This document shows, piece after piece, positions 1 to 64,000 of a stretch of 64,000 nt of DNA. The translations under genes were made by a program, and so were the position numbers. Source of the DNA: Dehalococcoidia bacterium (GTDB taxonomy: Bacteria > Chloroflexota > Dehalococcoidia > Lucifugimonadales > JAGWBF01); the NCBI GenBank assembly GCA_965261965.1, contig OZ253489.1, positions 130,969 through 194,968 on the forward strand, read 5' to 3'. How positions within the stretch are numbered: the stretch's first letter is position 1; every line of letters starts with the position of its first letter. The notes below the pieces were generated by a model that worked only from the letters and a program-made list of their open reading frames with translations, did not search any database and was not told the origin of the DNA.

Positions 1-1
1 A

Positions 2-1783
2 GTGATCGCTGCTCTTCGGGTGGTGGAAGGCGCTGTGATCGTGGTGGCCGCCGCAGCCGGGGTTGAGGTTGGCGCCATCCGAAGCTGGAACCAGTGCTCA
101 GAAGCTGGAATTCCCCGCATTATCTTTGTGAATAAGCTGGACAGGGAAAACAGCGACTTTCAACAAGCCCTAGAAAGCATCCGCTCCAACTTCGGCCGCA
201 GTTGTGTGCCCTTTCAGATACCTGTGGGATCTGAGCAGAATTTCACCGGTATGATAGATGTGCTGAACCCGGGCGATGAGGTTCCAGCCGAACTGGCGTC
301 ACAGGTGGAAGAGGCCCGGGAGATGCTTATCGAAGCTGTTGCTGAAACCGATGATGATCTCGCCACCAAGTACATTGAAGGCGAAGAGCTGTCCCAAGAA
401 GAGATATCGGGCGCCGTACGAGAAGCGATCATTTCGGGGCATATCGTGCCCGTCTTTTTGGGTTCGGCCATTATGAACATAGGCGCCGAAGAGCTGATGT
501 CCGGGGTGCTGCGTTATATGCCCTCTCCTGCTGAAGGGAAAGGCGTCCCCTTCTTGGACCCGATATCTGGAGATTCGGTGGTGTCGGAACCTGATCCTTC
601 GGGGGCCTTGGCAGCTTTTGTGTTCAAGACCACAGCCGATCCTTTTGTGGGCAAGCTTTCGTTGTTCCGGGTGTTCGGTGGGATGCTGCGCAGCAACTCC
701 GAGGTGTGGAATGAGGCGCGGAATACATCCGAGCGCATCGGCCAAGTCTATACTATACGGGGAAAGACTCAAGAGCAGACCCAGGAGATAGGGCCGGGGG
801 ACATAGGGGCGGTGGCCAAGCTGGCTGGCACCGTTACGGGGGATACCCTCACCCAAAAAGAAAAACCCATCTCCGTAAAACCCATAGGGTTCCCCAAAGG
901 CTTCTACACGATGTCCGTTCAACCGAAGTCCAAAGCCGATGTGGATAAGATGTCAATGGCCCTGAGCCGGGTGCTGGAAGAAGACCCCAGCTTGCACCTG
1001 ACCCGTGAACCCAATACCGGAGAAACCTTGGTTTCCGGCTTTGGAGAAACGCAGCTAGAGGTGGCGATGGAAAGGGTCAAGCGCAAGTTTGGGACCGAGT
1101 TGGAGCTTCAGTTGCCCAAGGTCCCATACAAAGAAACCATCAGCTCCGTGACCAAGGCTGAATACAAACATAAGAAGCAGAGCGGCGGGCATGGTCAGTA
1201 CGGGCATGTGATCCTGCGCCTCGAACCTTTGGGCACCGGTCAGAGCTACGAGTTCGGCCAGGAGCTTGTGGGTGGTTCGATACCCAAAGAGTATGTCCCT
1301 TCGGTAGAAAAGGGTGTTGTGAAAGCCCTTCAAGAGGGGGTGCTGGCAGGATTTCCGATGGTGGGCGTAAAAGCTGTTCTCTATGATGGCAGCTTCCATG
1401 ATGTGGATTCATCGGGTATATGCTTCGAGATCGCCGGCTCTTATGCTTTGCGGAAAGGCGTATCTGAAGCTGGGCCCAAGCTACTGGAACCAATAGTGAG
1501 GCTGACGGTGACCGTTCCAGATGCTTACAACGGGGATGTGATAGGCGACCTTAATGGCAAGCGGGGCAGAATCATAGGGATGATCCCGCAAAACGGTGAA
1601 ACGGTCATAGAAGCTGAAGCTCCCCAGAGCGAGGTGCTGCGCTATGCTACCGATCTGCGCTCCCTGACCCAAGGCCGCGGCTCGTATGTGCTGGAGTTCG
1701 ACCGCTACGAAGAAGCCCCCGCCCATGTCACCCAGCGAGTATCAGAAGAAGCCAAAAAGGCCAAAGAGGCTCAGCGGGCCTAA
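2..1783 (+). CDS. fusA: Elongation factor G-type translational GTPase, 5' end outside window
   Basis: 593-aa ORF open at the window edge. It has the G-domain tail (IIFVNKLDRE), EF-G domains II-V (GETQLEVAMERVKRKFG, KKQSGGHGQYGHV, FHDVDSS) and a Lys/Ala-rich C-terminus. Confidence 0.9.
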   Translation: MIAALRVVEGAVIVVAAAAGVEVGAIRSWNQCSEAGIPRIIFVNKLDRENSDFQQALESIRSNFGRSCVPFQIPVGSEQNFTGMIDVLNPGDEVPAELASQVEEAREMLIEAVAETDDDLATKYIEGEELSQEEISGAVREAIISGHIVPVFLGSAIMNIGAEELMSGVLRYMPSPAEGKGVPFLDPISGDSVVSEPDPSGALAAFVFKTTADPFVGKLSLFRVFGGMLRSNSEVWNEARNTSERIGQVYTIRGKTQEQTQEIGPGDIGAVAKLAGTVTGDTLTQKEKPISVKPIGFPKGFYTMSVQPKSKADVDKMSMALSRVLEEDPSLHLTREPNTGETLVSGFGETQLEVAMERVKRKFGTELELQLPKVPYKETISSVTKAEYKHKKQSGGHGQYGHVILRLEPLGTGQSYEFGQELVGGSIPKEYVPSVEKGVVKALQEGVLAGFPMVGVKAVLYDGSFHDVDSSGICFEIAGSYALRKGVSEAGPKLLEPIVRLTVTVPDAYNGDVIGDLNGKRGRIIGMIPQNGETVIEAEAPQSEVLRYATDLRSLTQGRGSYVLEFDRYEEAPAHVTQRVSEEAKKAKEAQRA

Positions 1784-1885
1784 AGCGAGTGGCAGAAGAA
1801 GCCAAAAAGGCCAAGGAGGCTCAGCGGGCCTAAAGTGAGTGGCAGAAGAAGCCAAAAAAGCCAAGGAGGCTCAGCGGGCTCAATA
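1744..1885 (+). repeat. 50-bp tandem repeat (about 2.8 copies) made of the fusA 3' end
   Basis: The unit AGAAGAAGCCAAAAAGGCCAAAGAGGCTCAGCGGGCCTAAAGCGAGTGGC starts at 1744, 1794 and 1844. It carries the last codons plus the TAA stop. Copies differ by a few SNPs. Confidence 0.85.
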
Positions 1886-1899
1886 AGAGCATCTTTCGG

Positions 1900-3330
1900 A
1901 TTTCGGGTCCTGGCAAGATCATCGGCCATCCGACGCCCCTGCCGTCATTGCCATGAAAATAGGCAGTGCCGGTGGGGGTCGCGCTCCCCAGAATGACAGG
2001 AGGCGCGCGCTCCTCAGAACGACACCAATAAAGTGTCATTCCGAACGTCCCCTTGTCATTCCGAGCGCCCCCTGTCATTCCGAACGGAGTGAGGAATCTA
2101 AGATCTGGCTCTGACGCCATGTCCATTACTACGACGAGGCTTCGTGTGAGCAGGCATCTTAGATTCTTCGGCGTGCGCGCCTCAGAATGACAGGAAGGGC
2201 ACTCTCCTCATAATGACAGGAGGGAGGCACTCCGAACGCCACGAACCAAGTGTCGTTCCGAACGCCCCCCCGTCATTCCGAATGCCCCCCTGTCATTCCG
2301 AACGGAGTGAGGAATCTAAGATCTGGCTCTGACGCCATGTCCATTACTACGACGAGGCTTCGTGTGAATAGGCATCTTAGATTCTTCGTCGTGCGCGCCT
2401 CAGAATGACAGGAGGGGTGCGCTCCTCAGAACGACAACGATGGGGTGTGTCTCAGAACGACATTATCATAGAGGCATTCCGAACGCGCCCCCTTGTCATT
2501 CCGAACGGAGTGAGGAATCTAAGATCTGGCTCTGACGCCATGTCCATTACTGCGACGAGGCTTCGTGTGAGCGGGCACCTTAGATTCTTCGTCGTGCGCT
2601 CCTCAGAATGACAGGAGGGGGAGGCACTCCGAACGCCACGAACAAAGTGTCATTCCGAACGCCCCCCTGTCATTCCGAACGGAGTGAGGAACCTGAGATC
2701 TGGCTCTGACGCCATGTCCATTACTACGACGAGGCTTCGTGTGAGCGGGCACCTTAGATTCTTCGTCGTGCGCTCCTCAGAATGACAGGAGGGGGAGGCA
2801 CTCCGAACGCCACGAACAAAGTGTCATTCCGAACGCCCCCCTGTCATTCCGAACGGAGTGAGGAATCTGAGATCTGGCTCTGACGCCATGTCCATTACTA
2901 CGACGAGGCTTCGTGTGAGCGGGCACCTTAGATTCTTCGGCGTGCGCGCCTCAGAATGACAGGGGGGGTGCGCTCCTCAGAATGACAATGGATGGCGCGC
3001 TCCTCAGAACGACAACGATGGGGTGTGTGCCTCAGAACTACAAATGGGGGGTGTCTCAGAACGACATTATCATAGAGGCATTCCGAACGTGCCCCCTTGT
3101 CATTCCGAACGGAGTGAGGAATCTAAGATCTGGCTTTGACGCCATGTCCATTACTACGACGAGGCTTCGTGTGAGCGGGCATCTTAGATTCTTCGTCGTG
3201 CGCTCCTCAGAATGACATAAAGAAACTGCCCCTCAGAACGACAGGGAGGGTGGTGTGCCTCAGAATGACAAAGGGGGGCGGGGCGTTCAGAATGACGACT
3301 GTGGGGTGTGCACGTCTTTGCGGGCCGATG
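1900..3330 (+). repeat. Array 1 of the 118-bp GTCATTC...GAATGAC element (family A), six copies plus sub-repeats
   Basis: Six copies of exactly 118 bp: 2074-2191, 2292-2409, 2495-2612, 2669-2786, 2843-2960, 3099-3216. Structure: GTCATTCCGAACGGAGTGAGGAATCTAAGAT-[~50-bp core with TTACTACGACG]-ATCTTAGATTCTTCGTCGTGCGCTCCTCAGAATGAC. Spacers are built from GTCATTCCGAAC.. and ..CTCAGAATGACAG sub-repeats. ORFs called here (2405-2611, 2982-3215) are repeat artefacts. Confidence 0.85.
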
Positions 3331-3484
3331 TTTTCATCGGACTAATGGGGAGGGGCGTTCCTCATTGCACTTGGCGCTCGGGTGAGGGATGGGGGCATTG
3401 ATGCAAGCTTCAAGGACCATCCTCCAGTTTTCGGGGGCGTTATGTTCACTCCTTATTTATCTTCGGAATCGTTGCCGGATCACG

Positions 3485-3514
3485 TTGACACCGAGAAACC
3501 CTCCCATTTATAGT
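3485..3514 (+). promoter_or_regulatory. Candidate sigma70-type promoter for the AAA+/VWA operon
   Basis: TTGACA (3485-3490), 18 nt, TATAGT (3509-3514), about 135 nt upstream of the ATG at 3650. Confidence 0.35.
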
Positions 3515-3649
3515 GCACCGTGCTCCGACCAGACTTTCGGTTCCACATGTGGGTCGTTTAGGTTCGGACAAAGGTATCTCAGACAAGTCTAATGATTGTA
3601 TCCGATCTTCCGGCACCATCGCTTGTGCTAGGATCAAGGAGCTTCTTCT

Positions 3650-5050
3650 ATGGTGGCAAGCGCCAAACCCCGAACAATCAAAGCTTTGAGAGAGAGCCGA
3701 TACAAGGTCCTTTCTGTCCGGGAAGAACTGCGGAAAAACCTGGTCAACAAGCTCAAGAACAGGGAGCCTCTGTTTCCTGGAATCATAGGTTTCGATGACA
3801 CGGTGATACCCCAGCTGGAGAACGCGATCTTGGCGGGCCAAGATATCGTCCTGTTGGGCGAACGGGGACAAGCAAAGTCCCGGCTTATCCGAATGCTGGT
3901 GAGCTTGCTGGACGATGAAGTGCCGGCCATAGCTGGCTGTGAGATCAACGACAACCCGTATGACCCTATCTGCAAAAGCTGCCGCGACCAGGTGAAGAAG
4001 GATGGAGGAAAGGGAGAGATCAGGTGGCTGTCCCGAAGCGACAGGTACTCAGAGAAACTGGCCACGCCGGACATTTCCATAGCCGACCTGATCGGCGAGG
4101 TGGACCCAATCAAGGTGGCCGAAGGAAGATACCTTTCCGACGAGCTCACCATGCACTACGGCCTGATTCCCCGTACCAACCGAGGCATATTTTCCATCAA
4201 TGAGCTGCCGGACCTGGCAGAACGCATTCAGGTGGGTATGTTCAATCTGATGGAAGAACGGGATGTGCAGATCCGGGGATACCGCATCCGTATGCCCTTG
4301 GATGTGTATACCATCGCCACCGCCAACCCGGAAGATTACACCAACCGCGGTCGAATCATTACACCTTTGAAGGACAGATATGGGGCCCAGATCAGGACCC
4401 ACTATCCCAAGGCCATGGAAGATGAAATGATCATCATGGAACAGGAACGGTCCCGTTTCCATAATGAGAAGGATATCACGGTCCCCCCGTACATGAAGGA
4501 GATCATCGCAGAAATAACGTTCTTGGCTCGCCGCAGCCCCGACATCAACCAGCGGTCCGGGGTCAGCGTTCGGGTGTCCATTGCAAACTATGAGACCCTG
4601 ATCAGCAATGCGGTCCGGCGTTCTATCATCCAGAAAGAAAAGAAAGTCAGCCCCAGGATCAGCGACCTGCCCTACATCATTTCTTCCTTTGCCGGGAAGG
4701 TCGAACTGGAGACCTTCGAAGAAGGCAGAGAAACCAAGGTGATGGATGATCTTGCCAAGAAAGCTGTCCTCAACGTGTTCGGAAGATACTTCAATGTGAA
4801 AGACCTGGAAGAGGTGGTCCAACAGTTTGAAGGCGGGCTGGAGATTGAAACCGGCAGCGACTTGCCTTCCAGCCGGTATGTGGATATTCAGAAGCAGATG
4901 GCTGGACTTGCTGAAGGTGTGAAAGGCTTGGGCGCTGGGAAACATCCCGAGCTGATCGCTTCGGCTTCGGAGTTCATCCTCGAAGGACTGCACCTCAACC
5001 GGCGGCTAAATCGGGACCAGTTGGGTGGAAGCTTCCGCTACAGGAGCTAA
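3650..5050 (+). CDS. AAA+ ATPase of the Mg-chelatase ChlI/BchI-like type
   Basis: 466-aa ORF with AAGGAG 8 nt upstream. Walker A is GERGQAKS and the Walker B region is GIFSINELPDL. It is followed 2 nt later by a VWA gene. Confidence 0.8.
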   Translation: MVASAKPRTIKALRESRYKVLSVREELRKNLVNKLKNREPLFPGIIGFDDTVIPQLENAILAGQDIVLLGERGQAKSRLIRMLVSLLDDEVPAIAGCEINDNPYDPICKSCRDQVKKDGGKGEIRWLSRSDRYSEKLATPDISIADLIGEVDPIKVAEGRYLSDELTMHYGLIPRTNRGIFSINELPDLAERIQVGMFNLMEERDVQIRGYRIRMPLDVYTIATANPEDYTNRGRIITPLKDRYGAQIRTHYPKAMEDEMIIMEQERSRFHNEKDITVPPYMKEIIAEITFLARRSPDINQRSGVSVRVSIANYETLISNAVRRSIIQKEKKVSPRISDLPYIISSFAGKVELETFEEGRETKVMDDLAKKAVLNVFGRYFNVKDLEEVVQQFEGGLEIETGSDLPSSRYVDIQKQMAGLAEGVKGLGAGKHPELIASASEFILEGLHLNRRLNRDQLGGSFRYRS

Positions 5051-5052
5051 CC

Positions 5053-7104
5053 ATGTTCTCCTATCTGTACTCCAGATGGGATGGAGCTCAGCAGGTCTTC
5101 GACTTCGATGATGAAGACCTGATGGAGCAGCTATCCGAATACCTGGTGAACTACAGCGACATCTCCCAGTCCTTGGATGCTCTGGCCCACAGGGGTTTGC
5201 ACGGCAAGTACGGCCAAGATGTACCCGGCCTGGAAGAGATCCTTGACCGGCTGCACAAGCACGAACAACGCATCTTAAACCGGTACAACCTCGACCACAT
5301 CCTGGAAGATATGGAAGGCCGGCTCCGCCGGATAGTGGATGCCGAGCGGCTGGGCATGGAGCAGCGCCTCCGTGAAGCTCAGGAACGACTCACCGGTGTC
5401 GACCCCAATGACACTGCTGCCCCAACCCCAGAGCAGATATCCAAAATGTTGAAACACCTGGAACAGATGACCAAGCGCAATCGGAAGTTCTTGGAGAAGC
5501 TGCCTTCTGATCCGGCGGGCGCCATCGACCAGCTCCGCCAGTATGAATTTATGGACGAACAAGCCCTGTCTGCCTTCAATGATCTGCGAAGCTCCCTAGA
5601 GCAGAAGGTCTTGGATGCCAGTATAAACGAGCTGACAGCAGGGTTTGCAAGTGGAGACCAGAACCAGCGTAACTTCCTGAGGGAGATGCTTCAGGAGCTC
5701 AATCACCTCATAGACGAGCACCTAGAAGGAAGCAGCCAATCTTCCCGTCTCATGTTCGACAGGTTCATGCAAAAGTACGGGCAGAAGTTCAATCTGGGTA
5801 ATCCTTCAAACATGGAAGAGCTGGCAGACCTGCTGCACGGGCAGATGTGCCAGATGGATATGCTGCTGCGCAGTTTGTCCGAGGAGCATCGCAGGCAGTT
5901 GGAAGCTGCTTTCAGCTCCGTTCTTCAAGATGCGGAGCTTCAAGACGAGATGTCCAAGCTGTCCCAGAACCTCCAGCGTTTGTCACCCGGACGGGACCCG
6001 TCATCCGCCTACGATTTTAGCGGCGACCAATGTATAGGCTTGGAACGAGCACTGGAGCTTATTGCAGACCTGAACCATATGGCGGAGCTAGGCGGTCAGA
6101 TCAAGAAGGCACAGCAGGGTAGGAGCAACAGCAGCGTCGACATGATGCTGCTAAAGAAATACTTGGGGGAAGAAGCCTGCCAAGCCCTGGAGCAGCTCCA
6201 ATCTTTGGCAGAAATATTGGAAAGAGCGGGGTACCTCCGAAACGGCGGGACCCGTTTGGAGCTAACGCCGAAGGGGGTCCGGAAGATCGGCCAAAAAGCT
6301 CTTCAGGAGGTCTTCCATGTGATCCGAAAAGACCGGGAAGGCAACCACCGAACAATAGAAAAGGGGATCGGCGGCGACCCGACGGAAGACACCCACCCTT
6401 ACCGGTTCGGCGACCCTTTCAACCTGCACCTCCAGCGGACCATCATGAATGGGGTGCTGCGTTCTCCCGGCACGCCCGTCACGTTGAGCCCCCGGGATTT
6501 CGAGGTCCAGCAGCTGGAACAAGCTTCTCAAGCTTCCACGGTGTTGATGTTGGACTTAAGCTTGTCCATGGCTACACGCGGGAACTTCCCATCTGCCAAA
6601 AAAATGACCCTTGCTCTGGACAACCTGATACGCACCCAGTTCCCCACAGATTCTCTTCAAATAGTGGGGTTTTCCACCTATGCCCGGGAAGTAAAGCCCG
6701 AGGAGGTGGCTTACCTGACATGGGACCAGTTCGATTCTTACACCAACATCCAGCATGGTCTGTCGACTGCCCGCAAGCTGCTGGCCAACAGCCGGGGCAG
6801 CGCCAAGCAGATCATCATGATCTCCGATGGAGAACCGACCGCCCACATCGAAGGCGGCGAGCTGTTCTCTCAATTTCCACCGACTCCCCGGACCATCCGC
6901 GAAACCTTGAAAGAGGTTAAGCGGTGCACCCGGCAGGGAATCATGATCAACATGTTCATGCTGGACCGTAATTCCGCCTTGGTGGAGTTCGTTGAGCAGA
7001 TGACCAAGATAAATCGCGGCAAGGTCTTCTACACCAGCCCCAACAAGCTGGGAGAGTATATCTTGGTGGACTACCTTACCAGCCGCCGCAAGCTGCTGGC
7101 GTAG
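5053..7104 (+). CDS. von Willebrand factor A (VWA) domain protein, partner of the upstream AAA+ ATPase
   Basis: 683 aa. Long coiled-coil-like N-terminal part. C-terminal VWA domain with a MIDAS-type DxSxS (LDLSLSM) and SDGEPT. AGGAG RBS. Confidence 0.8.
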   Translation: MFSYLYSRWDGAQQVFDFDDEDLMEQLSEYLVNYSDISQSLDALAHRGLHGKYGQDVPGLEEILDRLHKHEQRILNRYNLDHILEDMEGRLRRIVDAERLGMEQRLREAQERLTGVDPNDTAAPTPEQISKMLKHLEQMTKRNRKFLEKLPSDPAGAIDQLRQYEFMDEQALSAFNDLRSSLEQKVLDASINELTAGFASGDQNQRNFLREMLQELNHLIDEHLEGSSQSSRLMFDRFMQKYGQKFNLGNPSNMEELADLLHGQMCQMDMLLRSLSEEHRRQLEAAFSSVLQDAELQDEMSKLSQNLQRLSPGRDPSSAYDFSGDQCIGLERALELIADLNHMAELGGQIKKAQQGRSNSSVDMMLLKKYLGEEACQALEQLQSLAEILERAGYLRNGGTRLELTPKGVRKIGQKALQEVFHVIRKDREGNHRTIEKGIGGDPTEDTHPYRFGDPFNLHLQRTIMNGVLRSPGTPVTLSPRDFEVQQLEQASQASTVLMLDLSLSMATRGNFPSAKKMTLALDNLIRTQFPTDSLQIVGFSTYAREVKPEEVAYLTWDQFDSYTNIQHGLSTARKLLANSRGSAKQIIMISDGEPTAHIEGGELFSQFPPTPRTIRETLKEVKRCTRQGIMINMFMLDRNSALVEFVEQMTKINRGKVFYTSPNKLGEYILVDYLTSRRKLLA

Positions 7105-7109
7105 CCCGC

Positions 7110-7596
7110 ACACACCGTACCGGATCGCAGGCATCAACATCATCAGGGCACCCGGAAGTCCTTCGCCACCGGGGCCGCTGGAAGTCCTTCGACGGTCCGA
7201 GGCGTGCTCCTTAGAATGACGGTGGAAAATGGTCATCCCGCCTTCCCCCAACGTCATTCCGCCTTCCCGCAATGTCATCCCGCCTTCCCGCACTGTCATC
7301 CCGAACCGCATCCTCCACTGTCATTCAGGGGAGAGCCTCCCCCCCCTGTCATTCCGAGGAGCGCACGACGAGGAATCTAAGATGCCCCTCTAGAGGAGGG
7401 TCCGTTGCTTCGAAGAGTCCCCCATGTCGCCGGGATTTTAGATTCCTCACTGCGTTCGGAATGACAGGAGGGGGATTGTCATTCCGAATCCCCCCTTTCA
7501 TTCCGAGGAGTGCCTTCCCCCTCTGTCATTCCGGGGAGCGCCCCCCCCCTGTCATTCCGAGGAGCGCACGACGAGGAATCTGAGATGCCCCTTAAG
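7110..7596 (-). repeat. Family A array 2, part left of the IS1380 insertion
   Basis: One complete 118-bp copy in reverse orientation (7348-7465). The first 46 bp of a second copy (7551-7596) are cut by the IS. GTCATYCCGCC/GTCATTCCG sub-repeats lie at 7200-7340 and 7470-7550. Confidence 0.8.
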
Positions 7597-9314
7597 CCCG
7601 AATCCACCGATGGACAGGGATGGACGGCGTGAGGACAGCGGAAGGGGGTGAGGGAGTTACAGGCGCGATGATCCGGGCTCGAATTTGGGTAGACGGGAGG
7701 TTGGCGGGCGGTCTGCAGGCGCTTTTGGGGGCACCGATGGCGGCCTACAGTGGCTGTGGAGAGCGAGATGGCGGGATAGGACACGGCAAGAGGCGCTCGC
7801 GGACTGGGCTGGCGCGAGTTTGCGGGGACGTTGGGTTGGCTGGCGAGTCAGTGGCGGACGGGCGCCGTCAGGCAGGGAGTGGCAGGGCGCGCAATCGGGC
7901 CAGGGCACGATCGAACTGGGCTTCCCAAGGCCAGCGCTGTGGCAGATGCAGTGTGAGGCGGCGTGCCGAGCGGGTGATCCGTCCGGCCAGGGAGAAGAAC
8001 CGTCGTCTGAGGGTCTTGGTGGTCACGATCTGCTCGCCCAGACCGATGCGCGCTGTCCAGCGGGCGAGGTTGTGGGCCATCACCTGTACCGCCAGCCAGG
8101 CGGCGTTGGCGGCGAAGCGGCCCGAGGGGAGATGGTTCAACCCCACACCGTGCTTGAGGTCTCGGATGGCATTCTCGATCTCGGCGTGGCGGCGATGGTC
8201 GGCCTCCAGTTCGAGCATCTCCCCGTCCCGGTCGGTGATGAAGCCGTGATAGCTGTAGGAGGCGAAGAGGGCCAGCTGGGAACCGGGCGTGGGCTTCACA
8301 CGCCGGACGATGAGCCGCACCGGTGCGGCGTCAGGTTCACTCTGGAACGGAGTGCAGGTGGTCTCGGCCACATCGGCGGCGCCGTCCATCCAGTAGGGAA
8401 TGGGAGTCCAGGCATCCTCTGGTATCGCCTCGATGAGATTGCGCAGGCTCTTGTGCTGGCGGATGGTGATGGAGAAGCGGACATCCATCTTGCGGCAGAC
8501 GGATACCACGCCATGAGTGTAGAACCCGCTGTCGGCCCGTAGCGTGAGTCGTCCGTTGGCCCCGGCGTAGCGCACCCGTCCCACCGTCTCCCGCAGGAAG
8601 TGGGCGGCGCCGCGGGCGGTGTTGGCCCGGCCCTCGCGCAGCCGGGACATCAGCACGTCTCCGGTGCCGGCGGCGATGGCCAGCAGCGGGTGGTAGCCCC
8701 GCTTGCCGGTATAGCCGTGGTGGCGGGCGCCCTCCTTGGCCAGTCCGTAGGTCTCGCAGATGGTGGAATCGAGGTCGATGGTGAACGGCGCGTCGCCGGG
8801 TCCGGCACCGGCCTTCCAGACCCGGGCCAGCAACTCGCGGCTCACCCGGTCCAGTTGGCGGACATGGCCCCACCTGAAGCTGCGCAGGAAGGTCCCCAGG
8901 GTGGAGGGCGCCTTAGCCGTGAAACCGAGCACGCGGGCGGTCCCGCCGGCGCGCAGCACATCGGCGTCGTCGATGCAATCTCCGCCGGCTAGGGCGGAGG
9001 CCACCAGGGTCATCATCTTGTCGCCGGTGTTCGCCCGGCCCGGTGCGCCGCCGAGGTCGAGGTCCTTCCGGAGGAGTTGGGGCAGGCCAAGGCGCAGGGC
9101 GAGGGTGGCGGGAAGGATCAGCCCGGCATTGGCCACCAGGCGGTGATCGTCGAAGGCGATTTGGATGCGGTCGGGGTGGTTACGTGGTAGCATCTATCGG
9201 GTGCTCCTTTTCTGGGACCGGTTTTCTGTTACAAAACCATTATCCCAGATTCAGAGGCGCACCCTTTTGTTTCTTCAGCAGGCCTCCTACACGCCGTCCT
9301 TCGGTGGATTAGGG
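7597..9314 (-). mobile_element. IS1380-family insertion sequence, intact copy
   Basis: Terminal inverted repeats: CCCGAATCCACCGATGG at 7597 and the reverse complement of CCTTCGGTGGATTAGGG ending at 9314. TTAAG is present on both flanks (7592-7596, 9315-9319). A single transposase ORF lies inside. Confidence 0.85.
7868..9193 (-). CDS. IS1380-family DDE transposase
   Basis: 441 aa. The N-terminus MLPRNHPDRIQIAFDDHRLVANAGLILPATLALRLGL is typical of IS1380 transposases (recognised from memory). The region looks visibly GC-richer than its surroundings. Confidence 0.9.
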   Translation of the reverse strand: MLPRNHPDRIQIAFDDHRLVANAGLILPATLALRLGLPQLLRKDLDLGGAPGRANTGDKMMTLVASALAGGDCIDDADVLRAGGTARVLGFTAKAPSTLGTFLRSFRWGHVRQLDRVSRELLARVWKAGAGPGDAPFTIDLDSTICETYGLAKEGARHHGYTGKRGYHPLLAIAAGTGDVLMSRLREGRANTARGAAHFLRETVGRVRYAGANGRLTLRADSGFYTHGVVSVCRKMDVRFSITIRQHKSLRNLIEAIPEDAWTPIPYWMDGAADVAETTCTPFQSEPDAAPVRLIVRRVKPTPGSQLALFASYSYHGFITDRDGEMLELEADHRRHAEIENAIRDLKHGVGLNHLPSGRFAANAAWLAVQVMAHNLARWTARIGLGEQIVTTKTLRRRFFSLAGRITRSARRLTLHLPQRWPWEAQFDRALARLRALPLPA

Positions 9315-10470
9315 TTAAGAGGAGAGTCCGTTGCTTCGAAGAGTCCCCCATGTCGCCGGGATTTTAGATTCCTCACTGCGTTCGGAATGACATAAAGGGG
9401 GCTGATCCTCAGAATGACGGTGGAGAATGGTCATCCCGCCTTCCCCCATTGCCATTCCCCATTCCCCCCTGTCATTCCCGGGAGCGCCTCCCCCCCTGTC
9501 ATTCCGAGGAGCGCCTTCCCCCCCTGTCATTCCGAGGAGCGCACGACGAGGAATCTGAGATGCCTCCTTAAGAGGAGAGTCCGTTGCTTCGAAGAGTCCC
9601 CCATGTCGCCGGGATTTTAGATTCCTCACTACGTTCGGAATGACAGGGGGGGAAGGCAGAATGACAGGGGGGAATTGTCATTCCGAGGCCCCACTGTCAT
9701 TCCGAGGGGCGCCCTCCCCCTCTGTCATTCCGAGGAGCGCACGACGAGGAATCTAAGATGCCTCCTTAAGAGGAGAGTCTGTGGCTTCGAAGAGTCCCCT
9801 ATGTCGCCGGGATTTTAGATTCCTCACTGCGTTCGGAATGACAGGGGGGCACTCGGAATGACAATTCCCCCCTGTCATTCTGCCTTCCCCCCCTGTCATT
9901 CCCAGGAGCCCTTCCCCCCCTGTCATTCCGAGGAGCGCCTCCCCCCTGTCATTCCGAGGAGCGCACGACGAGGAATCTGAGATGCCTCCTAAGAGGAGAG
10001 TCCGTTGCTTCGAAGAGTCCCCCATGTCGCCGGGATTTTAGATTCCTCACTGCGTTCGGAATGACAGGGGGGCACTCGGAATGACAATCCCCCCCTGTCA
10101 TTCTGCCTTCCCCCCCTGTCATTCCCAGGAGCCCTTCCCCCCTGTCATTCCGAGGAGCGCACGACGAGGAATCTAAGATGCCCCTTAAGAGGAGAGTCCG
10201 TTGCTTCGAAGAGTCCCCCATGTCGCCGGGATTTTAGATTCCTCACTGCGTTCGGAATGACAGTGGAGGGGTTCGGAATGACATAAAGGGGGGTGCTTCT
10301 TAGAATGACATAAAGGGGGGGGCTTCTTAGAATGACACAAAGGGAGGGGCTTCTTAGAATGACACAAAGGGAGGGGCTTCTTAGAATGACAATAGTTGGA
10401 GGGGTTCGGAATGACGGTGGGAGAGGGCCCGCGGCGTGACGGTAAGGAAGAGAGGGGGGCCGCAGCATGA
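9315..10470 (-). repeat. Family A array 2, part right of the IS1380 insertion
   Basis: Remainder of the interrupted copy (9320-9391), then copies at 9526-9644, 9724-9842, 9948-10065 and 10144-10261, all in reverse orientation. About five 30-bp CTTCTTAGAATGACA-type sub-repeats follow at 10262-10420. Confidence 0.85.
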
Positions 10471-10538
10471 CAACAGGGGGGAGGGCGACTGGCTGAACGC
10501 CTCAGTACGTCTGAACGGTTATCCACCACCTTTGGTCG

Positions 10539-10565
10539 TTGCATGTACGGGCGAGGTGATATAAT
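10539..10565 (+). promoter_or_regulatory. Candidate promoter with extended -10 for htpX
   Basis: TTGCAT (10539-10544), 15 nt, then TGaTATAAT (TG at 10557-10558, TATAAT at 10560-10565). Confidence 0.4.
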
Positions 10566-10583
10566 GAATGCGGTCTTTCCATT

Positions 10584-10671
10584 CTAGGATCCAGCATAAG
10601 AGGAAGCTGAAATTGAATACCGTCAAGCTAGGATCCGGCATAAGAGGAAGCTGAAATTGAATACCGTCAAG
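10584..10671 (+). repeat. 44-bp tandem duplication of the htpX translation start region
   Basis: CTAGGATCCRGCATAAGAGGAAGCTGAAATTGAATACCGTCAAG occurs twice (10584-10627, 10628-10671). Each copy carries the RBS-like AAGAGGAAG, the TTG start and five codons. Confidence 0.85.
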
Positions 10672-11565
10672 ACCTTCGTCCTGATGCTCGTTATGAGTGG
10701 CCTACTGTTATTGGCAGGGCTTCTGACGTATGGCATTACCGGCGTTATAGTTGCTGCTGCTGTGGCTATGGGCCTGAACTTCTTTGCCTACTGGAACAGC
10801 GATAAAATCGCTTTGAAAATGGCTCATGCCAAGTTGGTTTCCTACGAGGAAGACCGGGAGTTGCACCAGATCGTTGAAGAGCAGGTGCGGCGGGCAGCGA
10901 TACCGATGCCCAAGGTGTACGCGATCGAAGATGCTTCTCCCAACGCTTTTGCCACCGGACGCAACCCCGCCAATGCCACCATAGCAGTAACCACCGGCAT
11001 CCGGCGTTTGCTGAACCGAGAAGAGCTCGGCGGTGTGATCGCTCACGAGTTGGCTCATGTCGGGAACCGCGATACCCTGATAATGTCCATGGTCGCCACC
11101 ATGGCGATGGCTATCAGCCTCATTGCTATCGCAGCCCAGTTTGCAATGTGGTTCGGTGGGTTTGGCCGCGGCCGTGGCGGTGGAGGCGGCAGCGGCGTGA
11201 TGATCGGCATCATTGGGCTGTTGGTCGTGGCCATAGTGCTGCCAATAGTTGCTTCCATGGTGCGCTTGTCCATCTCCAGGGCTAGGGAATTCCAAGCTGA
11301 TGCTACCGGCGCCCGCACATCGGGTAATCCAAACGCGCTGGCCAGTGCTTTGGAGAAGCTGGAAATGGGCACTGGTCGTCAGGCGATGGAGGTGAACAAC
11401 GCCATAGCTCACCTATACATAGTCAACCCCCTGAAGGGGCAACACACAGGAGACCATCAGGTCAGCGCCCTGGGCGGTGGCGGGGGCTTGTCCCGGCTGT
11501 TTTCCACCCATCCACCAATCTCCGAAAGAGTACGGCGGCTGAGAAACATGCGGTCGGATTGGTAG
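10657..11565 (+). CDS. htpX: Zinc metalloprotease HtpX (peptidase M48)
   Basis: 302 aa with a TTG start. HELAHV zinc motif, four hydrophobic segments and a Gly-rich loop. Confidence 0.9.
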   Translation: MNTVKTFVLMLVMSGLLLLAGLLTYGITGVIVAAAVAMGLNFFAYWNSDKIALKMAHAKLVSYEEDRELHQIVEEQVRRAAIPMPKVYAIEDASPNAFATGRNPANATIAVTTGIRRLLNREELGGVIAHELAHVGNRDTLIMSMVATMAMAISLIAIAAQFAMWFGGFGRGRGGGGGSGVMIGIIGLLVVAIVLPIVASMVRLSISRAREFQADATGARTSGNPNALASALEKLEMGTGRQAMEVNNAIAHLYIVNPLKGQHTGDHQVSALGGGGGLSRLFSTHPPISERVRRLRNMRSDW

Positions 11566-11575
11566 AGAGATAGCT

Positions 11576-12523
11576 TTGGATTCCAAGGTTGTTCTGGTAA
11601 CGGGCGGAGCGGGCTTCATCGGTTCTCACCTAGTGGATAAGCTGCTTTCTTTGGGCCACCGGGCAGTGGTCGTCGATGACCTCAGCACCGGGCGGCTCCA
11701 AAACCTGAACAAGGGGGCAGTTTTCTACCACACCAACATCAACCACCCTTCTGTCGAAGAGATCATCGAACATGAGCAACCGGACATCATCGCCCATCAT
11801 GCTGCTCAGATCAGCGTAGCCGAATCGGTGAAGGACCCTGTCCACGATGCTGAAATCAACATACAAGGCACCCTGCGGCTGATAGAGCTTTCCCGGCGTT
11901 ATGGTATCGGCAAGTTCATCTTTGCTTCCTCAGGAGGCACTCTCTACGGGGAACCTGAGGAGAACCCATGCACCGAACAACACCCCGTCCAGCCGTTATC
12001 ACCCTATGGGCTTTCCAAGTTCTCAGCCGAACGATACTTGGAGATGTACTACCATATCTACCGGCTGAACTATGTAACCCTACGCTATGGCAATGTGTAC
12101 GGCCCCAGGCAATCTCCCCACGGTGAAGCAGGCGTCATCGCCATATTTGCCAAGGCGATGTTGGAGGGCAAGCAGCCCAAGATCTACGGGACCGGCACAC
12201 AGGAGCGGGACTTCGTCTATGTCGATGATGTGGTTGATGCCAACATCGCAGCAATGGAAGAAGGGCAGGGAGAATACAACGTGGGGACGGGCCGCGCCAC
12301 ATCGGTAACCCAGATCTTCGAAATGCTAAAAACCATTGTGAAATACAAGTGGGGTCCTACCTACGGACCCTCGCGCCCCGGCGAGGTGTTTAGCATTAGC
12401 TTGGATAGCTCCAAGCTGCAAAAGGAGATGGGCTGGGGCCCCCAACTCACTTTGGAAGAAGGCCTTGCCCTGACGGTTGAATATTTCCGCGGTCCCAACC
12501 GGGACTCCAACGTGGAAAGGTGA
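11576..12523 (+). CDS. NAD-dependent epimerase/dehydratase (UDP-glucose 4-epimerase-like extended SDR)
   Basis: 315 aa with a TTG start. GGAGFIGSH Rossmann motif and YGLSK (YxxxK) catalytic motif. Confidence 0.85.
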   Translation: MDSKVVLVTGGAGFIGSHLVDKLLSLGHRAVVVDDLSTGRLQNLNKGAVFYHTNINHPSVEEIIEHEQPDIIAHHAAQISVAESVKDPVHDAEINIQGTLRLIELSRRYGIGKFIFASSGGTLYGEPEENPCTEQHPVQPLSPYGLSKFSAERYLEMYYHIYRLNYVTLRYGNVYGPRQSPHGEAGVIAIFAKAMLEGKQPKIYGTGTQERDFVYVDDVVDANIAAMEEGQGEYNVGTGRATSVTQIFEMLKTIVKYKWGPTYGPSRPGEVFSISLDSSKLQKEMGWGPQLTLEEGLALTVEYFRGPNRDSNVER

Positions 12524-12526
12524 ACG

Positions 12527-13465
12527 ATGCAACATCCTCCAAGCCAAGCCGACTATGATGTGGCAATCATAGGAGGAGGAGCGGCAGGTCTTAGCGCTGC
12601 CATATACGCCTCCCGTGCTGCCTTGAAAACTCTGATCCTTGACGGTATCGGATGCGGTGGGCAGATCCTTACCACAGATGTGATCGAGAACTACCCAGGA
12701 TTCCCCGAAGGCGTCAAGGGCCCCGACCTGTCCATTGCTATGTGCACCCAAGCTCAGAAGTTTGGGGCTGTCATGGAACATGAGCAGGTGCTGAACGTAT
12801 CGGCCATAGACCAAACGGTAAAGCTAATATCGACGGATTCGGGCACGATTGGTGCCAAAGCCCTGATAATTACCGCCGGAGGTTCGCCCAACAAGCTGGC
12901 TGTTCCGGGGGAGTATGAGTTCACAGGAAGGGGCGTTTCTTATTGTGCCGTCTGCGATGGAAACTTCTTTCGAGGTCAGGATGTTGCGGTTGTTGGGGGT
13001 GGCGATGCAGCCCTTGATGAAGGACTATATCTTAGCAACCTTGTGAACCGGGTAACGCTAATACACCGGCGAGACCAATTGAGGGGGAAACCCATATCCC
13101 AAGAGCGGGCAAAAGAAAACCCCAAGTTCAATTTTTTGTATAGCCATGTTGTCGAAGAGGTTCTGGGAAATGGAGAGGTCAAAGCGGTCAAGGTAAGAAA
13201 TCTGAAAACCGATGAAGCTTATCTATACCCAACCGCCGGAGTCTTCATCTACGTCGGGTTCCACTCCAACATCAGCTTCTTGGAAGGCCAGCTGCCCGCC
13301 GACGAAGGTGGGCACATCTACACCAACATCGACATGGAAACCCAACATCCCGGAGTGTATGCTGCTGGCGACATCCGGGCCTCCTCTTTTCGACAGCTAG
13401 GCACAGCTGTAGGAGATGGTATCACCGCTGCTTTGGCAGCTTACCGTTATCTCGGCGAAAGCTAA
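12527..13465 (+). CDS. trxB: Thioredoxin-disulfide reductase
   Basis: 312 aa. IIGGGAAG FAD motif, redox-active CAVCDG, second dinucleotide motif VVGGGDAA. Confidence 0.9.
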   Translation: MQHPPSQADYDVAIIGGGAAGLSAAIYASRAALKTLILDGIGCGGQILTTDVIENYPGFPEGVKGPDLSIAMCTQAQKFGAVMEHEQVLNVSAIDQTVKLISTDSGTIGAKALIITAGGSPNKLAVPGEYEFTGRGVSYCAVCDGNFFRGQDVAVVGGGDAALDEGLYLSNLVNRVTLIHRRDQLRGKPISQERAKENPKFNFLYSHVVEEVLGNGEVKAVKVRNLKTDEAYLYPTAGVFIYVGFHSNISFLEGQLPADEGGHIYTNIDMETQHPGVYAAGDIRASSFRQLGTAVGDGITAALAAYRYLGES

Positions 13466-13491
13466 CCTACCCCGACAGCGCCAGCTTCCTC

Positions 13492-14292
13492 CTACACTCT
13501 CGCTGCCTCTCTTACTAACAAGGTGATGCTGGCTATCACAATCACGATCAACACCACCTGCCGTAGCTTGCCATCATCAATGTAACGCACCAGCCAAGAT
13601 GCAATTCCCACCCCCAGCAGCACGATTGGAGCCATCTTGAGGACCAGCCCAATCCGCTCTTCTGTGTAGAAGCCCATTGCTCCGTACATGGCGACTGCTG
13701 CTACGGCCACCACCAAAGAAAAGAAAGCTATCGATGATCTTATAGTGCTGCCAGCCCACTTTTGATTGACCAGATGAAGGACCACCAAGGGTGTCCCCAC
13801 ACCCATCCCGGTAACCAGCAGAGCACCTAAAAACCCGAAGAAGGGCGTTGTGAACCAGGTCCGGCTGAAGGGCCGTTCCACACGCAGGGCCATAGGTAAG
13901 ACCAGTGCAAGAATGAGAACCGCGATACCAACACGCAGACCTCCGGGACTCGCAGAATTCAGGATCAGTACGCCGATGGGTACACCTGCCACCCCGGCAA
14001 CCGCCATAGGCAGAACCTGCTTGAAGGGCAGCAGATGCTTGGTGCGGAAGAGGACCACTCCCAGAATAGGAATGGTCAAGCTATTTATGGCGACCACCAC
14101 AGTGCGGGGTTCCAGAATCAGAAGAAGCAGGGGCGACAGCACCATTCCAAAACCGAAGCTAACCAGCCCCATAACCATGGAGCCAACAAAACCCACCAGC
14201 AACGCCAGCATCAGTTCCAGGCCTGAGAGCAACCGGATATCCTGCTTTCTGAAACCGCGGTTCAGCGCTGTTTCTTCCGACCTCGGAAACAA
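13492..14292 (-). CDS. TauE/SafE-family (sulfite exporter-like) membrane protein
   Basis: 266 aa, highly hydrophobic with about 7-8 predicted helices and a Gly/Val/Leu-rich composition typical of TauE/SafE. The true start may be an internal Met. Confidence 0.7.
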   Translation of the reverse strand: MFPRSEETALNRGFRKQDIRLLSGLELMLALLVGFVGSMVMGLVSFGFGMVLSPLLLLILEPRTVVVAINSLTIPILGVVLFRTKHLLPFKQVLPMAVAGVAGVPIGVLILNSASPGGLRVGIAVLILALVLPMALRVERPFSRTWFTTPFFGFLGALLVTGMGVGTPLVVLHLVNQKWAGSTIRSSIAFFSLVVAVAAVAMYGAMGFYTEERIGLVLKMAPIVLLGVGIASWLVRYIDDGKLRQVVLIVIVIASITLLVREAARV

Positions 14293-14334
14293 GAAAAAGC
14301 GCCGGGTGGCAAGCTCCGTCCTTTCACCCGGCGC
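14291..14334 (-). terminator. Intrinsic terminator downstream of the DUF1501 gene
   Basis: 10-bp perfect stem GCGCCGGGTG (14299-14308) / CACCCGGCGC (14325-14334). On the minus strand it is followed by TTTTTCTT. Confidence 0.6.
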
Positions 14335-14380
14335 GTTTGATACGAAGGTCGTCAGAGCAGGGAAGGTTGGTTGTGCTGCC

Positions 14381-15511
14381 CTAGCTCTTTAGATAATCAA
14401 GTTTTTCGAAGCGTCCACCAACGATGGGCGCTGCATCCAGCCCCAACCAATCTTCCAGCAAGGTCGAATAGAACCCTCTGAAATCGAAGTTGGGGGCTAG
14501 GTCGCCGGTTTGCAGTTCTTCGGGCTTCAAGGAAGGATACTCGCTGTAATGCCCACCTCGCACCGGATCGCCAATGACGAAAGCGACGCCCCCGGCGCCA
14601 TGGTCCGTGCCCGAACCATTGTCATGGACACGGCGTCCGAACTCGGAGAACATCATTAAGACGACATTATCAGCAGCATCGTGCTCTCGTAGGTCCTCAA
14701 AGAAGTCGCTGACTGCGAGGGATACTTCGTTCCATAGCTGTCCATGGACCGGCAGTTGGCTGGCATGGGTATCGAAGCTGGCGTGGGAGGTGTAGAAGAC
14801 CTTGGTCCCCAGATCGGCCAGATGAACCTGGGCAATATCCCGCATCTTCTTACCTATGGAAGAAGGCGCATATTCCACACTTGAAGAGTAACGTTCGGGG
14901 GCTGTGCTGAGTATGTCGGCGCCCATCAGAGCATCCAAGCCAGTCTGACTTAGGTAGTCCATGACATACCCGCTCCCCACGCTGGGAGCGTACATATTGG
15001 CGAATCGACCCAGGGCGGTTTCCCGTTGGTCTGCAGCCATGCCCGAGAGGAGACCGTAGGTAGCTAGGTCTGAGACCGAGGCTACCGAAACCCCCGCCAA
15101 AGCCAATGCTCTGGGTAGTCCGGCGCCAAAGTTCACCGCGGTTAGCACATTTTCCTTGTTGGGATCAAGGTCCCGGACCGCCCTGGCCAACCAGCCTTCG
15201 ACGCCAACCTTATCAGGTTCGCAGGTGTGCCAAATATCCATAGACCGGAAGTGAGAGCGGGGTGAGTTTTCGTACCCGATGCCGTGGATGACCGCCACCT
15301 GGTCTTGGTCCCACAGGTCCTTGATGGGCTTCAAGCTGGGATGAAACCCATACCGGTCGTCCATTGGCATGATCCGGTCTTCGGGCACGTGCACAACCGG
15401 GCGATTATCCCAGTACAAGGGATCGTTGTAGGGGATCACGGTGTTGAGGTAGTCGTTGCCCCCGGTGATCTGCAGTACCACGAGCACCGTGTCTTTTCGG
15501 TCTGATGTCAT
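14381..15511 (-). CDS. DUF1501 (sulfatase-like) domain protein
   Basis: The ORF track gives 14381-15601. The start preferred here is the ATG at 15511 (MTSDRKD...), preceded by GGAGG 5 nt upstream. Motifs ITGGNDYLN and GTDHGAGG. Confidence 0.8.
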   Translation of the reverse strand: MTSDRKDTVLVVLQITGGNDYLNTVIPYNDPLYWDNRPVVHVPEDRIMPMDDRYGFHPSLKPIKDLWDQDQVAVIHGIGYENSPRSHFRSMDIWHTCEPDKVGVEGWLARAVRDLDPNKENVLTAVNFGAGLPRALALAGVSVASVSDLATYGLLSGMAADQRETALGRFANMYAPSVGSGYVMDYLSQTGLDALMGADILSTAPERYSSSVEYAPSSIGKKMRDIAQVHLADLGTKVFYTSHASFDTHASQLPVHGQLWNEVSLAVSDFFEDLREHDAADNVVLMMFSEFGRRVHDNGSGTDHGAGGVAFVIGDPVRGGHYSEYPSLKPEELQTGDLAPNFDFRGFYSTLLEDWLGLDAAPIVGGRFEKLDYLKS

Positions 15512-15830
15512 ATGAACCTCCCTACACCAGGCAATCCTCAATGCGAAGGCACGATCATGCCTGCTGCTCATTGGCCGGCAGGTTGGTCGGAAGCGTCGCA
15601 CCTAAGCACGATTTTAGATTAGCTGCATTCCAGTGTCAAACCGCGGGGGATAGCATAAATTCCCCATGTAAATCGCCGTCTTCACCCGTCGTTCCCGTCA
15701 CCACCGTGCCAAGGCGAGATTCCCAATTAAGCTAGCCGTAACCAGCGAAGAGCGCCGTCTTGATCCGCGAAACAGCTCGTGATAACGCTCGTCCGAATCG
15801 GGTGAGGAATTAAGGTTGGCTTTTGGATGC

Positions 15831-16667
15831 TCAGATTGCCAAATCAAATGGCAAGTCGCTGATGTCGCGCAGTCGGCGGCCAGTCACCAGGGTCCCCAAC
15901 AATTCAGCATCCGAATCACTATCCGAGGCGGCGCCGATCAATTCTCTCAGGGCAAAGTGATAGATGCAGTCGATATCGCCTGTACCATAGGCAAGCGATG
16001 CGATTCGTCCGGGCAGGGGTTCTCCTACGACGACCACTATGTGCGGTGTCTTGCCCTTCCGGTTGCGAACAAGGTTCAAGCCCTCAGTACGTGCGTTTTG
16101 CGAGCGGTCGCTGCGAATCGTCCATTTGCAAGAAACACTGGCATGCATGATACCCACTTGCGAATTCGTGCGCCGCAAAGGGGTATGGACTGCCGTTTCG
16201 TCATCTGCCAACAGGACCTGGTTTTCGTTGATCTTGGAGTCGGGGACCGGTTTTCTGCAAATAACAATGTCGGGCTTTACTATGTAGTCGCCGAAGATGG
16301 TCCGCAGTTCCTCATGCTCATCCAATACCCGTCGCAGGTCTGACAGATGTGTGTATTGCTCATAGTCTCGAATGTTTCTTCCCAAAGAGAATTCCCATTC
16401 GCCCGGACGCAAATGAGGTAGAAGGCCAAAAGCATCGCGCAAAAAGTCCCTTGTCGCCGCCTCGAACTGATGGCCCACTGTTTGCCCTGCCAGTTTTTCG
16501 CCTTTTATCTGAATCCCAATTCTGGCAACAATGCCTTTACCAAGTCTGACGCTTGCAGTGCTTCCGCTATCGGCGTTATTCGGAATCCCGGACGTGGTCT
16601 CACGCAATACATCGCGGCAAATCCGGCGATGATAGGCTCGTCGAAGAGTTTCCATTCTGCCAGCCAT
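15831..16667 (-). CDS. Type II restriction endonuclease, PD-(D/E)xK with S-x-K variant (Cfr10I/NgoMIV/Bse634I-like)
   Basis: The long ORF 15831-17117 is trimmed to the ATG at 16667, because the Arg-rich N-terminal extension overlaps the methylase gene. KPDIVI and VSCKWTIRSDRSQN motifs. The ATG overlaps the methylase TAA (TAATG). Confidence 0.7.
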   Translation of the reverse strand: MAGRMETLRRAYHRRICRDVLRETTSGIPNNADSGSTASVRLGKGIVARIGIQIKGEKLAGQTVGHQFEAATRDFLRDAFGLLPHLRPGEWEFSLGRNIRDYEQYTHLSDLRRVLDEHEELRTIFGDYIVKPDIVICRKPVPDSKINENQVLLADDETAVHTPLRRTNSQVGIMHASVSCKWTIRSDRSQNARTEGLNLVRNRKGKTPHIVVVVGEPLPGRIASLAYGTGDIDCIYHFALRELIGAASDSDSDAELLGTLVTGRRLRDISDLPFDLAI

Positions 16668-18028
16668 TACGACTTCACCAGACCGATCACATACTCTTCG
16701 TGCATACGCTCCTCGATCTGCGAGTACCGCAGGTCGCCCCAACGGGCAGGCATCATCCGTTTGTCTCGGTCGAGGCGGCGAACTCCGATTTCTGCGAGGT
16801 CGAAGCCAGCGCTTGCGCCGATGGCGGCAAGCCCCTTGTGCGTCTCTACGTCGACGCCGCGCAGATTCGAGGTCCCGACGACGATTACTGCCGCCTTGCC
16901 TTGCTTCAGTACCCGCCGCATTTCCGCAATCACGCCGGACATCTCGCCGAAATAACGGCGCAAGCTGGCAGCTTTCTTGGCATCTCGTTCTGTCAGTCTT
17001 GACAATGTCTTTTCGCACTGGTCCGGCAGGTTGTTGTACTCTGTCCCGGATGCGCCGTCGTGTCCCAGGTACTGAGCCCGAATTCTGGAAAGGTCGCTGA
17101 TCTTCCAGCCGAACCACACCAGGGAGAACTTATGGGCCCTCATGTAGTCGATGGCGTTGTTGGCGTATGGCGGCGATGTGATGATCAGATCTACGCTTGC
17201 AGGCGGCAGGCCGGTGTCGGCCGCACCGGCCGCGCGAATTTCTGCATCGCGGTGTAGTTCCCCCAAAGCCATCACGTCGGGCCCCTTTAAAGAAGGGGGC
17301 TTGCCGCTGTCATGCGGCCTGCTCTTGCCGAGAGCGGCCACATTCCGCTCCAGCCGTTTCCCAAACTCCACGAACGCTGAGGCCGGCGTCTTCTTGGGGT
17401 CCCTGTGGGGGCGCGTGTGCGCAAGGTCCCGCGCCAGTGAGACTCCGCCCGACTTGGCGATGATGGTCGAAGAAAACACCACGCGGAGAAATTCTCCAGT
17501 CCCTCCTTTGGGCAACGCTTCGATTCGCTGTAGAATGGCCAGCAATTCCAGCTGCTGTTGTGGCAGGAACCAATAGTCAATGAACTCCGCTGTCTTCGCG
17601 TCGAACCGCAATTCGCAGTCCCGTCGCAGCCTGGGGCCGTCCTCCCGATAATCGGTCCAAGCGGCCTTCAGGACACTTCGCCCAGTTTGCAGGGCAGTTG
17701 ACGGGTCGATGGTTGTCAGCTTGGCTGCTGCGATCATTCTTGCCAGAGGGTCGATGTCACAACCAACGGTGCGTCTGCCCAGCCGCACAGCCTCCACGAG
17801 CGTGGTCCCGGAGCCGAGCATCGGGTCGAAGACAACGTCGTTCGGGCTTGAGAGCTGCGAGATCAGGAATTCCGGTAGTTGGGGTGGAAACTTCGCCGGA
17901 AAGGGGTGCCAAGCATGAGAGCCATAGCTGCCGTTCGAGCCGTGAAAATCCAGATTGGCCCGCAATGCTGCCATGCCCGCCGGGTTCTTACCTCCCGCAT
18001 ACCAAAGAGGCAGCACGCCTTGCGTCAT
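16667..18028 (-). CDS. DNA amino-methyltransferase (N4-cytosine or N6-adenine)
   Basis: 453 aa. Motif I is VFDPMLGSGTT and motif IV is IITSPPY, about 200 aa apart, so the target-recognition region probably lies between them. Confidence 0.85.
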   Translation of the reverse strand: MTQGVLPLWYAGGKNPAGMAALRANLDFHGSNGSYGSHAWHPFPAKFPPQLPEFLISQLSSPNDVVFDPMLGSGTTLVEAVRLGRRTVGCDIDPLARMIAAAKLTTIDPSTALQTGRSVLKAAWTDYREDGPRLRRDCELRFDAKTAEFIDYWFLPQQQLELLAILQRIEALPKGGTGEFLRVVFSSTIIAKSGGVSLARDLAHTRPHRDPKKTPASAFVEFGKRLERNVAALGKSRPHDSGKPPSLKGPDVMALGELHRDAEIRAAGAADTGLPPASVDLIITSPPYANNAIDYMRAHKFSLVWFGWKISDLSRIRAQYLGHDGASGTEYNNLPDQCEKTLSRLTERDAKKAASLRRYFGEMSGVIAEMRRVLKQGKAAVIVVGTSNLRGVDVETHKGLAAIGASAGFDLAEIGVRRLDRDKRMMPARWGDLRYSQIEERMHEEYVIGLVKS

Positions 18029-18223
18029 ACCAGACTCACCTCGTTGGTGATGGTTTTGTGCTCTTGGTGAACATCATAACATGCCCGACTGCCAGCCAGA
18101 CAAGAATCTCATCGAGCTCAAACGAGGTCGCTTCTTCCGTTATGCACGGAATGCGGCCTGATTGAAAGCTGTGATGATGCCTCGTTTCAGTCTGAGCGGG
18201 GGAGAACCTGACGCCTGCTATTG

Positions 18224-18249
18224 GGGGCCGTCCATTCATCGACGGCCCC
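18224..18249. other. Strong hairpin between the R-M pair and the LLM gene
   Basis: GGGGCCGTC (18224-18232), 8-nt loop, GACGGCCCC (18241-18249). There is no U-tract on either strand. Confidence 0.5.
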
Positions 18250-18321
18250 TGAACAGTTACGTGGCAGCCCCCAGTAGCTTCGATGACCGGAACCGCATGG
18301 CCACATAGCATCCACGCTGGA

Positions 18322-18330
18322 TGCTATAAT
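18322..18330 (+). promoter_or_regulatory. Candidate extended -10 element for the LLM gene
   Basis: TGcTATAAT, 41 nt upstream of the ATG at 18371. AAGGAGG RBS at 18354-18360. No convincing -35. Confidence 0.35.
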
Positions 18331-18370
18331 TCCCTTCACCTTGACCTAAACACAAGGAGGCTGTCCGAAG

Positions 18371-19324
18371 ATGTCTGAACGCAGGATCAACTTCGGAGTT
18401 TCGGCTCCTGACAATTACGGCGCCATCGCTGCTTATGCTGAAGAAGCTGAGTCCCTCGGGTTTGACCGTCTGAGCTTGGGAGAGCACATCATGGATGAGA
18501 ACCCTCCACGCCCCACCGTGATGAGCATACCAGCCTTGGCTGCTGCCGGAGGAGCCACCCGGTCCCTGCGTCTTCTTACGGGCATAGTCCTGATCCCCCT
18601 CTACCACCCGGTCATGTTGGCCAAGCTTGCCACGACGTTGGATGTGGTGAGCGGTGGACGGTTGGACTTCGGCATCGGCGTGGGAGGCCAACGCGATACC
18701 CGGGGCGAGTTCGAAGCTATGGGAGTGCCCGTCGAAGAGCGGGGCCGCAGGGCCAACGAAGCAATCCGCTTGATAAAACACCTCTGGACCGGAGAATCGG
18801 TTACGTTCGAAGGCCGCTTCTACAGTTGCCGGGATGTAACACTGCTGCCCACTCCTATCCAAACGCCCCATCCGCCAATATGGGTTGCGGGTCGGGAAGA
18901 TGCAGCGATGCGCAGGGCTGCAAGGTATGGGGATGGATGGTACCCATACCTGTTCACCAAGCGAAGGCTCGAAGCCAGCATACAAAAAGTGCGGACCGAA
19001 GCTTCAGCAGCAGGAAGGGATTTGGAGGGGTTTCGGTGGGGTTTGCTTCAACCCACCTGCATAGCCGACACCCGAGATGAAGCGCTCAAGATAGCTGCGG
19101 CCAACGTTGGGCAAAGGTATGTTACAGCCGAACGAAGCGCCGAAGATATAGCTCAGGCGCTGTGCATTGCAGGCACAGCCGCGGATTGTATCCGGAAGAT
19201 CGAAGAACGAGTGGAGATGGGAATAACCGATATTACATTACAATGGATTGCGCCGGACCTAGGATCTGTGCGGGACCAGATGCGTGCGGCGGCAGCAAGC
19301 ATCTTACCATACTTCAACACATGA
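18371..19324 (+). CDS. Luciferase-like monooxygenase (LLM) class, F420/flavin-dependent oxidoreductase
   Basis: 317 aa. LLM hallmarks: LGFDRLSLGEH, GGRLDFGIGVG, PPIWVAG. Confidence 0.85.
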   Translation: MSERRINFGVSAPDNYGAIAAYAEEAESLGFDRLSLGEHIMDENPPRPTVMSIPALAAAGGATRSLRLLTGIVLIPLYHPVMLAKLATTLDVVSGGRLDFGIGVGGQRDTRGEFEAMGVPVEERGRRANEAIRLIKHLWTGESVTFEGRFYSCRDVTLLPTPIQTPHPPIWVAGREDAAMRRAARYGDGWYPYLFTKRRLEASIQKVRTEASAAGRDLEGFRWGLLQPTCIADTRDEALKIAAANVGQRYVTAERSAEDIAQALCIAGTAADCIRKIEERVEMGITDITLQWIAPDLGSVRDQMRAAAASILPYFNT

Positions 19325-20090
19325 CCTGGGAAGCTCAATCTGCCGATAATATAGAGCCACTAGCGGCCTTTGCGGGAAAGAAAGTCCTTGAATGCCTGCT
19401 CCACACCGAACTCTTTGACCGTGGTAGAAAGAAGCTCCCGTTCATTCCGCCACAACGGATTGCGCCGGACCTAGGGTCTGTGCGGGACCAGATGCGGAAG
19501 GCGGCAGCCAGCATCTTACCATACTTCAACACATGACCTGAGAAGCTCAATCCGCCGATAATATAGAGCCACTAGCGGCCTTTGCGGGAAAGAAAGTCCT
19601 TGAATGCCTGCTCCACACCGAACTCTTTGACCGTGGTGGAAAGAAGCTCCCGTTCATTCCGCCACAAAGGATTGCGCCGGACCTAGGATCCGTGCGGGAC
19701 CAGATGCGTACGGCGGCAGCCAGCATCTTACCATACTTCAAAGCATGATTTAGGAATCTCAATCCGCCGGTAATATAGAGCCACTAGCGGCCTTTGCGGG
19801 AAAGAAAGTCCTTGAATGCCTGCTCCACACCGAACTCTTTGACCTTGGTGGAAAGAAGCTCCCGTTCATTCCGCCACAACGGATTGCGCCGGACCTAGGA
19901 TCTGTGCGGGACCAGATGCGTACGGCGGCAGCTAGCATCTTACCCTACTTCAAAGCATGATTTAGGAATCTCAATCTGCCGATAATATAGAGCCACTAGC
20001 GGCCTTTGCGGGAAAGAAAGTCCTTGAATGCCTGCTCCACACCGAACTCTTTGACCTTGGTGGAAAGAAGCTCCCGTTCATTCCGCCACA
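19245..20090. repeat. 212-bp tandem repeat x4 containing the 3' ends of two convergent genes
   Basis: Units start at 19245, 19457, 19669 and 19881, an exact 212-bp period. Each unit contains the last ~26 codons and stop of the LLM gene, the spacer, and the last ~31 codons and stop of the crotonase gene. Copies carry SNPs. Confidence 0.9.
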
Positions 20091-20766
20091 TCTCTTCCCA
20101 GGTTAAACCCACGTTGTGAGACATCAGGTATTTGGCGCCTTGGACCGATTCAGCCCTATTGGCTGCGATGGTCGACGCTATCTCCATGGATTTATCGAGA
20201 AGCTGATCGTTAGGGACCAGGTGGTTGAGGAGGCCGATCCGGTAAGCTTCGTCAGCTTGCACCGCCCTGCCGGTGAACAACAGCTCTTTGGCGATGGGCC
20301 AACCCACCTGCATGGGCAGCGTCCAAGTGCAGTTCAAGCGGCCATAAGCTGCGGCGAGAAACCGGAAGCTGGTGCGTTCGCAACCCACCCTGATATCCAC
20401 CGATGTGGCGATGACGCTACCGCCACCGTAGGCCAAGCCGTTCATCGCTCCTACCGTGGGTTTGGTACAGTTGGCCAGGTGCCAGCTATACCCAGCTTTT
20501 AGGGCTTTACGCCTCTCATCCTCTTCTTCAGTGAGTTCCACAGCATCCCGCCGTTGTTCGTGGATATCTCCACCGGCCGAGAAGGCCCGCTCACCAGAGC
20601 CGGACAAGATGATCGCGCCGACATTTTCGTCTTCCTCAGCATCAGATAAAGCAGAATCAACCTCCGAAACCAGCTGAAAGCTCAATGCATTGAGCACATC
20701 AGGCCGGTTTAGGGTGATGGTGGCTACTCCCTGTTCTTTGGATACGATAATAGTTTCATAGTCCAC
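19996..20766 (-). CDS. Enoyl-CoA hydratase/isomerase (crotonase) family protein
   Basis: 256 aa with a GTG start. The crotonase fold signature is visible (ITLNRPDVLNALS, FSAGGDI, GLAYGGG). Confidence 0.85.
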   Translation of the reverse strand: MDYETIIVSKEQGVATITLNRPDVLNALSFQLVSEVDSALSDAEEDENVGAIILSGSGERAFSAGGDIHEQRRDAVELTEEEDERRKALKAGYSWHLANCTKPTVGAMNGLAYGGGSVIATSVDIRVGCERTSFRFLAAAYGRLNCTWTLPMQVGWPIAKELLFTGRAVQADEAYRIGLLNHLVPNDQLLDKSMEIASTIAANRAESVQGAKYLMSHNVGLTWEEMWRNERELLSTKVKEFGVEQAFKDFLSRKGR

Positions 20767-20809
20767 GTTGTTACTCCGGTGGTTGGTGTTAATCTCCGCG
20801 CAGACGATA

Positions 20810-20849
20810 TCCTGCAGGAGCAGATGATATCCTGCAGGAATGGTGGTGA
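20810..20849. promoter_or_regulatory. Two tandem 20-bp palindrome-containing boxes upstream of the crotonase gene (candidate operator)
   Basis: GCAGAYGATATCCTGCAGGA occurs twice (20810-20829, 20830-20849). Each box contains the perfect 10-bp palindrome TCCTGCAGGA. They lie 44-83 nt upstream of the GTG at 20766. Confidence 0.3.
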
Positions 20850-20896
20850 GATTATTATTTACAAATCCATTCTAATTGCCGAACAGTATTAGGTCA

Positions 20897-21090
20897 ACGA
20901 AGCTACCGGGGCCACTGCGTAAACGAAGCTACCGGGGCCACTGCGTAAACGAAGCTACCGGGGCCACTATGTAAATGAAGCTTAGCGGGGTCGCTGCGTA
21001 AATGAAGCTTAGTGGGGTCACTGTGTAAACGAAGCTTAGCGGGGTCACTGCGTAAATGAAGCTTAGTGGGGTCACTGTGTAAATGTTCAG
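20897..21090. repeat. 26-bp tandem repeat, about 7 copies
   Basis: AGCTACCGGGGCCACTGCGTAAACGA-type units start at 20901, 20927 and 20953. Three units of one variant are followed by four of a second variant (AGCTTAGYGGGGTCRCTGYGTAAAYGA). There are no unique spacers. Confidence 0.85.
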
Positions 21091-21129
21091 ACTTCAAGGG
21101 GTCAACCTTGAGGGCCTCTTCGAATTATC

Positions 21130-21945
21130 ATCCCGAACGCCGGCTTATCACGCCGAGCCGCCCACTGTAATTCCGAACCCCCTACTGTCATTCCGAACCG
21201 CAGTGAGGAATCTAAAATGCCCCGACCAAAGCCTCGTCCAATACTACGATAAGCCATAGGGTGAGCAGGCATCTTAGATTCTTCGTCGTGCGCTCCTCAG
21301 AATGACAGTGAAGGGGCGCACTCCTCAGAACGACAGTGAAGGGGCGCACTCCTCAGAATGACAGTGAGGAGGGTGCTCCTCAGAATGACAGTGGGGGGCG
21401 CGCTCCTCAGAATGACAGTGAGGAGGGTGCTCCTCAGAATGACAGTGGGGGGCGCACTCCTCAGAATGACAGTGAAGGGGCGCGCTCCTCAGAATGACAG
21501 TGAGGAGGGTGCTCCTCAGAATGACAGTGAAGGAGGGTGCTCCTCAGAATGACGATAAGGGGGCGCTACTCAGAATGAGAATAAGGGGAGGCGCCAGCTG
21601 TAATTCCGAACCCTCCCCCTGTCATTCCGAACCGCAGTGAGGAATCTAAGATGCCCCGACCGAAGCCTAGTCCATTTCTACGACGAACCATAGGGTGAGC
21701 CAGCATCTTAGATTCTTCGTCGTGCGCTCCTCAGAATGACAGTGAGGGGGGCGCGCTCCTCAGAATGACAATAAGGGGAGGCGCCAGCTGTGATTCCGAA
21801 CCCTCTCCCTGTCATTCCGAACCGCAGTGAGGAATCTAATATGCCCCGACCAAAGCCTCGTCCAATACTACGATGAGCCGTCGGGTGAGCAGGCATCTTA
21901 GATTCTTCGTCGTGCGCTCCTCAGAATGACATGGAGGGGAGGGCG
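21130..21945 (+). repeat. Family A array 3
   Basis: Three 120-bp copies (21187-21306, 21621-21740, 21811-21930) and about ten ~31-bp CTCCTCAGAATGACAGTGARGRGGGYGC sub-repeats (21296-21600). Confidence 0.85.
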
Positions 21946-22101
21946 CTCCTCAGAAGGTGGGGTGCGGGGAAACGCGGCGGCCTCAGCTGGTAGCGCCCGG
22001 CCTTGGCTGGGTGGCGCTGCGGGCGCAGATGGGTGGCGGTCGGGCGCAGCGGGGAGGCGCTGCGGGCGCGAGTGGGTGGCGGTGGGGAGGCTGGCTTACC
22101 T

Positions 22102-22695
22102 TTAGTAGGTTGTGGGGTTGGTTTCTGCTGTCAAAGCGTTCTGTATCTGTTCTTCCAGCTTACCCGCAGTTACGAAGCCGCCGTATTTTCGGACTATGTT
22201 GTGGCTGCGGTCCAAGAAGAATGTGGTCGGAAAGCTTATTACACCATACTCCTCGAAGATAGAACCGTTGGGGTCAGCTCCTATGGCGTAGGTGATACCC
22301 AGTTCATTGATAAATTTCTGACCATCTTCTTTGGAATCCAGACCCACCAGTTGGATGCCTATAAACTCCAAGCCGTCGGCGCGATGCCTACGGAAAGAAT
22401 CTTCCATCTCGGGCATCTCTGCCCGACAGGGGGCACAAGAAGGAAACCAGAAGTTCACAACCAGCGCTTTTCCCGAAAACCGGTCCAAGCTGATCAGTTC
22501 CCCCGCTTCATAGTTTTCGTTGCCGAACGCACCGAACTGGAAGGGGGGCGCCGGATCATCATCTGCAGTCTTGGCCGAATCACCCCCGCCGCCGCAGGCG
22601 CCAGCTATCAAAAAACTGGCTATCATAACCGCAAACCATGTTGGAAACCGTAGCTGTTTCATCGCTTCAAAGGTAAATGTCGCTGCTGTTCTCAA
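22102..22695 (-). CDS. TlpA/ResA-like thiol-disulfide oxidoreductase, probable lipoprotein
   Basis: The thioredoxin-fold motif is WFPSCAPC. Lipobox-like FLIAGAC. The start is either the TTG at 22695 (overlapping the upstream stop) or the ATG at 22662. Confidence 0.8.
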   Translation of the reverse strand: MRTAATFTFEAMKQLRFPTWFAVMIASFLIAGACGGGGDSAKTADDDPAPPFQFGAFGNENYEAGELISLDRFSGKALVVNFWFPSCAPCRAEMPEMEDSFRRHRADGLEFIGIQLVGLDSKEDGQKFINELGITYAIGADPNGSIFEEYGVISFPTTFFLDRSHNIVRKYGGFVTAGKLEEQIQNALTAETNPTTY

Positions 22696-23282
22696 TTTCC
22701 GGCGGGTTGGTGGGGAAGGGGATTTGTCAGCACCTTCACCACCTCATCATAAGCAGCCAGGGCATGTTGCTCCACCAAGGCTGGGGCGATGCCTCCCAAG
22801 GGATGAGGTATGGTCACCGCCTGAAAGCCCGCCCGGCCGAAGCTGCGGGCCTGCACGTTGGCAGAATTGACAAAGGGTTCGGTACAGATCACCACAGTAG
22901 GGATTCCCCGGTTTTCCAAGGTCATAGTGTCGTGCACACTGCACGCGGTACAAGACCCTCAATCGGCGATAGCTGTAATAACATAATCGCACCGTTCTGC
23001 CAAGGCACCCAATACATCATCGCTGGCTGGGCGGGAGTAGATGAACTTGTCCAAAACCACCGAATCTTCCAACTCGAAGTTCTTGTCCAGCATGTCTTTG
23101 ATTGTCACAAGCAGCAGGTTTGCATTGGCTTTCCTGTTGCCCAGAAACCCTCCCACCTTGCCGTGGAGGCTCGGTAGCGCCGGCGCAGCCCGCCACCGAT
23201 CGTTGGCATCCGGGTCCACAGGGGCTAGGATATCCATTTGTCGGAGTTGCTCTCGAATGGCGCTGTTGGGCATTGTTCCCAT
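22692..23282 (-). CDS. UGSC-motif selenoprotein candidate (in-frame UGA at 22959-22961 read as Sec)
   Basis: ORFs 22959-23360 and 22692-22937 are in the same frame, separated by a TGA plus 7 sense codons. Read-through gives ...ITAIAD-U-GSCTACSVHDTMTLENRG... A hairpin CGTGCA-GTG-TGCACG (22931-22945) lies 13 nt after the UGA. The preferred start is the ATG at 23282 with AGGAGGA upstream. Confidence 0.65.
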
Positions 23283-23317
23283 ATCTTCCTCCTCAGGTTT
23301 AAGGCCCCTTGGTCCTG

Positions 23318-24358
23318 CTAGGGCAACTCTATCTTCCGGGTAGCTTTCCTGGAACCCCAACCCGGCAGATACACCGAATGAGGCCCCCCGCTGCCGCCTG
23401 CGACGATGATGTTGATATCTTCAGGACGCCGGACCACGGGCACCATAGCTTCATCGTCGTTGGGATCGACGAACTTCGGCCACAGCATCTCGCGGCGGGC
23501 ATCCCCTTGGGGCGGCCCACCCCGTTTGAGCAGCTTGACCGGTTTGCGGGCATGTTCGAAAAGGTACTGCTTCAGATCGGATTTCCGCCAGCCATTTTGA
23601 GCAAAGATGCGCGCATGTTCCGGCCCCAATGCTAGAAACGTATCTCCCATCACATACATCTGGACATTGCCCAAGGTGCACATGGTGTCTGCAATGCACA
23701 TCAGCAGGTCCCTTGGAGCCCCTGCATGATACATGATGTTGTGGGGAGCTTCTCCGGGGAACACAGTAACCGTGCTGTCGGATTGCTGGTAGCCAAGCTC
23801 GACGTGCAGGGGTTCCCAAGGATTGGCTGCTTCGTATTCGGCGATGCAGTAGGTGAAAGCCCCGGGATGGCCGAAGGTGGCTTTGTTGGTGGTCCCCGGA
23901 ATCGCCCCGCCCAAGTTCACCAGAGCAAGCTTCACCCCTCGGCCGATGGTTGCGTTGGCCCTCCAACCTTGACCAAAGCAGTTGTATCCGCCGTTGATAT
24001 CCAGTTGTTGGATGATGGGCCCGTTGATGATCATCAAGGGTGAATGTATGCCGGTCGAGCATTGGACGCCCCGTAAGTTGAAACGGTCGTCCATCAGCGC
24101 CTGGATGGATGCGATGATCACCGGCATGTACTCGGGCAAGCAGCCAGCCATAACTGCGTTGACGGCCAACCGTTCCACCGTGGCTTTGCCACCCAATGGC
24201 GGTATCTCCGCAATAAGCTCGTCAGCATCCCGCCCTGTAGCTGTGATATGCTGGCGGACCCGGTCTTTGGTGGGCGGTGCCACCGGCAGACCGTCGGTCC
24301 AGCCGGTGCTGTACATAAGTTCCACCATGTCCGTCATATGGGCCGAAGGCGCTTGCAT
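23318..24358 (-). CDS. Conserved hypothetical protein (346 aa), function unknown
   Basis: Long ORF co-directional with ggt and the selenoprotein candidate. No motif recognised. Confidence 0.7.
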   Translation of the reverse strand: MQAPSAHMTDMVELMYSTGWTDGLPVAPPTKDRVRQHITATGRDADELIAEIPPLGGKATVERLAVNAVMAGCLPEYMPVIIASIQALMDDRFNLRGVQCSTGIHSPLMIINGPIIQQLDINGGYNCFGQGWRANATIGRGVKLALVNLGGAIPGTTNKATFGHPGAFTYCIAEYEAANPWEPLHVELGYQQSDSTVTVFPGEAPHNIMYHAGAPRDLLMCIADTMCTLGNVQMYVMGDTFLALGPEHARIFAQNGWRKSDLKQYLFEHARKPVKLLKRGGPPQGDARREMLWPKFVDPNDDEAMVPVVRRPEDINIIVAGGSGGPHSVYLPGWGSRKATRKIELP

Positions 24359-24455
24359 TATCTCACTTCACTCCAAGTAAACTCTGCTGGGCATTGGGGA
24401 GTCTTATGCTCATCCACCGCCGGCAAGGCGGAACGGAGAGGTGCGCTCACAGCAG

Positions 24456-26192
24456 CTACCAGCCGATGGCATAGCTGTCCCTGTGCGGGCCGGCGCCGGC
24501 GATCAAGGTCCCATGTTCTTGGTCCACCACGATAGCGCTGGGGCTTCCGGCCGTGGACATCCAATCATCCCGCACCGCTATGTTGTGCCCCATCTCTTGC
24601 AGCTTGTGCGCCACGTCGCTGTCCAGCCGTCCTTCTACGTTCAGTTCCCCGGGCACGTAGGGGTGGGGCCAACCCGAGCCGGGGAAGCTGCTGCTGCGGA
24701 ACCTGGGTTCTTCCACTGCCTGCTGGGGGTCGAAGCCGAACTCCAATATGTTCAGAAGGGTCTGGAGTTGGGCTTGCACCTGCATATCTTCTCCTGGGCT
24801 GCCGAAGGGCATGAACAACCTGCCGTCCTTCAGGGCCATCGCTGCACAAGGGGTCATGCGAGGTCGTTTGCCCGGCCCCAAGCAGTTGGGATTTTCGGGG
24901 TCCAACCAGGTTTGACCTCCCCGGCCTGAGATAGCGACACCTACGCCGGGTACGATGGGGGTGCTGGTGAATGAGTCGCTGGGGGTGGCTGAAAAACCGT
25001 TGCCCCACCGGTCCACCACACAGGTGTACGCGGTGTCAGGATCGGAGCGCCCGGACTTGGGGATTGCCTCAACAGGGTTTATGGTTTTTAGCTTTCCTTC
25101 CAAGGACCAGGGATTGCCGGGAGGAGGCATCCGGGTCCATGCAGCCTCGGGGTCAATCCCGTCTCGGCGTTGGTCCGCATACTCTTTCATCATAAGCCCG
25201 CGGATGGGCACCTCGATGATTTTCGGGTCGCCGTAATACTGATGCCGGTCTGCGAAGGACAGCTTGATTGCTTCCACAACCGTATGCACGTACTGGGCTG
25301 TGTTGTGGCCCATTCCCTGAAGATCGAAAGCTTCCAGCAGGTTCAGCGCCTGTACCAAGGTGGGTCCTTGGCACCACGGCCCGCTGGTGTGCACTGAATA
25401 ACCCCTGTAATTGGCAACTTGGGGGACTTCCACATCCACATGGAAATCAGCTAGATCATCCATCTCCAAAAGCCCATCTTGTTCTTGGCAAAAACGGACC
25501 ATCTCTTCTGCTATCTCACCTTTGTAGAACAGGTCACGGGCTGCCCGGATGGCACATTCCCGACCATTGTAGCTGCTTGCTCGTTCGGCATCCACCATCT
25601 TTCTGAATGTGCGGCCCATATCAACCTGTCGGACGATTTCCCCGACGCGAAGGAGTCTGCCCTCGGGAAGAAAAATTGACGATGTTGTGGGATAACCTGC
25701 TATGAAGTCCCGTTGGAGATTGGTTATCCGCGCCATGCGGGGGGTCACGGGGAACCCTTTCTCGCACAGCTCAATGGAAGGACCAACCACCTGCTCAAAG
25801 GTCATTGTGCCGAAACGTTCCAGAGCTGTCAGCCAAGCATCGCACGCAGCAGGCGCCACAGCCCGGGCCATGCCCCGCGGGATGATTCCGCCATGGCGTT
25901 TGACATATGGTTCGAGCTCTGCAGCTTTACCCCAAGGGCCAACGCCGCTGATGCTGTACACCTCACGGGCGTCGGAACGGTAGACCATGATGGGAGCAAC
26001 TCCGGCAAAGTTGGTCTGCTCCGCTATGGTGATGTTGAGGGCGATACCGGAAGCAACGCCTGCATCTATGGCACTGCCCCCCATTTGGAGTATTTGGAAG
26101 CCGGCGGCAGTAGCCAGATAATGACCTGTGGAGATCATGTGATGGGAGGCCATCACAGCCGGCCTGTAGGATGATATGCCCTTGGGAGGCAT
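24456..26192 (-). CDS. ggt: Gamma-glutamyltransferase
   Basis: 578 aa. GGT family features: the region around DTAYTCVVDRWGN (autoprocessing Thr) and PGEDMQ near the C-terminus. Confidence 0.88.
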   Translation of the reverse strand: MPPKGISSYRPAVMASHHMISTGHYLATAAGFQILQMGGSAIDAGVASGIALNITIAEQTNFAGVAPIMVYRSDAREVYSISGVGPWGKAAELEPYVKRHGGIIPRGMARAVAPAACDAWLTALERFGTMTFEQVVGPSIELCEKGFPVTPRMARITNLQRDFIAGYPTTSSIFLPEGRLLRVGEIVRQVDMGRTFRKMVDAERASSYNGRECAIRAARDLFYKGEIAEEMVRFCQEQDGLLEMDDLADFHVDVEVPQVANYRGYSVHTSGPWCQGPTLVQALNLLEAFDLQGMGHNTAQYVHTVVEAIKLSFADRHQYYGDPKIIEVPIRGLMMKEYADQRRDGIDPEAAWTRMPPPGNPWSLEGKLKTINPVEAIPKSGRSDPDTAYTCVVDRWGNGFSATPSDSFTSTPIVPGVGVAISGRGGQTWLDPENPNCLGPGKRPRMTPCAAMALKDGRLFMPFGSPGEDMQVQAQLQTLLNILEFGFDPQQAVEEPRFRSSSFPGSGWPHPYVPGELNVEGRLDSDVAHKLQEMGHNIAVRDDWMSTAGSPSAIVVDQEHGTLIAGAGPHRDSYAIGW

Positions 26193-26289
26193 GATCCACC
26201 TCCGTTTTTACTGGCTGTAGGATACTCTCGATATCTGGAATTGGAAAGGACAGATGGATACCGAAGCTTCCCGGAACAGCTGTTGCGGG

Positions 26290-26318
26290 TTGACAGCTAT
26301 CAACTGGCTTCCTAACAT
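26290..26318 (+). promoter_or_regulatory. Candidate promoter for mogA/moaB
   Basis: TTGACA (26290-26295), 17 nt, TAACAT (26313-26318), 33 nt upstream of the GTG at 26351. Confidence 0.3.
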
Positions 26319-26350
26319 AATACGACTACCAAGATGAATGGGAAGGGAAT

Positions 26351-26875
26351 GTGTTCAAGCTAGGCGTTCTCACAATCAGCACAGCGGGTTTTCATGGTCA
26401 GCGGGAAGACACCAGCGGCGCAGCGATCCAGAACATGCTGTGTGAACCCGACTACCAGGTCGTACGTTATGAGATTGTATCCGACGAAACCGATATGATC
26501 GTCGACCGCCTGACAAAATGGGCGGACGAATATGATGTTGATCTGATCATAACCACCGGCGGAACGGGTGTGGCCCCCCGGGATGTAACCCCCGAAGCTT
26601 GCAAGCTGGTGTTTGAACGGGAAGTGCCCGGCTTGGCTGAAGCGATGAGGGCAGGCACCCTGAGCAAAACACCCATGGCGATGCTCAGCCGATCGGTCGC
26701 TGGTATCAGGGGCAATACCTTGATAATCACCCTTCCGGGCAGTCCCAAAGGCGTAGTTGAGTGCTTGGAGGTCGTCAAGCCCGTATTGCCCCATGCCCTC
26801 CAGCTTCTCCGGGGAGATGCCATTGGGCATCCGGCAGCCTCGGAAGGAAAAAACAGCGGAGACGGTCCCAAGTAG
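26351..26875 (+). CDS. Molybdenum cofactor biosynthesis protein MogA/MoaB family
   Basis: 174 aa. TTGGTGVAPRDVTPEA motif and LPGSPKG. Confidence 0.85.
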   Translation: MFKLGVLTISTAGFHGQREDTSGAAIQNMLCEPDYQVVRYEIVSDETDMIVDRLTKWADEYDVDLIITTGGTGVAPRDVTPEACKLVFEREVPGLAEAMRAGTLSKTPMAMLSRSVAGIRGNTLIITLPGSPKGVVECLEVVKPVLPHALQLLRGDAIGHPAASEGKNSGDGPK

Positions 26876-26985
26876 GCCTGGCAGATTAGTATTGAGGCTG
26901 CTGGATTCTGGCTTTAGCTGGAAGGACGAGGCGGAGTAAACGGCGCCGGCAAGCATCCAACGGGCCTTGTAGCGACACAGCGACA

Positions 26986-27735
26986 ATGAATATCCATATT
27001 CTGACATTGTTTCCTGATCTGTTTCACGGTCCCTTGCATACCAGCATGATGGGTCGAGCGCTGGAGCGGGGGCTGGTGCAGGCGCACGTGGATGATATCC
27101 GCAGCCACACCTCCGATATCCACAAGACCGCCGATGATTATCAGTACGGCGGCGGTCCGGGGATGGTGATGAAACCCGAACCCATCTTTGAAGCAGTCGA
27201 AGCTGCACTGGGCAGCTTTTCTACCGAGGCCGCCCCCGGTGTTCCCGTCATCCTGCTATCTCCTCAAGGCAGGATATTCACCCAGGCAGTTGCAGGAGAA
27301 TTGGCATCCAAGGAAGGGATGGTTCTCATCTGCGGCCACTACGGGGGTGTGGATGAACGAGTACGGGCGCATCTGGCGACCGACGAGCTCAGCATTGGAG
27401 ACTACATCCTGACCGGCGGCGAGTTGCCGGCGATGGTCATGATAGATGCAATAGCCCGGCTGATCCCAGGCGTGGTGGGTTCGGAGGACAGCGTATCCGA
27501 AGATTCCCTGACAACAGGCTTCTTGCAGCATCCCCTGTACACCCGGCCCCAATGGTACCGAGACCTTGAGGTGCCGCCGGTGTTGCTATCGGGCAATCAT
27601 GGAGAGGTCAACCGTTGGAGGCGGGAACGTTCATTGCTTAGGACCTTGCAGCAGCGGCCCGATCTGTTGGAGAAAGCCGACCTGAGCAACGATGATCTGA
27701 AGTACCTGCGCTCCCAAGGTTACGAGCGCCCATAG
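26986..27735 (+). CDS. trmD: tRNA (guanine37-N1)-methyltransferase
   Basis: 249 aa. ILTLFPDLF, DDYQYGGGPGMVMKPEP, ICGHYGGVDERV. Confidence 0.92.
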   Translation: MNIHILTLFPDLFHGPLHTSMMGRALERGLVQAHVDDIRSHTSDIHKTADDYQYGGGPGMVMKPEPIFEAVEAALGSFSTEAAPGVPVILLSPQGRIFTQAVAGELASKEGMVLICGHYGGVDERVRAHLATDELSIGDYILTGGELPAMVMIDAIARLIPGVVGSEDSVSEDSLTTGFLQHPLYTRPQWYRDLEVPPVLLSGNHGEVNRWRRERSLLRTLQQRPDLLEKADLSNDDLKYLRSQGYERP

Positions 27736-27778
27736 GGCAGCCCCACGGCCTCCCTAGTAGGAGCTTGGTAAACTCTCG

Positions 27779-29245
27779 TTAGTGATCGCCGCACAGGTGC
27801 AGCCATCTGCGGCCGTCTTCGGCAATCAGGGCGTCCGCAGCTTCTGGCCCCCATGTTCCCGGCTGATAGTAGTGCAGCGGGGGAGCATCGGGGTCGTTCC
27901 AACCCTCCAGCAAGGGATCTACGATGCTCCAAGCTTCTTCGATATGATCGTTTCGGATGAATAACCTGGAATTCCCTTCCAGAGAATCTTGAAGCAGGCG
28001 CTGGTATGCTTCGGGAATCTCCTGACCCCTGAAAGCGGAATCGTAGTGAAACTCCATATTGACCGGCCGGAGGGTTATATCTTGGCCGGGAACCTTAGCT
28101 TCCAACCGCAGGTGGGCGCCCTCGTTCGGCTGGACGCATATCGACAGTATATTCGAGGAAGACCGGTCTTCGCCCCCCAAAGAAAACATGAGACGGGGCG
28201 GCGCTCTGAACTGGATGACGATCTCAGAAACTTTGGATGTCAAGCTTTTTCCTGATCGTAAATAGAAGGGCACCCCTTGCCACCGCCAGTTATCGACGTA
28301 TAGGCGCATAGCTACGAATGTAGGAGTTGTGGAATCGGGGGGCACCCCTTTTTCATCCAGGTAGCCTATGTACTGGCCCCTGGTTGAGCTGGCAGCCGAA
28401 TCTTTGGGTGATTGCCTGCGAATAGCCTTCAGTACATCCACCTTCTTGTCCCTCAACGATTCCGCATCCAGCACACTGGGGGGTTCCATAGCTACGATGG
28501 TCAGGAGTTGTAGCAGGTGGTTCTGCACCATATCGCGGACTACTCCCGACTGATCATAGTAGCCGCCCCGTTCCCCGACAGGGATGTCTTCCGCCACGGT
28601 GATCTGGATGTTGTCCACGAAGTTGCGGTTCCATACCGGCTCGAAGACCGCATTGGCAAACCTGAGTACCAGCAGGTTCTGGACCGTTTCTTTGCCCAAG
28701 AAATGGTCGATGCGAAACACCTGGCGTTCTTCGAAGTGCTCTCGCACACTACCATTGAGCTCTTGGGCTGATTCCAGGTCCCGTCCAAAGGGTTTCTCGA
28801 TGACAACCCTGCGCCAACCTGTATCTTCCTTGGCTGCCCCTGAAGCGCCAAGGCTTTGGATAGCTGCTTGATACAAATTGGGGGCGATGGAAAGGTAAAA
28901 CAAGCGGTTGGCGGGGCGCCGGTCGCCCTCCAGTTCCAGCAGCCGGTCGGATAAACTCCTCAGGTCCTCTGGGGAGTCCACATTGCCCCTCACATAGAAG
29001 ATGCGCTGGGCAAACTGCTCCCACTCTTCCTTCTGGGCTCTGAAGGCGCCAATCTGACCCATTTTGTCCCAAGAGTACTGCCTGAAAGCTTCGTCCGAGT
29101 AATCCGACCTGGCAAACCCGATCATGTTGAACTCTTCGGGCAAGTGCCCTTTGCAGCGAAGGTTGAACAGCTCAGGCAACAACCGCCGCTGGGTCAAGTC
29201 TCCGGTAGCCCCCATGATGACCACAGATGTGGTTTCTCCAGCCAT
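27779..29245 (-). CDS. zwf: Glucose-6-phosphate 1-dehydrogenase
   Basis: The ORF track extends to 29344. The start preferred here is the ATG at 29245 (MAGETTSVVIMGATGDL), with GGAGGTG upstream. RIDHFLGKE active-site motif. Confidence 0.9.
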   Translation of the reverse strand: MAGETTSVVIMGATGDLTQRRLLPELFNLRCKGHLPEEFNMIGFARSDYSDEAFRQYSWDKMGQIGAFRAQKEEWEQFAQRIFYVRGNVDSPEDLRSLSDRLLELEGDRRPANRLFYLSIAPNLYQAAIQSLGASGAAKEDTGWRRVVIEKPFGRDLESAQELNGSVREHFEERQVFRIDHFLGKETVQNLLVLRFANAVFEPVWNRNFVDNIQITVAEDIPVGERGGYYDQSGVVRDMVQNHLLQLLTIVAMEPPSVLDAESLRDKKVDVLKAIRRQSPKDSAASSTRGQYIGYLDEKGVPPDSTTPTFVAMRLYVDNWRWQGVPFYLRSGKSLTSKVSEIVIQFRAPPRLMFSLGGEDRSSSNILSICVQPNEGAHLRLEAKVPGQDITLRPVNMEFHYDSAFRGQEIPEAYQRLLQDSLEGNSRLFIRNDHIEEAWSIVDPLLEGWNDPDAPPLHYYQPGTWGPEAADALIAEDGRRWLHLCGDH

Positions 29246-29390
29246 CTTCCCATACACCTCCGGGCCTCGATGTTGCTTCCATCGGCTGCTTATCTTCAAA
29301 AGAACAAGGAACAGTCGGTATCGTAACCAGCAGCAGCTTGCCAAGTCAACCAGATAGCATTGCAGGGCAACCCCATTTTATACCCCCCAT

Positions 29391-30986
29391 GAGTTTGTCT
29401 CATAGACCGGTGGGCGGGTTGAGTAACACAGGTGTGGGAGCGATGCGCCTCAACAGAGGTTGGCCCGTCCAGTTGCACCGGCCACTTGTCGGCCCCCAGA
29501 AAGGTCGTCTACTCTCTTAGTTCCATGGCGCCTTGACCCAGTCCCAAGGCGCTTGGCCGCTGCGCCATAGCTTGAGCAAGTTATGGGTCGTCCCTGCCAG
29601 CGACCACTCACTCTGTGCAGCGCCCAACCCCCGTCTCATAAACCGTCGGAACCCCTGGCCTTCCTTGACCTGTCCGAACACCGGCTCCACCAGTACACCC
29701 CGCTTCTTGTACAGAGCTCGGCCTCGCTTTGTCAGCAGCTTGCGCTCCATCCTGTCCCTCGGGCTCAGTCCTTTTGGTATACGCCCTCGGGGACACCCCT
29801 TCTCCCATAGCAGCTTCCGCTGTTTCCAATCCTTGGTGGTGGCAATAAGAAGCTCAGGCATCTCTGGCCAGGGGCAAGCCCTGATGTTGGCCTCACTCCA
29901 GTACCCGGCATCGGCCAAGCCCGCTTTGGGCCGGTCCTCTATGCCGGCTGCTTCCAGAGTATGCGCCATGGTTTGGAGCATCGGCTCCAGTTGCTGCACA
30001 TCGTTGGCCTCTTGGGTCACTCCAACGGCTACTATGATCTGCTCCTCGCTCACCACCGCCTGGGCATTGTAGCCCTGCACGTACCCTTGCCTGGTCTTCA
30101 TGATACGACTGTCCGGGTCGGTGGTATTAGCCTTCGCCCCTTCGGTAGGAAGTGGCTCTACCACCTTGGGCTTTCGCCCTCGCTTCTTTTTGCCTGTGAC
30201 ATCTTCTTCTGCCCGCCGTCGCTCCACGTGCTCTTGGACAGCCTTGGCTCCTGCTTCAGCCTCCCGCTGCAGACGTTCCTTGGCTTCCTTCAGGCGCTTG
30301 AGCCGCTCCGTCCGTCCCCCTAGCCCTTCCGGTAGCTCATCCCCTCGCCGGTCGGGACCATAATGGGCATCCTCTTCAGCATCCGTTGCCTTGGCCTCTG
30401 CCAACATGCGCCGCACTTCTTCTTCAATGGCCTGGTGGCTCCGGTTGGTGGCCAGGGCCGCGTTGGCTGCCACCTTCGTCCCATCAAGAGCCACTACCCC
30501 CAACTTCACCAGACCCGCTTCATGGCATAACCTCAGTACCTCTACAAAGAGCTCCTCGAACGCCTCCTCGCGCTCCGCCCTAAAGCGACAGATGGTACGG
30601 AAGTCTGGCTGCCGGTTGGCCGCCACCACCCGGAATCCTACATCTTCCTCCAGAGCACGGGCTATGCGCCTGGAACTGCGTACACCCAGGCAGTAGCCGT
30701 ACAACAGGATGGCCACCATCATCCCCGGATCGTAGGCCGCTGCACCCCATCCATCACTTCGATAGACTGCATAGAACTCCCTCAGATCCATCTGGCCTAC
30801 TGCATCTACAATGAACCAAGCCAAGTGACCCTCACTCAGCCAATCCCTCATGGACGGCGGCATCAAGTAGCTCTGGTCTCGCTCGCAACTCAGAAGGTTA
30901 TAAGCCATAGTGTCCTACCTGCCTGATGTTTCTATGAGCTTACTGCTTCGCCAACCCCGCAGGAAGGGGGTTTATGGGACACGCTC
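29391..30986 (-). mobile_element. IS1182/IS5-like insertion sequence, copy 1 (1596 bp)
   Basis: Imperfect terminal inverted repeats GAGTTTGTCTCATAGACC (left end) and GAGCGTGTCCCATAAACC (reverse complement of the right end). A 4-bp direct repeat CCAT lies on both flanks (29387-29390, 30987-30990). Confidence 0.85.
29517..30908 (-). CDS. IS1182/IS5-family DDE transposase
   Basis: 463 aa. N-terminal DUF772-like region (YDPGMMVAILLYGYCLGVRSSRRI), a central charged coiled segment and a C-terminal DDE region. The family name is from memory. Confidence 0.88.
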   Translation of the reverse strand: MAYNLLSCERDQSYLMPPSMRDWLSEGHLAWFIVDAVGQMDLREFYAVYRSDGWGAAAYDPGMMVAILLYGYCLGVRSSRRIARALEEDVGFRVVAANRQPDFRTICRFRAEREEAFEELFVEVLRLCHEAGLVKLGVVALDGTKVAANAALATNRSHQAIEEEVRRMLAEAKATDAEEDAHYGPDRRGDELPEGLGGRTERLKRLKEAKERLQREAEAGAKAVQEHVERRRAEEDVTGKKKRGRKPKVVEPLPTEGAKANTTDPDSRIMKTRQGYVQGYNAQAVVSEEQIIVAVGVTQEANDVQQLEPMLQTMAHTLEAAGIEDRPKAGLADAGYWSEANIRACPWPEMPELLIATTKDWKQRKLLWEKGCPRGRIPKGLSPRDRMERKLLTKRGRALYKKRGVLVEPVFGQVKEGQGFRRFMRRGLGAAQSEWSLAGTTHNLLKLWRSGQAPWDWVKAPWN

Positions 30987-31095
30987 CCATACAGGAAATT
31001 ATTCAGAAGCGCTTGTTCGGCTGGGGACGATTCCGAAATTCAGTTCAACAGGAAAGCGCACCGGACCTACCTCCGGGTAATGTAGAATATCGAAC

Positions 31096-32406
31096 GTGAT
31101 GACCAGTATCCACAAAACAGCAGCTTTCATGATGTTGGCGTTGGCGGGGGCTATGGGTGTGGTTGCTGTAGCATCTGTGGTCGGGTGCGGGACAAACAGC
31201 CGTGGCCCAGATGCTGAGGTGGCGCCTCAAGTAGAACCTGTCGAAACCCGTGGGCTGACACCGGAGGACACCCCGCCAGCCCATGAGGCGACCCCAACCT
31301 TGGGCCGGTTTGCGCCACTGGTCGATCCAGACCCCAACTACCAAGATGCGTTGGATAATGCCCAGTTCCATGACGGTTTCTGGACCCTCACGGATTTCAG
31401 CAGGCATACGGTTCCTTTGCGAGAGATCATGTCAGGCGGCCCGCCTCCTGATGGCATCCCAGCCATCAACGATCCCCAGTTCGTTCCGTTATCTGAAGCT
31501 GACTCTTGGCTGCGAAATGAAGAGCCAGTAGTTGCTATCGAAATCGAAGGTGATGCCAGAGCTTATCCTCTGCAGATACTGATCTATCATGAGATCGTCA
31601 ACGATGTTGTGGGCGGCGTTCCGGTGATGATAACCTTCTGCCCCCTGTGCAACTCAGCTGTCATGTTCGAACGGACCGTGGATGGCGAGGTGCTCAGCTT
31701 CGGGACCACTGGGAACCTGCGAAACAGCGACCTGATAATGTATGACCGCCAGACCCAGTCTTGGTGGCAGCAGATCACCGGCGAAGGGATCGTCGGCCTG
31801 ATGGCCGGCCGCCAGCTGACCTTCCTGCCTGCCTCCATCATTTCTTGGCCGGACTTCAAGGCTGCCTACCCAGATGGAAAGGTGTTGTCGAAAGACACCG
31901 GGTACCGGCGGGACTATGGCATCAACCCCTACCGCGGATACGATAAAGCTGATAAACCTCCCATCTTCTTCGATGGTGTAGTCGACGGCCGCTTGCCTCC
32001 CAAGGAGCGAATTGTTGCGGTGACGCTGAATGATGTCGATGTAGCATTTCCGTTCACCATCTTGAAGGAAGAAAGGGTGGTGACCTACCGAGTAGGCCAA
32101 CGTGACATGGTGGTGTTCTTCCAGGATGGCGCCCAATCAGCTTTGGATTCGGAGCTATTCGGATTCTCCAAGGATGTGGGCTCTACGGGAGTGTTCGATC
32201 CGGTTCTGGAAGGTAGGGAGCTTGGTTTCAGCTATTCGGACGGGCGAATTATCGACGACCAGACGGGCAGCGCCTGGAACATCTTGGGACATGCTGTGGC
32301 TGGAGAGCTCGTCGGCAAAATGCTGACCCAGATCATTCATGGCAACCACTTCTGGTTCGCATGGGCTGCTTTCAAACCCTCAACGATAATCTATCCAGGC
32401 AGATGA
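31096..32406 (+). CDS. DUF3179 domain protein, secreted
   Basis: 436 aa. N-terminal signal/lipobox-like segment (VASVVGCG). PPDGIPAINDPQF and YHEIVND motifs typical of DUF3179. Confidence 0.8.
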   Translation: MMTSIHKTAAFMMLALAGAMGVVAVASVVGCGTNSRGPDAEVAPQVEPVETRGLTPEDTPPAHEATPTLGRFAPLVDPDPNYQDALDNAQFHDGFWTLTDFSRHTVPLREIMSGGPPPDGIPAINDPQFVPLSEADSWLRNEEPVVAIEIEGDARAYPLQILIYHEIVNDVVGGVPVMITFCPLCNSAVMFERTVDGEVLSFGTTGNLRNSDLIMYDRQTQSWWQQITGEGIVGLMAGRQLTFLPASIISWPDFKAAYPDGKVLSKDTGYRRDYGINPYRGYDKADKPPIFFDGVVDGRLPPKERIVAVTLNDVDVAFPFTILKEERVVTYRVGQRDMVVFFQDGAQSALDSELFGFSKDVGSTGVFDPVLEGRELGFSYSDGRIIDDQTGSAWNILGHAVAGELVGKMLTQIIHGNHFWFAWAAFKPSTIIYPGR

Positions 32407-32439
32407 TCTATCCAGGCATCAGCTAAGCCCTGCCGCAAC

Positions 32440-33860
32440 CAGTCATCCTCCATAAACTAAATCTCGAGCGCCTCCCCCCTCCGTCATCCCGCCCTCCCTC
32501 CCCCCCGTCATCCCGCCCGCCCTCCCCCCCGTCATCCCGCCCGCCCTCCTCACTGTCATTCCGAACGCCCTCCTCACTGTCATTCCGAACCTCCCCCGCT
32601 GTCATTCCGAACCGCAGCGAGGAATCTAAAATCCCGGCGACCCACAATGGCCCGTCATAGTAACCAACCAGACATCAGAGCGGCATCTTAGATTCCTCGT
32701 CGTGCGCTCCTCGGAATGACATAAAGAAACTGCTCCTCAGAATGACAATAAAGGAAGGCGCCCCTCAGGACGACAACAAAAGAAGGGCGCTCTTCGGAAT
32801 GACAGTGAGGGATCTCGCCCTCCTTATCGTCATCCCCATTCCGAGGAGTGCCTCCCCCGCTGTCATTCCGAACCGCGGTGAGGAATCTAAAATCCCGGCG
32901 ACCCACAATGGCCCGTCGTAGTAACCAACCAGACATCAGAGCGGCATCTTAGATTCCTCGTCGTGCGCTCCTCGGAATGACAGTAAGGGAGGCGCCCCTC
33001 AGAATGACAGGGCGGAGGCACTCCTCGGAATGACAGTGCAGGAAGGGCGCTCCTCGGAATGACAGTGCAGGAAGGGCGCTCCTCGGAATGACAGTGAGGG
33101 AGGCGCTCCTCGGAATGACAGTGCGGGGAGCTCGCCCTCCTTATCGTCATCCCCATTCCGAGGAGTGCCTCCGCCCTGTCATTCCGAACCTCCCCCGCCG
33201 TCATTCCGAACGGACTCTCTGTCCGTCCGACCCTCCCCTCGCTGTCATTCCGAACCGCGGTGAGGAATCTAAAATCCCGGCGACCCACAATGGCCCGTCG
33301 TAGTAACCAACCAGACATCAAAGCGGCATCTTAGATTCCTCGTCGTGCGCTCCTCGGAATGACATAAAGAAGGTGCTCCGCGGAATGACAGTGAGGGAGG
33401 CGCTCCTCGGAATGACAGTGCAGGGAGGCGCTCGTCGGAATGACAGTGAGGGGAGGCGCTCCTCGGAATGACAGCGAGGGGAGGTGCTCCTCGGAATGAC
33501 AGTGAGGGGAGGCGCTCCTCGGAATGACAGTGCAGGAACGGCACTCCTCGGAATGACAGCGAGGGAGCTCGCCCTCCTTATCGTCATCCCCATTCCGAGG
33601 AGCGCCTCTCCCAATGTCATTCCGAACCTCCCCCCTGTCATTCCGAACGGGCCCCCGTCATTCCGAACCTTCCCCGCTGTCATTCCGAACCGCAGTGAGG
33701 AATCTAAAATCTCCCTCCGATGGCCTGCCCGTTACTACGACGGTCCTTCAGGTGAGCCAGCAGCTTAGATTCCTTGTCGTGCGCGCCTCAGAATGACAGT
33801 AAAGGGAAGGCGGTCCGCAGAATGACGGTGATGGGAGGCACCCCGGAGGATAAAGATAAG
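32440..33860 (+). repeat. Family A array 4
   Basis: Copies at 32601-32720, 32862-32981 and 33244-33363 (core inverted relative to array 1) and at 33679-33797 (core as in array 1). About eight ~31-bp CTCCTCGGAATGACAG sub-repeats lie at 33340-33570. Confidence 0.85.
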
Positions 33861-33937
33861 GGGCGGGCTGTTGGCTGCGTTTCTGGCCGGGTGTGAACAG
33901 GTTACGTCTTGCTAATGTATCCTCAAACCCCTTCGCA

Positions 33938-33965
33938 TTGACTTTATTTTGGATAGATATATACT
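33938..33965 (+). promoter_or_regulatory. Candidate promoter for the second LLM gene
   Basis: TTGACT (33938-33943), 16 nt, TATACT (33960-33965). GAGGAG RBS before the ATG at 34014. Confidence 0.4.
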
Positions 33966-34013
33966 TCCAGTGTCGTACTTGGGACGACTGACCACATACA
34001 GAGGAGTTGGCAT

Positions 34014-35006
34014 ATGCCTGATACAAAATTTGGAATTCTAATAGGTGGCACATGGCCCCAAGGACTACCGTCGGGCAATGAGCTTATGGATTTTGTCCGC
34101 GGGGCTGAAGCTGCGGGCTACGATTCTATCCACACCAGCGATCATATCGCCAGCCCGCCCGAAGGGTTGGCCCCGTCGATCAATGCTTTCCCCTTCTTGG
34201 CCGCCTCCGCCGCAATTACCAAGAAGGTCAAACTGGGTCTCTATCCCGTGGCAATGCCTCTATACAATGCAACCATCGTGGGCAGCTTGATGCTCAGCAT
34301 CCACCACATATCCAACGGTCGTGCTATCTTCTGCACAGCATCCGGTTTCGGATTCCCGGTGGAGTTGGAAGCTGTGGGTGTCGCCTTGCCTGAGCGGCCC
34401 GTCAGAAACACGGAGGGCATGGACTTGGTTTCCAAGCTATGGACCGAAGATAATGTGACCTTCGAAGGGCAGTACAACAAGACCACCAACCTCAACATGA
34501 CCTTGAAGAATGCCGTCCCCAACACCATTCCCACATGGGTGAATGGACGCCACGATTCAGCTTTGCGCCGGGCTGTTAGCGCCGGGGAAGCTTGGGCGGC
34601 GCCGATGGTAACTCCCCAAGAGTTTGCCGAAAAGCGAGCTACCGTTCAGCAATACGCTGAAGAAGCAGGCCGAGACCTCGAGACGGGTTTTGAATGGGTC
34701 GTAGAGGTCGGATTTAACATAAATAACGACCGGAACAAGGCCGCAGCCGAAGCAGAAGGCTCCATTGAGCAGCGACCGGACAAGCAGAGCACCACGGGCC
34801 AAGCTCCCACCGAAGACCTCGTTGGTCAAGCTGCTGCGTTGGGCAGCCCTGAAGAATGCATCAGCAAGGTGCGGGAATATGTCGATGCCGGAGCCAGTTG
34901 GATCGTCGCCACACCGCTGTGCCCCTTGTCAGGCTTTGATGGCCAGATGCACCAGTTCGCTGAAAAGGTAATGTCCAGCTTCAAGGCGGTAAAGGCTACA
35001 GCTTAA
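34014..35006 (+). CDS. LLM-class F420/flavin-dependent oxidoreductase
   Basis: 330 aa. Paralogous in architecture to 18371-19324 and 51994-52941. Confidence 0.85.
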   Translation: MPDTKFGILIGGTWPQGLPSGNELMDFVRGAEAAGYDSIHTSDHIASPPEGLAPSINAFPFLAASAAITKKVKLGLYPVAMPLYNATIVGSLMLSIHHISNGRAIFCTASGFGFPVELEAVGVALPERPVRNTEGMDLVSKLWTEDNVTFEGQYNKTTNLNMTLKNAVPNTIPTWVNGRHDSALRRAVSAGEAWAAPMVTPQEFAEKRATVQQYAEEAGRDLETGFEWVVEVGFNINNDRNKAAAEAEGSIEQRPDKQSTTGQAPTEDLVGQAAALGSPEECISKVREYVDAGASWIVATPLCPLSGFDGQMHQFAEKVMSSFKAVKATA

Positions 35007-35063
35007 CCCGTTTCGGCGGCGCCTAGCCATCCAGTCTTTTCTGTGAAACCCGGAAACCAGCAA

Positions 35064-35098
35064 GATCACCCCGGCGAAGGCCGGGGTGATCTGTTATT
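35064..35098 (+). terminator. Intrinsic terminator hairpin after the LLM gene
   Basis: 12-bp perfect stem GATCACCCCGGC (35064-35075), GAAG loop, GCCGGGGTGATC (35080-35091), followed by TGTTATTAAAA. Confidence 0.6.
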
Positions 35099-35124
35099 AA
35101 AAGGCCGGGGGGTGGCGTGGCAGT

Positions 35125-35545
35125 GAAAAGCTGGGGCGCTACTCCGGCTGATGCACGGCGACGGGCATGGTGGGTCTGTCAGCAAACCAGATGGCAACTC
35201 CTCCCAGGGCGGTCAGTCCGGCAAACACCGAAAAGCTGGGGGCGCTACTCCGGCTGATGCACGGCGACAGGCATGGTGGATCTATCAGCAAACCAGATGG
35301 CAACCCCTCCTAGGGCGGTCAGTCCGGCAAACACCGAAAAGCTGGGGAGCTACTCTGGCTGATGCACGGCGACGGGCATGGTGGGTCTGTCAGCAAACCA
35401 GATGGCAACTCCTCCTAGGGCGGTCAGTCCGGCAAACACCAAAAAGCTGGGGCGCTACTCCGGCTGATGCACGGCGACGGGCATGGTGGGTCTGTCAGCA
35501 AACCAGATGGCAACTCCTCCCAGGGCGGTCAGTCCGGCAAACACC
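35125..35545. repeat. ~105-bp tandem repeat x4 made of the MFS gene 3' end
   Basis: Units start at 35125, 35230, 35336 and 35441. Each holds 14 nt of downstream sequence, the stop codon and the last ~29 codons (..[23 protein letters not shown]). Only the fourth unit is joined to the gene. Confidence 0.9.
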
Positions 35546-36777
35546 AAAAAGGGAATAAGATAGGACCCTCGGGTGTCGAACATGTAGCCGGCGAATAGGG
35601 GAGCCACCATCATGCCGATGTTGTTGGGCAGCTGAGACAGCCCCATGATGGTGGCAAAGGACTTCCGCCCGAAGTAATCTCCCCGGATTGCGGTCAGCAG
35701 AGGCACCCGTCCACCGAACCCTATGCCATAAAACACCGCGAACACGTAGACCATCGCCACATTATCCGCGAATGCTATCACCGTTATGCCCACCGTCTGG
35801 AACGCTATGAACACAAAAATCGCCGCCGGCTTGGATGTCCGGTCAGCCAGGTATCCGGCCATGGTCTGGGTTGGCAGCGCCACGGCGGTATAGGTCAACA
35901 CCACTATCCCGGCAGAGCTCAATGACATCCCCATATCCGTCAGCTTCGGCACCAAATGAAGAGCCAAGCTCACTATGGCTACGCTGGAAGATAGATGAAC
36001 AAAGGAGATGATCCAAAAAGCCCGGGTGCGCAGGGCTTGCCTGGCGGTGAACTCCGGTTCTTCGAACCCGGCGGATTCAGTCCTTGATCCCGTACTAGCC
36101 GGCCGTGGAGGATCGCCGTCAGGGAGGAGTCCGTGGTCTTCGGGACGGTTGCGAATGAACTTGGTTGCAGGCAAGCAGAACAGCAGGACGAAGACCCCGA
36201 TGCCAAGGGTAGCTTTATGAAAGCCCACCGTATCGATCACCACAGCCAGGACTGAAACCAGCAGCCCGGCAATATGAATGCCGGACATGGCGGACGACAT
36301 AGCAATGGACCGCTTTCTGATGAACCAGTTGTTGACGATGGTGATGGAAGCGAGCCAACCCCCCAGGCCGGAGCCCACGGTGAGAATGATGAACGCCAGG
36401 TAGAATTGCCAGATCTGTTCGACCGTGGAAAGATAGATGAAGCCGCACCCCATGATCGAGAAGCCGATGAAAATCATCCGGCGGCTGCCGAAGTGGTCGA
36501 TCAGAAATCCTTCTATGGGACCGATAGCTGCACCCTGCACCCGGGAAAAGGCGAAAGCTCCCGATAAGGCAGTCCGGCTCCAGCCGAACTGACGTTCCAG
36601 AGCTACCATGTATGTGCCCACACCTTGGAAAACCCCCAACGACATGACCGATATCAAGAAAGAGACCACAGCAACCATCTTCCAGCCATAGAAGATGCTG
36701 CCTTTCCCACCTGAACGGCCCAAGAACCGGTCATCCATCTCCTGGGAAGAGCGGCGGCTATCCTTGTCAGCGGACAT
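35455..36777 (-). CDS. MFS transporter
   Basis: 440 aa with about 12 hydrophobic segments in a 6+6 arrangement and a central hydrophilic loop. Confidence 0.85.
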
Positions 36778-37104
36778 GGAACACCGTCAACGAGGGGATA
36801 ATGACAAGACAGGCGCCAGCCGAGTACATTTCCCTGCAAGTATGCTTAGCCCGGACCATATGGAAGATTATCAACCCCACAAGCAAAACAGATATTACGT
36901 GTCCGCCAATATTATACAATGATGGGTGTCAAGAAGTGTTGCGACCAAGGGTGCAACATAGGATATTTTATTGTCATGTTGGACGGTGCGGTATCTTTGG
37001 AAGCGGCGGCGTTGTGGGGCTGTTAGAACAGCATTTGTCCGTTCGATTACCTCCCCGAAGCTTGATGGGGTGGCAGCCTTTGCTTCTGTGGATGATACTC
37101 TTTG

Positions 37105-37133
37105 TTGACTGGGAAGCATGGCGCCAATATCAT
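37105..37133 (+). promoter_or_regulatory. Candidate promoter placed to give a leaderless or near-leaderless tsaD mRNA
   Basis: TTGACT (37105-37110), 17 nt, TATCAT (37128-37133). The ATG is at 37143, only 9 nt after the -10 box, and there is no SD sequence. Confidence 0.4.
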
Positions 37134-37142
37134 CATACGGTT

Positions 37143-38189
37143 ATGCCGACGAAGATATTGGGAATCGAAACCTCCTGTGATGAAACAGCTGCCGCCGTGG
37201 TGGAAGATGGCACAAGGGTGCTGTCCAACATAATCTGCTCCCAAGTGGACCTCCATGCCCGCTACGGCGGTGTGGTGCCTGAAGTCGCATCCAGGCAGCA
37301 CGTTCTGGAGATATGCCCCGGTATACAGGAAGCTTTGGAATCCAGCTCCACCAGGTTTGAAGACCTGGATGCTGTGGCCGTCACCTACGGGCCGGGCTTG
37401 GCTGGATCGTTGCTCGTGGGATTGAATGCTGCCAAGGCGATCGCATTTTCCTTGGACATCCCCCTGCTGGGCATCAACCACCTGGAGGGCCACATATTTG
37501 CTGCTTGGCTAACCGGAGCAGCCGAGGATGATGCAACCGACCCAGGCGCCGAGCCGGGATTCCCCTTGGTCTGCTTGATTGCATCGGGGGGGCATACCGA
37601 TCTGGTGGTGATGAAAGGCTACGGAGACTACGAACTTTTGGGGCGTACCCGGGATGATGCAGCCGGAGAAGCTTTCGACAAAGCAGCCCGCATCTTGGGC
37701 CTTGGCTTCCCAGGCGGACCGGAGATACAGCGGAAATCCGCCGGCGTTCTTCATGGGGAGAAGCTTCCCAGGGCTTGGTTGAAGGGGACCCAAGACTTCA
37801 GTTTCAGCGGAGTTAAAACAGCCCTGCTCAAGAAAGCTCAGATTGCCGGGGTTTATCCTCCTCAGGAGTCGGTGGTGGATGACGGCGACCGCATCATCAG
37901 CGAGATGGCAGCAGGCTTCCAAGAATCCGTTGTGGATGTGCTGGTATACAAGACCTTGGAAGCGGCAGATATGGTTGGAGCCAAAGGAATCATTCTTGGA
38001 GGTGGTGTGGCTGCCAATTCTCTTCTGCGACAGGAGATGGTGCGTCAGTCGAGCCTTCCGGCGATGATCCCGCCTCCGAAGCTATGCACCGACAACGGAG
38101 CTATGATCGCAGCATCCGGTTACTACCACTTTACCCAGGGGTCGGGAGATTCCCTGACCTTGGATGTGGACCCCAGCTTGTCGTTGTAG
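37143..38189 (+). CDS. tsaD: tRNA N6-adenosine threonylcarbamoyltransferase
   Basis: The ORF track starts at 36801. The conserved N-terminus begins at [15 protein letters not shown] (ATG 37143). HLEGHI metal-binding motif. Confidence 0.9.
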
Positions 38190-38269
38190 TAGTTAAGCTG
38201 GAGAAGTCCTGCCCAACGTAGCTGGATATAGATGGGATAGTCCCTGGGGATGTGGAGACCGGCATATCC

Positions 38270-38845
38270 TCACAGTCGGCGCCCCCGGATGCCGCCCGTA
38301 GCTGCCTTCAGGTCGAAGAACCGGCTGACCATCCTATGAGCATCGGCCCCAGCTTTTCTGTTCCTGATGGGAAACGACAGTCCCACACCGGCGCCTTGGA
38401 ACATGATCTGCCCTTCTTCTTCCCACAGCACATGTTTAAGCGTCAACAGCAACCCAATCAGGGCTAGAGCTCCAACCAGCACATATGCCAGGGTCTCCTG
38501 GTGCAGGACGTAGCTCACCATAAAGATCACAAATGCCAGCAGGATCAGAATGGGGCCTTGAAGCATATCTTTGGTCCTGCGGCGGCTTTGTCTTAAAGAC
38601 ACACCCTCCAACTCTGTCAAGGATGCAACCGAGGCTTCTTTCTGATCTCCCGATTCCACAAAGGACATGACACGCAGGTTGGTGAAGACCAGGACATCCC
38701 CGGCAGGTGGGGTTCGGTGGACCACCCCATCTTCGGACGAGTACTGTTGGAATACCGCTTCGCCGTCCATCAGGGCAAGCCACCGGATGTGGTCCGTCGA
38801 TCCGGGAGGGTCGGGCTGTCTGTATAGCGAGGTGTATTCTTCCAA
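38270..38845 (-). CDS. Hypothetical membrane protein (two central TM helices)
   Basis: 191 aa. A soluble N-terminal part, then LILLAFVIFMVSYVL and VLVGALALIGLLLTL. No family recognised. Confidence 0.5.
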   Translation of the reverse strand: MEEYTSLYRQPDPPGSTDHIRWLALMDGEAVFQQYSSEDGVVHRTPPAGDVLVFTNLRVMSFVESGDQKEASVASLTELEGVSLRQSRRRTKDMLQGPILILLAFVIFMVSYVLHQETLAYVLVGALALIGLLLTLKHVLWEEEGQIMFQGAGVGLSFPIRNRKAGADAHRMVSRFFDLKAATGGIRGRRL

Positions 38846-39153
38846 GGCCGTTCCATCGTAACATAGTTGGTTTTTCTGCGCCCATCTGTTTGCTATGCTT
38901 CATAAACGGAAACCAGGCCTGAAGGCAGGTGGTCTCAGAACATCAGGCTAGAGATCTGAGGGTCTGGACCTTCTGGGTTTTGGAGGGATTGTATATGTTG
39001 GGTAATTCGTTGATGGAATGAACGGAGCATAGGCGGGCGCCAAGGAGTCGAGGGAGTGCGGAAAGGGCGGTTAGCCGCTTGGGCTGACTCCCTTTAAGTT
39101 AGGCTGTGCTTGTCTTGGTCTTCCCGGAATTGCTCCGGGCATTTTTGAGGATG

Positions 39154-39162
39154 TGCTATACT
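39154..39162 (+). promoter_or_regulatory. Candidate extended -10 element for the PD40 lipoprotein gene
   Basis: TGcTATACT, 57 nt upstream of the ATG at 39219. Confidence 0.3.
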
Positions 39163-39218
39163 CGGCTGGCTGGAGTGCCCGGCGTCTTGACAGAATCCGA
39201 GGTGAGGAGTACCGAGAG

Positions 39219-41087
39219 ATGCTTGAAAGTCCGACACGGAAATCCTCCTCGTTCCCCCACCGACTTCCCCTCCGAATCTTAGCACTTGCTCTGATTCTGC
39301 TGGTTACGCTCGCGGCCTGCGGACAGGAGGGCCAACCGGACGGTAGCGCAGCGACAGGCGGCACGGAAACGGCCGTCTCCACGGTTCCTCCCACGGCCAC
39401 AACCGCAGCCGCGCCCACCCTCGTGCCAGCGGCCACGCCTTACCCAACTCCAACGCCCGCGCCACAACCGACCTACACGCCCGTGCCCACGCCGACTTCC
39501 CTTCCGACGGCCACGCCGGTACCACCCGCACCTACACCTCAGCCCACGCCAACACCAACGCCTGCCCAGGCCGCCCGCCTCACCGACAACGACGCTGTTG
39601 ATGCGGGCCCAGACTGGTCGCCCGACGGCCGGCGCATCGCGTTCCATTCCGACCGCGACGGGAACCGGGAGATCTACGTGATGAACGCCGACGGCTCCGG
39701 CCTCGCCCGCCTCACCGACAACGACGCCTATGATTATGACCCCGACTGGTCGCCCGACGGCCAGCGCATCGCGTTCACTTCCGACCGCGACGGGAACTGG
39801 AAGATCTACGTGATGAACGCCGACGGCTCCGGCCTCGCCCGCCTCACCGACAACGACGCTGGTGATTGGGCCCCCGCCTGGTCGCCCGACGGCCGGCGCA
39901 TCGCGTTCCATTCCGGACGCGACCGGAGCCGGGAGATCTACGTGATGAACGCCGACGGCTCCGGCCTCGCCCGCCTCACCGACAACTACGCTGGTGATTA
40001 TGACCCCGCCTGGTCGCCCGACGGCCAGCGCATCGCGTTCCGTTCCAACCGCGACGGGTCCGATCACGATGGGAACTACGAGATCTACGTGATGAACGCC
40101 GACGGCTCCGGCCTCGCCCGCCTCACCGACAACTACGCTGGTGATTATGACCCCGCCTGGTCGCCCGACGGCCAGCGCATCGCGTTCCATTCCGACCGCG
40201 ACGGAAACTGGGAGATCTACGTGATGAACGCCGACGGCTCCGGCCTTGCCCGCCTCACCGACAACGACGCTGGTGATTGGGGGTCCGCCTGGTCGCCCGA
40301 CGGCCAGCGCATCGCGTTCCATTCCAACCGCGATGGGAACTGGGAAATCTATGTGATGAACGCCGACGGCTCCGGCCTCGCCCGCCTCACCGACAACGAC
40401 GCCGGTGATTATAGACCCGCCTGGTCGCCCGACGGCCAGCGCATCGCCTTCTATTCCGACCGCGACGGGAACTGGGGGGAGATCTACGTGATGAACGCCG
40501 ACGGCTCCGGCCTCGCCCGCCTCACCGACAACGACGCTGGTGATGGGGACCCCGACTGGTCGCCCGACGGCCGGCGCATCGTCTTCCATTCCAACCGCGA
40601 CGGGAACTGGGAGATCTACGTGATGAACGCCGACGGCTCCGGCCTCGCCCGCCTCACCGACAACAACGCTGATGATTTTCGACCCGACTGGTCGCCCGAC
40701 GGCCAGCGCATCGCGTTCACTTCCGACCGCGATGGGAACTACGAGACCTACGTGATGAACGCCGACGGCTCCGGCCTTGCCCGCCTCACCGACAACAACG
40801 CTGATGATTATAGACCCGACTGGTCGCCCGACGGCCAGCGCATCGCGTTCACTTCCGACCGCGATGGGGACTGGGAGATCTACGTGATGAACGCCGACGG
40901 CTCCGGCCTCGCCCGCCTCACCGACAACAACGCTGATGATTTTCGACCCGACTGGTCGCCCGACGGCCAGCGCATCGCGTTCACTTCTGACCGCGACGGG
41001 AACTACGAGACCTACGTGATGAACGCCGACGGCTCCGGCCTCGCCCGCCTCACCGACAACAACGCTGATGATTTTCGACCCGCCTAG
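39219..41087 (+). CDS. TolB-like PD40 beta-propeller repeat lipoprotein (12 blades; the last is interrupted by TAG)
   Basis: Start taken at MLESPTRK (GAGGAG upstream). Lipobox LTLAAC and a Pro/Thr-rich linker. Twelve ~44-aa units follow: RLTDNDAxDxxPxWSPDGxRIAFxSDRDGNxEIYVMNADGSGLA. The frame stays open for 27 codons past the TAG, to a TGA at 41169-41171. Confidence 0.8.
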   Translation: MLESPTRKSSSFPHRLPLRILALALILLVTLAACGQEGQPDGSAATGGTETAVSTVPPTATTAAAPTLVPAATPYPTPTPAPQPTYTPVPTPTSLPTATPVPPAPTPQPTPTPTPAQAARLTDNDAVDAGPDWSPDGRRIAFHSDRDGNREIYVMNADGSGLARLTDNDAYDYDPDWSPDGQRIAFTSDRDGNWKIYVMNADGSGLARLTDNDAGDWAPAWSPDGRRIAFHSGRDRSREIYVMNADGSGLARLTDNYAGDYDPAWSPDGQRIAFRSNRDGSDHDGNYEIYVMNADGSGLARLTDNYAGDYDPAWSPDGQRIAFHSDRDGNWEIYVMNADGSGLARLTDNDAGDWGSAWSPDGQRIAFHSNRDGNWEIYVMNADGSGLARLTDNDAGDYRPAWSPDGQRIAFYSDRDGNWGEIYVMNADGSGLARLTDNDAGDGDPDWSPDGRRIVFHSNRDGNWEIYVMNADGSGLARLTDNNADDFRPDWSPDGQRIAFTSDRDGNYETYVMNADGSGLARLTDNNADDYRPDWSPDGQRIAFTSDRDGDWEIYVMNADGSGLARLTDNNADDFRPDWSPDGQRIAFTSDRDGNYETYVMNADGSGLARLTDNNADDFRPA

Positions 41088-41404
41088 TCGCCCGACGGCC
41101 AGCGCATCGCGTTCACTTCCGACCGCGATGGGGACTGGGAGATCTACGTGATGAACGCACCCGAAGAGTGATGCCGCGTTGGCCTGGAATTGATTCCCGG
41201 AGACGGGTGTTCCGGTTCGGGTTTCTATATCAGAATCAACGAAAGCGGAGCGGCGGTTATTGACGGCAACTTCGGGGGCATCACTATGGGCAACACCACA
41301 ATGTCCGCGGGGAGCATAAACCTGAACCGGTTCAGTGCCAGCTCAATTGGTTCACTTCAGGGTGCGTGGACGATTCAGAGCCTCCCCTAGCCGGGTGTTC
41401 TGCC

Positions 41405-41452
41405 GGCGGGATTGGAGCGGCCCGGGCGATTCCCCGCCGCTCCAATCCCGCC
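41405..41452. other. 17-bp perfect inverted repeat (stem-loop)
   Basis: GGCGGGATTGGAGCGGC (41405-41421), 14-nt loop, GCCGCTCCAATCCCGCC (41436-41452). No U-tract. Confidence 0.6.
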
Positions 41453-41837
41453 CCCTTCCAGCGAGATGCGGAAGCAGTGAACCGCGGATATGTTCCGGGT
41501 TACGGCCCGGCCCGGATATTTTACTGGTAGGCGAATAATACGCTAAAACCGGCAACATTTCCCTGAATTAGAATGCGTTTGCTTGGCAGGGTCGCCCAAG
41601 GCAATAGCGTCTTAATTCCCGGTAGCTCCCCAAACCACCAGCTGCCTTTTCTTCGCTGCTTTGCACTGGTCTTTACGTAGCGCCAGGTCACTCTGATATG
41701 CTTGAGCTCTGTCAACGAACTGGCTAACACATACAGGAATGACCTGGGATCAAGGAAGGACATTGGCAGCATGTCCCCAAAAGTCCCTCATTGTCGTACG
41801 TCCACACCGGGAGGATGGGTGCGGTCTGTCATGTTTC

Positions 41838-42009
41838 TAGGGATAGTCTGAATAAGTCCCCGCGGATGCGGAGGATGGACGTGAAACCCGTCCCTACAGA
41901 GGGGCGAGGTTCCCGACTTCGCGGGAATGACGGGCTTCATGGGGCGGGAATGACGGTCTTCAGGGGGCGGGAATGACGGTCTTCAGGCGAGTTGTTCAGA
42001 GGTTCCCTA
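41838..42009 (+). mobile_element. Family B MITE, copy X1 (TA-flanked, GGGAnnnTCTGAA inverted ends)
   Basis: TA-GGGATAGTCTGAATAAG...GTTGTTCAGAGGTTCCC-TA. Internal hairpins GGACG-N7-CGTCC and TTCCCG-N-CGGGAA. Three internal GCGGGAATGACGGnCTTCA sub-repeats. The right end overlaps the carB stop codon. Confidence 0.7.
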
Positions 42010-45000
42010 GCTGACGGGCGTTGGGGGTTCGGCGCTTCCTTCCAGGTACTCTTCGATGCGCCTGACGTTGTAGGAGGTGTGATCCATCAGCAGGCTTTCC
42101 ACGGCAGCTCTGGCTGTGTCCAAGGATGTGAAACAAGGGACTCGCTTTTCTGCTGCTGCCCGGCGAATGTAGAAACCATCTCGTAGGGTGGCGGCAACAC
42201 CGGTGACGGTGTTGATCACCCCTCCCACCAACCCTTCGTTGATCACATCCACCACGTTGGGGTGGCCTTCGCTGAGCTTCTTGGTGATCATGGTGACGGG
42301 AGCTTTCATCGCCTCCAGCATTGCTGCGGTACCTTCGGTGGCATACAGCACAAAACCCGCCTGCAGAAGCTCTCGCACCAAGGTTGTAGCTTCTGCTTTG
42401 TCTTTGTCAGCGATGCTGAGCAGAATCCCGCTACTTGGGTTGAGGGTCAGCCCTGCTGCGGACAGTGCTTTGGCCAAGGCCTGTGAGAACTCATCATCCA
42501 CCCCCATAACCTCGCCGGTGGACTTCATCTCCGGCCCCATGTACCAGTCCACACCGATGAGCTTGGACATAGAAAACACCGGGGCTTTGATGGCTACAAT
42601 CTTCTGACGCTTCCATAGACCGCCTTGGTACCCCATCTCCCGCAGGGTCCTTCCCAGCATCGCCCGCGTAGCTAATTGCACAACAGGCACGCCGGTAACC
42701 TTGGAGATGAAGGGCACTGTCCTGCTTGACCGGGGATTGACCTCCAAGATGTAGATGGAGGTTTCGCCGTCCTGCTCCCTCGGCTGCCGCGGGCTGCGGT
42801 AGGGCGGCCCCCCCAGAATAACGAACTGGACATTCATAAGCCCGCGGATTCCAAGTCCCATCCCGATGCGTGTGGTGTAATCGACTATGGTGCCGACCTC
42901 CTTGGAGGTCAGGTTCAGACCGGGGTAGATGGTCATGGAATCGCCGCTATGGACCCCGGCCCGCTCAATGTGCTCCATGATGCCGGGAATCAGCACCTCT
43001 TGCCCGTCGCAGATAGCATCGACCTCGCACTCCTTGCCCTCCATGTACTTGTCGATGAGCACCGGCTTGCCCTGTCCCACCTCGGTGGCCATGGAAAGGT
43101 AGCGTATGAGTTCGGTGGCATTTTGGACGATCTCCATGGCACGACCCCCCAGCACATAGCTGGGGCGCACCACCACCGGATAATCGATATCCTGGGCTAC
43201 CCTGAGAGCTTCTTCGACGGAAGACACTCCCGCTCCGGGGGGTTGGGGTATGCCCAGACGGGACAGGAACTCTTCGAACCTGTGCCGGTCGGAAGCTATA
43301 TCTATGGCTTCAGCTCCCGACCCAAGGATGGGAAGCCCGGCCCGGTCCAAGCTTTGGGAAAGGTTTATGGCGGTCTGGCCCCCGAACTGGACTACCGAAG
43401 GCGGCGGATCGCCATCGCCCGTTTCGTTTTCGATAATATCCCGAAGCCCCTCTTCGTCCAAGGGTTCAAAATAGAGGCGCCTGCTGGTGTCGAAATCGGT
43501 AGAGACGGTTTCGGGGTTGGAGTTAACCAAGATGCTCTGGACATTTTCTTTTTCCAATGCCCAAGCAGCATGTACGCTGCAATAGTCGAACTCAATGCCC
43601 TGACCTATGCGGATTGGGCCGCTGCCAACCACCACAGCCTTGGGCCCTTCCAAGGGCATCGCCTCATTTTCCTGCTCATAGGTGCTGTAGTAGTAGGGAG
43701 TGACCGCCTCAAACTCGGCGGCGCACGTATCGACCATCTTGTACACCGGCCGGATGTTCCACCGTTGGCGGAGGTCGCGGACCTGCTCATCCAGCCTGTC
43801 CGCCAAGGTCCCCACCTGCTCGTCGGAAAATCCCAAGCGCTTGGCACGCCAGAGAAGGTCCGGGGTTAGGGATTCGCCCAAGAGCCGGGTTTCCATCTTG
43901 GTGATCCGTGACAGTGCGTTGACGAACCAAGGGTCGATGAGGGTGGCGACAGACGCATCTTTTGGCTCGGCGCCTTGGCGGAGCAGATACATGACTTCCC
44001 ACAGCCGCAGATCACTGGGCTGTTCAGGTCTGGCGGGACGACCGCCAACTCCACCGTTGCGCCAAGCGGGGTCTTCCCACAGGAGGGACCGCCCACCCAT
44101 CTCCAAGGACCGCACTGCTTTTTGAAGAGCAGCTTCGAAGCTGCGGTCGATGGCCATAACCTCGCCGGTTGCTTTCATCTGGGTTGTGGTGGTCCGGTCC
44201 CCGGCGGGGAATTTGTCGAATGGCCACCGGGGTATCTTCACCACACAATAGTCCAGAGCGGGCTCGAAAGCTGCGCGGGTGCGCATGGTTACAGCATTGG
44301 GAATCTCGTCCAGGCGCTTCCCGACGGCGATCTTGGCTGCCACCCGTGCGATGGGATATCCGGTCGCTTTGCTAGCCAGGGCGGAGCTGCGGCTGACCCT
44401 GGGGTTGACTTCGATCACATAGTAGGGGGCGTCCGGCTCCCAGTCCCCCCGAATGGCTTCAGCTATGATGGGATGGGGTGGCAATGCAAACTGGATGTTG
44501 CAACCGCCCTCAATGCCCAGTGCCCTGATGATCCTCAAGCTGGCTGACCTGAGCATCTGGTGTTCTTTGTCCGATAATGTTTGACTGGGCGCAACCACGA
44601 TGCTATCCCCGGTGTGTACCCCCATCGGGTCCAGGTTCTCCATATTGCAGATTGTTATGCAATTATCGGCCCCATCCCGCATCACCTCATACTCCAGCTC
44701 TTTCCAACCCACCAAGGAGCGTTCCAGGAGCACCTGATGAATGGGGCTGGCCGTCAAACCTCCGGTAGTTATAGCTTCGAAATCTTCTGTGTTGTTTGCG
44801 ATTCCCCCGCCGGTCCCACCCAACGTGTAGGCAGGCCGGACAACCAGGGGCAGTCCCATGCGGCTGGCCACATGGCGTGCTTCTTCCATCGACGAAACCG
44901 TGGCGCTGGGTGGTTGGGGTTCGCCTATGCCTGCCAGAAGCGTATGGAACAACTCACGGTCTTCTGCATTTCGAATGGTTTCTAGGGGTGTGCCCAGCAG

Positions 45001-45336
45001 GCGAACATTATGGCGGTCCAAGAGGCCGGCTTGGGCCATATCCACTGCCAGATTCAGGCCCGTTTGCCCTCCCAAGGTTGGAAGGATTCCATCCGGCTTC
45101 TCACGGGCCAATATCCGGTCCAACACATCAAGGGTGAGAGGTTCGATGTAGACCATGTCGGCGATGTCCCGGTCCGTCATGATGGTAGCTGGGTTGGAGT
45201 TGACCAAGACGGTGGTGACACCCTCTTCGCGGAGTGCTTTGCAAGCTTGGGTGCCAGCGTAGTCGAACTCTGCAGCTTGGCCGATGACGATGGCCCCCGA
45301 CCCGATAACCAGAACTTTAGACGGCTTGGTGGCCAT
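42007..45336 (-). CDS. carB: Carbamoyl-phosphate synthase large subunit
   Basis: 1109 aa. Duplicated ATP-grasp halves and a C-terminal MGS-like domain. Confidence 0.95.
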
Positions 45337-45498
45337 TCCCTCTCCCCCAGGTGCTGCCGGGTATCATACCTTGTCCGTGTAGGTGGCACAAGGCAGACCA
45401 CCTGTGGTCCAGCTGATGGGAGAACAGGACTGGGGCTATGGGCTCGGCCCGTAATGGTTACGGTTACAGGATGCTCATCTGGGGGCGATCCGGCGGGT

Positions 45499-45912
45499 TT
45501 AAGAGACGGGCAGATTGAGAGGTATATTGATCAACTGGCGAGCTTGAAAAGCGTTGAGAAGCTGAAAGATGAAGCTGGCAAAAAGGTCGCCTTCTTTCTG
45601 GAAAAGCTTTGACCTGGAATCAGCCCACTCATCCCATGGGGGAATCCGGAGTCGGGTTCGCCCGTCGGGCAGTTTGTCCACCTCAATGAACCCCACCGGT
45701 ATTACTGGTTTTTCCCCTTGACGGTCCTCTATAGCTTTAACTTGGAGCTTCCATTTGGAACCCACCACCCCGCCCAACGGCCTCACCTGAAATCGGTAAT
45801 CCTGATAGGAGAAGATCGGCACATCGGTGTCGAGAGCAACTATTATCTCTCTTATCTCGGGGTCGATATCCATCTCCACCCCTTCTTCCAGCACGAATTG
45901 GGCAAAGGACAT
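45499..45912 (-). CDS. Hypothetical protein (137 aa) between carA and carB
   Basis: GGGAGG RBS 7 nt upstream of the ATG at 45912. No recognisable motif. Confidence 0.55.
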   Translation of the reverse strand: MSFAQFVLEEGVEMDIDPEIREIIVALDTDVPIFSYQDYRFQVRPLGGVVGSKWKLQVKAIEDRQGEKPVIPVGFIEVDKLPDGRTRLRIPPWDEWADSRSKLFQKEGDLFASFIFQLLNAFQARQLINIPLNLPVS

Positions 45913-46094
45913 AACCGGACCTCCCGAATAGAGCGATATATGGTTTCCTTAAACTCCTTTAGTACAGGCTTGGATAGAGCGCCAGCTTATGGCCTTCCAC
46001 TGCATCCAAAGAAGATTACGGAGAGCATTTTCCCACTACGGAAGTTTTCGACGCTATCTGCACCTCAAGCATCTTTTCTTCATTTTGGTGGGGT

Positions 46095-47258
46095 CTAGCT
46101 CTGGCGGGAGTGGGCGGCAACTATATCCAAGAAGCGGTCGAAGAGGTATTCGTTGTCCCGGGGTCCGGGAGATGCTTCGGAATGGTACTGTATGGTGAGT
46201 ACCGGAAGGGACCGGTGACGGAGACCCTCCACCGTATCATCGTTCAGGTTCAGGTGGGTAACTTCCAGGTCGGCAGGCAGTGAATCTTTGTCCACTGCAT
46301 ACCCGTGATTCTGGGCTGTAATGTAGACCCGCCCTGTGTTCACATCCTGCACGGAATGGTTGGCTCCCCGGTGCCCGAACGTCAGCTTGAAGGTACTCGC
46401 ACCCAACGCCCTGGCAACTATCTGGTGGCCCAAACAGATGCCCATCAGCGGCACCTGACCAATGAGCTGACGGGCGCTTTCCACAATGTAGCTGAGCTTG
46501 GCGGGATTTCCCGGCCCGGGCGATAGCAGCACCCCGGACGGATTCAACGCCATCACCTCTTCAGCAGAAGCGGTGGAAGGAACGGTGATCACCTCACATC
46601 CCCGGCTCTGCAACAAGCGGAGGATGTTGTACTTGACCCCATAATCTCCCACAACGATACGACAGATGCCGTTCCCGTCATTCGAGCTTGGTTCCCAAGT
46701 GTAAGGTTCGCTGGTGGTCACACGCCGCACGTAGTCCACATCGCCGTAGGAGGGCACATCCCGAAGACGGGCCAGCGCAGCTTCCGACACCCTGGCGCAC
46801 AGCTCATCCGTTGTGGAATGCGTGATGCCCGGGTCGACGCCTTCAAGCTCATCGGCTGGGATGATCATGCCCATCATCACCCCTTGGCTGCGAAGTTTCT
46901 TGGTGATGGACCTGGTATCTACACCGCAGAGCCCGGCTGTCTGGCTATCTTTCAAAAACTGATGAAGGGTGGCATCGCTCAGAGCATGGCTGGGAGTCTC
47001 GCAATGCTCCCGAACGACAAATCCGGCCACCTGAACCTGGCGGGATTCGGTGTCCCGGCTGTTGGTCCCGTAGTTGCCCACCAGCGGATAGGTCAGCACC
47101 ACGATCTGTCCGGCATAGGATGGATCGGTCAACGCTTCCTGATATCCGGTCATGCCGGTGTTGAACACAACCTCGCCGTGGACGGACCGTACAGCCCCAA
47201 AGGATTCCCCTTGGTAAACCGAACCATCTTCGAGGACCAGATATGCAACCGTGCTCAT
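46095..47258 (-). CDS. carA: Carbamoyl-phosphate synthase small subunit (glutamine amidotransferase)
   Basis: 387 aa. GICLGHQ nucleophile elbow and the His/Glu region YHSEASPGP. Confidence 0.93.
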   Translation of the reverse strand: MSTVAYLVLEDGSVYQGESFGAVRSVHGEVVFNTGMTGYQEALTDPSYAGQIVVLTYPLVGNYGTNSRDTESRQVQVAGFVVREHCETPSHALSDATLHQFLKDSQTAGLCGVDTRSITKKLRSQGVMMGMIIPADELEGVDPGITHSTTDELCARVSEAALARLRDVPSYGDVDYVRRVTTSEPYTWEPSSNDGNGICRIVVGDYGVKYNILRLLQSRGCEVITVPSTASAEEVMALNPSGVLLSPGPGNPAKLSYIVESARQLIGQVPLMGICLGHQIVARALGASTFKLTFGHRGANHSVQDVNTGRVYITAQNHGYAVDKDSLPADLEVTHLNLNDDTVEGLRHRSLPVLTIQYHSEASPGPRDNEYLFDRFLDIVAAHSRQS

Positions 47259-47316
47259 AGCTACCTCAGTTTCCTAGTTCTGCTCTCAATGCTCAATGCC
47301 GCATCCGAGGAGCGGC

Positions 47317-48699
47317 CTATGCTTCTTGGACTATCCTTTTGGGACTGCGAAATCCCTTTGCCCGCGCGCCGGGCGCATCCCGGTAAAATCCGAACTTGGC
47401 AGGATCGACCGGGTGTTGGGGGAATTCTCCCACCGGATGATAGACCTCCCCGTAGGGGTAAGAAAAGTATGCTAGGATGGTCTCCCGTTCACAGTAGCTG
47501 CAAACCAAACGCAGGCTGGGTTGCAGGTAGAAAGAGTACCTGGGTGTCACACTCTGGGGTTCTTTTATAGCAACGCAGTCGGTGTTGGCGCACGTGATAT
47601 CCAGAGGTCCCTCCAGCGGAACACCGCGCAGAGGGACATCATTAGATTTTTCGGCGGCTTGGCTCCACGGCTTCAAGCCCAGCATCAGTGCAATCAGCGA
47701 CATGCGCACCGGCACACCGTTGCGGGCTTGTTGAAAATATATGCTTCGCGGGTCGGCATCAATGCTTGGTGAGACCTCATCGACCCTGGGGAGGGGGTGC
47801 ATCACAAAGGCTTTGGAAAATTCAGATCTGTGCAGGATGGACATATCTATCCGAGGGTAGGCTGTGGAGCTGCCTGTGGTTTCTGGAGTCTCCCTTTCTT
47901 TTTGTCTGCGGGTGGCATACAGGGCAATAGATTCGTCTACGTCCAACCGCAGATGCGTCGAATCGAACAAGGTGAGAGAGTAAGGCTTGCTGGGGGTCAT
48001 ATAGATAGCATCCACCACACTTTCAGAGCCGCCTTCGCTTTGAGAATACAAAGCTTCCAGCCCTGCCTGTTGTATCTTTTGGATGGGGGTCTCGTAATCT
48101 GCCTCCAGCTTGTGAAGGACATGGTCGGGCAGCCCCAAACCTTCCCCCGGAACGAAGATGATCATAGCGCCGAACCTGAGCAGCGCATACAGGAGAGAAT
48201 GAACGGTTCGACCATTCTTCAGGTCGCCGCAGAGGACGATCTTCTTACCCCGCAGATTTCCGAACTCTTTCCTGAGTGTGTACAGGTCCACCAAGGTCTG
48301 GGTTGGGTGCTCATGCGCGCCGTCGCCGGCGTTGATTATGGGAACATCGCTGTACTCGGCAGCCAGCTTGGCCGATCCTTCCCAAGGATGCCGGATGATC
48401 GCCAGGTCGGCATAGCTGCTCCAAATGCGAATCGTATCTGCCAAAGATTCACCCTTGGCCATGGAAGAAAGGCTGATATCTCCCGTGCTCACCACATCGC
48501 CGCCCAAGCGCTTCATGGCAGATTCGAAAGAACCCCGGGTCCGTGTGCTGGGCTCCAAGAACAAGCTGGCCATCAGCAGACGAGATGCCAACCCATAAAA
48601 AGCATCCCGGTCCTGTTCCATTTCCTGAGCCAGGTCCAGGACATCTTCGATCTGGCTGATGGACAGGTCTTCGATGGTAACCAAGCTGCCTTTAAACAT
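47317..48699 (-). CDS. pyrB: Aspartate carbamoyltransferase catalytic chain fused to a PyrI-like zinc domain
   Basis: 460 aa. STRTR and HPLPR motifs lie in the first ~310 aa. The C-terminal ~110 aa carry CxxxC...CxxC (CANTDC ... CSYC), like the PyrI regulatory-chain zinc domain. Confidence 0.88.
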   Translation of the reverse strand: MFKGSLVTIEDLSISQIEDVLDLAQEMEQDRDAFYGLASRLLMASLFLEPSTRTRGSFESAMKRLGGDVVSTGDISLSSMAKGESLADTIRIWSSYADLAIIRHPWEGSAKLAAEYSDVPIINAGDGAHEHPTQTLVDLYTLRKEFGNLRGKKIVLCGDLKNGRTVHSLLYALLRFGAMIIFVPGEGLGLPDHVLHKLEADYETPIQKIQQAGLEALYSQSEGGSESVVDAIYMTPSKPYSLTLFDSTHLRLDVDESIALYATRRQKERETPETTGSSTAYPRIDMSILHRSEFSKAFVMHPLPRVDEVSPSIDADPRSIYFQQARNGVPVRMSLIALMLGLKPWSQAAEKSNDVPLRGVPLEGPLDITCANTDCVAIKEPQSVTPRYSFYLQPSLRLVCSYCERETILAYFSYPYGEVYHPVGEFPQHPVDPAKFGFYRDAPGARAKGFRSPKRIVQEA

Positions 48700-48810
48700 C
48701 CCTCAGCCTTCCCCAAAACCCGGCGCAGATACGTTGAACATCTGCTGTTCTGGACCTCTCCTCGGGATGGACAACCACAACCTCATCTCTTCCCTCGACC
48801 TCGGAAAGAT

Positions 48811-49023
48811 GCGCTTGGGCCCCTTCGCTGGGAGCAGTGGCTTCGACCTTGATTCTGATAGTGCAGGGTACGCACTTGGCCCCTTCGCCGGGAGGAGTGA
48901 CTTCGACCTTGATTCTGATAGTACAGGGTACGCACTTGGCCCCCTTCGCAGGGAGGAGTGGCTTCGACCTTGATTCTGATAGTGCAGGGTGCGCACTTGG
49001 CCCACTTCGCCGGAAGCAGTGGG
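48811..49023. repeat. 60-61-bp tandem repeat, about 3.5 copies, in the pyrB 5' leader region
   Basis: CTTCGACCTTGATTCTGATAGT recurs at 48841, 48901 and 48962. The units carry SNPs and 1-nt length differences. Confidence 0.8.
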
Positions 49024-49289
49024 TATGTTCCTAAGTACATAATCATCCAGAACGGTGATTCCCGTTGCTGCGGCCATCCCTAACACACAAAGCCCTTGCT
49101 GATAAACGGCAAGGGTTCGAGATGATGACCCGGTATGGGCCGGGGAATCCGGTCCTTCAAGGATACTGCTCCTTTCCAGCGTCGCTGGTCTGTCCTTAAA
49201 GGGGTGCTTTTTCGCCCAAAAACGGGCTTAGAATCTTCGGAGGAGGGTCATAGAGAATCATAACATAAGCGATTTACGCTAACAACGAA

Positions 49290-49483
49290 CCAGCATTGTC
49301 ATACTGAGGAGCGCCTTCCTCCCTCCCCCCCGTCATTCTGAGGCTCCTCCTCCTCCCCTGTCATGCTGAGGCGCGCACGCCTCCCCCCTGTCATTCTGAG
49401 GAGCGCACGCCGAAGAATCTAATATGCCGGCTAACATCATGGCTCGTCGTAGTAATGGGCAGGCCATTGGAGGAGGACCTAAG
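49290..49483 (-). repeat. Family A sub-repeats plus one truncated copy abutting IS1380 copy 2
   Basis: GTCATWCTGAGG sub-repeats at 49296-49390. A copy starts at 49390 (GTCATTCTGAGGAGCGCACGCCGAAGAATCTAATATGCC, core with CGTCGTAGTAA) and ends at the IS boundary. Confidence 0.7.
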
Positions 49484-51200
49484 CCCGAATCCACCGATGG
49501 ACGGGGGGGGGACAGGGGAAGGGGGTAAGGGAGTTACAGGGGCGATGATCCGGGCTCGAATTCGGGTGGACGGGGGGTTGGCGGGCGGTCTGCAGGCGCT
49601 TTGGGGGCAGCGACGTCGGCCTGCGGTGGCTGTGGAGAGCGAGATGGCAGGATAGGCCACGGCAAGAGGCGCTCGCGGACCGGGATGGCGTGAGTTTGGG
49701 GGGCGTTCAGTTGACCGGATGACGGGTCGGTGGCAGAAGGGCGCCGTCAAGCTGGGAGTGGAATGGCTCGCAGCCGGGTCAGGGCGCGACTGAACTGCTC
49801 CTGCCACGGCCAATGCTTGGGAAGATGCAAAGTGAGCCGGGGCGCCGAGCGAGTGAGCCGTCCGGCCAGGGCGAAGACTCGTCGTCTGAGCGTCTTTGTA
49901 GTCGCGATCCGTTCACCCAGGCCGATGCGGGCTGTTGTCCAGCGGGCCAGGTTGTGGGCCATCGCCTGCACCGCCAGCCAGGCGCCGTTGGCGGCGAAGC
50001 GGCCGGACGGCATGTGGCTGAGTCCGACACCGTACTTGAGGTCGCGTATCGCATTTTCGATCTCGGCGCGGCGGCGATGATCAGCCTCCGGTTCGAGCAT
50101 CTCCCCATCGCGGTCGGTGATGAAGCCGTGATGGCTGCAGGTGGCGAAGAGGGCCAACTGGGAACCTGGCGTGGGCTTCACCCGCCGGACGATGAGCCGC
50201 GCCGGCGCGGCATCGGGCTCACTCTGGAAGGGGATATAGGTGGTCTCTGCCACATCGGCGGCGCCGTCCATCCAGCCGTCCATCCAGTGGGGAATCGGCG
50301 TCCAGGCATCTTCAGGTATGGCCTCGATGACATTGTGCAGGCTTTTGTGCTGGCGGATGGCGATGGAGAAGCGGGCATCCATCCTGCGGCAGACGGATGC
50401 CACGCCATGAGCGTAGAAACCGCTGTCGGCCCGCACCGTGATGTCCCCTGGCCCCGGCGTAGCGCACCCGCCCCACCGTCTCAGGCAGGAAGTGGGCGGC
50501 GCCGCGGGCGGTGTTGACGGGGCCCTCGCGCAGCCGGGCCATCAGCACGTCTCCGGCGCTGGCGGCGATAGCCAGCAGTGGGTGATAGCCCCGCTTGCCG
50601 GTGTAACCATGGTGTCGGGCCCCTTCCTTGTCCAGTCCGTAGGTCTCGCAGACGGTGGAATCGAGGTCGATAGTCAAGGGTGCGTCGCCGGGTCCGGCCT
50701 GCCATGCCCGTGCCAGCAGCTCGCGGCTCACCCGGTCCGGTTGGCGGACGTGGCCCCAGCGAAAGCTGCGCAGGAAAGCGCCCAGTGTGGATGGCGCCCT
50801 GACCAGGCAGTCGAGAACACCGGCCGTCCCACCGGCTCGCAGCGCATCGGCGTCGTCGATGCAGTCGCCGCCAGCCAGCGCGGAGGCGACCAGCGTCATT
50901 ATCTTGTCGCCGGTGTTGGCCCGGCCCGGCGCATCACCCAGGTCCAGGCGCTGCTGCACCAGTTGGGAAAGACCGGGGCGCAGGGCCAAGGCGGCTGGGA
51001 GGAGCGGGCCGGCATCGTCCACCAGGCGGTGATCGTCGAAGGCGACTTGGATGCGGTCGAGGTGGTTGCGTGGTAGCATCTATTGGGCGCTCCTTCTCTG
51101 GGGCCGGGTTGCCGTTACAAAACCATTATCCCAGATTCAGAGGAGCGCCCTCTCGCCGCTTTAGAACGCTGACCAGACCCACTCCTTCGGTGGATTCGGG
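49484..51200 (-). mobile_element. IS1380-family insertion sequence, decayed copy
   Basis: It has the same terminal repeats as copy 1 (CCCGAATCCACCGATGG ... CCTTCGGTGGATTCGGG). Flanks are CTAAG and CTAAT. The transposase reading frame is broken. Confidence 0.8.
49747..51079 (-). pseudogene. IS1380-family transposase pseudogene (frameshifted)
   Basis: ORFs 50312-51079 and 49747-50436 together cover the 441-aa protein of copy 1. Relative to copy 1 there is a 2-nt shortfall near 50430-50450 and a 12-nt WMDG duplication. Confidence 0.8.
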
Positions 51201-51385
51201 CTAATGCGTTGCCCGAACCGCCGGCTCCGGTCCCAGTTAGGGGGAACGTGCTTTTCTTGACTACCATGAGGGGTGCACCTATAATCGGCCCACCATGAAC
51301 CACCCCATCCCCTATGAAGAAGTTCATGGGCTATTGGCACGTTAGAAGCTGCTTGGGTGGGGCGCCAAAACTCCGCTTCGGAGGA

Positions 51386-51997
51386 ATGATGAAGATAGCT
51401 TTCATAGTGTTCGAAGGGCTAACCACCATGGATTTTTTGGGTGTCTACGATCCGGTTACCCGCCTGAAGACCATGGGATTTCGCGATGATATCGACTGGG
51501 ATATATGCGCCATGAGTCCGAAGGTGACCGACACAACGGGCAAGCTGACTATCGAAACTACCAGAATCAAGCCTGACTTGGCTGAGTATGACATGTTCGT
51601 TGTTCCAGGAGGTATGGGCGGCAGGGTTGTACAGGAAGACCCTGAGTTCATCAATTGGCTTCGCACCGGGCGAAATGCCGTTTACAAAACCGCGGTGTGC
51701 AACGGATCGATAATCATGGGTCATGCCGGTTATCTTGAGGGCAAGAAGGCTACAACAAACCGAAATGTCTTCGACCAGCTTCCGCCTCTGGGCGCTGAGA
51801 TTCTCACAGATCGAGTTGTAGAAGACGGTGATGTGATTACAGCAGGGGGAGTCAGCTCATCGTTGGATTTGGGTTTATACCTTGTGGGTAAGATAGCTGG
51901 GCGCGAGGTAATGGAGAAGATTAAATCCCAGATGGAGTACAACGGCTTCGAGCAAGCTAACATCAAGAGCTTTGGTGAGCCGCTGAAGATAGCTTAG
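51386..51997 (+). CDS. DJ-1/PfpI family protein
   Basis: The conserved N-terminus MMKIAFIVFEG starts at 51386; the ORF track starts at 51314. The nucleophile-elbow Cys is in AVCNGS. Confidence 0.8.
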   Translation: MMKIAFIVFEGLTTMDFLGVYDPVTRLKTMGFRDDIDWDICAMSPKVTDTTGKLTIETTRIKPDLAEYDMFVVPGGMGGRVVQEDPEFINWLRTGRNAVYKTAVCNGSIIMGHAGYLEGKKATTNRNVFDQLPPLGAEILTDRVVEDGDVITAGGVSSSLDLGLYLVGKIAGREVMEKIKSQMEYNGFEQANIKSFGEPLKIA

Positions 51998-52941
51998 GTG
52001 AAGCTGGGCATCACCTGCTCGGCAAATAGCTGAATTGATTCCACCCCGCCATCCCGGCGAAAATTCACGTACAGGTACTCCAACCCGGCGTTGAAGTGCT
52101 GCTGGTATAGCTCCGTAAGCTGCCCAGGCGTTCCGATGTCGAAGCTATCCAGCGATGAACGGTCCGAGCCGGTTTCGGTTAAATATCTTTCGATTTTGCC
52201 CTCGACCTCGGCTTCTGTTTCTCCTATGATGACGAAACTGTGGCGGGTCTTTAGTATCTTGCTTGGGTCCCGGCCGACTTCTTCGCAGTGGGCTTTCAAA
52301 GCATCCAGTTTGGTTTCTATCTCGCCGGGGCTGCCGTGTATGTTGCACATGTCCCCGTACTGGGCAACCAACCGCAGCGTAGCCTTCCGGCCATCTCCTC
52401 CCACCATTATGGGGGGATTCGGACTTTGGATAGGACGGGGACTACAGGTCGCACCTTCCAAAGAGTAGTACTTGCCCTGGTAACTCACCTCTTCTCCTGA
52501 CCATAGCCGCGTTATAACCTGCAGGGATTCTTCCAAGCGGCGCAGGCGCTCACCCGGTGTGCCGAACGAAAGCCCATACATCTGGTACTCCTTTGCCAGA
52601 TTCCCCGACCCTATTCCCATGATCAGCCGTCCGCCGCTTATGACGTCGACCGTTGCTCCCATCTTGGCCAACAGGGCCGGATTTCTGAACAGGTTGGACG
52701 AAACCAAGGAACCGAGCCGGATACGCTTCGTGGTGACGGAAAGAGCGGATAAGGTGGTCCAAAGCTCCATGAAAGGTTCTTCGGGAGGCCCCAAAGCCGA
52801 AAAGAAGTGGTCTGCCAAACAGAAAGAATCGAAGCCCAGACGTTCAGATTCCAAGGCGGCCTCGGAGATGCGGGAATAGATGTGCTCAGGTCCTTCGGGA
52901 TAGACGAAGCTGCTGTACTGAATCCCAAACTTCCCAGCCAT
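51994..52941 (-). CDS. LLM-class F420/flavin-dependent oxidoreductase
   Basis: 315 aa. LGFDSFCLADH, GGRLIMGIGSG, PPIMVGG. The 3' end overlaps the DJ-1 gene end by 4 nt. Confidence 0.85.
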   Translation of the reverse strand: MAGKFGIQYSSFVYPEGPEHIYSRISEAALESERLGFDSFCLADHFFSALGPPEEPFMELWTTLSALSVTTKRIRLGSLVSSNLFRNPALLAKMGATVDVISGGRLIMGIGSGNLAKEYQMYGLSFGTPGERLRRLEESLQVITRLWSGEEVSYQGKYYSLEGATCSPRPIQSPNPPIMVGGDGRKATLRLVAQYGDMCNIHGSPGEIETKLDALKAHCEEVGRDPSKILKTRHSFVIIGETEAEVEGKIERYLTETGSDRSSLDSFDIGTPGQLTELYQQHFNAGLEYLYVNFRRDGGVESIQLFAEQVMPSFT

Positions 52942-53082
52942 ATGTTCCTCCTCAATTAAGCGCTATCAACCTCAGAACATTCGTGCCGGGCGCCCCGCTA
53001 TGGTGCAAAGCTGAAAGCCTTGGTATTATACCATCGACATTGACGAGGTTCGTTCATCAAGACCGTTTTGGGGAGGTGGCCT

Positions 53083-53685
53083 GTGGCTTCAACCGTTCAA
53101 GTAACTGTGTGGTACGACTACACTTGACCCTTCTGCTATGTCGGTCTGGCAAGACTCGACAAGGTGGCTCAAGCTCATCCTCTGGATGTAGAACGTCTGC
53201 CGTTTCTGCTTTCTCCCAACAAACCGCCGGAGGGTGAACCTCGGCGCCTGTTAGACGGAGAAACCGAAACCGAGCTGTCTCCTGCCGCTCAGGAGCGGGC
53301 TCGGGCAGCGGGCTTGGTTATGCGGAGGCCTGCTTGGTCTCCCAACACCATGCTTGTCCATGAAGCGACGCTGTACACCAAAGAAAAGGGGCAGGATGAC
53401 CGGTTCCACCATGTTGCAGCCAAAGCATACTGGGAGGATGGCGCCGATCTGGCAAACATGGATGTGGTCCAGAGGCTTGCCAATGAATGCGGCTTGGATT
53501 GGGCAGAATTATCAGGGCGTCTGGAATCGGGGCATTACCGTCAGCAGGTGCTGGACACATACGAACAAGCCAAAGCAATTGGTGTCGGTGGCACGCCTAC
53601 TTACAGGATTTCAGGGGAGCTTCTGCCGGGTGACGTTAGCTACGAATCTCTGGAAGAGGCTGTTCAACAAGCTGAATCCAGCTAG
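53083..53685 (+). CDS. DsbA/FrnE-like oxidoreductase, selenocysteine candidate (UGA at 53125-53127)
   Basis: The ORF track begins at GTG 53164. The same frame is open upstream except for one TGA, giving (M)ASTVQVTVWYDYT-U-PFCYVGLARLDKVAQAH. This is the DsbA-family CPxC position. GGAGG lies 6 nt before the GTG at 53083. A bulged 8-bp hairpin at 53140-53160 lies 12 nt after the UGA. Confidence 0.65.
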
Positions 53686-53695
53686 CGGACTGTTT

Positions 53696-53844
53696 TAGGG
53701 AACCTCTGAACAACTCGGCTGAAGCCCGTCATTCCCGCCCCCTGAAGCCCGTCATTCCCGCGAAGGCGGGAACCTCGCCCCTCTGTAGGGACGGGTTTCA
53801 CGTCCATCCTCTGCATCCAAGGGGACTTATTCAGACTATCCTTA
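53696..53844 (-). mobile_element. Family B MITE, copy X2 (reverse orientation)
   Basis: TA-GGGAACCTCTGAACAAC...CTTATTCAGACTATCCT-TA. Two internal GAATGACGGG sub-repeats. Confidence 0.7.
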
Positions 53845-53881
53845 GAGTTGGTCTAACCTGGTTATCCTGTGTCGGGGGAGA

Positions 53882-54661
53882 ATGATGCCCTACGAGGGCT
53901 TGAATCTGGAAGGTAAAAATGCTCTGGTGACCGGATCGGCCCGCGGGATCGGCCGGGCCTTGGCTGTTGGTCTGGCTGAGGCGGGCGCCAATGTGGCTGT
54001 TTCCGATACATCGGAGCGGCTGGAAGAGTCGCGGGAAACCCAAGAGATGATAGAGAAGCTGGGAGCTAAGAGCGGAGCCTATCTCCTTGATGTTCTGGAT
54101 GTTGGTAAGATCCCGTCGACCCTTCAACAGGTGTCAGAGGATTTGGGCGGCTTGGACATTTTGATCAACAACGCAGGGGTTAGAGTGCGAAAGCTCGCCT
54201 TGGAAGTGACCGAAGATGAGTGGGATTATGTGGTCGATACCAACCTGAAGGGTGTCTTCTTCTGTGCCCAAGCAGCAGCGAAGCAGATGATTCCCCGTGG
54301 CAGCGGTCGAATCATAAACATTGCCTCCCAGTTTGCTATCGTTGCGCAGAATGACAGGGCACCTTATTGCGCCAGCAAGGGCGGGGTGGCCAACCTGACC
54401 AAAGCCCTCGCCTTGGAGTGGGCACGATATAAGATCACCGTGAATGCCATAGGCCCCGGACCCACCGATACTCCAGGCATTCAAATTGCCAATCCCCGGT
54501 CCCCTGAAGATATCCAACGCGAGATGGATGCCGATATGCCCTTGGGGCGGCGGATGGAGCCTGAAGAGCTGGTGGGTGGAGCGATTTATCTGGCGAGCCC
54601 ATCGGCGGTAGCTACCACGGGACACCTTCTGATCGTCGACGGTGGCTGGACAGCCCGGTAG
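53882..54661 (+). CDS. Short-chain dehydrogenase/reductase (classical SDR)
   Basis: 259 aa. TGSARGIG Rossmann motif, NNAG, YCASK (YxxxK). Confidence 0.9.
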   Translation: MMPYEGLNLEGKNALVTGSARGIGRALAVGLAEAGANVAVSDTSERLEESRETQEMIEKLGAKSGAYLLDVLDVGKIPSTLQQVSEDLGGLDILINNAGVRVRKLALEVTEDEWDYVVDTNLKGVFFCAQAAAKQMIPRGSGRIINIASQFAIVAQNDRAPYCASKGGVANLTKALALEWARYKITVNAIGPGPTDTPGIQIANPRSPEDIQREMDADMPLGRRMEPEELVGGAIYLASPSAVATTGHLLIVDGGWTAR

Positions 54662-54689
54662 GGTTCGAGTCCAAACCCTCGATGATATT

Positions 54690-54718
54690 TTGGATATTTT
54701 GCGTATTGGGCACATAGT
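54690..54718 (+). promoter_or_regulatory. Candidate promoter of the bPH-SHOCT cassette
   Basis: TTGGAT (54690-54695), 17 nt, CATAGT (54713-54718). AGGAGG lies 8 nt before the ATG at 54771. Confidence 0.3.
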
Positions 54719-54770
54719 ACAGTGTAGCTGTCCTACTTCATGTCTGTAATCAGTCTAGGAGGTACAACAG

Positions 54771-55361
54771 ATGACTGCCCAAGTTGACGCCATCAATGAC
54801 GCTATAGGTGATCTGAATGGATTTTATCGGATGGGGATGCGGGATGAGGTAAAGGAACTGCCGAACATCCTAGGGATGAACGAACTCCCAGAGAAGATAG
54901 TGGTCGCAGAATACCATGATAACGTGCCGTGCTTGCTGGTTGTTACAGACAGTCGGCTCATCCTTGTCGAGGCGAAGTTGAGCTTCTCCCGGAATGGAAA
55001 GGTGAGGGTGAAGGACTTCCTCTGTGACAAAATTACGTCCGTTGAATACTCGCCAGGAATGGCGAGGCACCAAATCACATTCTGGGTATATGGCAATAAA
55101 GAAACATTCAAGATATTGTGGTGGGATGGTAAATTCCAAGCAAGTCAGATCGCCGAATACCTGCGCTCGAAGGCAAACGCGCAAGCCGCCGTTTCTGACA
55201 CGCACACCGCCACACAAGTGGATGCCATCAATGACGCTTTTCGCTTGGGCGGTCACAAGCGTAAGATCAAGGCTAGGTTCGTGCAGCAGTTGGTGGACAT
55301 CCTGGGTCATGACGAGATCCCGAAGAGGATAATACCAACAGCATGGGGTGTGGGGGGCTGA
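54771..55361 (+). CDS. Bacterial PH (YokE-like) domain protein, 5' part of a gene split at a G6 run
   Basis: 196 aa. One complete unit (VDAINDAIGDL...LLVVTDSRLILVEA...ITSVEYS...) plus the first half of a second unit. It ends at a TGA immediately after GGGGGG (55352-55357). Confidence 0.6.
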   Translation: MTAQVDAINDAIGDLNGFYRMGMRDEVKELPNILGMNELPEKIVVAEYHDNVPCLLVVTDSRLILVEAKLSFSRNGKVRVKDFLCDKITSVEYSPGMARHQITFWVYGNKETFKILWWDGKFQASQIAEYLRSKANAQAAVSDTHTATQVDAINDAFRLGGHKRKIKARFVQQLVDILGHDEIPKRIIPTAWGVGG

Positions 55362-56164
55362 TTGCTACGGATAATCGGCTTATCGTTGCTAATGAAACGT
55401 TCTCACTAAAACTAAAAATAAAAGAATTTCCTTACAACAAGATTTCGTTCGTTCAATTTTCTACAGGTACCTGGAGAGGAGAACGCAACATCACCATTCA
55501 CGCGTACGATGGCAAAAAAGAGGTATTTAATGCGGCGAGTAACGACGAAGCCATCGGATTCACCGCACACTTGCGGGAGAAAATTCACTCAAATATCACT
55601 ACATCCGTCCCAGACGATTATAAAACCGCCAAAGTCTATGCCATCAATAATGCTATCCGCGGGCTGGACAACTTTGACCTAGCGCCGGTGCACAGAGGCG
55701 AGATCAAGCAGTTGCCGGACATTCTGGGAGAGAACGAACTCCCGGAGAAAATGATGTGTGTAATATATGATGGTTGGGACGGAATGCTGTTTGCTACGCC
55801 CAGTCGTCTCATCTTTGTCCCATCTGGGGGGAAGCGCTCACTAAGGATAGAGGCATTCCCCTACGATGCGATTACGTCCGTTGAGTCCTCTACGGGAATT
55901 GTCTTCGGCAAAATGACTATTTATTCATCCGGTATGGAAGCAACATTTGAAACGATAGTTGACCAGGAATTCGAAGAATACCTGCGAGCAAAGATTCCTG
56001 CCTCCGCCCCCAGTCCCGCCACCTCAGACTACGCTCCTGCACCGCCGATGATGGGTACTGTATCGGTTGCCGACGAACTGGAGAAACTCCATAATTTGGT
56101 GGATAAGGGCATTCTGATGCAGGAAGAATTCGAGGTTCTAAAAAAGAAACTGATCCAGATATAG
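55343..56164 (+). CDS. Bacterial PH domain x2 + SHOCT-like C-terminus, 3' part of the split gene
   Basis: 273 aa. It continues unit 2 (GLIATDNRLIVAN...ISFVQFSTG), has a full unit 3, a Pro/Ala linker and then ADELEKLHNLVDKGILMQEEFEVLKKKL (SHOCT-like). Confidence 0.6.
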   Translation: MGCGGLIATDNRLIVANETFSLKLKIKEFPYNKISFVQFSTGTWRGERNITIHAYDGKKEVFNAASNDEAIGFTAHLREKIHSNITTSVPDDYKTAKVYAINNAIRGLDNFDLAPVHRGEIKQLPDILGENELPEKMMCVIYDGWDGMLFATPSRLIFVPSGGKRSLRIEAFPYDAITSVESSTGIVFGKMTIYSSGMEATFETIVDQEFEEYLRAKIPASAPSPATSDYAPAPPMMGTVSVADELEKLHNLVDKGILMQEEFEVLKKKLIQI

Positions 56165-56373
56165 GCAACTGGAGTAGATTTTCGGTTTATCTGTTACGTT
56201 CTATGTTAATCAGCGACCAAAAATTGGTTCGGTGAAAGTGGCCCAGTGGGTGGATTCTAGCGTGGCTGGAAGGGTTCAGTCGTTTATCATTGTCGCACAT
56301 CTACGACTACGACGGGGTGACTCTAGGATTGGGTGAAGGGCCCCGAGAGGTGCTAAAAAGCCGGGCCTTGTAC

Positions 56374-56503
56374 ATGCCCTTGGGGCGGCGGATGGAGCTT
56401 GAAGAGCTGGTGGGTGCAGCGGTTTATCTGGCAAGCTCATCGGCGGTAGCTACCACGGGACACTTTCTCATAGTCGACGGAGGCTGGACAGCCCGGTAGG
56501 GTT
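56374..56503 (+). pseudogene. Orphan 3' fragment of an SDR gene
   Basis: 130 bp collinear with 54536-54665 (the last 41 codons, the stop and 4 nt), with 9 mismatches counted by eye. The sequence upstream is unrelated to an SDR. Confidence 0.75.
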
Positions 56504-56541
56504 GCTTCGTCCAAGGGTAGTTCCGTGGCCCGCTGGAAGAG

Positions 56542-57495
56542 CTACAACGCCACTTCCAGACCGACTCCCTCAGTCACGGCCAGATCATATGCCAGCTTGG
56601 CTGCTGCTATGTCGACGACGCCGATACCAAAGTGTTTTACACAAATGTTGTCCGAAGAGTGCCTTCGCCCGGGGGTCAGGCCGGCGACGACTTGGGGCAG
56701 TTCAACCACCTGGTCCCAGCTGATGATTCCCGATTCGATTCCGGCTGCCAATTCGCCCGCTTCATAACGTGCTTGCTCCAAGGAATCCACTATGATCCGG
56801 TTGGCGCGTCGGATCGATGTCGCATCCACCTCCTGTGCATCCAATGTGACAGGCCCGGCGCTCACCAGCAGTGCTCCCTCTTCCAGCCATGCTCCATCCA
56901 GCACCGGGTCTTTTGTGGTGGTGAGACAAACCACTATGCTGCTGCCCTCGACCGCTTCTTGGCTGCTGGCAACGGGTAGGACCTCTGTTTCCAAGGTCTG
57001 AGATAACCGTCGAGCAAAATCGGCGCGCGGCTCAGGGCGCCTGCTGAACACCTTGATAGTTTTAACCTGTCGAGCTTGAGCTACAGCCATCACCTGGGTC
57101 TGAGCTTGGTACCCTGTGCCGATCATGCCGAGGACATCGGCGTCGGCATTGGCCAAGTGGCGTACAGCAACGCCTGTGGTGGCGCCGGTACGCAATGCTC
57201 CAAGCCAGTTGGCGTGGATAAATGCCTTGAGCTGGCCGGTCGCCGCATCGTACAAAATGACATGGTACTGCTGAACGCCGCCCACGGTTGTGTAGGTCTT
57301 GGCTCCGAAAAGGCCTTCATAAGCTAGTCCGCCGCCCATGAGGGCCAACTGGCTATCGCCCAAAGCTATGGTGCGCCGGTCAGCATTGAATGCTTCCCCC
57401 GCAGCATAATGGCGGTGCATCTCCTCCACCTTATCCATCATACTGCCCATGGTTACGGTGTTCTTGATATCAGCGTCGGTCAAGATACGGGCCAT
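56542..57495 (-). CDS. Ornithine cyclodeaminase/mu-crystallin family protein
   Basis: The ORF track extends to 57636. The start preferred here is MARILTDADIKN (ATG 57495). Rossmann motif MIGTGYQAQTQ. Confidence 0.78.
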   Translation of the reverse strand: MARILTDADIKNTVTMGSMMDKVEEMHRHYAAGEAFNADRRTIALGDSQLALMGGGLAYEGLFGAKTYTTVGGVQQYHVILYDAATGQLKAFIHANWLGALRTGATTGVAVRHLANADADVLGMIGTGYQAQTQVMAVAQARQVKTIKVFSRRPEPRADFARRLSQTLETEVLPVASSQEAVEGSSIVVCLTTTKDPVLDGAWLEEGALLVSAGPVTLDAQEVDATSIRRANRIIVDSLEQARYEAGELAAGIESGIISWDQVVELPQVVAGLTPGRRHSSDNICVKHFGIGVVDIAAAKLAYDLAVTEGVGLEVAL

Positions 57496-57672
57496 AGCAA
57501 CCCTCATGGTCTTCAAAATCAGATGACCGATATTATGGCGCCGGTTGGCAATGGGAGCAACACTTGAGCTATGGCGCGCCCGCTGGGGGCGGCGGGAAGC
57601 TCGGCATCGGATATATGATACAATGCCCCGGACCAATCAATGGTCGTATGAATCAGCTCGGAGGGTGCGGCG

Positions 57673-58377
57673 TTGAATTCGGTGAACCAGCAAGAGCCCC
57701 CCAATATTTCCGAAGGATTCTACCGGGAACATGCGGACCGGTATGCGGAAGTATCTCACCAGATGTTGCAGTCGGTGTACATCAAGTCTTCCCATCCACG
57801 ACTTACCGGAGACCTTGATCTGCTCGCCAGACTCAAAGAACTTGTGCCCAGTGGAAGCGGTCTTGATGCTGGTTGCGGTGCGGGCGCCCGGGATGTTTTT
57901 TCGTTCTGGCAGGAGGGATACGATATCTATGGGGTCGATGCCATAGAAGAAAATATCCGGGTAGCCAAAACGGTCCACCCGGAGATATCAGACCGACTTT
58001 CGGTGGCAGACCTGCGGGAGCCGTTGGATTTAGTCGATGATTCCTTTGATTTTGTCATGTGCAACGCGGTGATCCAGCACATCGCACCCGAATATGTGAT
58101 GCAGGTAACGCTGAAGGAGTTTGCCCGTGTGTTGAAGCCGGGCGGCGTGATGCAGCTAATGTTCAAAAACGGTGACGGAGTGTCGACGGTTTTCGACCGT
58201 GATTACGGTGTGGACCGCTCTTTTCTGCTCTATGACGAGCAGGAGGTCCTATCTGCACTGAACAATTTGGGCTTGGACCTTATCGAAGATCCGGACCCCG
58301 AAGTCCTGTCTGGAATAATGTACTTGACCGATCCCAAGCCCGTTGAACATTGTGTGTTTTATACCCGTAAAACCTGA
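57673..58377 (+). CDS. Class I SAM-dependent methyltransferase
   Basis: 234 aa. TTG start with GGAGGG 7 nt upstream. Motif I is LDAGCGAGARD; LKPGGVMQL is the post-II motif. Confidence 0.8.
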   Translation: MNSVNQQEPPNISEGFYREHADRYAEVSHQMLQSVYIKSSHPRLTGDLDLLARLKELVPSGSGLDAGCGAGARDVFSFWQEGYDIYGVDAIEENIRVAKTVHPEISDRLSVADLREPLDLVDDSFDFVMCNAVIQHIAPEYVMQVTLKEFARVLKPGGVMQLMFKNGDGVSTVFDRDYGVDRSFLLYDEQEVLSALNNLGLDLIEDPDPEVLSGIMYLTDPKPVEHCVFYTRKT

Positions 58378-58403
58378 GGGACAACATACCGGTACTCGTT
58401 GAG

Positions 58404-58526
58404 AGATAGTCTGAATAAGTCCCCTTGGATGCGGAGGATGGACGTGAAACCCGTCCCTACGGAGGGGCGAGGTTCCCGCATTCGCGGGAATGACGGGTTT
58501 CAGGCGAGTTGTTCAGAGGTTCCTTA
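58404..58526 (+). mobile_element. Family B MITE, copy X3 (left end slightly truncated)
   Basis: AGATAGTCTGAATAAG...GTTGTTCAGAGGTTCCT-TA. A single internal GAATGACGGG unit. Confidence 0.7.
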
Positions 58527-58853
58527 GGTATGCTTACATAGGACCGGCTGGCCACAGGCATGGCATTTGAACATCTGCCTTCCTTCATGGTAGACTTACG
58601 CCTACATTATTCTATATCCGGTCAACGTGCACCTTCTCAGCCTACCGGTCCAGTAGGTCAACGGTTTGGTTCACTGGCAGCCATTCCGCTGGTGCAAATA
58701 CCCGCTTGTCTCTTAAGCCGCTCTGATGGCTGTCATCAAGTGGGGGAACTTGCGGATCTACGCCCGCAGTTGCGGGGACACAGGAGGTCATCGCGAGGGC
58801 GCCGGGTGACATGGCAGGCAATCCTCATGACGTAGCTCATCTCCTCCTCAACG

Positions 58854-58881
58854 TTTCAAACCTGAAGAACGACCTTATAAT
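58854..58881 (+). promoter_or_regulatory. Candidate promoter for proV
   Basis: TTTCAA (58854-58859), 16 nt, TATAAT (58876-58881), 67 nt upstream of the ATG at 58948. Confidence 0.3.
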
Positions 58882-58947
58882 CTGGTCAGCCCATGAATAT
58901 GGGCGGGTTGACCATGAGCAACAGCAGTTCAGAAAGGCAGGGAAACC

Positions 58948-60219
58948 ATGGCAATGGAAACTGCGACACAATCCCAGAACGGCGCCGGTCATCTCAACTC
59001 CGGCGAGGTAAGCATCTCCGTCAGGGGTCTTTGGAAAGTATTTGGAAAGAACCCGCTTCAAGCCTTGTCCGATGTGAATTCCGGTCTTGACAAGCGGGAG
59101 CTCCAAGAAACCCTCGGCCTGATCGTGGGCTTGCAAGAGGTTAGCTTTGATGTCCACCGTGGAGAGACATTCGTTGTAATGGGTCTCTCGGGAAGTGGAA
59201 AGTCCACATTGGTGCGTTGCTTAAACCGATTGATCGAGCCGACCGCGGGCGAGATCTATGTGGATGGAGAAGATATCCTCAAGGCTGGTCACCAACGCCT
59301 GACCGAGTTCCGGCGGGGTAAAATCGCCATGGTGTTCCAGCACTACGGACTGCTTCCACACCGCAACGTGGTGGACAATGCTTGCTTGGGTCTGGAGGTC
59401 CGGGGGATGGAGAAAACCGAGCGTTACTCCAAGACTCAGGATGTCCTCGACCTTGTGGGCTTGGATGGCTGGGAGCAGTCCTATCCGCGACAACTCAGCG
59501 GAGGCATGCAACAACGTGTGGGGCTGGCCCGGGCCTTGGCAATGGACCCGGATATTCTACTTCTGGACGAGCCCTTTAGCGGACTGGACCCACTCATCCG
59601 CAGGAATATGCAGGATGAGCTGATTCGCATACAACAAGAGCTCCACAGAACCATCGTCTTCATCACCCATGATCTTGCTGAAGCTGTCAAGCTGGGCGAC
59701 CGCATCGTAATAATGCGCGATGGTGCGGTAATCCAGATCGGTAAGCCTGAGGAGATAGTGCTCAACCCGGAAAATGATTATGTTGCAGAATTCACCCAAG
59801 ATGTTCGACGGGAGTCGATATTGACCGCCAACCATATCATGGTTGATCCGTCTTCGGTGGTCTCATCCTGCCATGGACCGGAAGAAGCCCTCCAGGTGAT
59901 GAACAGGAGCGAGTCCGCTTTCGCCTTCATGTTGGACGACGACGAAACATATTTGGGCATTCTAACCGAGCAACAAGCCCATACCGCCCTTCAGGCTGGA
60001 GTAGATAAGCTTGGCGACCACCTGGACAGCTACCTGGATACCGACACCGGACCCATCTCCTACAACATCGCATTGGAGCAGATCATCCCAGTTTGCATGA
60101 TATGTGATTATCCTGTACCGGTTGTGAACGAAGCGGGCAACCTGATTGGCGTGGTGGACCACCACATTCTTGCCGGAGCTCTTTCATCCAACCAGCCAAC
60201 CCAAGACCCCTCCCAATAG
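58948..60219 (+). CDS. proV: Glycine betaine/proline-type ABC transporter ATP-binding protein with C-terminal CBS pair
   Basis: 423 aa. Walker A GLSGSGKST, signature LSGGMQQRV, Walker B LLLDEPFS. The C-terminal ~130 aa look CBS-like. Confidence 0.88.
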   Translation: MAMETATQSQNGAGHLNSGEVSISVRGLWKVFGKNPLQALSDVNSGLDKRELQETLGLIVGLQEVSFDVHRGETFVVMGLSGSGKSTLVRCLNRLIEPTAGEIYVDGEDILKAGHQRLTEFRRGKIAMVFQHYGLLPHRNVVDNACLGLEVRGMEKTERYSKTQDVLDLVGLDGWEQSYPRQLSGGMQQRVGLARALAMDPDILLLDEPFSGLDPLIRRNMQDELIRIQQELHRTIVFITHDLAEAVKLGDRIVIMRDGAVIQIGKPEEIVLNPENDYVAEFTQDVRRESILTANHIMVDPSSVVSSCHGPEEALQVMNRSESAFAFMLDDDETYLGILTEQQAHTALQAGVDKLGDHLDSYLDTDTGPISYNIALEQIIPVCMICDYPVPVVNEAGNLIGVVDHHILAGALSSNQPTQDPSQ

Positions 60220-60259
60220 ACATCACTCTGCAGAAGACCGAACCTCAGGAGGTACACTC

Positions 60260-61333
60260 GTGGCTAAGGCTGTCTCAGGTGGCGAGAATCGGGGAACCGG
60301 CGGGCAAACGACAAACGGCTTCCTGACCAGACAGACGGTCCAATTGCTGGACCTACACACAGTCAGCTTCCTCACGTGGGTAGTGGTCTTCGTGGCATCT
60401 GTGCTGGCTGCGGGGATTGTCAGCTATATAGTGTGGGGGGCGGGCATGGACTTTCCCGCGAAATGGGGACGGCCGATCGGGGCCGAGGTCGATGCGGTCG
60501 TTAAATGGCTGACAACCAATCTAGCTTGGTTGTTCGACGGAATAAAAGAAATAGTGCTCCAGATGCTGGTCGCCTTGGAAGATGCTCTCTTGTGGCTGCC
60601 TTGGCCCGCTTTGATCTTGGCTGTAAGCTTGGTGGCTTGGAGAGTGTCAGGTGTGGCTCTAGGTGCTTTCTGTGGCGTAGCTCTGGTGGGTGTTGGGCTC
60701 ATGGGCAGGCTTCCCGGCAATCCGGAAACCCTGTGGGCAAGCTCAATGGAGACCTTGGCCCTCATCTTGGTGTCGGTCTTCATCTCTCTGTTGACAGGTA
60801 TCCCCCTTGGCGTACTGGGCGCAAAAAACCGGTGGGTAGACAATATCATTCGGCCTATTCTGGATGGCGCCCAGACCATGCCGAGCTTCGTATATTTGGT
60901 GCCGGCCTTGCTCTTCTTCGGATTGGGGACAGTGCCAGCTGTCATGGCCACAGTGATATATGCCATACCGCCGGTGATCCGTCTGACCAACCTTGGAATA
61001 AGACAGGTCTCACCCCAGACCGTGGAAGCGGCCCGCTCCTTTGGAGCTACGCCGATGCAGTTGCTGGTCAAAGTGCAGATTCCCATGGCCATCCCAACCA
61101 TAATGGCTGGTGTGAACCAGACCACGATGCTCGCCCTTTCGATGGTGGTGGTGGCTTCTCTGGTAGGGGCGGGTGGACTTGGCGAGGTGGTATTGAGAGC
61201 TCTTGGGCGCCAAGAACCCGGAAATGCTTTGATCGGAGGGCTGGCCATCGTATCCATCGCCATCGTCATAGATCGGATTACCCAAGCCCTGGCCAAGTCC
61301 AAGGCGGAAGCGTTGTCAGGTGGTGGCGGTTAG
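60260..61333 (+). CDS. proW: Glycine betaine/proline-type ABC transporter permease
   Basis: The ORF track starts at 60146, overlapping proV. The start preferred here is GTG 60260, with AGGAGG at 60247-60252. EAA-loop region EAARSFGATPMQLL. Confidence 0.85.
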   Translation: MAKAVSGGENRGTGGQTTNGFLTRQTVQLLDLHTVSFLTWVVVFVASVLAAGIVSYIVWGAGMDFPAKWGRPIGAEVDAVVKWLTTNLAWLFDGIKEIVLQMLVALEDALLWLPWPALILAVSLVAWRVSGVALGAFCGVALVGVGLMGRLPGNPETLWASSMETLALILVSVFISLLTGIPLGVLGAKNRWVDNIIRPILDGAQTMPSFVYLVPALLFFGLGTVPAVMATVIYAIPPVIRLTNLGIRQVSPQTVEAARSFGATPMQLLVKVQIPMAIPTIMAGVNQTTMLALSMVVVASLVGAGGLGEVVLRALGRQEPGNALIGGLAIVSIAIVIDRITQALAKSKAEALSGGGG

Positions 61334-61379
61334 AAGGAACCTCAAGGTTGCAACATGACATAAATATAGCGTTGCATAG

Positions 61380-62975
61380 GAGTTTGTCTCATAGACCGGT
61401 GGGCGGGTTGAGTAACACAGGTGTGGGAGCGATGCGCCTCAACAGAGGTTGGCCCGTCCAGTTGCACCGGCCACTTGTCGGCCCCCAGAAAGGTCGTCTA
61501 CTCTCTTAGTTCCATGGCGCCTTGACCCAGTCCCAAGGCGCTTGGCCGCTGCGCCATAGCTTGAGCAAGTTATGGGTCGTCCCTGCCAGCGACCACTCAC
61601 TCTGTGCAGTGCCCAACCCCCGTCTCATAAACCGTCGGAACCCCTGGCCTTCCTTGACCTGTCCGAACACCGGCTCCACCAGTACACCCCGCTTCTTGTA
61701 CAGAGCTCGGCCTCGCTTTGTCAGCAGCTTGCGCTCCATCCTGTCCCTCGGGCTCAGTCCTTTTGGTATACGCCCTCGGGGACACCCCTTCTCCCATAGC
61801 AGCTTCCGCTGTTTCCAATCCTTGGTGGTGGCAATAAGAAGCTCAGGCATCTCTGGCCAGGGGCAAGCCCTGATGTTGGCCTCACTCCAGTACCCGGCAT
61901 CGGCCAAGCCCGCTTTGGGCCGGTCCTCTATGCCGGCTGCTTCCAGAGTATGCGCCATGGTTTGGAGCATCGGCTCCAGTTGCTGCACATCGTTGGCCTC
62001 TTGGGTCACTCCAACGGCTACTATGATCTGCTCCTCGCTCACCACCGCCTGGGCATTGTAGCCCTGCACGTACCCTTGCCTGGTCTTCATGATACGACTG
62101 TCCGGGTCGGTGGTATTAGTCTTCGCCTCTTCGGTAGGAAGTGGCTCTACCACCTTGGGCTTTCGCCCTCGCTTCTTTTTGCCTGTGACATCTTCTTCTG
62201 CCCGCCGTCGCTCCACGTGCTCTTGGACAGCCTTGGCTCCTGCTTCAGCCTCCCGCTGCAGACGTTCCTTGGCTTCCTTCAGGCGCTTGAGCCGCTCCGT
62301 CCGTCCCCCTAGCCCTTCCGGTAGCTCATCCCCTCGCCGGTCGGGACCATAATGGGCATCCTCTTCAGCATCCGTTGCCTTGGCCTCTGCCAACATGCGC
62401 CGCACTTCTTCTTCAATGGCCTGGTGGCTCCGGTTGGTGGCCAGGGCCGCGTTGGCTGCCACCTTCGTCCCATCAAGAGCCACTACCCCCAACTTCACCA
62501 GACCCGCTTCATGGCATAACCTCAGTACCTCTACAAAGAGCTCCTCGAACGCCTCCTCGCGCTCCGCCCTAAAGCGACAGATGGTACGGAAGTCTGGCTG
62601 CCGGTTGGCCGCCACCACCCGGAATCCTACATCTTCCTCCAGAGCACGGGCTATGCGCCTGGAACTGCGTACACCCAGGCAGTAGCCGTACAACAGGATG
62701 GCCACCATCATCCCCGGATCGTAGGCCGCTGCACCCCATCCATCACTTCGATAGACTGCATAGAACTCCCTCAGATCCATCTGGCCTACTGCATCTACAA
62801 TGAACCAAGCCAAGTGACCCTCACTCAGCCAATCCCTCATGGACGGCGGCATCAAGTAGCTCTGGTCTCGCTCGCAACTCAGAAGGTTATAAGCCATAGT
62901 GTCCTACCTGCCTGATGTTTCTATGAGCTTACTGCTTCGCCAACCCCGCAGGAAGGGGGTTTATGGGACACGCTC
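61380..62975 (-). mobile_element. IS1182/IS5-like insertion sequence, copy 2 (1596 bp)
   Basis: Collinear with 29391-30986 over its full length. A 4-bp direct repeat ATAG lies on both flanks (61376-61379, 62976-62979). It sits between proW and the substrate-binding gene. Confidence 0.85.
61506..62897 (-). CDS. IS1182/IS5-family DDE transposase
   Basis: 463 aa. It differs from the 29517-30908 product at three residues in the supplied translations (G/E, A/T, A/T). Confidence 0.88.
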   Translation of the reverse strand: MAYNLLSCERDQSYLMPPSMRDWLSEGHLAWFIVDAVGQMDLREFYAVYRSDGWGAAAYDPGMMVAILLYGYCLGVRSSRRIARALEEDVGFRVVAANRQPDFRTICRFRAEREEAFEELFVEVLRLCHEAGLVKLGVVALDGTKVAANAALATNRSHQAIEEEVRRMLAEAKATDAEEDAHYGPDRRGDELPEGLGGRTERLKRLKEAKERLQREAEAGAKAVQEHVERRRAEEDVTGKKKRGRKPKVVEPLPTEEAKTNTTDPDSRIMKTRQGYVQGYNAQAVVSEEQIIVAVGVTQEANDVQQLEPMLQTMAHTLEAAGIEDRPKAGLADAGYWSEANIRACPWPEMPELLIATTKDWKQRKLLWEKGCPRGRIPKGLSPRDRMERKLLTKRGRALYKKRGVLVEPVFGQVKEGQGFRRFMRRGLGTAQSEWSLAGTTHNLLKLWRSGQAPWDWVKAPWN

Positions 62976-63065
62976 ATAGCTGTAAATTTGACAAGAGACC
63001 AAAAAAACGTTAAAAAGGCTTAAGGACGATCAACTTAACTAGGAGGAGATAGTTTATGGTTCGGG

Positions 63066-64000
63066 CATTAACGCTGAAAAGCATCTTCATCTTGATAGCT
63101 CTGCTTGCCGTATCCTTGACAGCTGTGGCATGTGGGAATGGTGATGATGCTTCCACCACAGAAGCACCTGCAACCGTAGAACCAACTGCAACCACAGAAG
63201 CACCTGCAATCGTAGAACCAACTGCAACCGCAGAACCGGAAAAATCTGAGATAGTCTTTTCTGACCTGAACTGGACAAGCGCCCAGGTCCAGAACAGAAT
63301 AGCCCAGTACGTAATAGAAAACGGTTACGGTTATGAGACCAGCGCCATTCTTGGCGGGACGTTGCCCAACTTCCAAGGCTTGCTAAAGGGAGATATCCAT
63401 GTGTCCATGGAGATCTGGCTCCCGAACCAGGTCGAGATTTGGGATCCGGCGGTAGCCAACGGCCAGGTGGTCTCCATAGGGGAGAGCCTTGGCGAAGACT
63501 GGCAAAGCTCTTTTGTCATACCCAAATACATTGCTGACGAATATCCCGGTCTGACAACCATCGAAGATCTGAAGTCGGATGAATTCAACAAGATCTTCCA
63601 AACTACCGATAGTGGCGGCAAAGCCCGCATGGTTGGTTGTATAATTGGGTGGTCCTGTGAAGTTGTGAACCAAACCCAGGTCGAAGCTTATGGTCTGAAC
63701 GACTATATCGACGTGGTAAGCCCCGGTTCCCAAGAAGCCCTTTTCTCCGACCTGCAGGGCAAATATGACAGGCAGGAGCCTTGGTTGGGGTACATGTGGG
63801 GGACAGGAGACCCGGCCTTGGTGCTTGATCTGGTGCGCCTGGAAGAACCGGCTTACACCGATGAGTGCTGGTCTACTACCAAGGCGTGTGCGTATAAGGA
63901 CGCAACCATACTCATCGGGGTACACCCAAGCGTGGTCACTGCTGCGCCTGATGTAATCGAGTTCCTTCGGAATTGGGGTTTCACCATCGACGTCTACAAA
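63066..64000 (+). CDS. proX: Glycine betaine-type ABC transporter substrate-binding lipoprotein, 3' end outside window
   Basis: Not in the ORF track because it is open at the window edge. AGGAGGAG lies 7 nt before the ATG at 63066. Signal peptide plus lipobox LTAVAC, a Thr/Pro/Glu linker with a 2x repeat, then FSDLNWTSAQVQN... Confidence 0.85.

Follow-up and report, generated by a model that had tools for sequence, protein, structure and literature searches.

The window, that is, the whole 64-kb stretch of Chloroflexota DNA analysed here, carries intergenic arrays of a short repeat that had originally been predicted to measure 118-120 bp. A pattern search of the 64-kb window located 18 intact copies of this size where they were expected, and a nineteenth, which is split by an insertion sequence (IS), is exactly 118 bp long when rebuilt. 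The copies in the window have one short and one long end, in agreement with the asymmetry that had been proposed, and the units together with their flanking repeats make up approx. 8% of the window and are 100% intergenic. GTCATTCCGAAC occurs 43 times in the window with no more than one mismatch, compared with 0.25 occurrences expected from shuffled sequence.

Array 1 (positions 1944-3303, plus strand) lies between fusA and a gene encoding a MoxR-like AAA protein and comprises six 118-bp units, hereafter doublets (2074-2191, 2292-2409, 2495-2612, 2669-2786, 2843-2960, and 3099-3216), each of which consists of a short arm, a core, and a long arm; the linkers between them are made up of half-sites (see below). 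Array 2 (7213-10415, minus strand), situated between a VWA gene and an M48 peptidase gene, contains five intact doublets, each 118-119 bp long and with its short arm on the minus strand (7348-7465, 9526-9644, 9724-9842, 9948-10065, and 10144-10261), while half-site tracts occupy the gaps. The split doublet (7551-7596 plus 9320-9391; 118 bp rebuilt) also belongs to array 2, and its core is interrupted by an IS1380-type element (7597-9314, minus strand) of 1718 bp that encodes a 441-aa DDE transposase (PF13701) and is flanked by a TTAAG target duplication. This element is a passenger and stands outside the repeat system. Array 3 (21167-21955, plus strand) consists of three 120-bp doublets (21187-21306, 21621-21740, and 21811-21930) and includes approximately ten long-arm half-sites of 27-28 bp each at 21290-21578. 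Array 4 (32442-33826, plus strand) holds four doublets of 119-120 bp (32601-32720, 32862-32981, 33244-33363, and 33679-33797), the first three of which have the core flipped relative to the arms, as well as half-site runs at 32476-32612, 32965-33124, 33347-33567, and 33615-33691. The truncated copy that had been noticed at 49390 is part of a remnant at 49297-49483 (plus strand) with upstream half-sites, the long arm (49390-49419), and the core; its short arm was lost at the insertion of a second IS1380-type copy (approx. 49484-51200).

The two arms of a doublet are inverted relative to each other and enclose a core of 63-64 nt in which no conserved sequence was found. Each arm follows the same directional hairpin design, i.e., GTC, ATTCY, a loop region, RGAAT, and C. 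The short arm reads GTC, ATTCC, GA, AC, GNA or CGCA, GT, GA, GGAAT, C, and the long arm adds one further stem tier to this design, so that the arms can be written as ATTCC-N11-12-GGAAT and ATTCY-N16-RGAAT. Of the 39 doublet arms, 37 have a fully paired 5-bp stem. Among 34 aligned copies from the window and a sister strain, conservation of the GTC and of the C that follows the palindrome is complete or at least 90% in both arms; moreover, the arms as a whole are nearly invariant, whereas the cores diverge to 50-70% identity. A coding or vestigial-start role of the core was considered and rejected, as the ATG located 4 nt past the long arm falls within an extension of the stem and the 19-20-aa frames bear no sign of purifying selection.

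In addition, half-copies of its own ends lie in tandem around each doublet and always point towards the core, a feature overlooked in the original prediction. The repeated unit is approx. 20 bp long and contains TGTCATTCCGAAC on the short-arm side, whereas it measures 27-28 bp, contains GCGCTCCTCRGAATGACA, and is present in up to approximately ten copies on the long-arm side. Such runs are not confined to the window: in several phyla they are found upstream rather than downstream of the arms (25 versus 3 cases), with a period of approx. 21-22 nt.

The repeat had been considered not to be a described family. However, its ends fall into the class of Ssn-related motifs (SRM/NTS), which were described together with the Ssn nucleases by Chenal et al. 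in 2025 (PMC11893778), and the architecture of its arrays resembles that of the NIMEs of Neisseria (PMC1797815). SsnA is a single-domain GIY-YIG nuclease of approx. 95 aa that binds and cleaves only single-stranded DNA (ssDNA), fails to bind its site in RNA form, and nicks the Neisseria and Wolbachia sites a few nucleotides 5' of GTC; cutting depends critically on the GTC, and binding on the trailing C (PMC11893778). The NTS was defined as CGTCATTCCCGCGMAVGCGGGAATCYRG, the Neisseria dRS3 repeat is located inside it, and SRMs flank 71% of ssn homologues (PMC11893778). Both arms of the doublets share with this class the GTC 5' of the palindrome, a palindrome starting with ATTC, the C immediately 3' of it, and strand directionality, along with their numerous intergenic copies; in related loci outside the window, the same arm class flanks cd10448-type GIY-YIG genes. 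The doublet arms differ from published sites by tandem G·A mismatches in the stem and a GNA-type loop, by occurring in the window only as inverted pairs of fixed length with upstream half-site runs, and by their host, which is assigned to Chloroflexota from the names of homologues and in which the sequence examined contains no ssn. Text searches of the literature with the repeat sequence strings returned only primers and bla sequences, and those under the names COG2827, YhbQ, and UPF0213 gave no match.

The published SRM search string, HGTCWYN(0-2)YYVSBRHN(0-5)WNVSBRGN(0-2)RNCYNB, gives no match among the 39 doublet arms because the G·A mismatches break the pattern. This failure is a limit of the string and not evidence against membership in the class; the string likewise matches in only 5 of 80 sampled ssn loci (see below). 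In the window, it gives two matches, at 53750 (plus strand) and 58495 (minus strand), compared with a chance expectation of 0.73.

These two matches belong to a second, Neisseria-like hairpin type that coexists with the doublets in the same stretch and was absent from the original prediction. The ATTCCCGCG-type sites, which are canonical for the NTS, occur in the window only at 41931, 53750, and 58495. The first is a Neisseria-type SRM (GTCATTCCCGCGAAGTCGGGAA) that follows two 23-bp half-sites (41904-41986, minus strand) between a PD40-repeat gene and carB. The second, CGTCATTCCCGCGAAGGCGGGAACCTCG at 53750-53777, lies with one upstream half-site in the left arm (53696-53840, plus strand) of a 145-bp inverted repeat, and the third (58468-58495, minus strand) in the right arm (58405-58526, minus strand); these arms enclose approx. 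4.6 kb with five ordinary genes.

NIMEs consist of dRS3 hairpins flanking RS elements and were reported to be Neisseria-specific (Bentley et al. 2007; PMC1797815). The arrays of the window are built in the same manner, with short hairpins placed around many unrelated filler families (50-150 bp), stacked intergenic units, strain-variable copy number, and IS elements collected within the arrays. The dRS3 consensus ATTCCCNNNNNNNNGGGAAT is not matched by the doublet arms, whose hairpin is ATTCC-N11-20-GGAAT instead of ATTCCC-N8-GGGAAT. Furthermore, the filler is nearly fixed at 63-64 nt in the window, as opposed to 19-214 bp in NIMEs, and the arms are of two lengths and accompanied by half-site stutter tracts.

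The original prediction that each unit can form a long interrupted hairpin holds insofar as the whole unit is foldable (-15 to -22 kcal/mol, z -1.6 to -3.1), but the data do not support such a hairpin as the conserved unit, as the pairing between the arms is broken in most copies. Compensatory changes, which it had been suggested to test for, were found within the long arm and not between the arms: the sole variable pair of positions within the long arm is U-A in 21 copies and C-G in 12, whereas the equivalent pair between the arms is a C·A mismatch in 22 of the 34 copies from the window and the sister strain. Because this pair covaries inside the long arm and is mismatched between the arms, each arm can be regarded as a hairpin of its own and the doublet as a composite. 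Under standard DNA nearest-neighbour folding, the energies of isolated arms are just -0.5 to -2.7 kcal/mol, not better than those of shuffled sequences. Mini-hairpins of DNA are known in which a G-N-A loop is closed by C-G and combined with tandem G·A; how stable such loops and tandem G·A pairs are is likewise known and lies outside the standard nearest-neighbour model. Since standard folding gives the isolated arms little support, the case for local hairpins rests on the covariation and on these known stabilities.

The discrete size and the predicted fold of the whole unit might also suggest a structured non-coding RNA, i.e., a unit of approx. 120 nt whose transcript is a hairpin RNA that acts in regulation or stabilisation. 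This explanation is highly improbable: the long hairpin has no compensatory support, the units are oriented both ways relative to the flanking genes, the arm loop (G-N-A closed by C-G, with tandem G·A) is that of DNA mini-hairpins, and an RNA copy of its site is not bound by SsnA. No Rfam family is matched in the whole window at gathering thresholds, and at permissive thresholds (E up to 10) only noise-level miRNA and lncRNA hits appear. A hammerhead ribozyme, suggested by GUC followed by CUGAnGA, was also rejected because the CCGA variants do not have the invariant U.

The terminal inverted repeats of the doublets start with TG and end with CA, their size is uniform, and there are several copies, all of which would suit a classical MITE, i.e., a deletion derivative of a DDE-transposase IS that has TGTCATTC...GAATGACA ends and is moved in trans by cut-and-paste; the end-like half-sites even recall the multiple transposase-binding sites at the ends of Tn7 or Mu. 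In 76 doublets from many genomes, however, target-site duplication does not exceed the shuffled-flank control, and the two IS families of the window have different ends. In addition, arms of this class also occur singly, and the covariation within the arm indicates a hairpin and not a duplex binding site, all of which leaves a MITE origin extremely unlikely. An integron attC nature was rejected as well: GTTRRRY core sites and an integrase are absent, and the would-be cassettes measure merely 55-140 bp.

The arm class is found well beyond the window. A genome scan in which the Y and R positions were left free independently returned 176 arms in 120 loci. For the first scan pattern, approx. 170 chance matches were estimated for 596 Gb; this concern is settled by the covariation of Y and R (167 to 3), as ATTCT is paired with AGAAT in 90 arms and ATTCC with GGAAT in 77, and mixed stems occur in only 3. 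The loop region covaries with the stem (GAGCGnAGCGA versus GAACGnAGTGA). The arm is thus a conserved unit across phyla, being near-identical in more than 10 of them. Among the fetched loci, 76 gene-less doublets from many phyla have conserved arms and unrelated cores. In loci of Saccharibacteria, Kiritimatiellae, and Gracilibacteria, small PF01541 GIY-YIG genes lie between such arms, and in three loci (L007, L042, and L046) the arm class flanks single-domain genes of the cd10448 type. ORF clustering showed that the recurrent neighbour genes of the 120 loci are only generic families and GIY-YIG.

The association was also seen from the side of the enzyme in 80 metagenomic ssn loci picked by protein similarity alone; as the seeds were Ssn proteins adjoining this arm class, the sample over-represents that Ssn subfamily. 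Within it, an arm is present within 200 nt upstream in 42 of the 80 loci and within 250 nt downstream in 40, whereas approximately half of the loci have no arm under the strict arm definition. The nearest arm has its GTC outward more often than the opposite, both upstream (26 versus 16) and downstream (34 versus 6), and the base following the palindrome, which the search did not demand, is C in 80 of 88 arms. The G·A-mismatch arm is the commonest design in this metagenomic sample. In L184 and L187, ssn is flanked by a long arm upstream and a short arm downstream, as in the asymmetric unit of the window. A search of 2.9 million viral contigs yielded only 4 ssn relatives, and phages are therefore not an obvious vector.

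A RAYT-like or other transposase partner with GTCATTC termini, which the original prediction had proposed to look for, does not emerge from these data, as target-site duplications are absent and the gene that recurs between arms encodes a GIY-YIG nuclease. The doublets share the design of REPINs, in which two small inverted palindromes (REPs) form a hairpin of approx. 100 bp, and the alternating-hairpin arrays recall BIMEs. Target-site duplications are lacking in both REPINs and this class, ssDNA hairpins are the substrate in both REPIN and Ssn systems, and a single-copy enzyme gene is flanked by its own sites (RAYT or ssn). If the arms were REPs and the doublets REPINs, they would be moved by a RAYT, an IS200/IS605-type Y1 transposase encoded elsewhere. 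The enzyme between the arms, however, is a GIY-YIG nuclease, which acts without a covalent intermediate, in contrast to the HUH Y1 transposase; no Y1 transposase recurs among the neighbouring ORFs of the 120 loci or was found in the scanned subset of window ORFs, in which the small ORFs are incompletely represented. The 5' motif of the arms is GTCA and not the GTAG or GTGG of REPs, and their near-identity across more than 10 phyla is unlike the species-specific REPs. A REPIN identity is therefore very unlikely.

The arrays are not an assembly artefact, as an independently assembled 1.49-Mb contig of a 98%-identical sister strain (ENA analysis ERZ25069125) contains them in the syntenic spacers that lie 3' of fusA and 3' of the VWA gene. 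This contig adds 17 units of 117-119 bp (one of them 107 bp), and the copy number of units is unequal between the two strains. Local amplification, as originally proposed, is evident from adjacent 174-bp units that are 98% identical, and core variants are locus-specific, differing from array to array; at least five core families are present in the window and further ones outside it, in L201. In a more distant syntenic relative (L206), no arms occur in 22 kb, and the spacer that corresponds to array 2 is 130 bp long and repeat-free. Expansion of the arrays is thus lineage-specific, and, like the NIME arrays of Neisseria, they gain and lose units by local duplication.

The 64-kb window contains no ssn open reading frame and 22 kb of the sister strain no ssn gene; as had been noted before, no gene of the window has matching termini. 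The absence of ssn from the 86 kb examined, together with the published observation that, among genomes carrying over 200 SRMs, 19% have no ssn homologue (PMC11893778), raises the question of whether the units are inert remnants, i.e., SRM-like arms in a lineage that has lost Ssn, which change only by slippage and unequal recombination. Much of the array structure can indeed be explained by local tandem duplication. However, the arms are near-invariant while cores fall to 50-70% identity, and the critical GTC and trailing C are kept in essentially all copies. The contrast between arm and core argues for ongoing constraint on, or conversion of, the arms, and the inert reading is unlikely.

Taken together, it is probable, judging from sequence comparison, that the ends of the units are SRMs of an Ssn nuclease, paired round a short core and organised in NIME-like arrays. 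Each unit end would form a directional hairpin in single-stranded DNA, and the doublet would correspond to an SRM-ssn-SRM gene unit minus the gene, from which it may have been derived by gene loss. Ssn would then be the partner enzyme of the window repeats, with the cognate protein presumably encoded by the source genome. It might nick the arms whenever the region becomes single-stranded during replication, repair, or DNA uptake, and such nicking could modulate local recombination or drive the spread of the repeats themselves; the upstream half-site runs may have arisen as a side effect when the hairpin is nicked or causes stalling.

More tentatively, the doublets could be non-autonomous mobile elements that are copied or moved via single-stranded intermediates by Ssn acting in trans, a possibility that we regard as rather doubtful. 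SRM-ssn-SRM would be the autonomous and the doublet the dependent form, and half-site runs would be traces left at the hairpin by nick-primed or stalled copying. Gene-less doublets with conserved arms and unrelated cores in many phyla are what Ssn mobility would predict. To our knowledge, the GIY-YIG Ssn family is not known to mobilise DNA in prokaryotes. Chenal et al. offered a likeness to insertion sequences merely as a hypothesis (PMC11893778).

Four features appear to be new: the G·A-mismatch arm class, which the published string misses; the tightly fixed doublet length; the tandem half-sites upstream of arms, both here and in other phyla; and the Chloroflexota host. A repeat that looked like an orphan is now tied to a system whose enzyme is known and whose mechanism can be tested, and NIME-like arrays, thought to be Neisseria-specific, are present in a Chloroflexota lineage at approx. 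8% of the stretch. Published SRM counts may be underestimates, as arms with G·A mismatches escape the search string. Moreover, the widespread gene-less doublets and the upstream stutters provide the first sequence-level hints on how the sites multiply, and the short and long arms are ready substrates on which to test new specificities of Ssn, proposed earlier as ssDNA-cutting tools. If true, Ssn-driven mobility would represent a new kind of bacterial mobile element.

The repeat units described in the original prediction are real, and the description is accurate. A pattern search demanding both ends found 18 intact units exactly where they had been placed, in four arrays (1944-3303, 7213-10415, 21167-21955, and 32442-33826). 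In arrays 1 and 2, these units (doublets) are 118 bp long apart from two 119-bp copies; in arrays 3 and 4, their length is 119-120 bp. The copy reported as split by an insertion sequence (IS) is a 19th unit, interrupted by a 1718-bp IS1380-type element (7597-9314) that encodes a PF13701 transposase and is accompanied by a TTAAG duplication; once the IS and one TTAAG are taken out, exactly 118 bp is rebuilt. The truncated copy at 49390 is likewise present, with its long arm and core kept, and is cut off by a second IS1380-type copy (approx. 49484-51200) that is 80-90% identical to the first. Both IS copies lie within doublet cores at YTAAG. IS3-type elements are also found within the arrays of a 98%-identical sister strain. 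IS insertions in the arrays may represent a safe-haven effect or a target preference. The 12-mer GTCATTCCGAAC (at most one mismatch) occurs 43 times in the window versus 0.25 expected, and the arrays with their flanking tracts occupy approx. 5.2 kb, or approx. 8% of the window. Their neighbors are ordinary chromosomal genes, including those for fusA, MoxR-like AAA, VWA, and M48 peptidase proteins, as well as enoyl-CoA hydratase, DUF3179, and luciferase-like monooxygenase genes.

Each arm of the unit is a small palindrome by itself. The short arm reads GTC, ATTCC, GA, AC, G-N-A (or CGCA), GT, GA, GGAAT, and C, and the long arm reads GTC, ATTCY, GA, GGM, GCGCAC, GMC, GA, RGAAT, and C. The inner tier of the long arm comes in two forms, GGC/GCC with three Watson-Crick pairs and GGA/GAC with one pair plus tandem G·A; its two variable bases mostly change jointly. 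The original prediction had instead paired the two arms with each other in a long interrupted hairpin. Such a whole-unit fold is indeed predicted (-15 to -22 kcal/mol, z -1.6 to -3.1), but an alignment of 34 units, drawn from both the window and the sister strain, revealed no compensatory change in the between-arm hairpin above shuffles. The sole variable stem position co-varies within the long arm (U-A in 21 units, C-G in 12, unpaired in 1), whereas the same base is mismatched as C·A with the opposite arm in 22 of the 34 copies. Isolated arms fold weakly (-0.5 to -2.7 kcal/mol) under a standard DNA model, which has no terms for C-G-closed G-N-A loops or tandem sheared G·A; in general, both motifs show unusually high stability in DNA. 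It is concluded that the functional unit is the single arm and that the 118-120-bp element is a two-arm composite.

The arms hardly vary, but the cores differ from locus to locus, forming families with only 50-70% identity in which a length of 63-64 nt is kept. Three array-4 units and one sister-strain unit have their core in inverted orientation with respect to the arms (e.g., GTTACTACGACGG of unit 33679 is the exact reverse complement in unit 32862), which indicates that arms and core act as separate modules. Half-copies of a unit's own ends, arranged head to tail, flank every unit. Next to the short arm, these half-sites form 1-3 units of approx. 20 bp that contain TGTCATTCCGAAC with a C-rich tail after it; next to the long arm, up to approx. 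10 units of 27-28 bp with GCGCTCCTCRGAATGACA are present. On its own strand, a half-site retains the flank 5' of the arm and the arm's first half, and it is always oriented towards the core.

Related arms occur in other genomes. When one genome per species was scanned for the pattern GTCATTCYGA-N5-14-GARGAATCT, at least 120 loci matched, with approx. 170 matches in 596 Gb expected by chance for so short a pattern (own arithmetic); the matches listed include Chloroflexota, Acidobacteriota, Nitrospirota, Planctomycetota, Bacteroidota, candidate-phyla-radiation (CPR) lineages, Pseudomonadota, and others. The matches are nevertheless not due to chance because the stem halves co-vary: among the 176 arms in the matches listed, ATTCT..AGAAT accounts for 90, ATTCC..GGAAT for 77, and mixed stems for only 3, although the pattern permitted all four combinations. 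The loop region changes with the stem as well (GAGCGnAGCGA versus GAACGnAGTGA, n being any base). Also among the matches listed, an inverted partner lies 20-60 nt downstream of approx. 50 arms, compared with 7 in the upstream control. The loci fetched contain 76 doublets by a generic hairpin definition, mostly 60-90 bp long; their cores are unrelated, and target-site duplication did not exceed that of a shuffled-flank control.

The original prediction suggested looking for a transposase or RAYT-like gene with GTCATTC termini; clustering of the ORFs neighboring the arms among the loci listed gave no common transposase. Instead, a PF01541 GIY-YIG gene of approx. 95 aa lies between inverted arms in three loci, and in two of the three, the upstream arm ends 1-9 nt ahead of its start codon. 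Eighty metagenomic loci were then chosen solely by similarity to these proteins. With a strict arm definition (GTCA, perfect 5-bp stem, trailing C), an arm is present at most 200 nt upstream in 42 of the 80 and at most 250 nt downstream in 40, in a sample that favors one Ssn subfamily, since the query proteins came from loci bearing this arm class. Most of the nearest arms face GTC-outward (26 versus 16 upstream, 34 versus 6 downstream), and when the base directly after the palindrome was left free, it was C in 80 of 88 arms. Across the fetched loci L001-L200 (e.g., L069 7267-7345, L007 7385-7480, and L186), many further stem variants with matched halves were seen, including ATTGC/GCAAT, ATCCT/AGGAT, ATCCC/GGGAT, ATGTC/GACAT, and ACCCT/AGGGT, and the two sides of one ssn gene often carry different variants. 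This range suggests that sites and enzymes have many different specificities.

Such genes and sites are known from Neisseria. SsnA is a 94-aa single-domain GIY-YIG protein (cd10448) that binds and cuts the Neisseria transformation sequence (NTS; CGTCATTCCCGCGMAVGCGGGAATCYRG), which contains the older dRS3 repeat, solely as ssDNA and a few nucleotides upstream of the site (PMC11893778, Chenal et al. 2025). Cutting depends most on the three bases before the palindrome and binding most on the C after it, while neither the reverse strand nor dsDNA or RNA serves as a substrate (PMC11893778). Ssn-related motifs (SRMs) flank 71% of ssn homologues across phyla, and in N. meningitidis the system reduces integration of site-carrying transforming DNA; from its layout only, NTS-ssnA-NTS was likened to an insertion sequence (PMC11893778). 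Neisseria intergenic mosaic elements (NIMEs) consist of dRS3 hairpins around more than 100 families of 50-150-bp filler, in clustered, strain-variable arrays that gather IS insertions and were then believed missing outside Neisseria (PMC1797815, Bentley et al. 2007).

The window arms are built on the defining design of GTC, palindrome, and C, and arms of their class flank ssn genes in other organisms. However, the published degenerate SRM string fits 0 of the 39 doublet arms in the window, as G·A pairs break it; since only 5 of the 80 metagenomic ssn loci match, this failure is interpreted as a limit of the string. The string does match two canonical NTS-type sites, at 53750(+) and 58495(-), and a third, near-canonical site lies at 41931(-); together with the doublet arms, these define two SRM classes in the window. 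The family that the original prediction did not recognize as a described one thus belongs, in its arms, to the Ssn-related hairpin sites (PMC11893778), and its arrays are NIME-like. Judged by its sequence, the element is a paired, gene-less form of these sites. From homology of the site, a cognate Ssn would nick the window arms as ssDNA. As no ssn ORF was detectable in the window (E up to 10) or in 22 kb of the sister strain (E up to 1), this partner enzyme is one that we infer.

Half-site stutter is a property of the hairpin family. Among 423 arms in the fetched loci, a same-strand half-site lies within 80 nt upstream in 25 cases versus 3 downstream, usually with a period of 21-22 nt; examples come from Nitrospirales, Gracilibacteria, Dehalococcoidia, and Lachnospiraceae. 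NTS-type sites of the window also stutter (half-sites at 41954 and 41977, and at 53728). The stutter lies on the side of reported Ssn cutting and may be tied to nicking or polymerase stalling at the hairpin.

The window contains other repeats as well. An inverted repeat of approx. 145 bp (53696-53840 and 58405-58526; 96% identity over 100 nt and 93% over 43 nt), with a canonical Neisseria-type SRM per arm, bounds approx. 4.6 kb with five ordinary genes (a short-chain dehydrogenase, two bacterial PH-domain proteins, an ornithine cyclodeaminase, and a methyltransferase); this "SRM-genes-SRM" layout resembles that reported around Neisseria genes. Two copies of an IS5/IS1182-type element with a 463-aa transposase (DUF772 and DDE_Tnp_1_6; 29391-30908 and 61380-62897) show no difference over the 300 nt compared (100% identity), suggestive of recent transposition. 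Directly before array 1, the 3' end of fusA is tandemly reiterated as a 50-bp unit (x2.9, 1734-1879) that includes its last codons and stop codon. A 27-bp unit, AACGAAGCTTAGCGGGGTCACTGCGTA (x7, 20896-21083), directly upstream of array 3 is unrelated in sequence to SRM half-sites, and no SRM motif was found in a 212-bp unit (x4, 95% identity, 19240-20090) between an unannotated ORF and the enoyl-CoA hydratase gene. The genome is repeat-rich in general: further, unrelated tandem repeats are a 105-bp repeat (x4.1, 35125-35551) overlapping the start of an MFS ORF (35455-36777(-)) and the spacer beyond, and a 61-bp repeat (x3.4, 48814-49022) in the spacer beyond a pyrB-like gene (47317-48699(-)). 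A PD40 (TolB-like beta-propeller) gene (39572-41158) is an unusually homogeneous coding repeat, with approx. twelve 132-bp repeats at 89% DNA identity.

The original prediction also proposed looking for copies in related genomes, and these exist. The best homologue of the VWA protein (98% identity) lies on a 1.49-Mb ENA contig of the sister strain, 22 kb of which carries 17 further units (117-119 bp, one of 107 bp). Downstream of fusA and the VWA gene, arrays occupy its syntenic spacers, with other copy numbers, extra core families, and IS3 insertions. In a more distant relative (65% protein identity) that shares the gene order from fusA to the M48 peptidase, no arms were found in 22 kb; the spacers are short and repeat-free, that between the VWA and M48 genes measuring 130 bp versus approx. 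3.5 kb in the window, and provide clean "empty site" references for the window arrays. The sister-strain differences and the armless relative indicate that the arrays are a recent, lineage-specific, and fast-changing expansion. By the names of homologues, the lineage would belong to Chloroflexota/Dehalococcoidia. Compared with the literature consulted, several features are apparently new: arms with G·A pairs as a class, which the published search string fails to match; a doublet of fixed length; stutter of half-sites upstream of arms; inversion of cores; and occurrence in a Chloroflexota lineage.

Follow-up and report, generated by a model that had tools for sequence, protein, structure and literature searches.

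The array described here lies in a window of 64,000 nucleotides from the genome of an uncultured Dehalococcoidia-type bacterium and repeats the convergent 3' ends of two genes, one for a luciferase-like (LLM-class) oxidoreductase and one for an enoyl-CoA hydratase/isomerase (crotonase). We consider it likely to be a locus-specific tandem duplication of variable copy number, that is, a bacterial VNTR or minisatellite, with no dedicated function. As to its origin, the mechanism that we infer is most likely an ordinary microhomology-mediated tandem duplication that was subsequently expanded by unequal recombination.

TRF reports a single array at this place (period 212, 4.0 copies, 95% matches, 0% indels, score 1499), which refinement brings to a length of 4 x 212 + 3 nt. 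Together with the alignment of the units, this result confirms the four 212-bp units that an earlier note had read from the DNA, with the starts listed in Table 1. Within each unit, the tail of the LLM gene (nt 1-77, 25.7 codons) and its TGA (nt 78-80) are followed by a spacer (nt 81-115), by the complement of a TAG stop (nt 116-118) and by the crotonase tail (nt 119-212, ~31 codons), and the unit holds no further gene. The anatomy of two convergent 3' ends per unit and six orphan tails (three from LLM and three from crotonase) is therefore upheld, and so is the presence of a spacer in every unit, although its measured length is 35 nt and not the ~30 nt first given. The LLM reading frame runs into unit 1 only, where its last ~26 codons are found, and the crotonase frame runs into unit 4 only, which holds its last ~31 codons. 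Both genes are intact, as had been proposed: the LLM protein matches PF00296 (E 4e-64) over profile positions 19-313 of 314 and the crotonase matches PF00378 (E 7e-45) over positions 2-241 of 251, and their lengths equal those of their orthologues (317 and 256 aa). The 212-bp unit is confined to one locus, since a search of the whole genome (3.43 Mb) returns these four copies only, and it does not contain the GTCATTC/GAATGAC core of the dominant repeat family of the genome. A 38-base conserved pattern of the unit had 0 matches among JGI metagenome contigs.

Table 1. The tandem array, its units and the two genes that flank it (positions in the window).
Feature	Position	Strand	Basis
LLM-class (luciferase-like) flavin/F420-dependent oxidoreductase, 317 aa, intact	18371..19324	+	ORF, Pfam PF00296
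Enoyl-CoA hydratase/isomerase (crotonase), 256 aa, intact	19996..20766	-	ORF, Pfam PF00378
Tandem array, 4 x 212 bp + 3-nt microhomology	19240..20090	.	TRF, refined length
ACA microhomology, left copy, duplication breakpoint	19240..19242	.	Single-copy allele L017, array remainder
Unit 1: working LLM tail, N-type (...YFNT*), and orphan crotonase tail	19245..19456	.	
Unit 1, orphan crotonase tail: stop at 19360-19362, tail up to 19456			
Unit 2: orphan LLM tail (...RKAAAS..YFNT*) at 19457-19536 and orphan crotonase tail at 19572-19668	19457..19668	.	
Unit 3: orphan K-type LLM tail (...YFKA*) at 19669-19748 and orphan crotonase tail at 19784-19880	19669..19880	.	
Unit 4: orphan K-type LLM tail at 19881-19960 and working crotonase tail with stop at 19996-20090	19881..20090	.	
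ACA microhomology, right copy, followed by unique crotonase coding sequence (TCTCTTCC...)	20088..20090	.	

The comparison of this junction across related genomes, which the earlier note had called for, reveals that the array is polymorphic. Exact-protein look-ups of the LLM and crotonase proteins of the window, and of an 84%-identical protein (P0002), gave no match, and the loci of the sister strains were reached through the 90% cluster of the LLM protein. The two contigs thus obtained, both from metagenome assemblies, carry one copy with a gap of 35 nt between the genes (L017, 95.8% flank identity) and two copies with a gap of 247 nt (L019, 98.2% flank identity; 2.0 copies by TRF). With the four copies of the present genome (G000), the orthologous locus takes three states in three near-conspecific strains, and variation of this order among near-identical strains makes it a VNTR-like polymorphism. 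The convergent LLM-crotonase pair also occurs in five further genera of the family, with a single junction, a gap of ~13-60 nt and no array. Judged from these genera, the single-copy junction is the ancestral state; because the outgroups are single-copy as well, the lone copy of L017 fits a reversion and a locus that never underwent duplication alike.

The single-copy allele of L017 also delimits the duplicated segment, for it reads ...TTACAATGGATT... at the left breakpoint and ...CGCCACATCTCTT... at the right, with ACA common to both. In the two strains with several copies (G000 and L019), all junctions have the sequence CCACAA[C/A]GGATT, are exactly head-to-tail and contain no foreign insert, and this identity points to one founding event. 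The shared ACA amounts to 3 nt, which is near chance level, and a clean join would have left a T at the junction, whereas C or A is observed there, so that the founding step could have been an end-joining with a filled-in base, or else the base could have mutated later. Whole-number copies recur across the genome, in which 24 of 44 comparable arrays have a length of n x period + 0-12 nt (8.6 expected). A second 3'-end array, at an MFS gene (105 bp), has 4 copies in one strain and 3 in another, with a 5-nt microhomology (AAAAG).

These observations are consistent with a process in four steps. In one illegitimate event, for which slippage during replication or a template switch at the microhomology is the likely cause, a site ~26 codons ahead of the LLM stop would have been joined to a site ~31 codons ahead of the crotonase stop, the two having no more than ACA in common, and the 212 bp between them would have been duplicated. 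A tandem duplication of this sort would retain all the original bases and add one new junction, leaving the LLM frame to run on into the first unit and the crotonase frame into the last; since both genes are still read through, the event would be tolerated although 212 is not divisible by 3. Starting from two copies, unequal homologous recombination and gene conversion, acting between units and with the alleles of other strains, may then have altered the copy number to yield the 1, 2 and 4 copies of the three strains, and the same exchange would have shuffled the variants carried by the units.

A search for functional signals returned little. Terminator-like matches in the array stand at the shuffled level (3 against an expectation of 2.6), the segments of the unit fold no better than their shuffles (z-scores of 0.05 to 1.88), the window has no Rfam family match and a promoter reading of the unit gave nothing above background. 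The unit shows neither the features of an intrinsic (bidirectional) terminator nor those of a structured RNA, and from the absence of such signals the array is probably neutral. As to the extended complementary RNAs that the earlier note expected from convergent transcription, these searches gave no terminator or structure signal that speaks for or against them. It is unlikely that the array is kept for an effect on the expression of the convergent pair, be it through a longer read-through overlap (antisense or double-stranded RNA) or through a spacer, or a multiplied weak terminator, that lessens polymerase collisions. Such arrays occur also at unrelated gene ends, non-convergent ones included; other genera do without the array; and its copy number changes among strains that are 96-98% identical and whose genes are otherwise unchanged. 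On the other side stand the plausibility that the 35-nt spacer of the single-copy state lends to read-through overlap, the weak hairpin (5-bp stem) with a T-rich tail that each unit carries at the crotonase stop (GGCCGCTAGTGGCT/CTATATTATC) and the excess of arrays that span two convergent 3' ends.

The variation among the units bears on both the age of the array and its possible use. Pairs of units differ at 6-16 of their 212 positions, and in a comparison of seven units (four from this genome and three from the sister strains) the spacer has 12 variable sites among its 35 positions, the LLM tail 9 among 77 and the crotonase tail 6 among ~92. That the units differ by substitutions is thus borne out, but the description of them as scattered needs correction, since they are unevenly placed and densest in the spacer. 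Columns 42 and 74 of the seven-unit comparison present all four allele combinations, and the LLM-tail types follow the order N, N, K, K in G000 and K, N in L019. Moreover, the working LLM tail of L019 (P0122) ends in YFKA, an ending that in G000 is found only in orphans (K-type), and the working tail of L017 (P0121) carries RK and is protein-identical to the orphan tail of unit 2. Variable sites in both tails of the array fall 11, 2 and 2 times at codon positions 3, 1 and 2, and the corresponding figures for orphan tails only, taken genome-wide, are 35, 11 and 13 (p = 1e-4). Codon variants in these orphans are synonymous in 31 cases and not so in 21, against 31% synonymous expected (p = 2.5e-5). 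The orphan-tail codon statistics rely on mismatch-tolerant matching of the tails, since slicing by a fixed period misregisters arrays that contain a 1-nt indel or sub-periods.

As read from these alignments, the units are mosaics, and their copies trade sequence with working alleles instead of merely decaying where they lie. If exchange shuffles the variants, the orphan tails would be recently exchanged alleles of working tails, and not old decaying relics. Since the differences between units are mosaic, allelic and mostly at third codon positions, divergence provides no date for the array, and the earlier deduction from it that the array is not very recent is not supported in that form: orphan variants here are working tails in other strains. 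It might be argued that the orphan tails form a cassette reservoir from which recombination swaps C-termini, together with 3' UTRs, onto the LLM enzyme. This we regard as very unlikely, for although the working LLM tail varies by strain and matches orphan types of this genome (YFKA in L019, RK in L017), and orphan-tail variation is filtered as coding sequence, the changes touch only a single residue of surface type (A/K/T) and the final two (NT/KA), positions at which orthologues vary freely (EG, RG, KD, ER). The crotonase tail is almost invariant, both proteins belong to ordinary metabolism, the locus has no recombinase, no variable domain and no partner or immunity-like gene, and the recurrence of the pattern at many unrelated genes fits a by-product of recombination.

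The resemblance of the units to strain alleles could also suggest that a metagenome assembler strung the alleles of co-occurring strains in tandem. The genome moreover comes from a metagenome as one contig, with contamination estimated at 4.8%, and in a sister strain two scaffolds built from short reads end right at the junction. An artefact of this kind is nevertheless scarcely credible given the exact period, the identical novel junction at the microhomology in 3 of 3 internal joints (a haplotype-joining assembler would not hit the identical breakpoint base each time), the same junction in an independent two-copy assembly, the like behavior of the MFS array and the presence, along a single unbroken contig of 3.43 Mb, of over 1,400 arrays with many different periods. 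The sister assemblies, being independent and carrying either the same novel junction (two copies) or the undisturbed one (one copy), likewise sustain the earlier view that the array is not an assembly stutter.

The array belongs to a genome in which tandem repeats account for 10.8% of the sequence (3.43 Mb, one contig), a load ~3 to 20 times that of its relatives. Among intragenic arrays with a period of at least 40, 52 of 54 have a period divisible by 3; the periods of end-spanning arrays are free of frame bias, with 13, 11 and 15 arrays in the three remainder classes. On a rough, ORF-based gene map made without a trained gene finder, arrays that span one 3' end number 15 (9.2 expected) and those that span two, in convergent arrangement, number 2 (0.4 expected), and the placement of arrays relative to genes approaches the random expectation once intragenic events are removed. 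Gene ends are hence only mildly over-represented among arrays, and the enrichment at gene termini that the initial reading implied turns out to be weak. The pattern at gene termini results mostly from a selection filter against out-of-frame intragenic duplications, with a mild 3'-end excess beyond this explanation, and the fact that several gene ends carry arrays follows from the unusual rate at which this genome accumulates them. Loss of mismatch repair was rejected as the cause of the repeat load, since the genome has an intact MutS. The search for MutS2/Smr located the gene in two other genera but not in three genomes from this genus; its loss was rejected as well, because load and gene do not go together (1.1% in G003, which lacks the gene, and 1.3% in G019, which has it). 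Our literature search found no report of this locus, of these samples or of repeat-rich Dehalococcoidia.

It is conceivable, if doubtful, that this species runs an unusually active genome-wide process of unit-exact tandem duplication and continued allele exchange, both within arrays and between strains, in which orphan tails would act as a reservoir for the repeated replacement of C-termini and 3' UTRs in working genes. Such a process would represent a recombination-driven mode of gene-end evolution, and it would help to explain how a 3.4-Mb genome with 11% tandem repeat has arisen from a genus with genomes of 2.4-2.6 Mb. Seen as a VNTR with no dedicated function, the reading that we prefer, the LLM/crotonase array is in itself of little weight, given that the enzymes are intact and that there is no pointer to function, and its interest is that of a clean natural example of why short tandem duplications persist at the borders of genes but not within them. 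It also illustrates that tandem copies are poorly dated by their divergence, since the units here are shuffled strain alleles with mostly synonymous variation. More generally, the host is a candidate for studying the control of bacterial repeat instability, and its arrays would provide ready-made markers for strain typing.

Bacterial VNTR or minisatellite loci, which are reportedly used for MLVA typing, are the closest known counterpart of the array. Like them, it consists of a head-to-tail, locus-specific unit within a range of tens to hundreds of bp (and thus of at least 10 bp), its copy number varies by strain (here 1, 2 and 4), and its units have few variant positions that are shuffled by unequal recombination; such loci lie in frame inside genes, or else between genes. 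The present unit departs from them in being neither purely intergenic nor a protein repeat, since it includes the terminal coding sequence and stop codons of two convergent genes, and in having a host with an unusual array load (10.8% of bases).

With regard to mechanism, slipped-misalignment rearrangements are said to occur in E. coli. Microhomology-mediated tandem duplications, and the frame filter that acts on them, have been described (Dan et al., PNAS 2021, PMC8639346). The array shares with these duplications an exact head-to-tail junction without foreign insert, whole-number units plus 0-12 nt, and selection against out-of-frame events inside genes and not elsewhere. The ACA at both ends of the segment in the single-copy allele, like the AAAAG of the MFS array, may correspond to the short identical sequence that bounds such duplications, and the state of the array may likewise be reversible or unstable. 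It differs in that its microhomology is of 3 nt, against the 5-8 nt typical of those described (PMC8639346), in that its junction base (C/A) is not the one predicted by a clean join, and in that the duplication is fixed and amplified to four diverged units, instead of being a transient subclonal variant.

MIRU and other dispersed intergenic repeats also form tandem copies between genes in variable number, but families of the MIRU, REP or SRM type occupy many loci, whereas the 212-bp unit occurs at one and is built from local gene ends. Orphan C-terminal modules reportedly exist in polymorphic toxin loci (cdiA-CT/cdiI, rhs-CT/rhsI), where, as here, detached copies of 3' ends lie downstream of a full gene and recombination can replace the working end. 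The likeness ends there, for the array has no toxin, no cognate immunity gene and no divergent domain or toxin tips, and its tails are 93-97% identical and derive from metabolic enzymes (LLM oxidoreductase and crotonase). The array is thus most likely an instance of an already known kind of duplication, and it is the repeat load of its host genome that is unusual.

The array at the junction between the luciferase-like oxidoreductase (LLM) gene and the convergent crotonase gene is real, and the earlier note described its structure correctly. The tandem repeat finding program TRF reports a single array with 95% matches, 0 indels and a score of 1499, and TRF, ORF and Pfam matches together bear out the proposed layout of 212-bp units, their starts, two intact genes and six orphan tails (copies of gene 3' ends detached from their full genes). 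The LLM gene runs on into unit 1 only and the crotonase gene into unit 4 only, and the orphan tails between them comprise three from each gene. Both proteins have the length of their orthologues, and a whole-genome search finds the unit at this single locus.

Coordinates of the array, its unit and other features (C1, contig of the genome named; G000, the window's own genome)
Feature	Location	Strand	Description
LLM-crotonase array	window 19240-20090		period 212 bp, 4.0 copies
Unit starts	window 19245, 19457, 19669, 19881		
LLM gene	window 18371-19324	+	317 aa, luciferase-like monooxygenase; covers positions 19-313 of 314 in the PF00296 profile
Crotonase gene	window 19996-20766	-	256 aa, enoyl-CoA hydratase/isomerase; PF00378 positions 2-241 of 251
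LLM tail	unit nt 1-77		last ~26 codons
LLM stop	unit nt 78-80		TGA
Spacer	unit nt 81-115		35 nt
Crotonase stop	unit nt 116-118		complement of TAG
Crotonase tail	unit nt 119-212		last ~31 codons
Nuclease/methyltransferase pair	window 15831-18028		NgoMIV-like nuclease, N6/N4 methyltransferase
Same pair, L017	L017 2471-4666		each called in two pieces (68+209 aa; 224+246 aa)
Crotonase-redoxin spacer	window 20766-22102		repeat-filled, 1,336 bp
IS copy	window 29391-30986		1,596 bp, upstream of zwf
MFS-transporter 3'-end array	window 35125-35551		4.1 copies of 105 bp
Same array, L019 strain	L041 19471-19790 (reverse-complement coordinates)		3.0 copies
In-frame array	G000 C1:2711325-2736850		330 bp x 77 copies (25 kb), ORFs of 6,227 + 2,871 codons
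In-frame array	G000 C1:1004792-1022040		333 bp x 51 copies (17 kb)
Other 212-bp-period array	G000 C1:1586274-1587552		6.0 copies, 97% matches, between genes
Example end-spanning arrays with orphan tails (~20 further)	G000 C1:598865-599640, 2755766-2756221, 586954-587576, 3185640-3185929		
MutS2-type gene	G013:C1:3083701-3085077		
MutS2-type gene	G019:C1:1853534-1854907		

The convergent gene pair is conserved in other genera of the family, as seen in five genomes with gaps of ~13-60 nt, and the array is absent from the junction in all five, which identifies one copy as the ancestral state. Contigs from sister strains were reached through the three further members of the LLM protein's 90%-identity cluster. 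In L017 (ENA ERZ25068966; 95.8% identity over 6 kb of flank) the genes lie 35 nt apart, equivalent to one copy; in this allele the left side has the sequence ...TTACAATGGATTGCG... and the right side ...CGCCACATCTCTTCC... In L019 (ENA ERZ25072821; 98.2% identity) the distance is 247 nt, exactly 35 + 212, and TRF counts 2.0 copies. The comparison of this junction in related genomes, as proposed in the earlier note, hence yields one, two and four copies in three close strains, with no duplication in other genera, and this is the behavior of a variable-number tandem repeat (VNTR). The array is more dynamic than had been assumed. Two scaffolds of the L017 type, assembled from short reads, stop within the unit or just past it, the expected effect of a repeat or strain variant on a short-read assembly graph.

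Copy-number variation at gene-end arrays is not peculiar to this locus, since the MFS array also differs in copies between this genome and the L019 strain; its unit variants are common to both, and one unit here carries a 1-nt insertion. In L019 the crotonase-redoxin spacer is 1,762 bp long, compared with 984 bp in L017, so that GAATGAC-type arrays vary between strains as well. The alignment of L041, another locus of the L019 strain, skips from window position 29390 to 30986; the IS upstream of zwf is thus missing there, denoting a recent, strain-specific insertion. Both this genome and L019 have an intact nuclease/methyltransferase pair, and the split calls for this pair in L017 are either real frameshifts or errors in a contig with 5x coverage.

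Seven units were aligned, namely the four of this genome, both units of L019 and the single one of L017, and they form two classes around the LLM stop: an N-type (...AACACATGACC...) in L017, in units 1 and 2 here and in unit 2 of L019, and a K-type (...AAAGCATGATTTAGGAATC...) in units 3 and 4 here and in unit 1 of L019. The resulting orders, N-N-K-K here and K-N in L019, cannot be derived from one another by simple expansion. Furthermore, columns 42 and 74 of the alignment present all four allele combinations, and recombination between units has therefore taken place. YFKA, the end of the working LLM tail in L019, is an orphan-only ending in this genome, and RKAAAS is common to the working LLM tail of L017 and orphan unit 2. 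The substitutions between units reported previously are present, but they are clustered rather than scattered, affecting 12/35 sites in the spacer as opposed to 9/77 in the LLM tail and 6/~92 in the crotonase tail. Across both tails, 11 variable sites fall at third, 2 at first and 2 at second codon positions, a bias that is the pattern of alleles diverged under coding constraint.

The generality of this pattern was assessed in 20 arrays beginning within a gene's 3' end. Within orphan tails alone, 35 variable sites fall at third, 11 at first and 13 at second codon positions (chi-square p = 1e-4), or 28, 9 and 11, respectively (p = 0.001), without the LLM-crotonase array. Twelve of these 20 arrays have two or more orphan tails; in them, codon variants that differ among orphans by a single base comprise 31 synonymous and 21 non-synonymous changes, against an expected synonymous share of 31% when the observed mutation spectrum is placed randomly (p = 2.5e-5). 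A model in which the working copy merely gives rise to orphans or overwrites them allows a synonymous excess of at most ~1.8-fold, and the observed ~3-fold excess implies that some variation arose while both lineages were working tails. G+C content by codon position (0.63, 0.44, 0.70) cannot explain the excess either. Part of the orphan variation must hence be strain alleles later united by recombination, and the units are shuffled alleles, not decaying relics. Divergence between units (2.8-7.5%) is similar to flank divergence between strains (1.8-4.2%). Since units behave as recombined strain alleles, their divergence provides no date for the array, and the earlier view of it as not very recent, drawn from unit differences, loses its basis.

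Regarding the founding event, ACA is found at both breakpoints of the single-copy allele in L017, and the array measures 4 x 212 + 3 nt. The sequence CCACAA[C/A]GGATT occurs at all three internal junctions here and at the L019 junction, and this identity points to one founding event that this genome and the L019 strain would share. The C or A stands where a clean ACA join predicts T, so the join was imprecise or has mutated since, and the evidence for an origin through this 3-nt microhomology is suggestive only. The signal is clearer genome-wide: array length equals whole units plus 0-12 nt in 24 of 44 arrays (those without the dominant core motif, outside genes or gene-end-spanning, with a period of 40 or more, matches of 90% or above and no indels), as compared with 8.6 expected for random array ends. 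Breakpoint microhomology at the MFS array extends to 5 nt (AAAAG).

A tandem duplication retains all of the original sequence and gains one junction, harming a gene only if both breakpoints lie inside it. The genome displays a filter against such duplications: the period is divisible by 3 in 52/54 intragenic arrays (period at least 40), and remainders modulo 3 are distributed as 13, 11 and 15 among end-spanning arrays and as 172, 163 and 171 among intergenic ones. When units of the observed periods are put down randomly and intragenic placements dropped, the 79 relevant arrays are found close to expectation: 50 intergenic (56.8 expected), 15 at one 3' end (9.2), 7 at one 5' end (9.5), 4 at a 3' and a 5' end (2.9) and 2 at two 3' ends (0.4). 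Gene termini are thus no strong hotspot, and the enrichment at termini raised in the earlier note reduces to a mild 3' excess. This excess could stem from duplications of promoters and start regions being costly, or from errors in the ORF-based gene map, built from longest ORFs and a codon-usage score with no trained gene finder.

The window belongs to a single 3.43-Mb contig (57.9% G+C) whose closest named protein relatives come from Dehalococcoidia MAGs. Genome-wide, TRF detects 1,462 non-redundant tandem arrays covering 10.8% of all bases, with the GTCATTC/GAATGAC family contributing about two thirds of tandem-repeat bases. Measured in 200-kb samples, repeat load is 9.1% here, 3.0% and 1.1% in two genomes of the same genus (G001, G003) and 0.55% and 1.3% in other genera of the family (G013, G019). 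The genome that carries the LLM-crotonase array hence has an unusual tendency to retain tandem repeats. This genome is also 0.8-1.0 Mb bigger than three searched single-contig genomes of its genus (2.4-2.6 Mb). A MutS2-type gene (MutS_V and Smr domains, ~815 aa) was not found in three single-contig genomes of this genus (G000, G001, G003) and is present in G013 and G019, of two other genera of the family; repeat load does not track its presence. The ORFs of the 330-bp in-frame array presumably encode giant repetitive surface proteins. The other 212-bp-period array is unrelated in sequence to the LLM-crotonase unit, and their common period looks coincidental.

Searches for function gave no hint of one: there are 3 terminator-like matches (with a 5-bp stem at the crotonase stop) versus 2.6 in shuffles, folds of four 101-nt segments around the stops are no better than shuffles (z-scores 0.05 to 1.88), Rfam yields no match in the window at gathering thresholds, and a promoter-like ATGACC-18-GATAAT in N-type units reaches only a 9/12 match. 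The first three results rule out a terminator or structured RNA; a dispersed repeat family is excluded by the single locus, and an orphan-cassette array like those of polymorphic toxins by the lack of an immunity gene and a divergent domain. The array is of an already known kind and most likely neutral. Of more interest than the locus are the exceptional tandem-repeat load of its host genome and the allele-like behavior of orphan tails. All the defining features of bacterial VNTRs (tandem units, a locus-specific unit and strain-variable copy number) are observed here. Microhomology-mediated tandem duplication would have come first, with unequal recombination after. Such duplication has been described (PMC8639346), and it is matched by the whole-unit array lengths and by the AAAAG of the MFS array; the LLM-crotonase array works alike, but with a homology of just 3 nt and an unclean junction it is only a candidate member of this class.

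Follow-up and report, generated by a model that had tools for sequence, protein, structure and literature searches.

A split gene in a Dehalococcoidia contig reads as one UGSC-family selenoprotein gene with a SECIS-like stem-loop and a conserved partner gene

The minus-strand segment 23282-22692 of the window (the whole 64-kb stretch of Dehalococcoidia DNA that was analyzed) is very probably a single gene for a 196-residue selenoprotein of the UGSC family, in which a stem-loop within the coding sequence directs the insertion of selenocysteine (Sec) and whose product likely serves as a redox subunit alongside a 346-residue protein. The gene runs continuously across an in-frame UGA that is conserved in its relatives, with cysteine at the same position in more distant homologues, and the hairpin behind the UGA is constrained. 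The product belongs to the UGSC family, and its gene is linked to that of the 346-residue protein and in some cases fused with it. We infer that Sec is inserted at UGA 22961-22959. The UGSC-containing protein was described as a predicted selenoprotein family by Zhang and Gladyshev (PLoS Genet 2008, PMC2398784), who counted 255 members with Sec and 21 with Cys in the Global Ocean Sampling data, where it was among the most abundant families, and later reviews list it under NF041046 with its function described as uncharacterised (PMC13188914; PMC9312934). The family has been known since 2005-2008, and the gene in the window confirms something already catalogued. What goes beyond that identification are the adjacent, unannotated and sometimes fused 346-residue partner, a fold predicted to be flavodoxin-like, and a probable distant link to GrdB/PrdB.

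Table 1. Features of the UGSC locus and of the second split gene in the window
Feature	Position	Strand	Basis
Complete UGSC-family selenoprotein CDS	22692..23282	minus	sequence, translation, NF041046 and PF24696 matches
Shine-Dalgarno-like GAGGAGG, 5 nt upstream of the ATG	23288..23294	minus	read directly from the sequence
UGA predicted to be read as selenocysteine, residue 108, first of U-G-S-C-T-A-C	22959..22961	minus	TGA in 82/82 loci; Cys in 41/41
SECIS-like stem-loop inside the CDS	22915..22962	minus	minimum-energy fold, pairing in 76 sequences, codon entropy
Lower stem, UGA included	22962-22954 / 22923-22915	minus	minimum-energy fold
Upper stem CGUGCA / UGCACG	22945-22940 / 22936-22931	minus	minimum-energy fold
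Apical loop GUG	22939-22937	minus	minimum-energy fold
346-aa partner gene, conserved companion of UGSC	23318..24358	minus	adjacency, fusions; 35 nt upstream of UGSC
Candidate DsbA-like split selenoprotein gene, U-P-F-C	53083-53685	plus	Pfam DSBA match across the UGA

The split gene and its in-frame UGA

An earlier note on this DNA had taken two adjacent ORFs as one UGSC selenoprotein candidate, a reading that is borne out by the family models, the conserved UGA, the Cys-containing homologues and the constrained hairpin. The two minus-strand ORFs, 22959-23360 and 22692-22937, share a frame, and the gap between them consists, as had been described, of the TGA at 22961-22959 and a further 21 nt (seven codons). 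The second of them opens in the ORF list at a GTG, seven codons past the first TGA. When the frame is read from the ATG at 23282-23280 to the final TGA stop at 22694-22692, the product comprises 107 residues, U and another 88 residues (...DYVITAIAD-U-GSCTACSVHD...), in agreement with the length of 196 aa reconstructed earlier and with the U-x-x-C motif, which is present as U-G-S-C. A Shine-Dalgarno-like sequence precedes the ATG (Table 1), and homologues start at the same methionine. Because of the in-frame UGA, gene callers split the gene in two, as the note had expected of any standard caller; on an ENA contig that carries an identical gene, the calls are two proteins of 107 aa and 77 aa, both annotated with PF24696, and public collections hold 108 truncated entries.

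A protein family search of the read-through product, which had been proposed as a check, returned two matches across the junction. With C in place of U, the product is recognized by NF041046, "UGSC family (seleno)protein," at 131.4 bits, above the curated cut-off of 125, and the RefSeq name given in the note is the correct one; Pfam PF24696, "UGSC" (cut-off, 25), gives 152.9 bits over residues 18-186, with the junction spanned. In addition to these scores, the product carries the motif U108-G-S-C111 and is built as a single domain within the ~170-215 residues of the family.

The close relatives of the protein, 108 entries at 50-100% identity among the 5.8 billion proteins searched, all measure ~107 aa and share the ending ...T[AC][IV][AG]D. 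Homologues that terminate at this position had been named as evidence against a single gene, and as called these 108 do terminate here, yet the DNA beneath them does not. The 107-aa endings are the expected gene-calling artefact at a conserved Sec codon and no refutation, because the aligned codon is TGA in 82/82 copies (never TAA, TAG or a sense codon) and is followed by G-S-C-T-[A/S]-C and by 59-116 (mostly 79-82) in-frame codons. The related loci include 80 that were fetched from species-representative genomes, all of them labelled Dehalococcoidia, SAR202 or Chloroflexota save one Planctomycetaceae and one "uncultured bacterium."

For full-length relatives, the C-terminal half of the window protein served as the query in an exhaustive HMMER search. 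Those that stand alone are 171-215 aa long, and Cys is aligned to the U in all 41 of the full-length homologues fetched, which are more distant (27-39% identity); the earlier proposal had been that Cys or Sec should occupy this column. The sole residues invariant among the 41 are P21, C108, C111 and P161, so the aligned position of the U belongs to this small set. An in-frame UGA conserved in orthologues, with Cys at the same column in homologues, is the pattern by which a selenoprotein gene is recognized. Elsewhere in the window TGA is an ordinary stop, closing the UGSC gene itself and 7 of the 38 long ORFs, and a reassigned genetic code is therefore excluded.

The 346-residue partner and the proposed redox function

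The gene immediately upstream of UGSC encodes a protein of 346 residues that matches no Pfam or NCBIfam family; a sequence search of the PDB likewise gave no meaningful match, either for this partner or for the UGSC profile. The partner gene lies immediately upstream of UGSC on the same strand in 81/81 loci, and its product shows 69-76% identity in the 80 genome loci. In two 560-aa proteins, P0220 and P0241, it is fused to the C terminus of a Cys-form UGSC domain, and the partner part of these proteins is recognized at 43% identity (E = 6e-87) and 36% identity (E = 2e-61), respectively. Another arrangement occurs at locus L088, where a partner of 50% identity (E = 1e-118) adjoins a Cys-form UGSC gene in reversed gene order across a 4-nt gap, and at locus L085 the two genes overlap by 4 nt. 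The pairing thus recurs in distant Cys-form lineages of 35-39% identity. The partner belongs to a family of at least 7,994 homologues, and the source names among the matches listed are all "hypothetical protein," without a Pfam domain. Cys73 of the partner is invariant. Its structural model (pLDDT, 82.9; pTM, 0.85) retrieved in Foldseek a weak match to the alpha subunit of class I fumarate hydratase (E = 8e-5); with a TM-score of ~0.3 and an rmsd of 16 Å, a fumarate-hydratase-type function was not assigned.

The outer neighbours behave differently from the partner. A gamma-glutamyltranspeptidase gene upstream and a gene for a thioredoxin-like lipoprotein downstream (22102-22695) were both considered as parts of the system and rejected because they are not conserved next to UGSC elsewhere; the two match only the identical contig L001. 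Some UGSC proteins are fused to other domains (P0141 to a pyridine-nucleotide-disulphide oxidoreductase, P0195 to one that is NifU-like), and the fusion domain of the 2008 UGSC paper was termed "Unknown_1" (PMC2398784). In other genomes UGSC adjoins differing genes. An ORF judged by eye to be thioredoxin-reductase-like, for example, follows the Cys-form UGSC gene P0122 (locus L087). Luciferase-like and NHL-repeat genes likewise turned up in the gene neighbourhoods.

The fold was read from an AlphaFold model of the Cys-form fusion P0220, standing in for the selenoprotein of the window. Its UGSC domain (block-mean pLDDT, 90-98) is built from five beta-alpha units, and its CxxC lies in a turn that leads into a helix. 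The nearest PDB structures in Foldseek are flavodoxin-like, with an azoreductase at an E value of 2e-5 and a flavodoxin at a TM-score of 0.54 relative to the target; the matches, at about 0.4-0.5, are modest. The beta-alpha-beta-alpha-beta-beta-alpha order of a thioredoxin fold is not found in the UGSC domain of this model, which is that of a Cys-form homologue. UGSC is predicted to be a small alpha/beta domain with a flavodoxin-like fold rather than the thioredoxin-like fold guessed in the 2008 description (PMC2398784).

The most likely reading, which draws on the analogy with the Sec-containing B subunits of glycine reductase and D-proline reductase (families of which UGSC is not a member), is that UGSC and the upstream 346-residue protein would form an enzyme of two proteins, with UGSC as its redox-active subunit. 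The U-x-x-C motif is predicted from the model to lie at the turn between a beta-strand and the N terminus of a helix, where its two residues would cycle between the selenol/thiol and the selenenylsulfide states. With the partner as the putative catalytic or substrate-binding subunit, a substrate held there would be attacked or reduced by the Sec; a thioredoxin system, or one like thioredoxin reductase, would then reduce the resulting Se-S bond again. Both this redox cycle and a physical complex of the two proteins are suggested by their gene context and by the analogy. An iron-sulfur-binding role for the UxxCxxC motif was rejected as the principal reading, given that the third Cys of U-G-S-C-T-A-C varies across the wider UGSC family.

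The protein may instead be a genuine selenoprotein that works as a free-standing, thioredoxin-like disulfide reductase, with the 346-residue gene linked to it by shared ancestry only, and this we regard as unlikely though still worth weighing. A thioredoxin-like redox protein is what the original description proposed (PMC2398784), some UGSC genes have other neighbours or fusions (thioredoxin-reductase-like, NifU-like), and the 80 genome loci come from one class, so that their synteny could be inherited. Shared ancestry accounts poorly, however, for a partner that is kept in 81/81 loci while the other neighbours are not, for a pair that recurs with reversed order and with a 4-nt overlap in the Cys-form lineages, and for the fusion of the pair into single proteins of 560 aa; the predicted fold, moreover, is flavodoxin-like and shows no thioredoxin fold.

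A wider proposal is put forward only tentatively, and we would not wager on it. It holds that UGSC and the 346-residue protein form a widespread and undescribed two-subunit selenoenzyme, sometimes built as one chain, which would combine a GrdB/PrdB-like Sec/Cys domain, a flavodoxin-like scaffold and a catalytic subunit without a close relative in the PDB. If this is true, the pair would be a new reductase family, and it may be common in Dehalococcoidia, given the many Sec-form loci in metagenome assemblies, some of them labelled SAR202. Leads to the function of UGSC come from its pairing and fusion with a very large "hypothetical" family, from its fusion with a thioredoxin-reductase-like flavoprotein and from the possible GrdB/PrdB link. 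In this way the module of UGSC and partner gives a starting point for finding out what a major orphan family of selenoproteins does.

The stem-loop and the decoding of the UGA

The minimum-energy fold of the region gives a two-tier stem-loop inside the coding sequence, with a lower stem that takes in the UGA and an upper stem of 6 bp (Table 1). The upper hairpin, CGTGCA / loop GTG / TGCACG at 22945-22931, starts 13 nt after the UGA, as the earlier note had read it. By itself the hairpin is weak evidence and is not significant in the window sequence, because perfect 6-bp hairpins with loops of 3-8 nt number 129 in the window (~1 per 500 nt) and the 71-nt fold has a z of -1.33, with 23 of 200 shuffles folding equally well. 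We estimate the chance of such a hairpin starting 10-25 nt after any codon at roughly 3%.

In a test of the two-tier structure over 76 distinct sequences, 84% of cells are paired; shifting the 3' partners by 1-3 columns as a control lowers this to 23-57%. Compensatory double changes occur in 3 of the 20 pairs (6 cells), one example being G:C to A:U in the upper stem, another G:C to C:G in the lower. Covariation is modest, since highly conserved codons, those for A-C-S-V-H-D, lie under the hairpin. Codon choice over the hairpin is almost frozen. The codon at position -1 is GAT in 77/78 sequences (normalised synonymous entropy, 0.10), and those at positions +5 to +9 are GCG in 52/52 (0), TGC in 77/78 (0.10), AGT in 71/71 (0), GTG in 67/67 (0) and CAC in 74/78 (0.29), with the entropy of codon +10 also reduced; at most other conserved UGSC codons the value is 0.6-0.9. 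This points to selection on the nucleotides of the hairpin, beyond that on the protein, and the synonymous collapse at codons -1 and +5 to +10 reads in these alignments as the signature of a SECIS element. A further mark of a selenoprotein gene is a SECIS-type hairpin a short way past the UGA whose conservation exceeds the needs of the protein, and the claim that the hairpin sits where a SECIS element should holds up, since pairing is conserved and the synonymous constraint lies exactly over the hairpin. Rfam returned no SECIS or other relevant family, either for the whole window at gathering thresholds or in a permissive scan of 22860-23000. In four loci with Cys-form UGSC genes, the hairpin region folds differently in each. 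The junction as a whole, with TGA in 82/82 loci, conserved coding downstream and synonymous suppression over the hairpin, is far beyond chance.

In the standard bacterial mechanism, a SECIS hairpin recruits SelB carrying Sec-tRNA(Sec). The predicted SECIS-like hairpin would likewise recruit SelB with Sec-tRNA(Sec), so that UGA 22961-22959 would be decoded as Sec under the direction of the downstream stem-loop, whose apical hairpin spans 13-27 nt past the UGA and has a loop containing G and U. Within the 64-kb window ARAGORN found no tRNA genes, tRNA-Sec included, and a tblastn search with SelA, SelB and SelD of E. coli found none of the three in the window or in a set of related loci (best E in the window, 0.13). 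Because selA, selB, selD and tRNA-Sec are absent from the 64 kb, the Sec-decoding capacity of the organism is something that we infer.

A candidate for a second split selenoprotein gene in the same window, encoding a DsbA-like protein, lends indirect support to the use of Sec by the organism, as far as its sequence indicates. The gene starts at a GTG after GGGGAGGTGG, and its in-frame TGA at 53125-53127 falls in the motif ...VTVWYDYT-U-PFCYVG.... The product scores 104 bits against Pfam DSBA over residues 6-195, with the UGA spanned, and a hairpin lies ~15 nt after the UGA (z = -2.1). Most of the database relatives are N-terminally truncated, and the full-length ones have C-P-[F/W]-C at the aligned position. 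A scan of metagenome contigs for this candidate found nothing.

Two accounts of the UGA that dispense with Sec have to be weighed against this. In the first, the UGA is read through as Cys, Trp or Gly by a near-cognate or suppressor tRNA or is an error for TGC or TGT, and it finds some footing in the failure to find Sec-insertion genes within the 64-kb window and in the Cys of the non-UGA homologues. An error, which the earlier note had itself raised as a danger, is excluded because many independent assemblies, with 82 loci in total, show this TGA. Read-through by an ordinary tRNA leaves the hairpin unexplained: Sec insertion needs a hairpin at the SECIS position, the one found here is under strong synonymous constraint, and we know of no other read-through mechanism that would explain such a constraint over it. 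The DsbA-like gene adds a second UGA/Cys pair in a redox motif of the same window. UGSC has, furthermore, long been recognized as a selenoprotein family, with the excess of Sec over Cys forms cited above (PMC2398784). We consider this account very improbable. Weaker still, and strongly disfavoured by what the sequence comparisons indicate, is a true stop that leaves two small genes (107 aa and ~81 aa) or a pseudogene broken by a nonsense mutation: it would agree with the public calls of 107 aa and 77 aa, the 108 truncated entries and the use of TGA as a normal stop elsewhere in the window, but a nonsense mutation is hardly to be expected at the same codon, always as TGA, in 82/82 diverged loci, the downstream frame is open and conserved at the protein level, the only start of the second ORF is the GTG inside the hairpin, without a ribosome-binding site, distant homologues are continuous with Cys at the UGA position, and both halves fall in one Pfam domain.

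With the UGA read as Sec, the redox centre of UGSC falls exactly at the annotation break, between the 107-aa and ~77-aa fragments, and the same holds for the DsbA-like gene at 53 kb. Standard gene calls in Dehalococcoidia and SAR202-type genomes would in this way miss selenoproteins and the redox capacity that they bring. Among the papers covered by a literature search, none pairs SAR202 with selenoproteins.

Comparison with known systems

The position of the hairpin fits the bacterial SECIS consensus (E. coli fdhF; bSECISearch). Like bacterial SECIS elements, the UGSC hairpin follows the UGA directly on its 3' side, within the coding sequence, and has a 6-bp upper stem and a small loop, which starts 19 nt after the UGA and in which a G and a U are invariant. 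It differs in the size of the loop (3 nt, or 5 nt in a few relatives), in the lower stem, which pairs with the UGA, and in having no curated Rfam match.

With the UGSC family the window protein shares the match over the full domain, the position of the motif, the Cys in non-Sec homologues, the UGA followed by a hairpin, and the length. Nothing essential differs, and the window protein is a member. Elsewhere the family is known mostly in its Sec form from aquatic metagenomes. In the Dehalococcoidia/SAR202-type clade the motif is extended to an invariant U-G-S-C-T-[A/S]-C, and its members are stored in public protein collections as 107-aa fragments.

The GrdB/GrdF/GrdH/PrdB proteins (TIGR01917, TIGR01918 and TIGR04483) resemble the C-terminal two-fifths of UGSC weakly but repeatedly. 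TIGR01917 (GrdB) matches the window protein with 27.6 bits, far below its cut-off of 602.2, aligning residues 94-176 with model positions 333-408 of 431; at an E value of 0.01 or lower it is matched by 15 of 42 UGSC family members, and the other secondary matches are all to GrdF, GrdH or PrdB. The UxxCxxC motif reported for GrdB (PMC13188914) is present in UGSC as U-GS-C-TA-C, and in both cases the protein is encoded beside a second subunit. In contrast, UGSC gives no full-length match to these families and does not have the large N-terminal part of GrdB, no homologues of GrdA, GrdE or PrdA lie near it, and its partner has no detectable similarity to the pyruvoyl proenzymes. The hosts also differ, being amino-acid-fermenting clostridia for GrdB/PrdB and, for UGSC here, lineages of the Dehalococcoidia class, some of them labelled SAR202. 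These similarities hint, weakly, at a distant relationship between UGSC and the Sec region of GrdB/PrdB.

A second split selenoprotein gene and stop-codon usage

Besides the UGSC gene, which encodes a 196-aa selenoprotein, the window holds a second selenoprotein gene that is split at its in-frame UGA and encodes a DsbA-like protein. Its product carries a U-P-F-C motif where C-x-x-C is expected, and the Pfam DSBA family matches it across the UGA with 104 bits. A hairpin is located approximately 15 nt past this codon. Most database relatives of the protein are truncated at the N terminus, and those that are full length present a cysteine aligned to the selenocysteine (Sec) position.

The 38 window ORFs of at least 200 aa, a mechanical and uncurated set, end in TAG (22), TAA (9), and TGA (7). 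Dominant TAG and scarce TGA are unusual for a genome of ~57% G+C, and this pattern might reflect heavy use of UGA for Sec. The ORF of the DUF3179 protein ends in TGA, with the Pfam domain already complete ahead of that stop; recent reviews list Sec forms (UxxC/T) for this family.

Positions of the features discussed in this part (window coordinates)
Feature	Position	Strand	Remarks
Luciferase-like gene	18371-19324	+	
Thioredoxin-like (TlpA/ResA/AhpC-TSA) protein	22102-22695	-	Directly downstream of UGSC; C-A-P-C motif
Partner protein	23318-24358	-	346 aa; adjoins UGSC
Gamma-glutamyltranspeptidase	24456-26192		Single 578-aa ORF
Transposase, first copy	29517-30908	-	463 aa; DUF772 and DDE_Tnp_1 domains
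Transposase, second copy	61506-62897	-	463 aa
DUF3179 protein	31096-32406	+	436-aa ORF; Pfam 352 bits
DsbA-like selenoprotein gene	53083-53685	+	200 aa; Sec codon 53125-53127
Dispersed-repeat sites	about 2609, 3213, 9949, 10145, 21927, 33469	both	Translated string; SSE-stop at 33469
Paralogous segments	about 8.2-9.2 kb and 50.1-51.1 kb		Near-identical translated strings, same relative order

Repeated and duplicated sequences

In translation, F[FL]VVRSSE with a TGA after it recurs at a minimum of six sites; one of the copies falls in a region with few genes (20767-22101) that begins immediately downstream of the thioredoxin-like gene. This repeat is probably a small repetitive element. The two transposase copies display identical out-of-frame peptide strings and thus probably represent a duplicated IS element. 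The paralogous segments are probably a duplicated gene family; one of the strings they share is SPPAPETC-stop, present at positions 8650 and 50542.

Gene neighborhood of UGSC

The N terminus of the thioredoxin-like protein resembles, by eye, a lipoprotein signal (...LIAGAC). Its gene is not kept beside UGSC in other genomes and is therefore probably unrelated to it. Among the 80 related loci from species-representative genomes (L002-L081), an NHL-repeat beta-propeller ORF is found near UGSC in 43 and a luciferase-like monooxygenase ORF, or a pair of them, in 63, mostly downstream and on the same strand; the luciferase-like gene of the window lies on the strand opposite to UGSC. Both families may simply be rich in paralogues in these genomes, so their linkage to UGSC may or may not be meaningful. 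L001, an ENA contig with an identical UGSC gene, is near-identical to the window apart from its gamma-glutamyltranspeptidase (89-1827), which is broken into two gene calls, 190 and 328 aa long; an assembly error or a frameshift on that contig is the probable cause.

The partner gene always adjoins UGSC and in some cases is fused to it. The partner protein matched no family in Pfam or NCBIfam, and it belongs to a very large group, with at least 7,994 homologues scored, for which "hypothetical protein" is the only source name shown. Its conserved features include the motifs GWTDGLPVxPPT and NAVMAGC, among others, and an invariant Cys73. Structurally, its sole match, a weak one, is with the class I fumarate hydratase alpha subunit.

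Follow-up and report, generated by a model that had tools for sequence, protein, structure and literature searches.

The locus considered here is one intergenic array of repeated elements (array 4, region 32476-33840), bordered by a DUF3179 gene on one side and a luciferase-like monooxygenase gene on the other. It lies in a genome assembled as one contig of 3.43 Mb (C1), of which C1:130969-194968, the whole stretch of 64,000 nucleotides that was analysed, is referred to as the window. The array holds four elements of 119-120 bp, each starting with GTCATTCCGA and finishing with TC(G/A)GAATGAC, and the elements are separated by tandem half-copies of element ends. On the plus strand, the short-loop end lies left and the long-loop end right in all four copies; the short end reads GTCATTCCGA-ACCGC(A/G)G(T/C)-GAGGAATCTAAAAT, and the long end reads A(T/G)CTTAGATTCCT(C/T)-GTCGTGCGC(T/G)CC-TC(G/A)GAATGAC. 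The half-copies are always of the same type as the end that they adjoin, and this is also the case beside the copies whose core is flipped. The coordinates of these features, and of three other arrays in the window, are collected in Table 1.

Table 1. Positions within the window of the array 4 locus, the other arrays and related features.
Feature	Position	Strand	Remarks
Array 1	2074-3216	+	six forward elements
Array 2	7348-10261	-	five intact flipped elements, divergent core type B2
Array 2, intact flipped copies	7348-7465, 9526-9644, 9724-9842, 9948-10065, 10144-10261	-	
Array 2, sixth element	halves about 7551-7600 and 9314-9391		split by insertion sequence
Insertion sequence inside array 2	body about 7600-9313		transposase ORF 7868-9193
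Array 3	21187-21930	+	three forward elements
DUF3179 gene	31096-32406		neighbour of array 4
Tandem half-copies of short-loop end	32476-32612	+	TGTCATTCCGAAC + C-rich tail, period 20-24; lead into copy 1
Array 4 copy 1, flipped	32601-32720	+	short-loop end (ACCGCAGC), inverted core 32633-32684, long-loop end
Array 4 copy 2, flipped	32862-32981	+	core 32894-32945; inner arms 32880-32893 and 32946-32959
Tandem half-copies of long-loop end	32965-33124	+	GCGCTCCTCGGAATGACAG + G-rich tail, period 27-29
Further short-end half-copy tracts, array 4	33178-33243 and 33615-33691		
Array 4 copy 3, flipped	33244-33363	+	core 33276-33327
Second long-end half-copy tract, array 4	33347-33567		
Array 4 copy 4, forward	33679-33797	+	core 33711-33761; long end with T-A stem variant (TCAGAATGAC)
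Luciferase-like monooxygenase gene	34014-35006		neighbour of array 4, other side
Second hairpin family, sites	53750-53777	+	
	58468-58495	-	

Insertion sequences were also observed in the window. A DDE_Tnp_1_4 element (ends CCCGAATCCACCGA…TCGGTGGATTAGGG) splits the core of one array 2 element with a TTAAG target duplication, and an end of the same insertion sequence abuts a truncated forward element in array 5 (49478-49500), after CTAAG; the hairpin-pair repeat may be a preferred target of this insertion sequence. A DUF772/DDE_Tnp_1 insertion sequence is present in two near-identical copies, 29517-30908 and 61506-62897, which agree at 1588 of 1600 bases.

Element architecture and genome-wide census

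The element is 118-120 bp long and consists of a convergent pair of unequal REP/NTS-like hairpins (TGTCATTCCGA…GAGGAATC) around a homologous spacer of about 51 bp, here called the core. Each end, read inward on its own strand, consists of TGTCATTCYGA, an apical mini-hairpin and GARGAATCTAAGAT, with an apex of 7-8 nt at the short end (AC-GNA-GT) and of 11-12 nt at the long end (GGAG-CGCA-CGAC). One end is an inverted copy of the other, and the spacer consequently lies between the arms of an inner inverted repeat of 14-18 nt, with a perfect 11-bp part GAGGAATCTAA/TTAGATTCCTC, and of a perfect outer repeat of about 10-12 bp. The ends are about 99% conserved per position, while 700 distinct cores were counted.

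Base pairing was evaluated on 706 distinct forward copies, in which positions 15:27 and 101:118 form Watson-Crick pairs in 99% of cases. The second of these pairs, 101:118, covaries (T-A in 665, C-G in 31), as does the apex pair 18:24 (A-T in 634, G-C in 57), and pairs 105:114 and 106:113 alternate among G-C/C-G, G-C/A-T and T·C/C·T, the last being tandem G·A on the other strand; the same bases, placed in one long hairpin of the whole element, would instead face each other as C·A (95%) and G·T (94%). Since pair counts and covariation favour separate hairpins, each end appears to fold as a hairpin of its own, and this covariation, taken with the analogy to NTS, indicates that the predicted end hairpins are real. 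Nearest-neighbour folding assigns little stability to the single end hairpins, and lets the whole element fold as one long hairpin at -25 to -31 kcal/mol (z -4 to -5.5).

The short apex (element positions 18-24; 2084-2090 and 32611-32618 in the window) forms a C-GNA-G mini-hairpin with a covarying closing pair and tandem G·A flanks, in the variants ACGGAGT, ACGCAGT, ACGTAGT, GCGGAGC and GCGAAGC. Mini-hairpins of this type and tandem G·A pairs are unusually stable in single-stranded DNA, and these motifs point to a function as DNA, not RNA. RNAalifold detected no conserved pairing inside the core, and a candidate GATGGC/GCCATC stem was rejected as a structured RNA, being only 40-84% paired and showing little covariation. 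The imbalances of G·T and A·C in the arms favoured neither strand. No Rfam model matched the whole window at gathering thresholds, and permissive thresholds on the array returned only plant and animal miRNA-precursor models far below the cut-offs, which we rejected as an artefact of the long hairpin.

Across the genome, 832 elements were counted in 184 arrays, which span at least 199 kb or about 5.8% of the genome; 800 of them pair a short end with a long one, and there are 17 short-short and 2 long-long elements. Elements were oriented from the short to the long end and were called forward when the core aligned with the family consensus CTCCCTCTGATGGCC.GTCCATTACTACGACGAGCCATCG.GTGAGCAGGC, and flipped when it aligned only as the reverse complement. 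By this rule, 737 of the 800 copies are forward and 63 (about 8%, in 20 arrays) are flipped. In 166 of 168 multi-copy arrays all elements share one short-to-long polarity, whereas 11 arrays contain cores of both orientations and seven are purely flipped. Uniform end polarity and matching half-repeats argue that the core was turned, or was imported backwards, and against an exchange of the ends; the uniformity also shows that the ends, and not the core, define the polarity of array growth, the flipped spacers behaving as passive cargo. No bias of array polarity with respect to the replication strand was evident, the GC skew being weak. Loop variants reassort heavily on the tree of cores, with 234 and 215 changes for the two ends, so exchange between copies must be common, yet the type of end on each side of the core is almost never altered.

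Homotypic short-short elements were observed on C1 at 1152909-1153481, 1886534-1887482, 1891850-1893488, 2144709, 2988112 and 3308534, and long-long elements at 2626547 and 2626847. The two loops of some short-short copies complement each other exactly, which is what copying from arm to arm would give.

Inversion of the core and its inheritance

The starting point of this study was the claim that in three copies of array 4 (32601-32720, 32862-32981 and 33244-33363) the core runs in reverse with respect to the asymmetric ends, and our data agree, with the ends keeping their order. The switch of strand that had been noticed for an 11-mer was found again: TTACTACGACG lies on the plus strand in array 1 (2126-3161), in array 3 (21675) and at 33732, and on the minus strand in the three array 4 copies at 32653 (one mismatch), 32914 and 33296. 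With up to one mismatch allowed, the window contains 12 occurrences of it, where 0.26 would be expected. A hand count had given 31 of 50 positions for the reverse match of core 32894-32945 to the array 1 core; our ungapped recount gave 30/51, against 18/51 for direct alignment, which had also been said to be worse. Shuffled controls of the same comparison scored 17.0±2.0 with a maximum of 25, and the reverse value was reached in 0 of 2000. The similarity thus extends across the 51-bp core, and the case in which the 11-mer would be the sole inverted similarity does not apply. The copy at 33679-33797 is in the array 1 orientation, as had been stated, matching at 36/51 positions directly and at 14/51 in reverse. 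Both configurations therefore coexist within array 4, in line with the original prediction, and the same is seen in 11 arrays genome-wide. The five intact copies of array 2, which had been missed, are flipped as well; there the whole element lies on the minus strand and the core lacks the 11-mer.

To follow the orientation through the family, a FastTree phylogeny of all 800 cores, set in core orientation, was built from about 51 alignment columns. The flipped cores fall into five clades, and their configuration requires 7 parsimony changes compared with about 61 when labels are shuffled. Clade B2 (support 86) comprises 28 flipped cores with 5 forward cores inside and includes array 2 of the window, while clade B1 (support 59) comprises 19 flipped with 4 forward inside and includes array 4; each of the two has spread to at least seven arrays. 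Clades B4 (4 flipped, support 83), B3 (8 flipped, support 97, at 571708-574264) and B5 (4 flipped, support 91, at 2899583-2900925) have no forward cores inside. B3 and B5 are independent events, because their cores are 88-90% identical to forward cores and at most 79% identical to other flipped cores; B1, B2 and B4 could stem from one event. As the tree has only about 51 columns, the number of inversion events, 3 to 7, is approximate.

Closely related cores agree in configuration. Among pairs at least 90% identical, 0 of 2,247 were discordant, where about 326 would be expected at random, and among pairs 85-90% identical, 15 of 3,262 were discordant. The few changes on the tree and the lack of discordant close pairs mean that orientation is stably inherited and was changed a handful of times. 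The term 'flip-flop' of the original prediction, if taken in the sense of ongoing switching, is therefore not upheld, with about 7 changes among 800 cores, and an active flip-flop is not supported; its fallback of a historical inversion matches the data. Within array 4 itself, the kinship between forward and flipped cores is distant, so that neither form arose from the other at that locus. An exact protein look-up returned no other assembly of the array 4 locus on record.

The extent of the inverted segment can be read from a polymorphism of the inner arms (G36/T92): one arm reads CTAAGAT and its partner ATTTTAG, or CTAAAAT when read on the opposite strand. This asymmetry follows the core and not the ends in the B2 type, in which forward elements at 1784402, 1784916, 2879247 and 2880492 were compared with about 28 flipped ones, and likewise in B4, compared with its forward relatives at 2847885 and 2849098. 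Loops and outer stems stay in place while the arm polymorphism moves with the core; the crossovers consequently lie inside the 11-bp GAGGAATCTAA/TTAGATTCCTC, and the inverted segment includes element positions 36-92. The segment measures 57-79 bp, and in the copy at 32862-32981 it covers at least 32891-32948. The inverted repeats that had been seen to bracket the core in a geometry fitting inversion are indeed present, the inner repeat being 18 nt with 89% complementarity and 11 bp perfect, and the outer one a perfect 12 bp.

Perfectly complementary arms are found in 57 of 62 flipped copies but in 32 of 734 forward ones, owing to a C-G stem variant of the long end (GATTCCTC…TCGGAATGAC). Several of the 32 are forward relatives of flipped clades, and intermediate C/A and T/G arm states exist. 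Independent contrasts between flipping and perfect arms gave three well-supported cases, about two in the same direction and none opposite; with only three well-supported contrasts, the link cannot reach significance. Had a typical forward element simply been inverted, its long end would still carry the T-A stem, which is missing from nearly all flipped copies; either inversion is confined to perfect-armed elements, or it was followed by further changes. Two readings fit: perfect arms may favour inversion, or a template switch that copied one inner arm from the other may have made the inner arm perfect, a compensating change in the outer arm following. The flipped copies share a scaffold of ends, with a short loop that is mostly ACCGCAGT and a long loop GGAGCGCACGAC with the C-G stem, and their cores come from several lineages.

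Origin of the flipped cores

We consider it likely that the flipped cores are rare, old inversions between the inverted arms of the element, which were then inherited and amplified. In a first step, the spacer and the distal part of the inner arms would have been inverted at least three times, most likely five to seven times, with the crossover inside GAGGAATCTAA/TTAGATTCCTC. The route would have been either a two-step replication template switch at a hairpin or cruciform, akin to the quasi-palindrome template switching of Ripley-type mutation, or recombination between the arms. While the inversion, the interval of its breakpoints, its rarity, its inheritance and its association with perfect arms were shown directly, the route, and the place of perfect arms as cause or as product, are inferred. 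In a second step, the inverted state would have been passed on and amplified with the element, giving the 63 of 800 copies in 20 arrays. At each edge of the inverted segment lies one arm of a single inverted repeat, and the events are rare, recurrent and later inherited (five clades, 7 against about 61 changes), as in hairpin-mediated inversion. This small-inversion polymorphism of the spacer is ordinary in mechanism but well documented in the present genome.

The same product could have come from antiparallel gap repair or gene conversion, in which a perfect-armed element, broken within its spacer, was mended from a reverse-aligned copy by way of the palindromic arms, importing a foreign core backwards. 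The common end scaffold with cores of several lineages, the frequent exchange between copies that loop reassortment reveals (234 and 215 changes), and the fact that flipped cores of mixed arrays are not close kin of their forward neighbours would all suit such repair. On the other hand, B2 and B4 have forward relatives whose scaffold is identical or similar, as in-place inversion predicts, and antiparallel homology would extend for merely 11-14 bp before running into unlike loops. The outcome being identical to that of in-place inversion, the present data do not separate the two, and we regard gap repair as unlikely, with a small but appreciable chance of being right.

A more speculative idea, which we think improbable, is that the association of flipping with perfect arms is a footprint of copying through a single-stranded fold-back, the polymerase sometimes copying arm from arm. 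Such copying would make the arms alike, turn the spacer round and, in the most extreme case, yield short-short palindromic elements. If this were true, the flipped subfamilies would form a natural record of transposase-independent propagation for repeats of the CGTC/NTS class.

It might also be supposed that the core was never inverted and that gene conversion swapped the short-loop and long-loop hairpins instead. Homotypic intermediates do exist (17 short-short, 2 long-long) and hairpin loops are often exchanged, but swapped ends would leave elements of reversed polarity with cores parallel to their neighbours, and the opposite was found, with polarity uniform in 166/168 arrays and cores mixed in 11. 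The flanking half-repeats moreover fit the end types, and homotypic forms are rarer than the flipped forms for which they would be stepping stones, which makes this account quite improbable.

An active invertible switch, in which a site-specific invertase would act on the inner repeats, is suggested by the inverted repeats around the core, and the genome does encode 18 serine recombinases, one of them, at 739202, with a short open frame of 207 aa, together with three IS110-type DEDD enzymes. No link between the recombinases and the arrays was seen, and no serine-recombinase match occurs within the window (C1:130969-194968), where the neighbours of array 4 are the two genes of Table 1. The open frames of most serine recombinases are 430-730 aa long, the configuration is stably inherited with 92% of copies in one state, and one switch acting on 184 dispersed arrays would randomise their orientation; we therefore hold this explanation to be very improbable. 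Parvovirus-style flip and flop through hairpin-primed (rolling-hairpin) copying at each propagation would draw on the folding of the whole element into one long hairpin (-25 to -31 kcal/mol) with small arms in a T- or four-way-junction-like shape, but it predicts roughly equal flip and flop in each generation, against 92:8 (737:63) and 0 of 2,247 close pairs changed, and its unequal side arms would invert with the core, where in fact they stay, so that it is scarcely credible.

The two hairpin ends stand out as the functional, polarity-defining parts of a family of about 830 copies (about 6% of the genome), and the spacer as cargo that works in either orientation. The polarity-defining ends narrow the search for the function of the repeats and for the enzyme that spreads them. 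The flipped spacers reveal no new genetic switch; they do provide a clean natural case, in a bacterial chromosome, of a small inversion mediated by inverted repeats, and the hundreds of imperfect-armed copies that did not flip serve as a built-in control.

Comparison with relatives and known systems

The expansion of the repeats is recent and specific to this lineage. Five congeners, three of them single contigs, were searched and had no hairpins of this type; their genomes are 0.8-1.4 Mb smaller, and the orthologous spacer between the DUF3179 and luciferase genes is a plain stretch of about 200 bp in two of them (G001, L009; G004, L010). It is the lack of hairpins in congeners and the plain orthologous spacer that mark the expansion as lineage-specific. 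Paired hairpins were found in the family members G012, G016 and G013, but their spacers are unrelated and their loops show no short/long dichotomy: G012 has about 10 copies (e.g., C1:23073-23167), all in one configuration, and G016 about 15, and in these two the elements share the GTCATTCCGA…GAGGAATCT ends around unrelated spacers that are shorter or longer. The hairpin pair is the conserved module, and the spacer is specific to each lineage. The relatives were also considered as a guide to the ancestral configuration and were set aside, since with unrelated spacers and no loop dichotomy the change cannot be polarised.

A REPIN consists of two inverted REPs with a spacer, replicating as a unit and carrying the tag GTAG, and REPINs are reportedly mobilised by RAYT, a view associated with Bertels and Rainey. 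The elements described here resemble REPINs in having two inverted REPs and a spacer as the unit, in hundreds of copies, but their tag is TGTC and not GTAG, and a Y1 (RAYT/IS200) transposase is lacking: PF01797 had no match in the genome, where control genomes gave matches.

The element is best classed, from its sequence features, as a REP-like hairpin heterodimer that is probably related to Neisseria NTS and to CGTC/TGTC-tagged REPs. NTS and Ssn-related motifs (SRM) pair with SsnA GIY-YIG ssDNA nucleases (Chenal et al. 2025, PMC11893778), and the element ends share GTCATTCC…GGAATC(Y) letter for letter with NTS, CGTCATTCCCGCGMAVGCGGGAATCYRG (PMC11893778), whereas neither element end fits the published SRM pattern HGTCWYN(0-2)YYVSBRHN(0-5)WNVSBRGN(0-2)RNCYNB. 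That pattern matches 241 other sites in the genome, all belonging to a separate CGTCATTCCCGC family. This second hairpin family, CGTCATTCCCGCGAA(G/T)GCGGGAACCTCG, is near-identical to Neisseria NTS and is the only family in the genome that fits the pattern. A PF01541 match of 49.9 bits identifies a 106-aa, single-domain GIY-YIG ORF (C1:1879815-1880132) inside an element array, between groups of five and four elements; homologues in two relatives (G029 and G025) also adjoin such hairpins. By sequence, this ORF is Ssn-like and encodes a putative nuclease.

The CGTC/TGTC-tagged REPs are palindromic units with a terminal (C/T)GTC tag and a stem that starts with A-T pairs; they form inverted dimers, often heterodimers with unlike loops, with conserved spacers of 20-100 bp whose ends are complementary, and have no RAYT (Di Nocera, De Gregorio & Rocco 2013, PMC3733652); they include Neisseria dRS3 and mosaic intergenic arrays, with stems of 8-9 bp and loops of 4-5 nt (PMC3733652). 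Our elements are alike in the terminal TGTC tag (683 of 706 short ends), in a stem that opens with ATTCC/GGAAT, in the lack of a RAYT, and in forming 800 heterodimers, clustered in intergenic arrays, whose hairpins lie about 65 bp apart. They differ in having five Watson-Crick pairs followed by two tandem G·A pairs and a 2-4-bp apical mini-hairpin, with 11-16 nt between the 5-bp stems and a loop region of 7-12 nt, and in an unusually high copy number and array size. The passages of PMC3733652 consulted here list no dimer feature that concerns how the spacer is oriented relative to its unlike partners.

The closest counterpart of the inversion itself is found in hairpin-associated small inversions, such as the minute inversions of 4-50 bp in chloroplast non-coding DNA (Kelchner & Wendel 1996, as reviewed in PMC12371153). 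Both involve a short segment turned exactly between short inverted repeats capable of forming hairpins (57-79 bp here, 4-50 bp in plastids), and both are rare, recurrent and homoplasious, without a dedicated enzyme; homogenisation of the arms is an expected by-product. Here, by contrast, the inversions lie inside a multicopy bacterial repeat, the arms are halves of two separate, putative protein-recognition hairpins, and each inversion was amplified into a subfamily.
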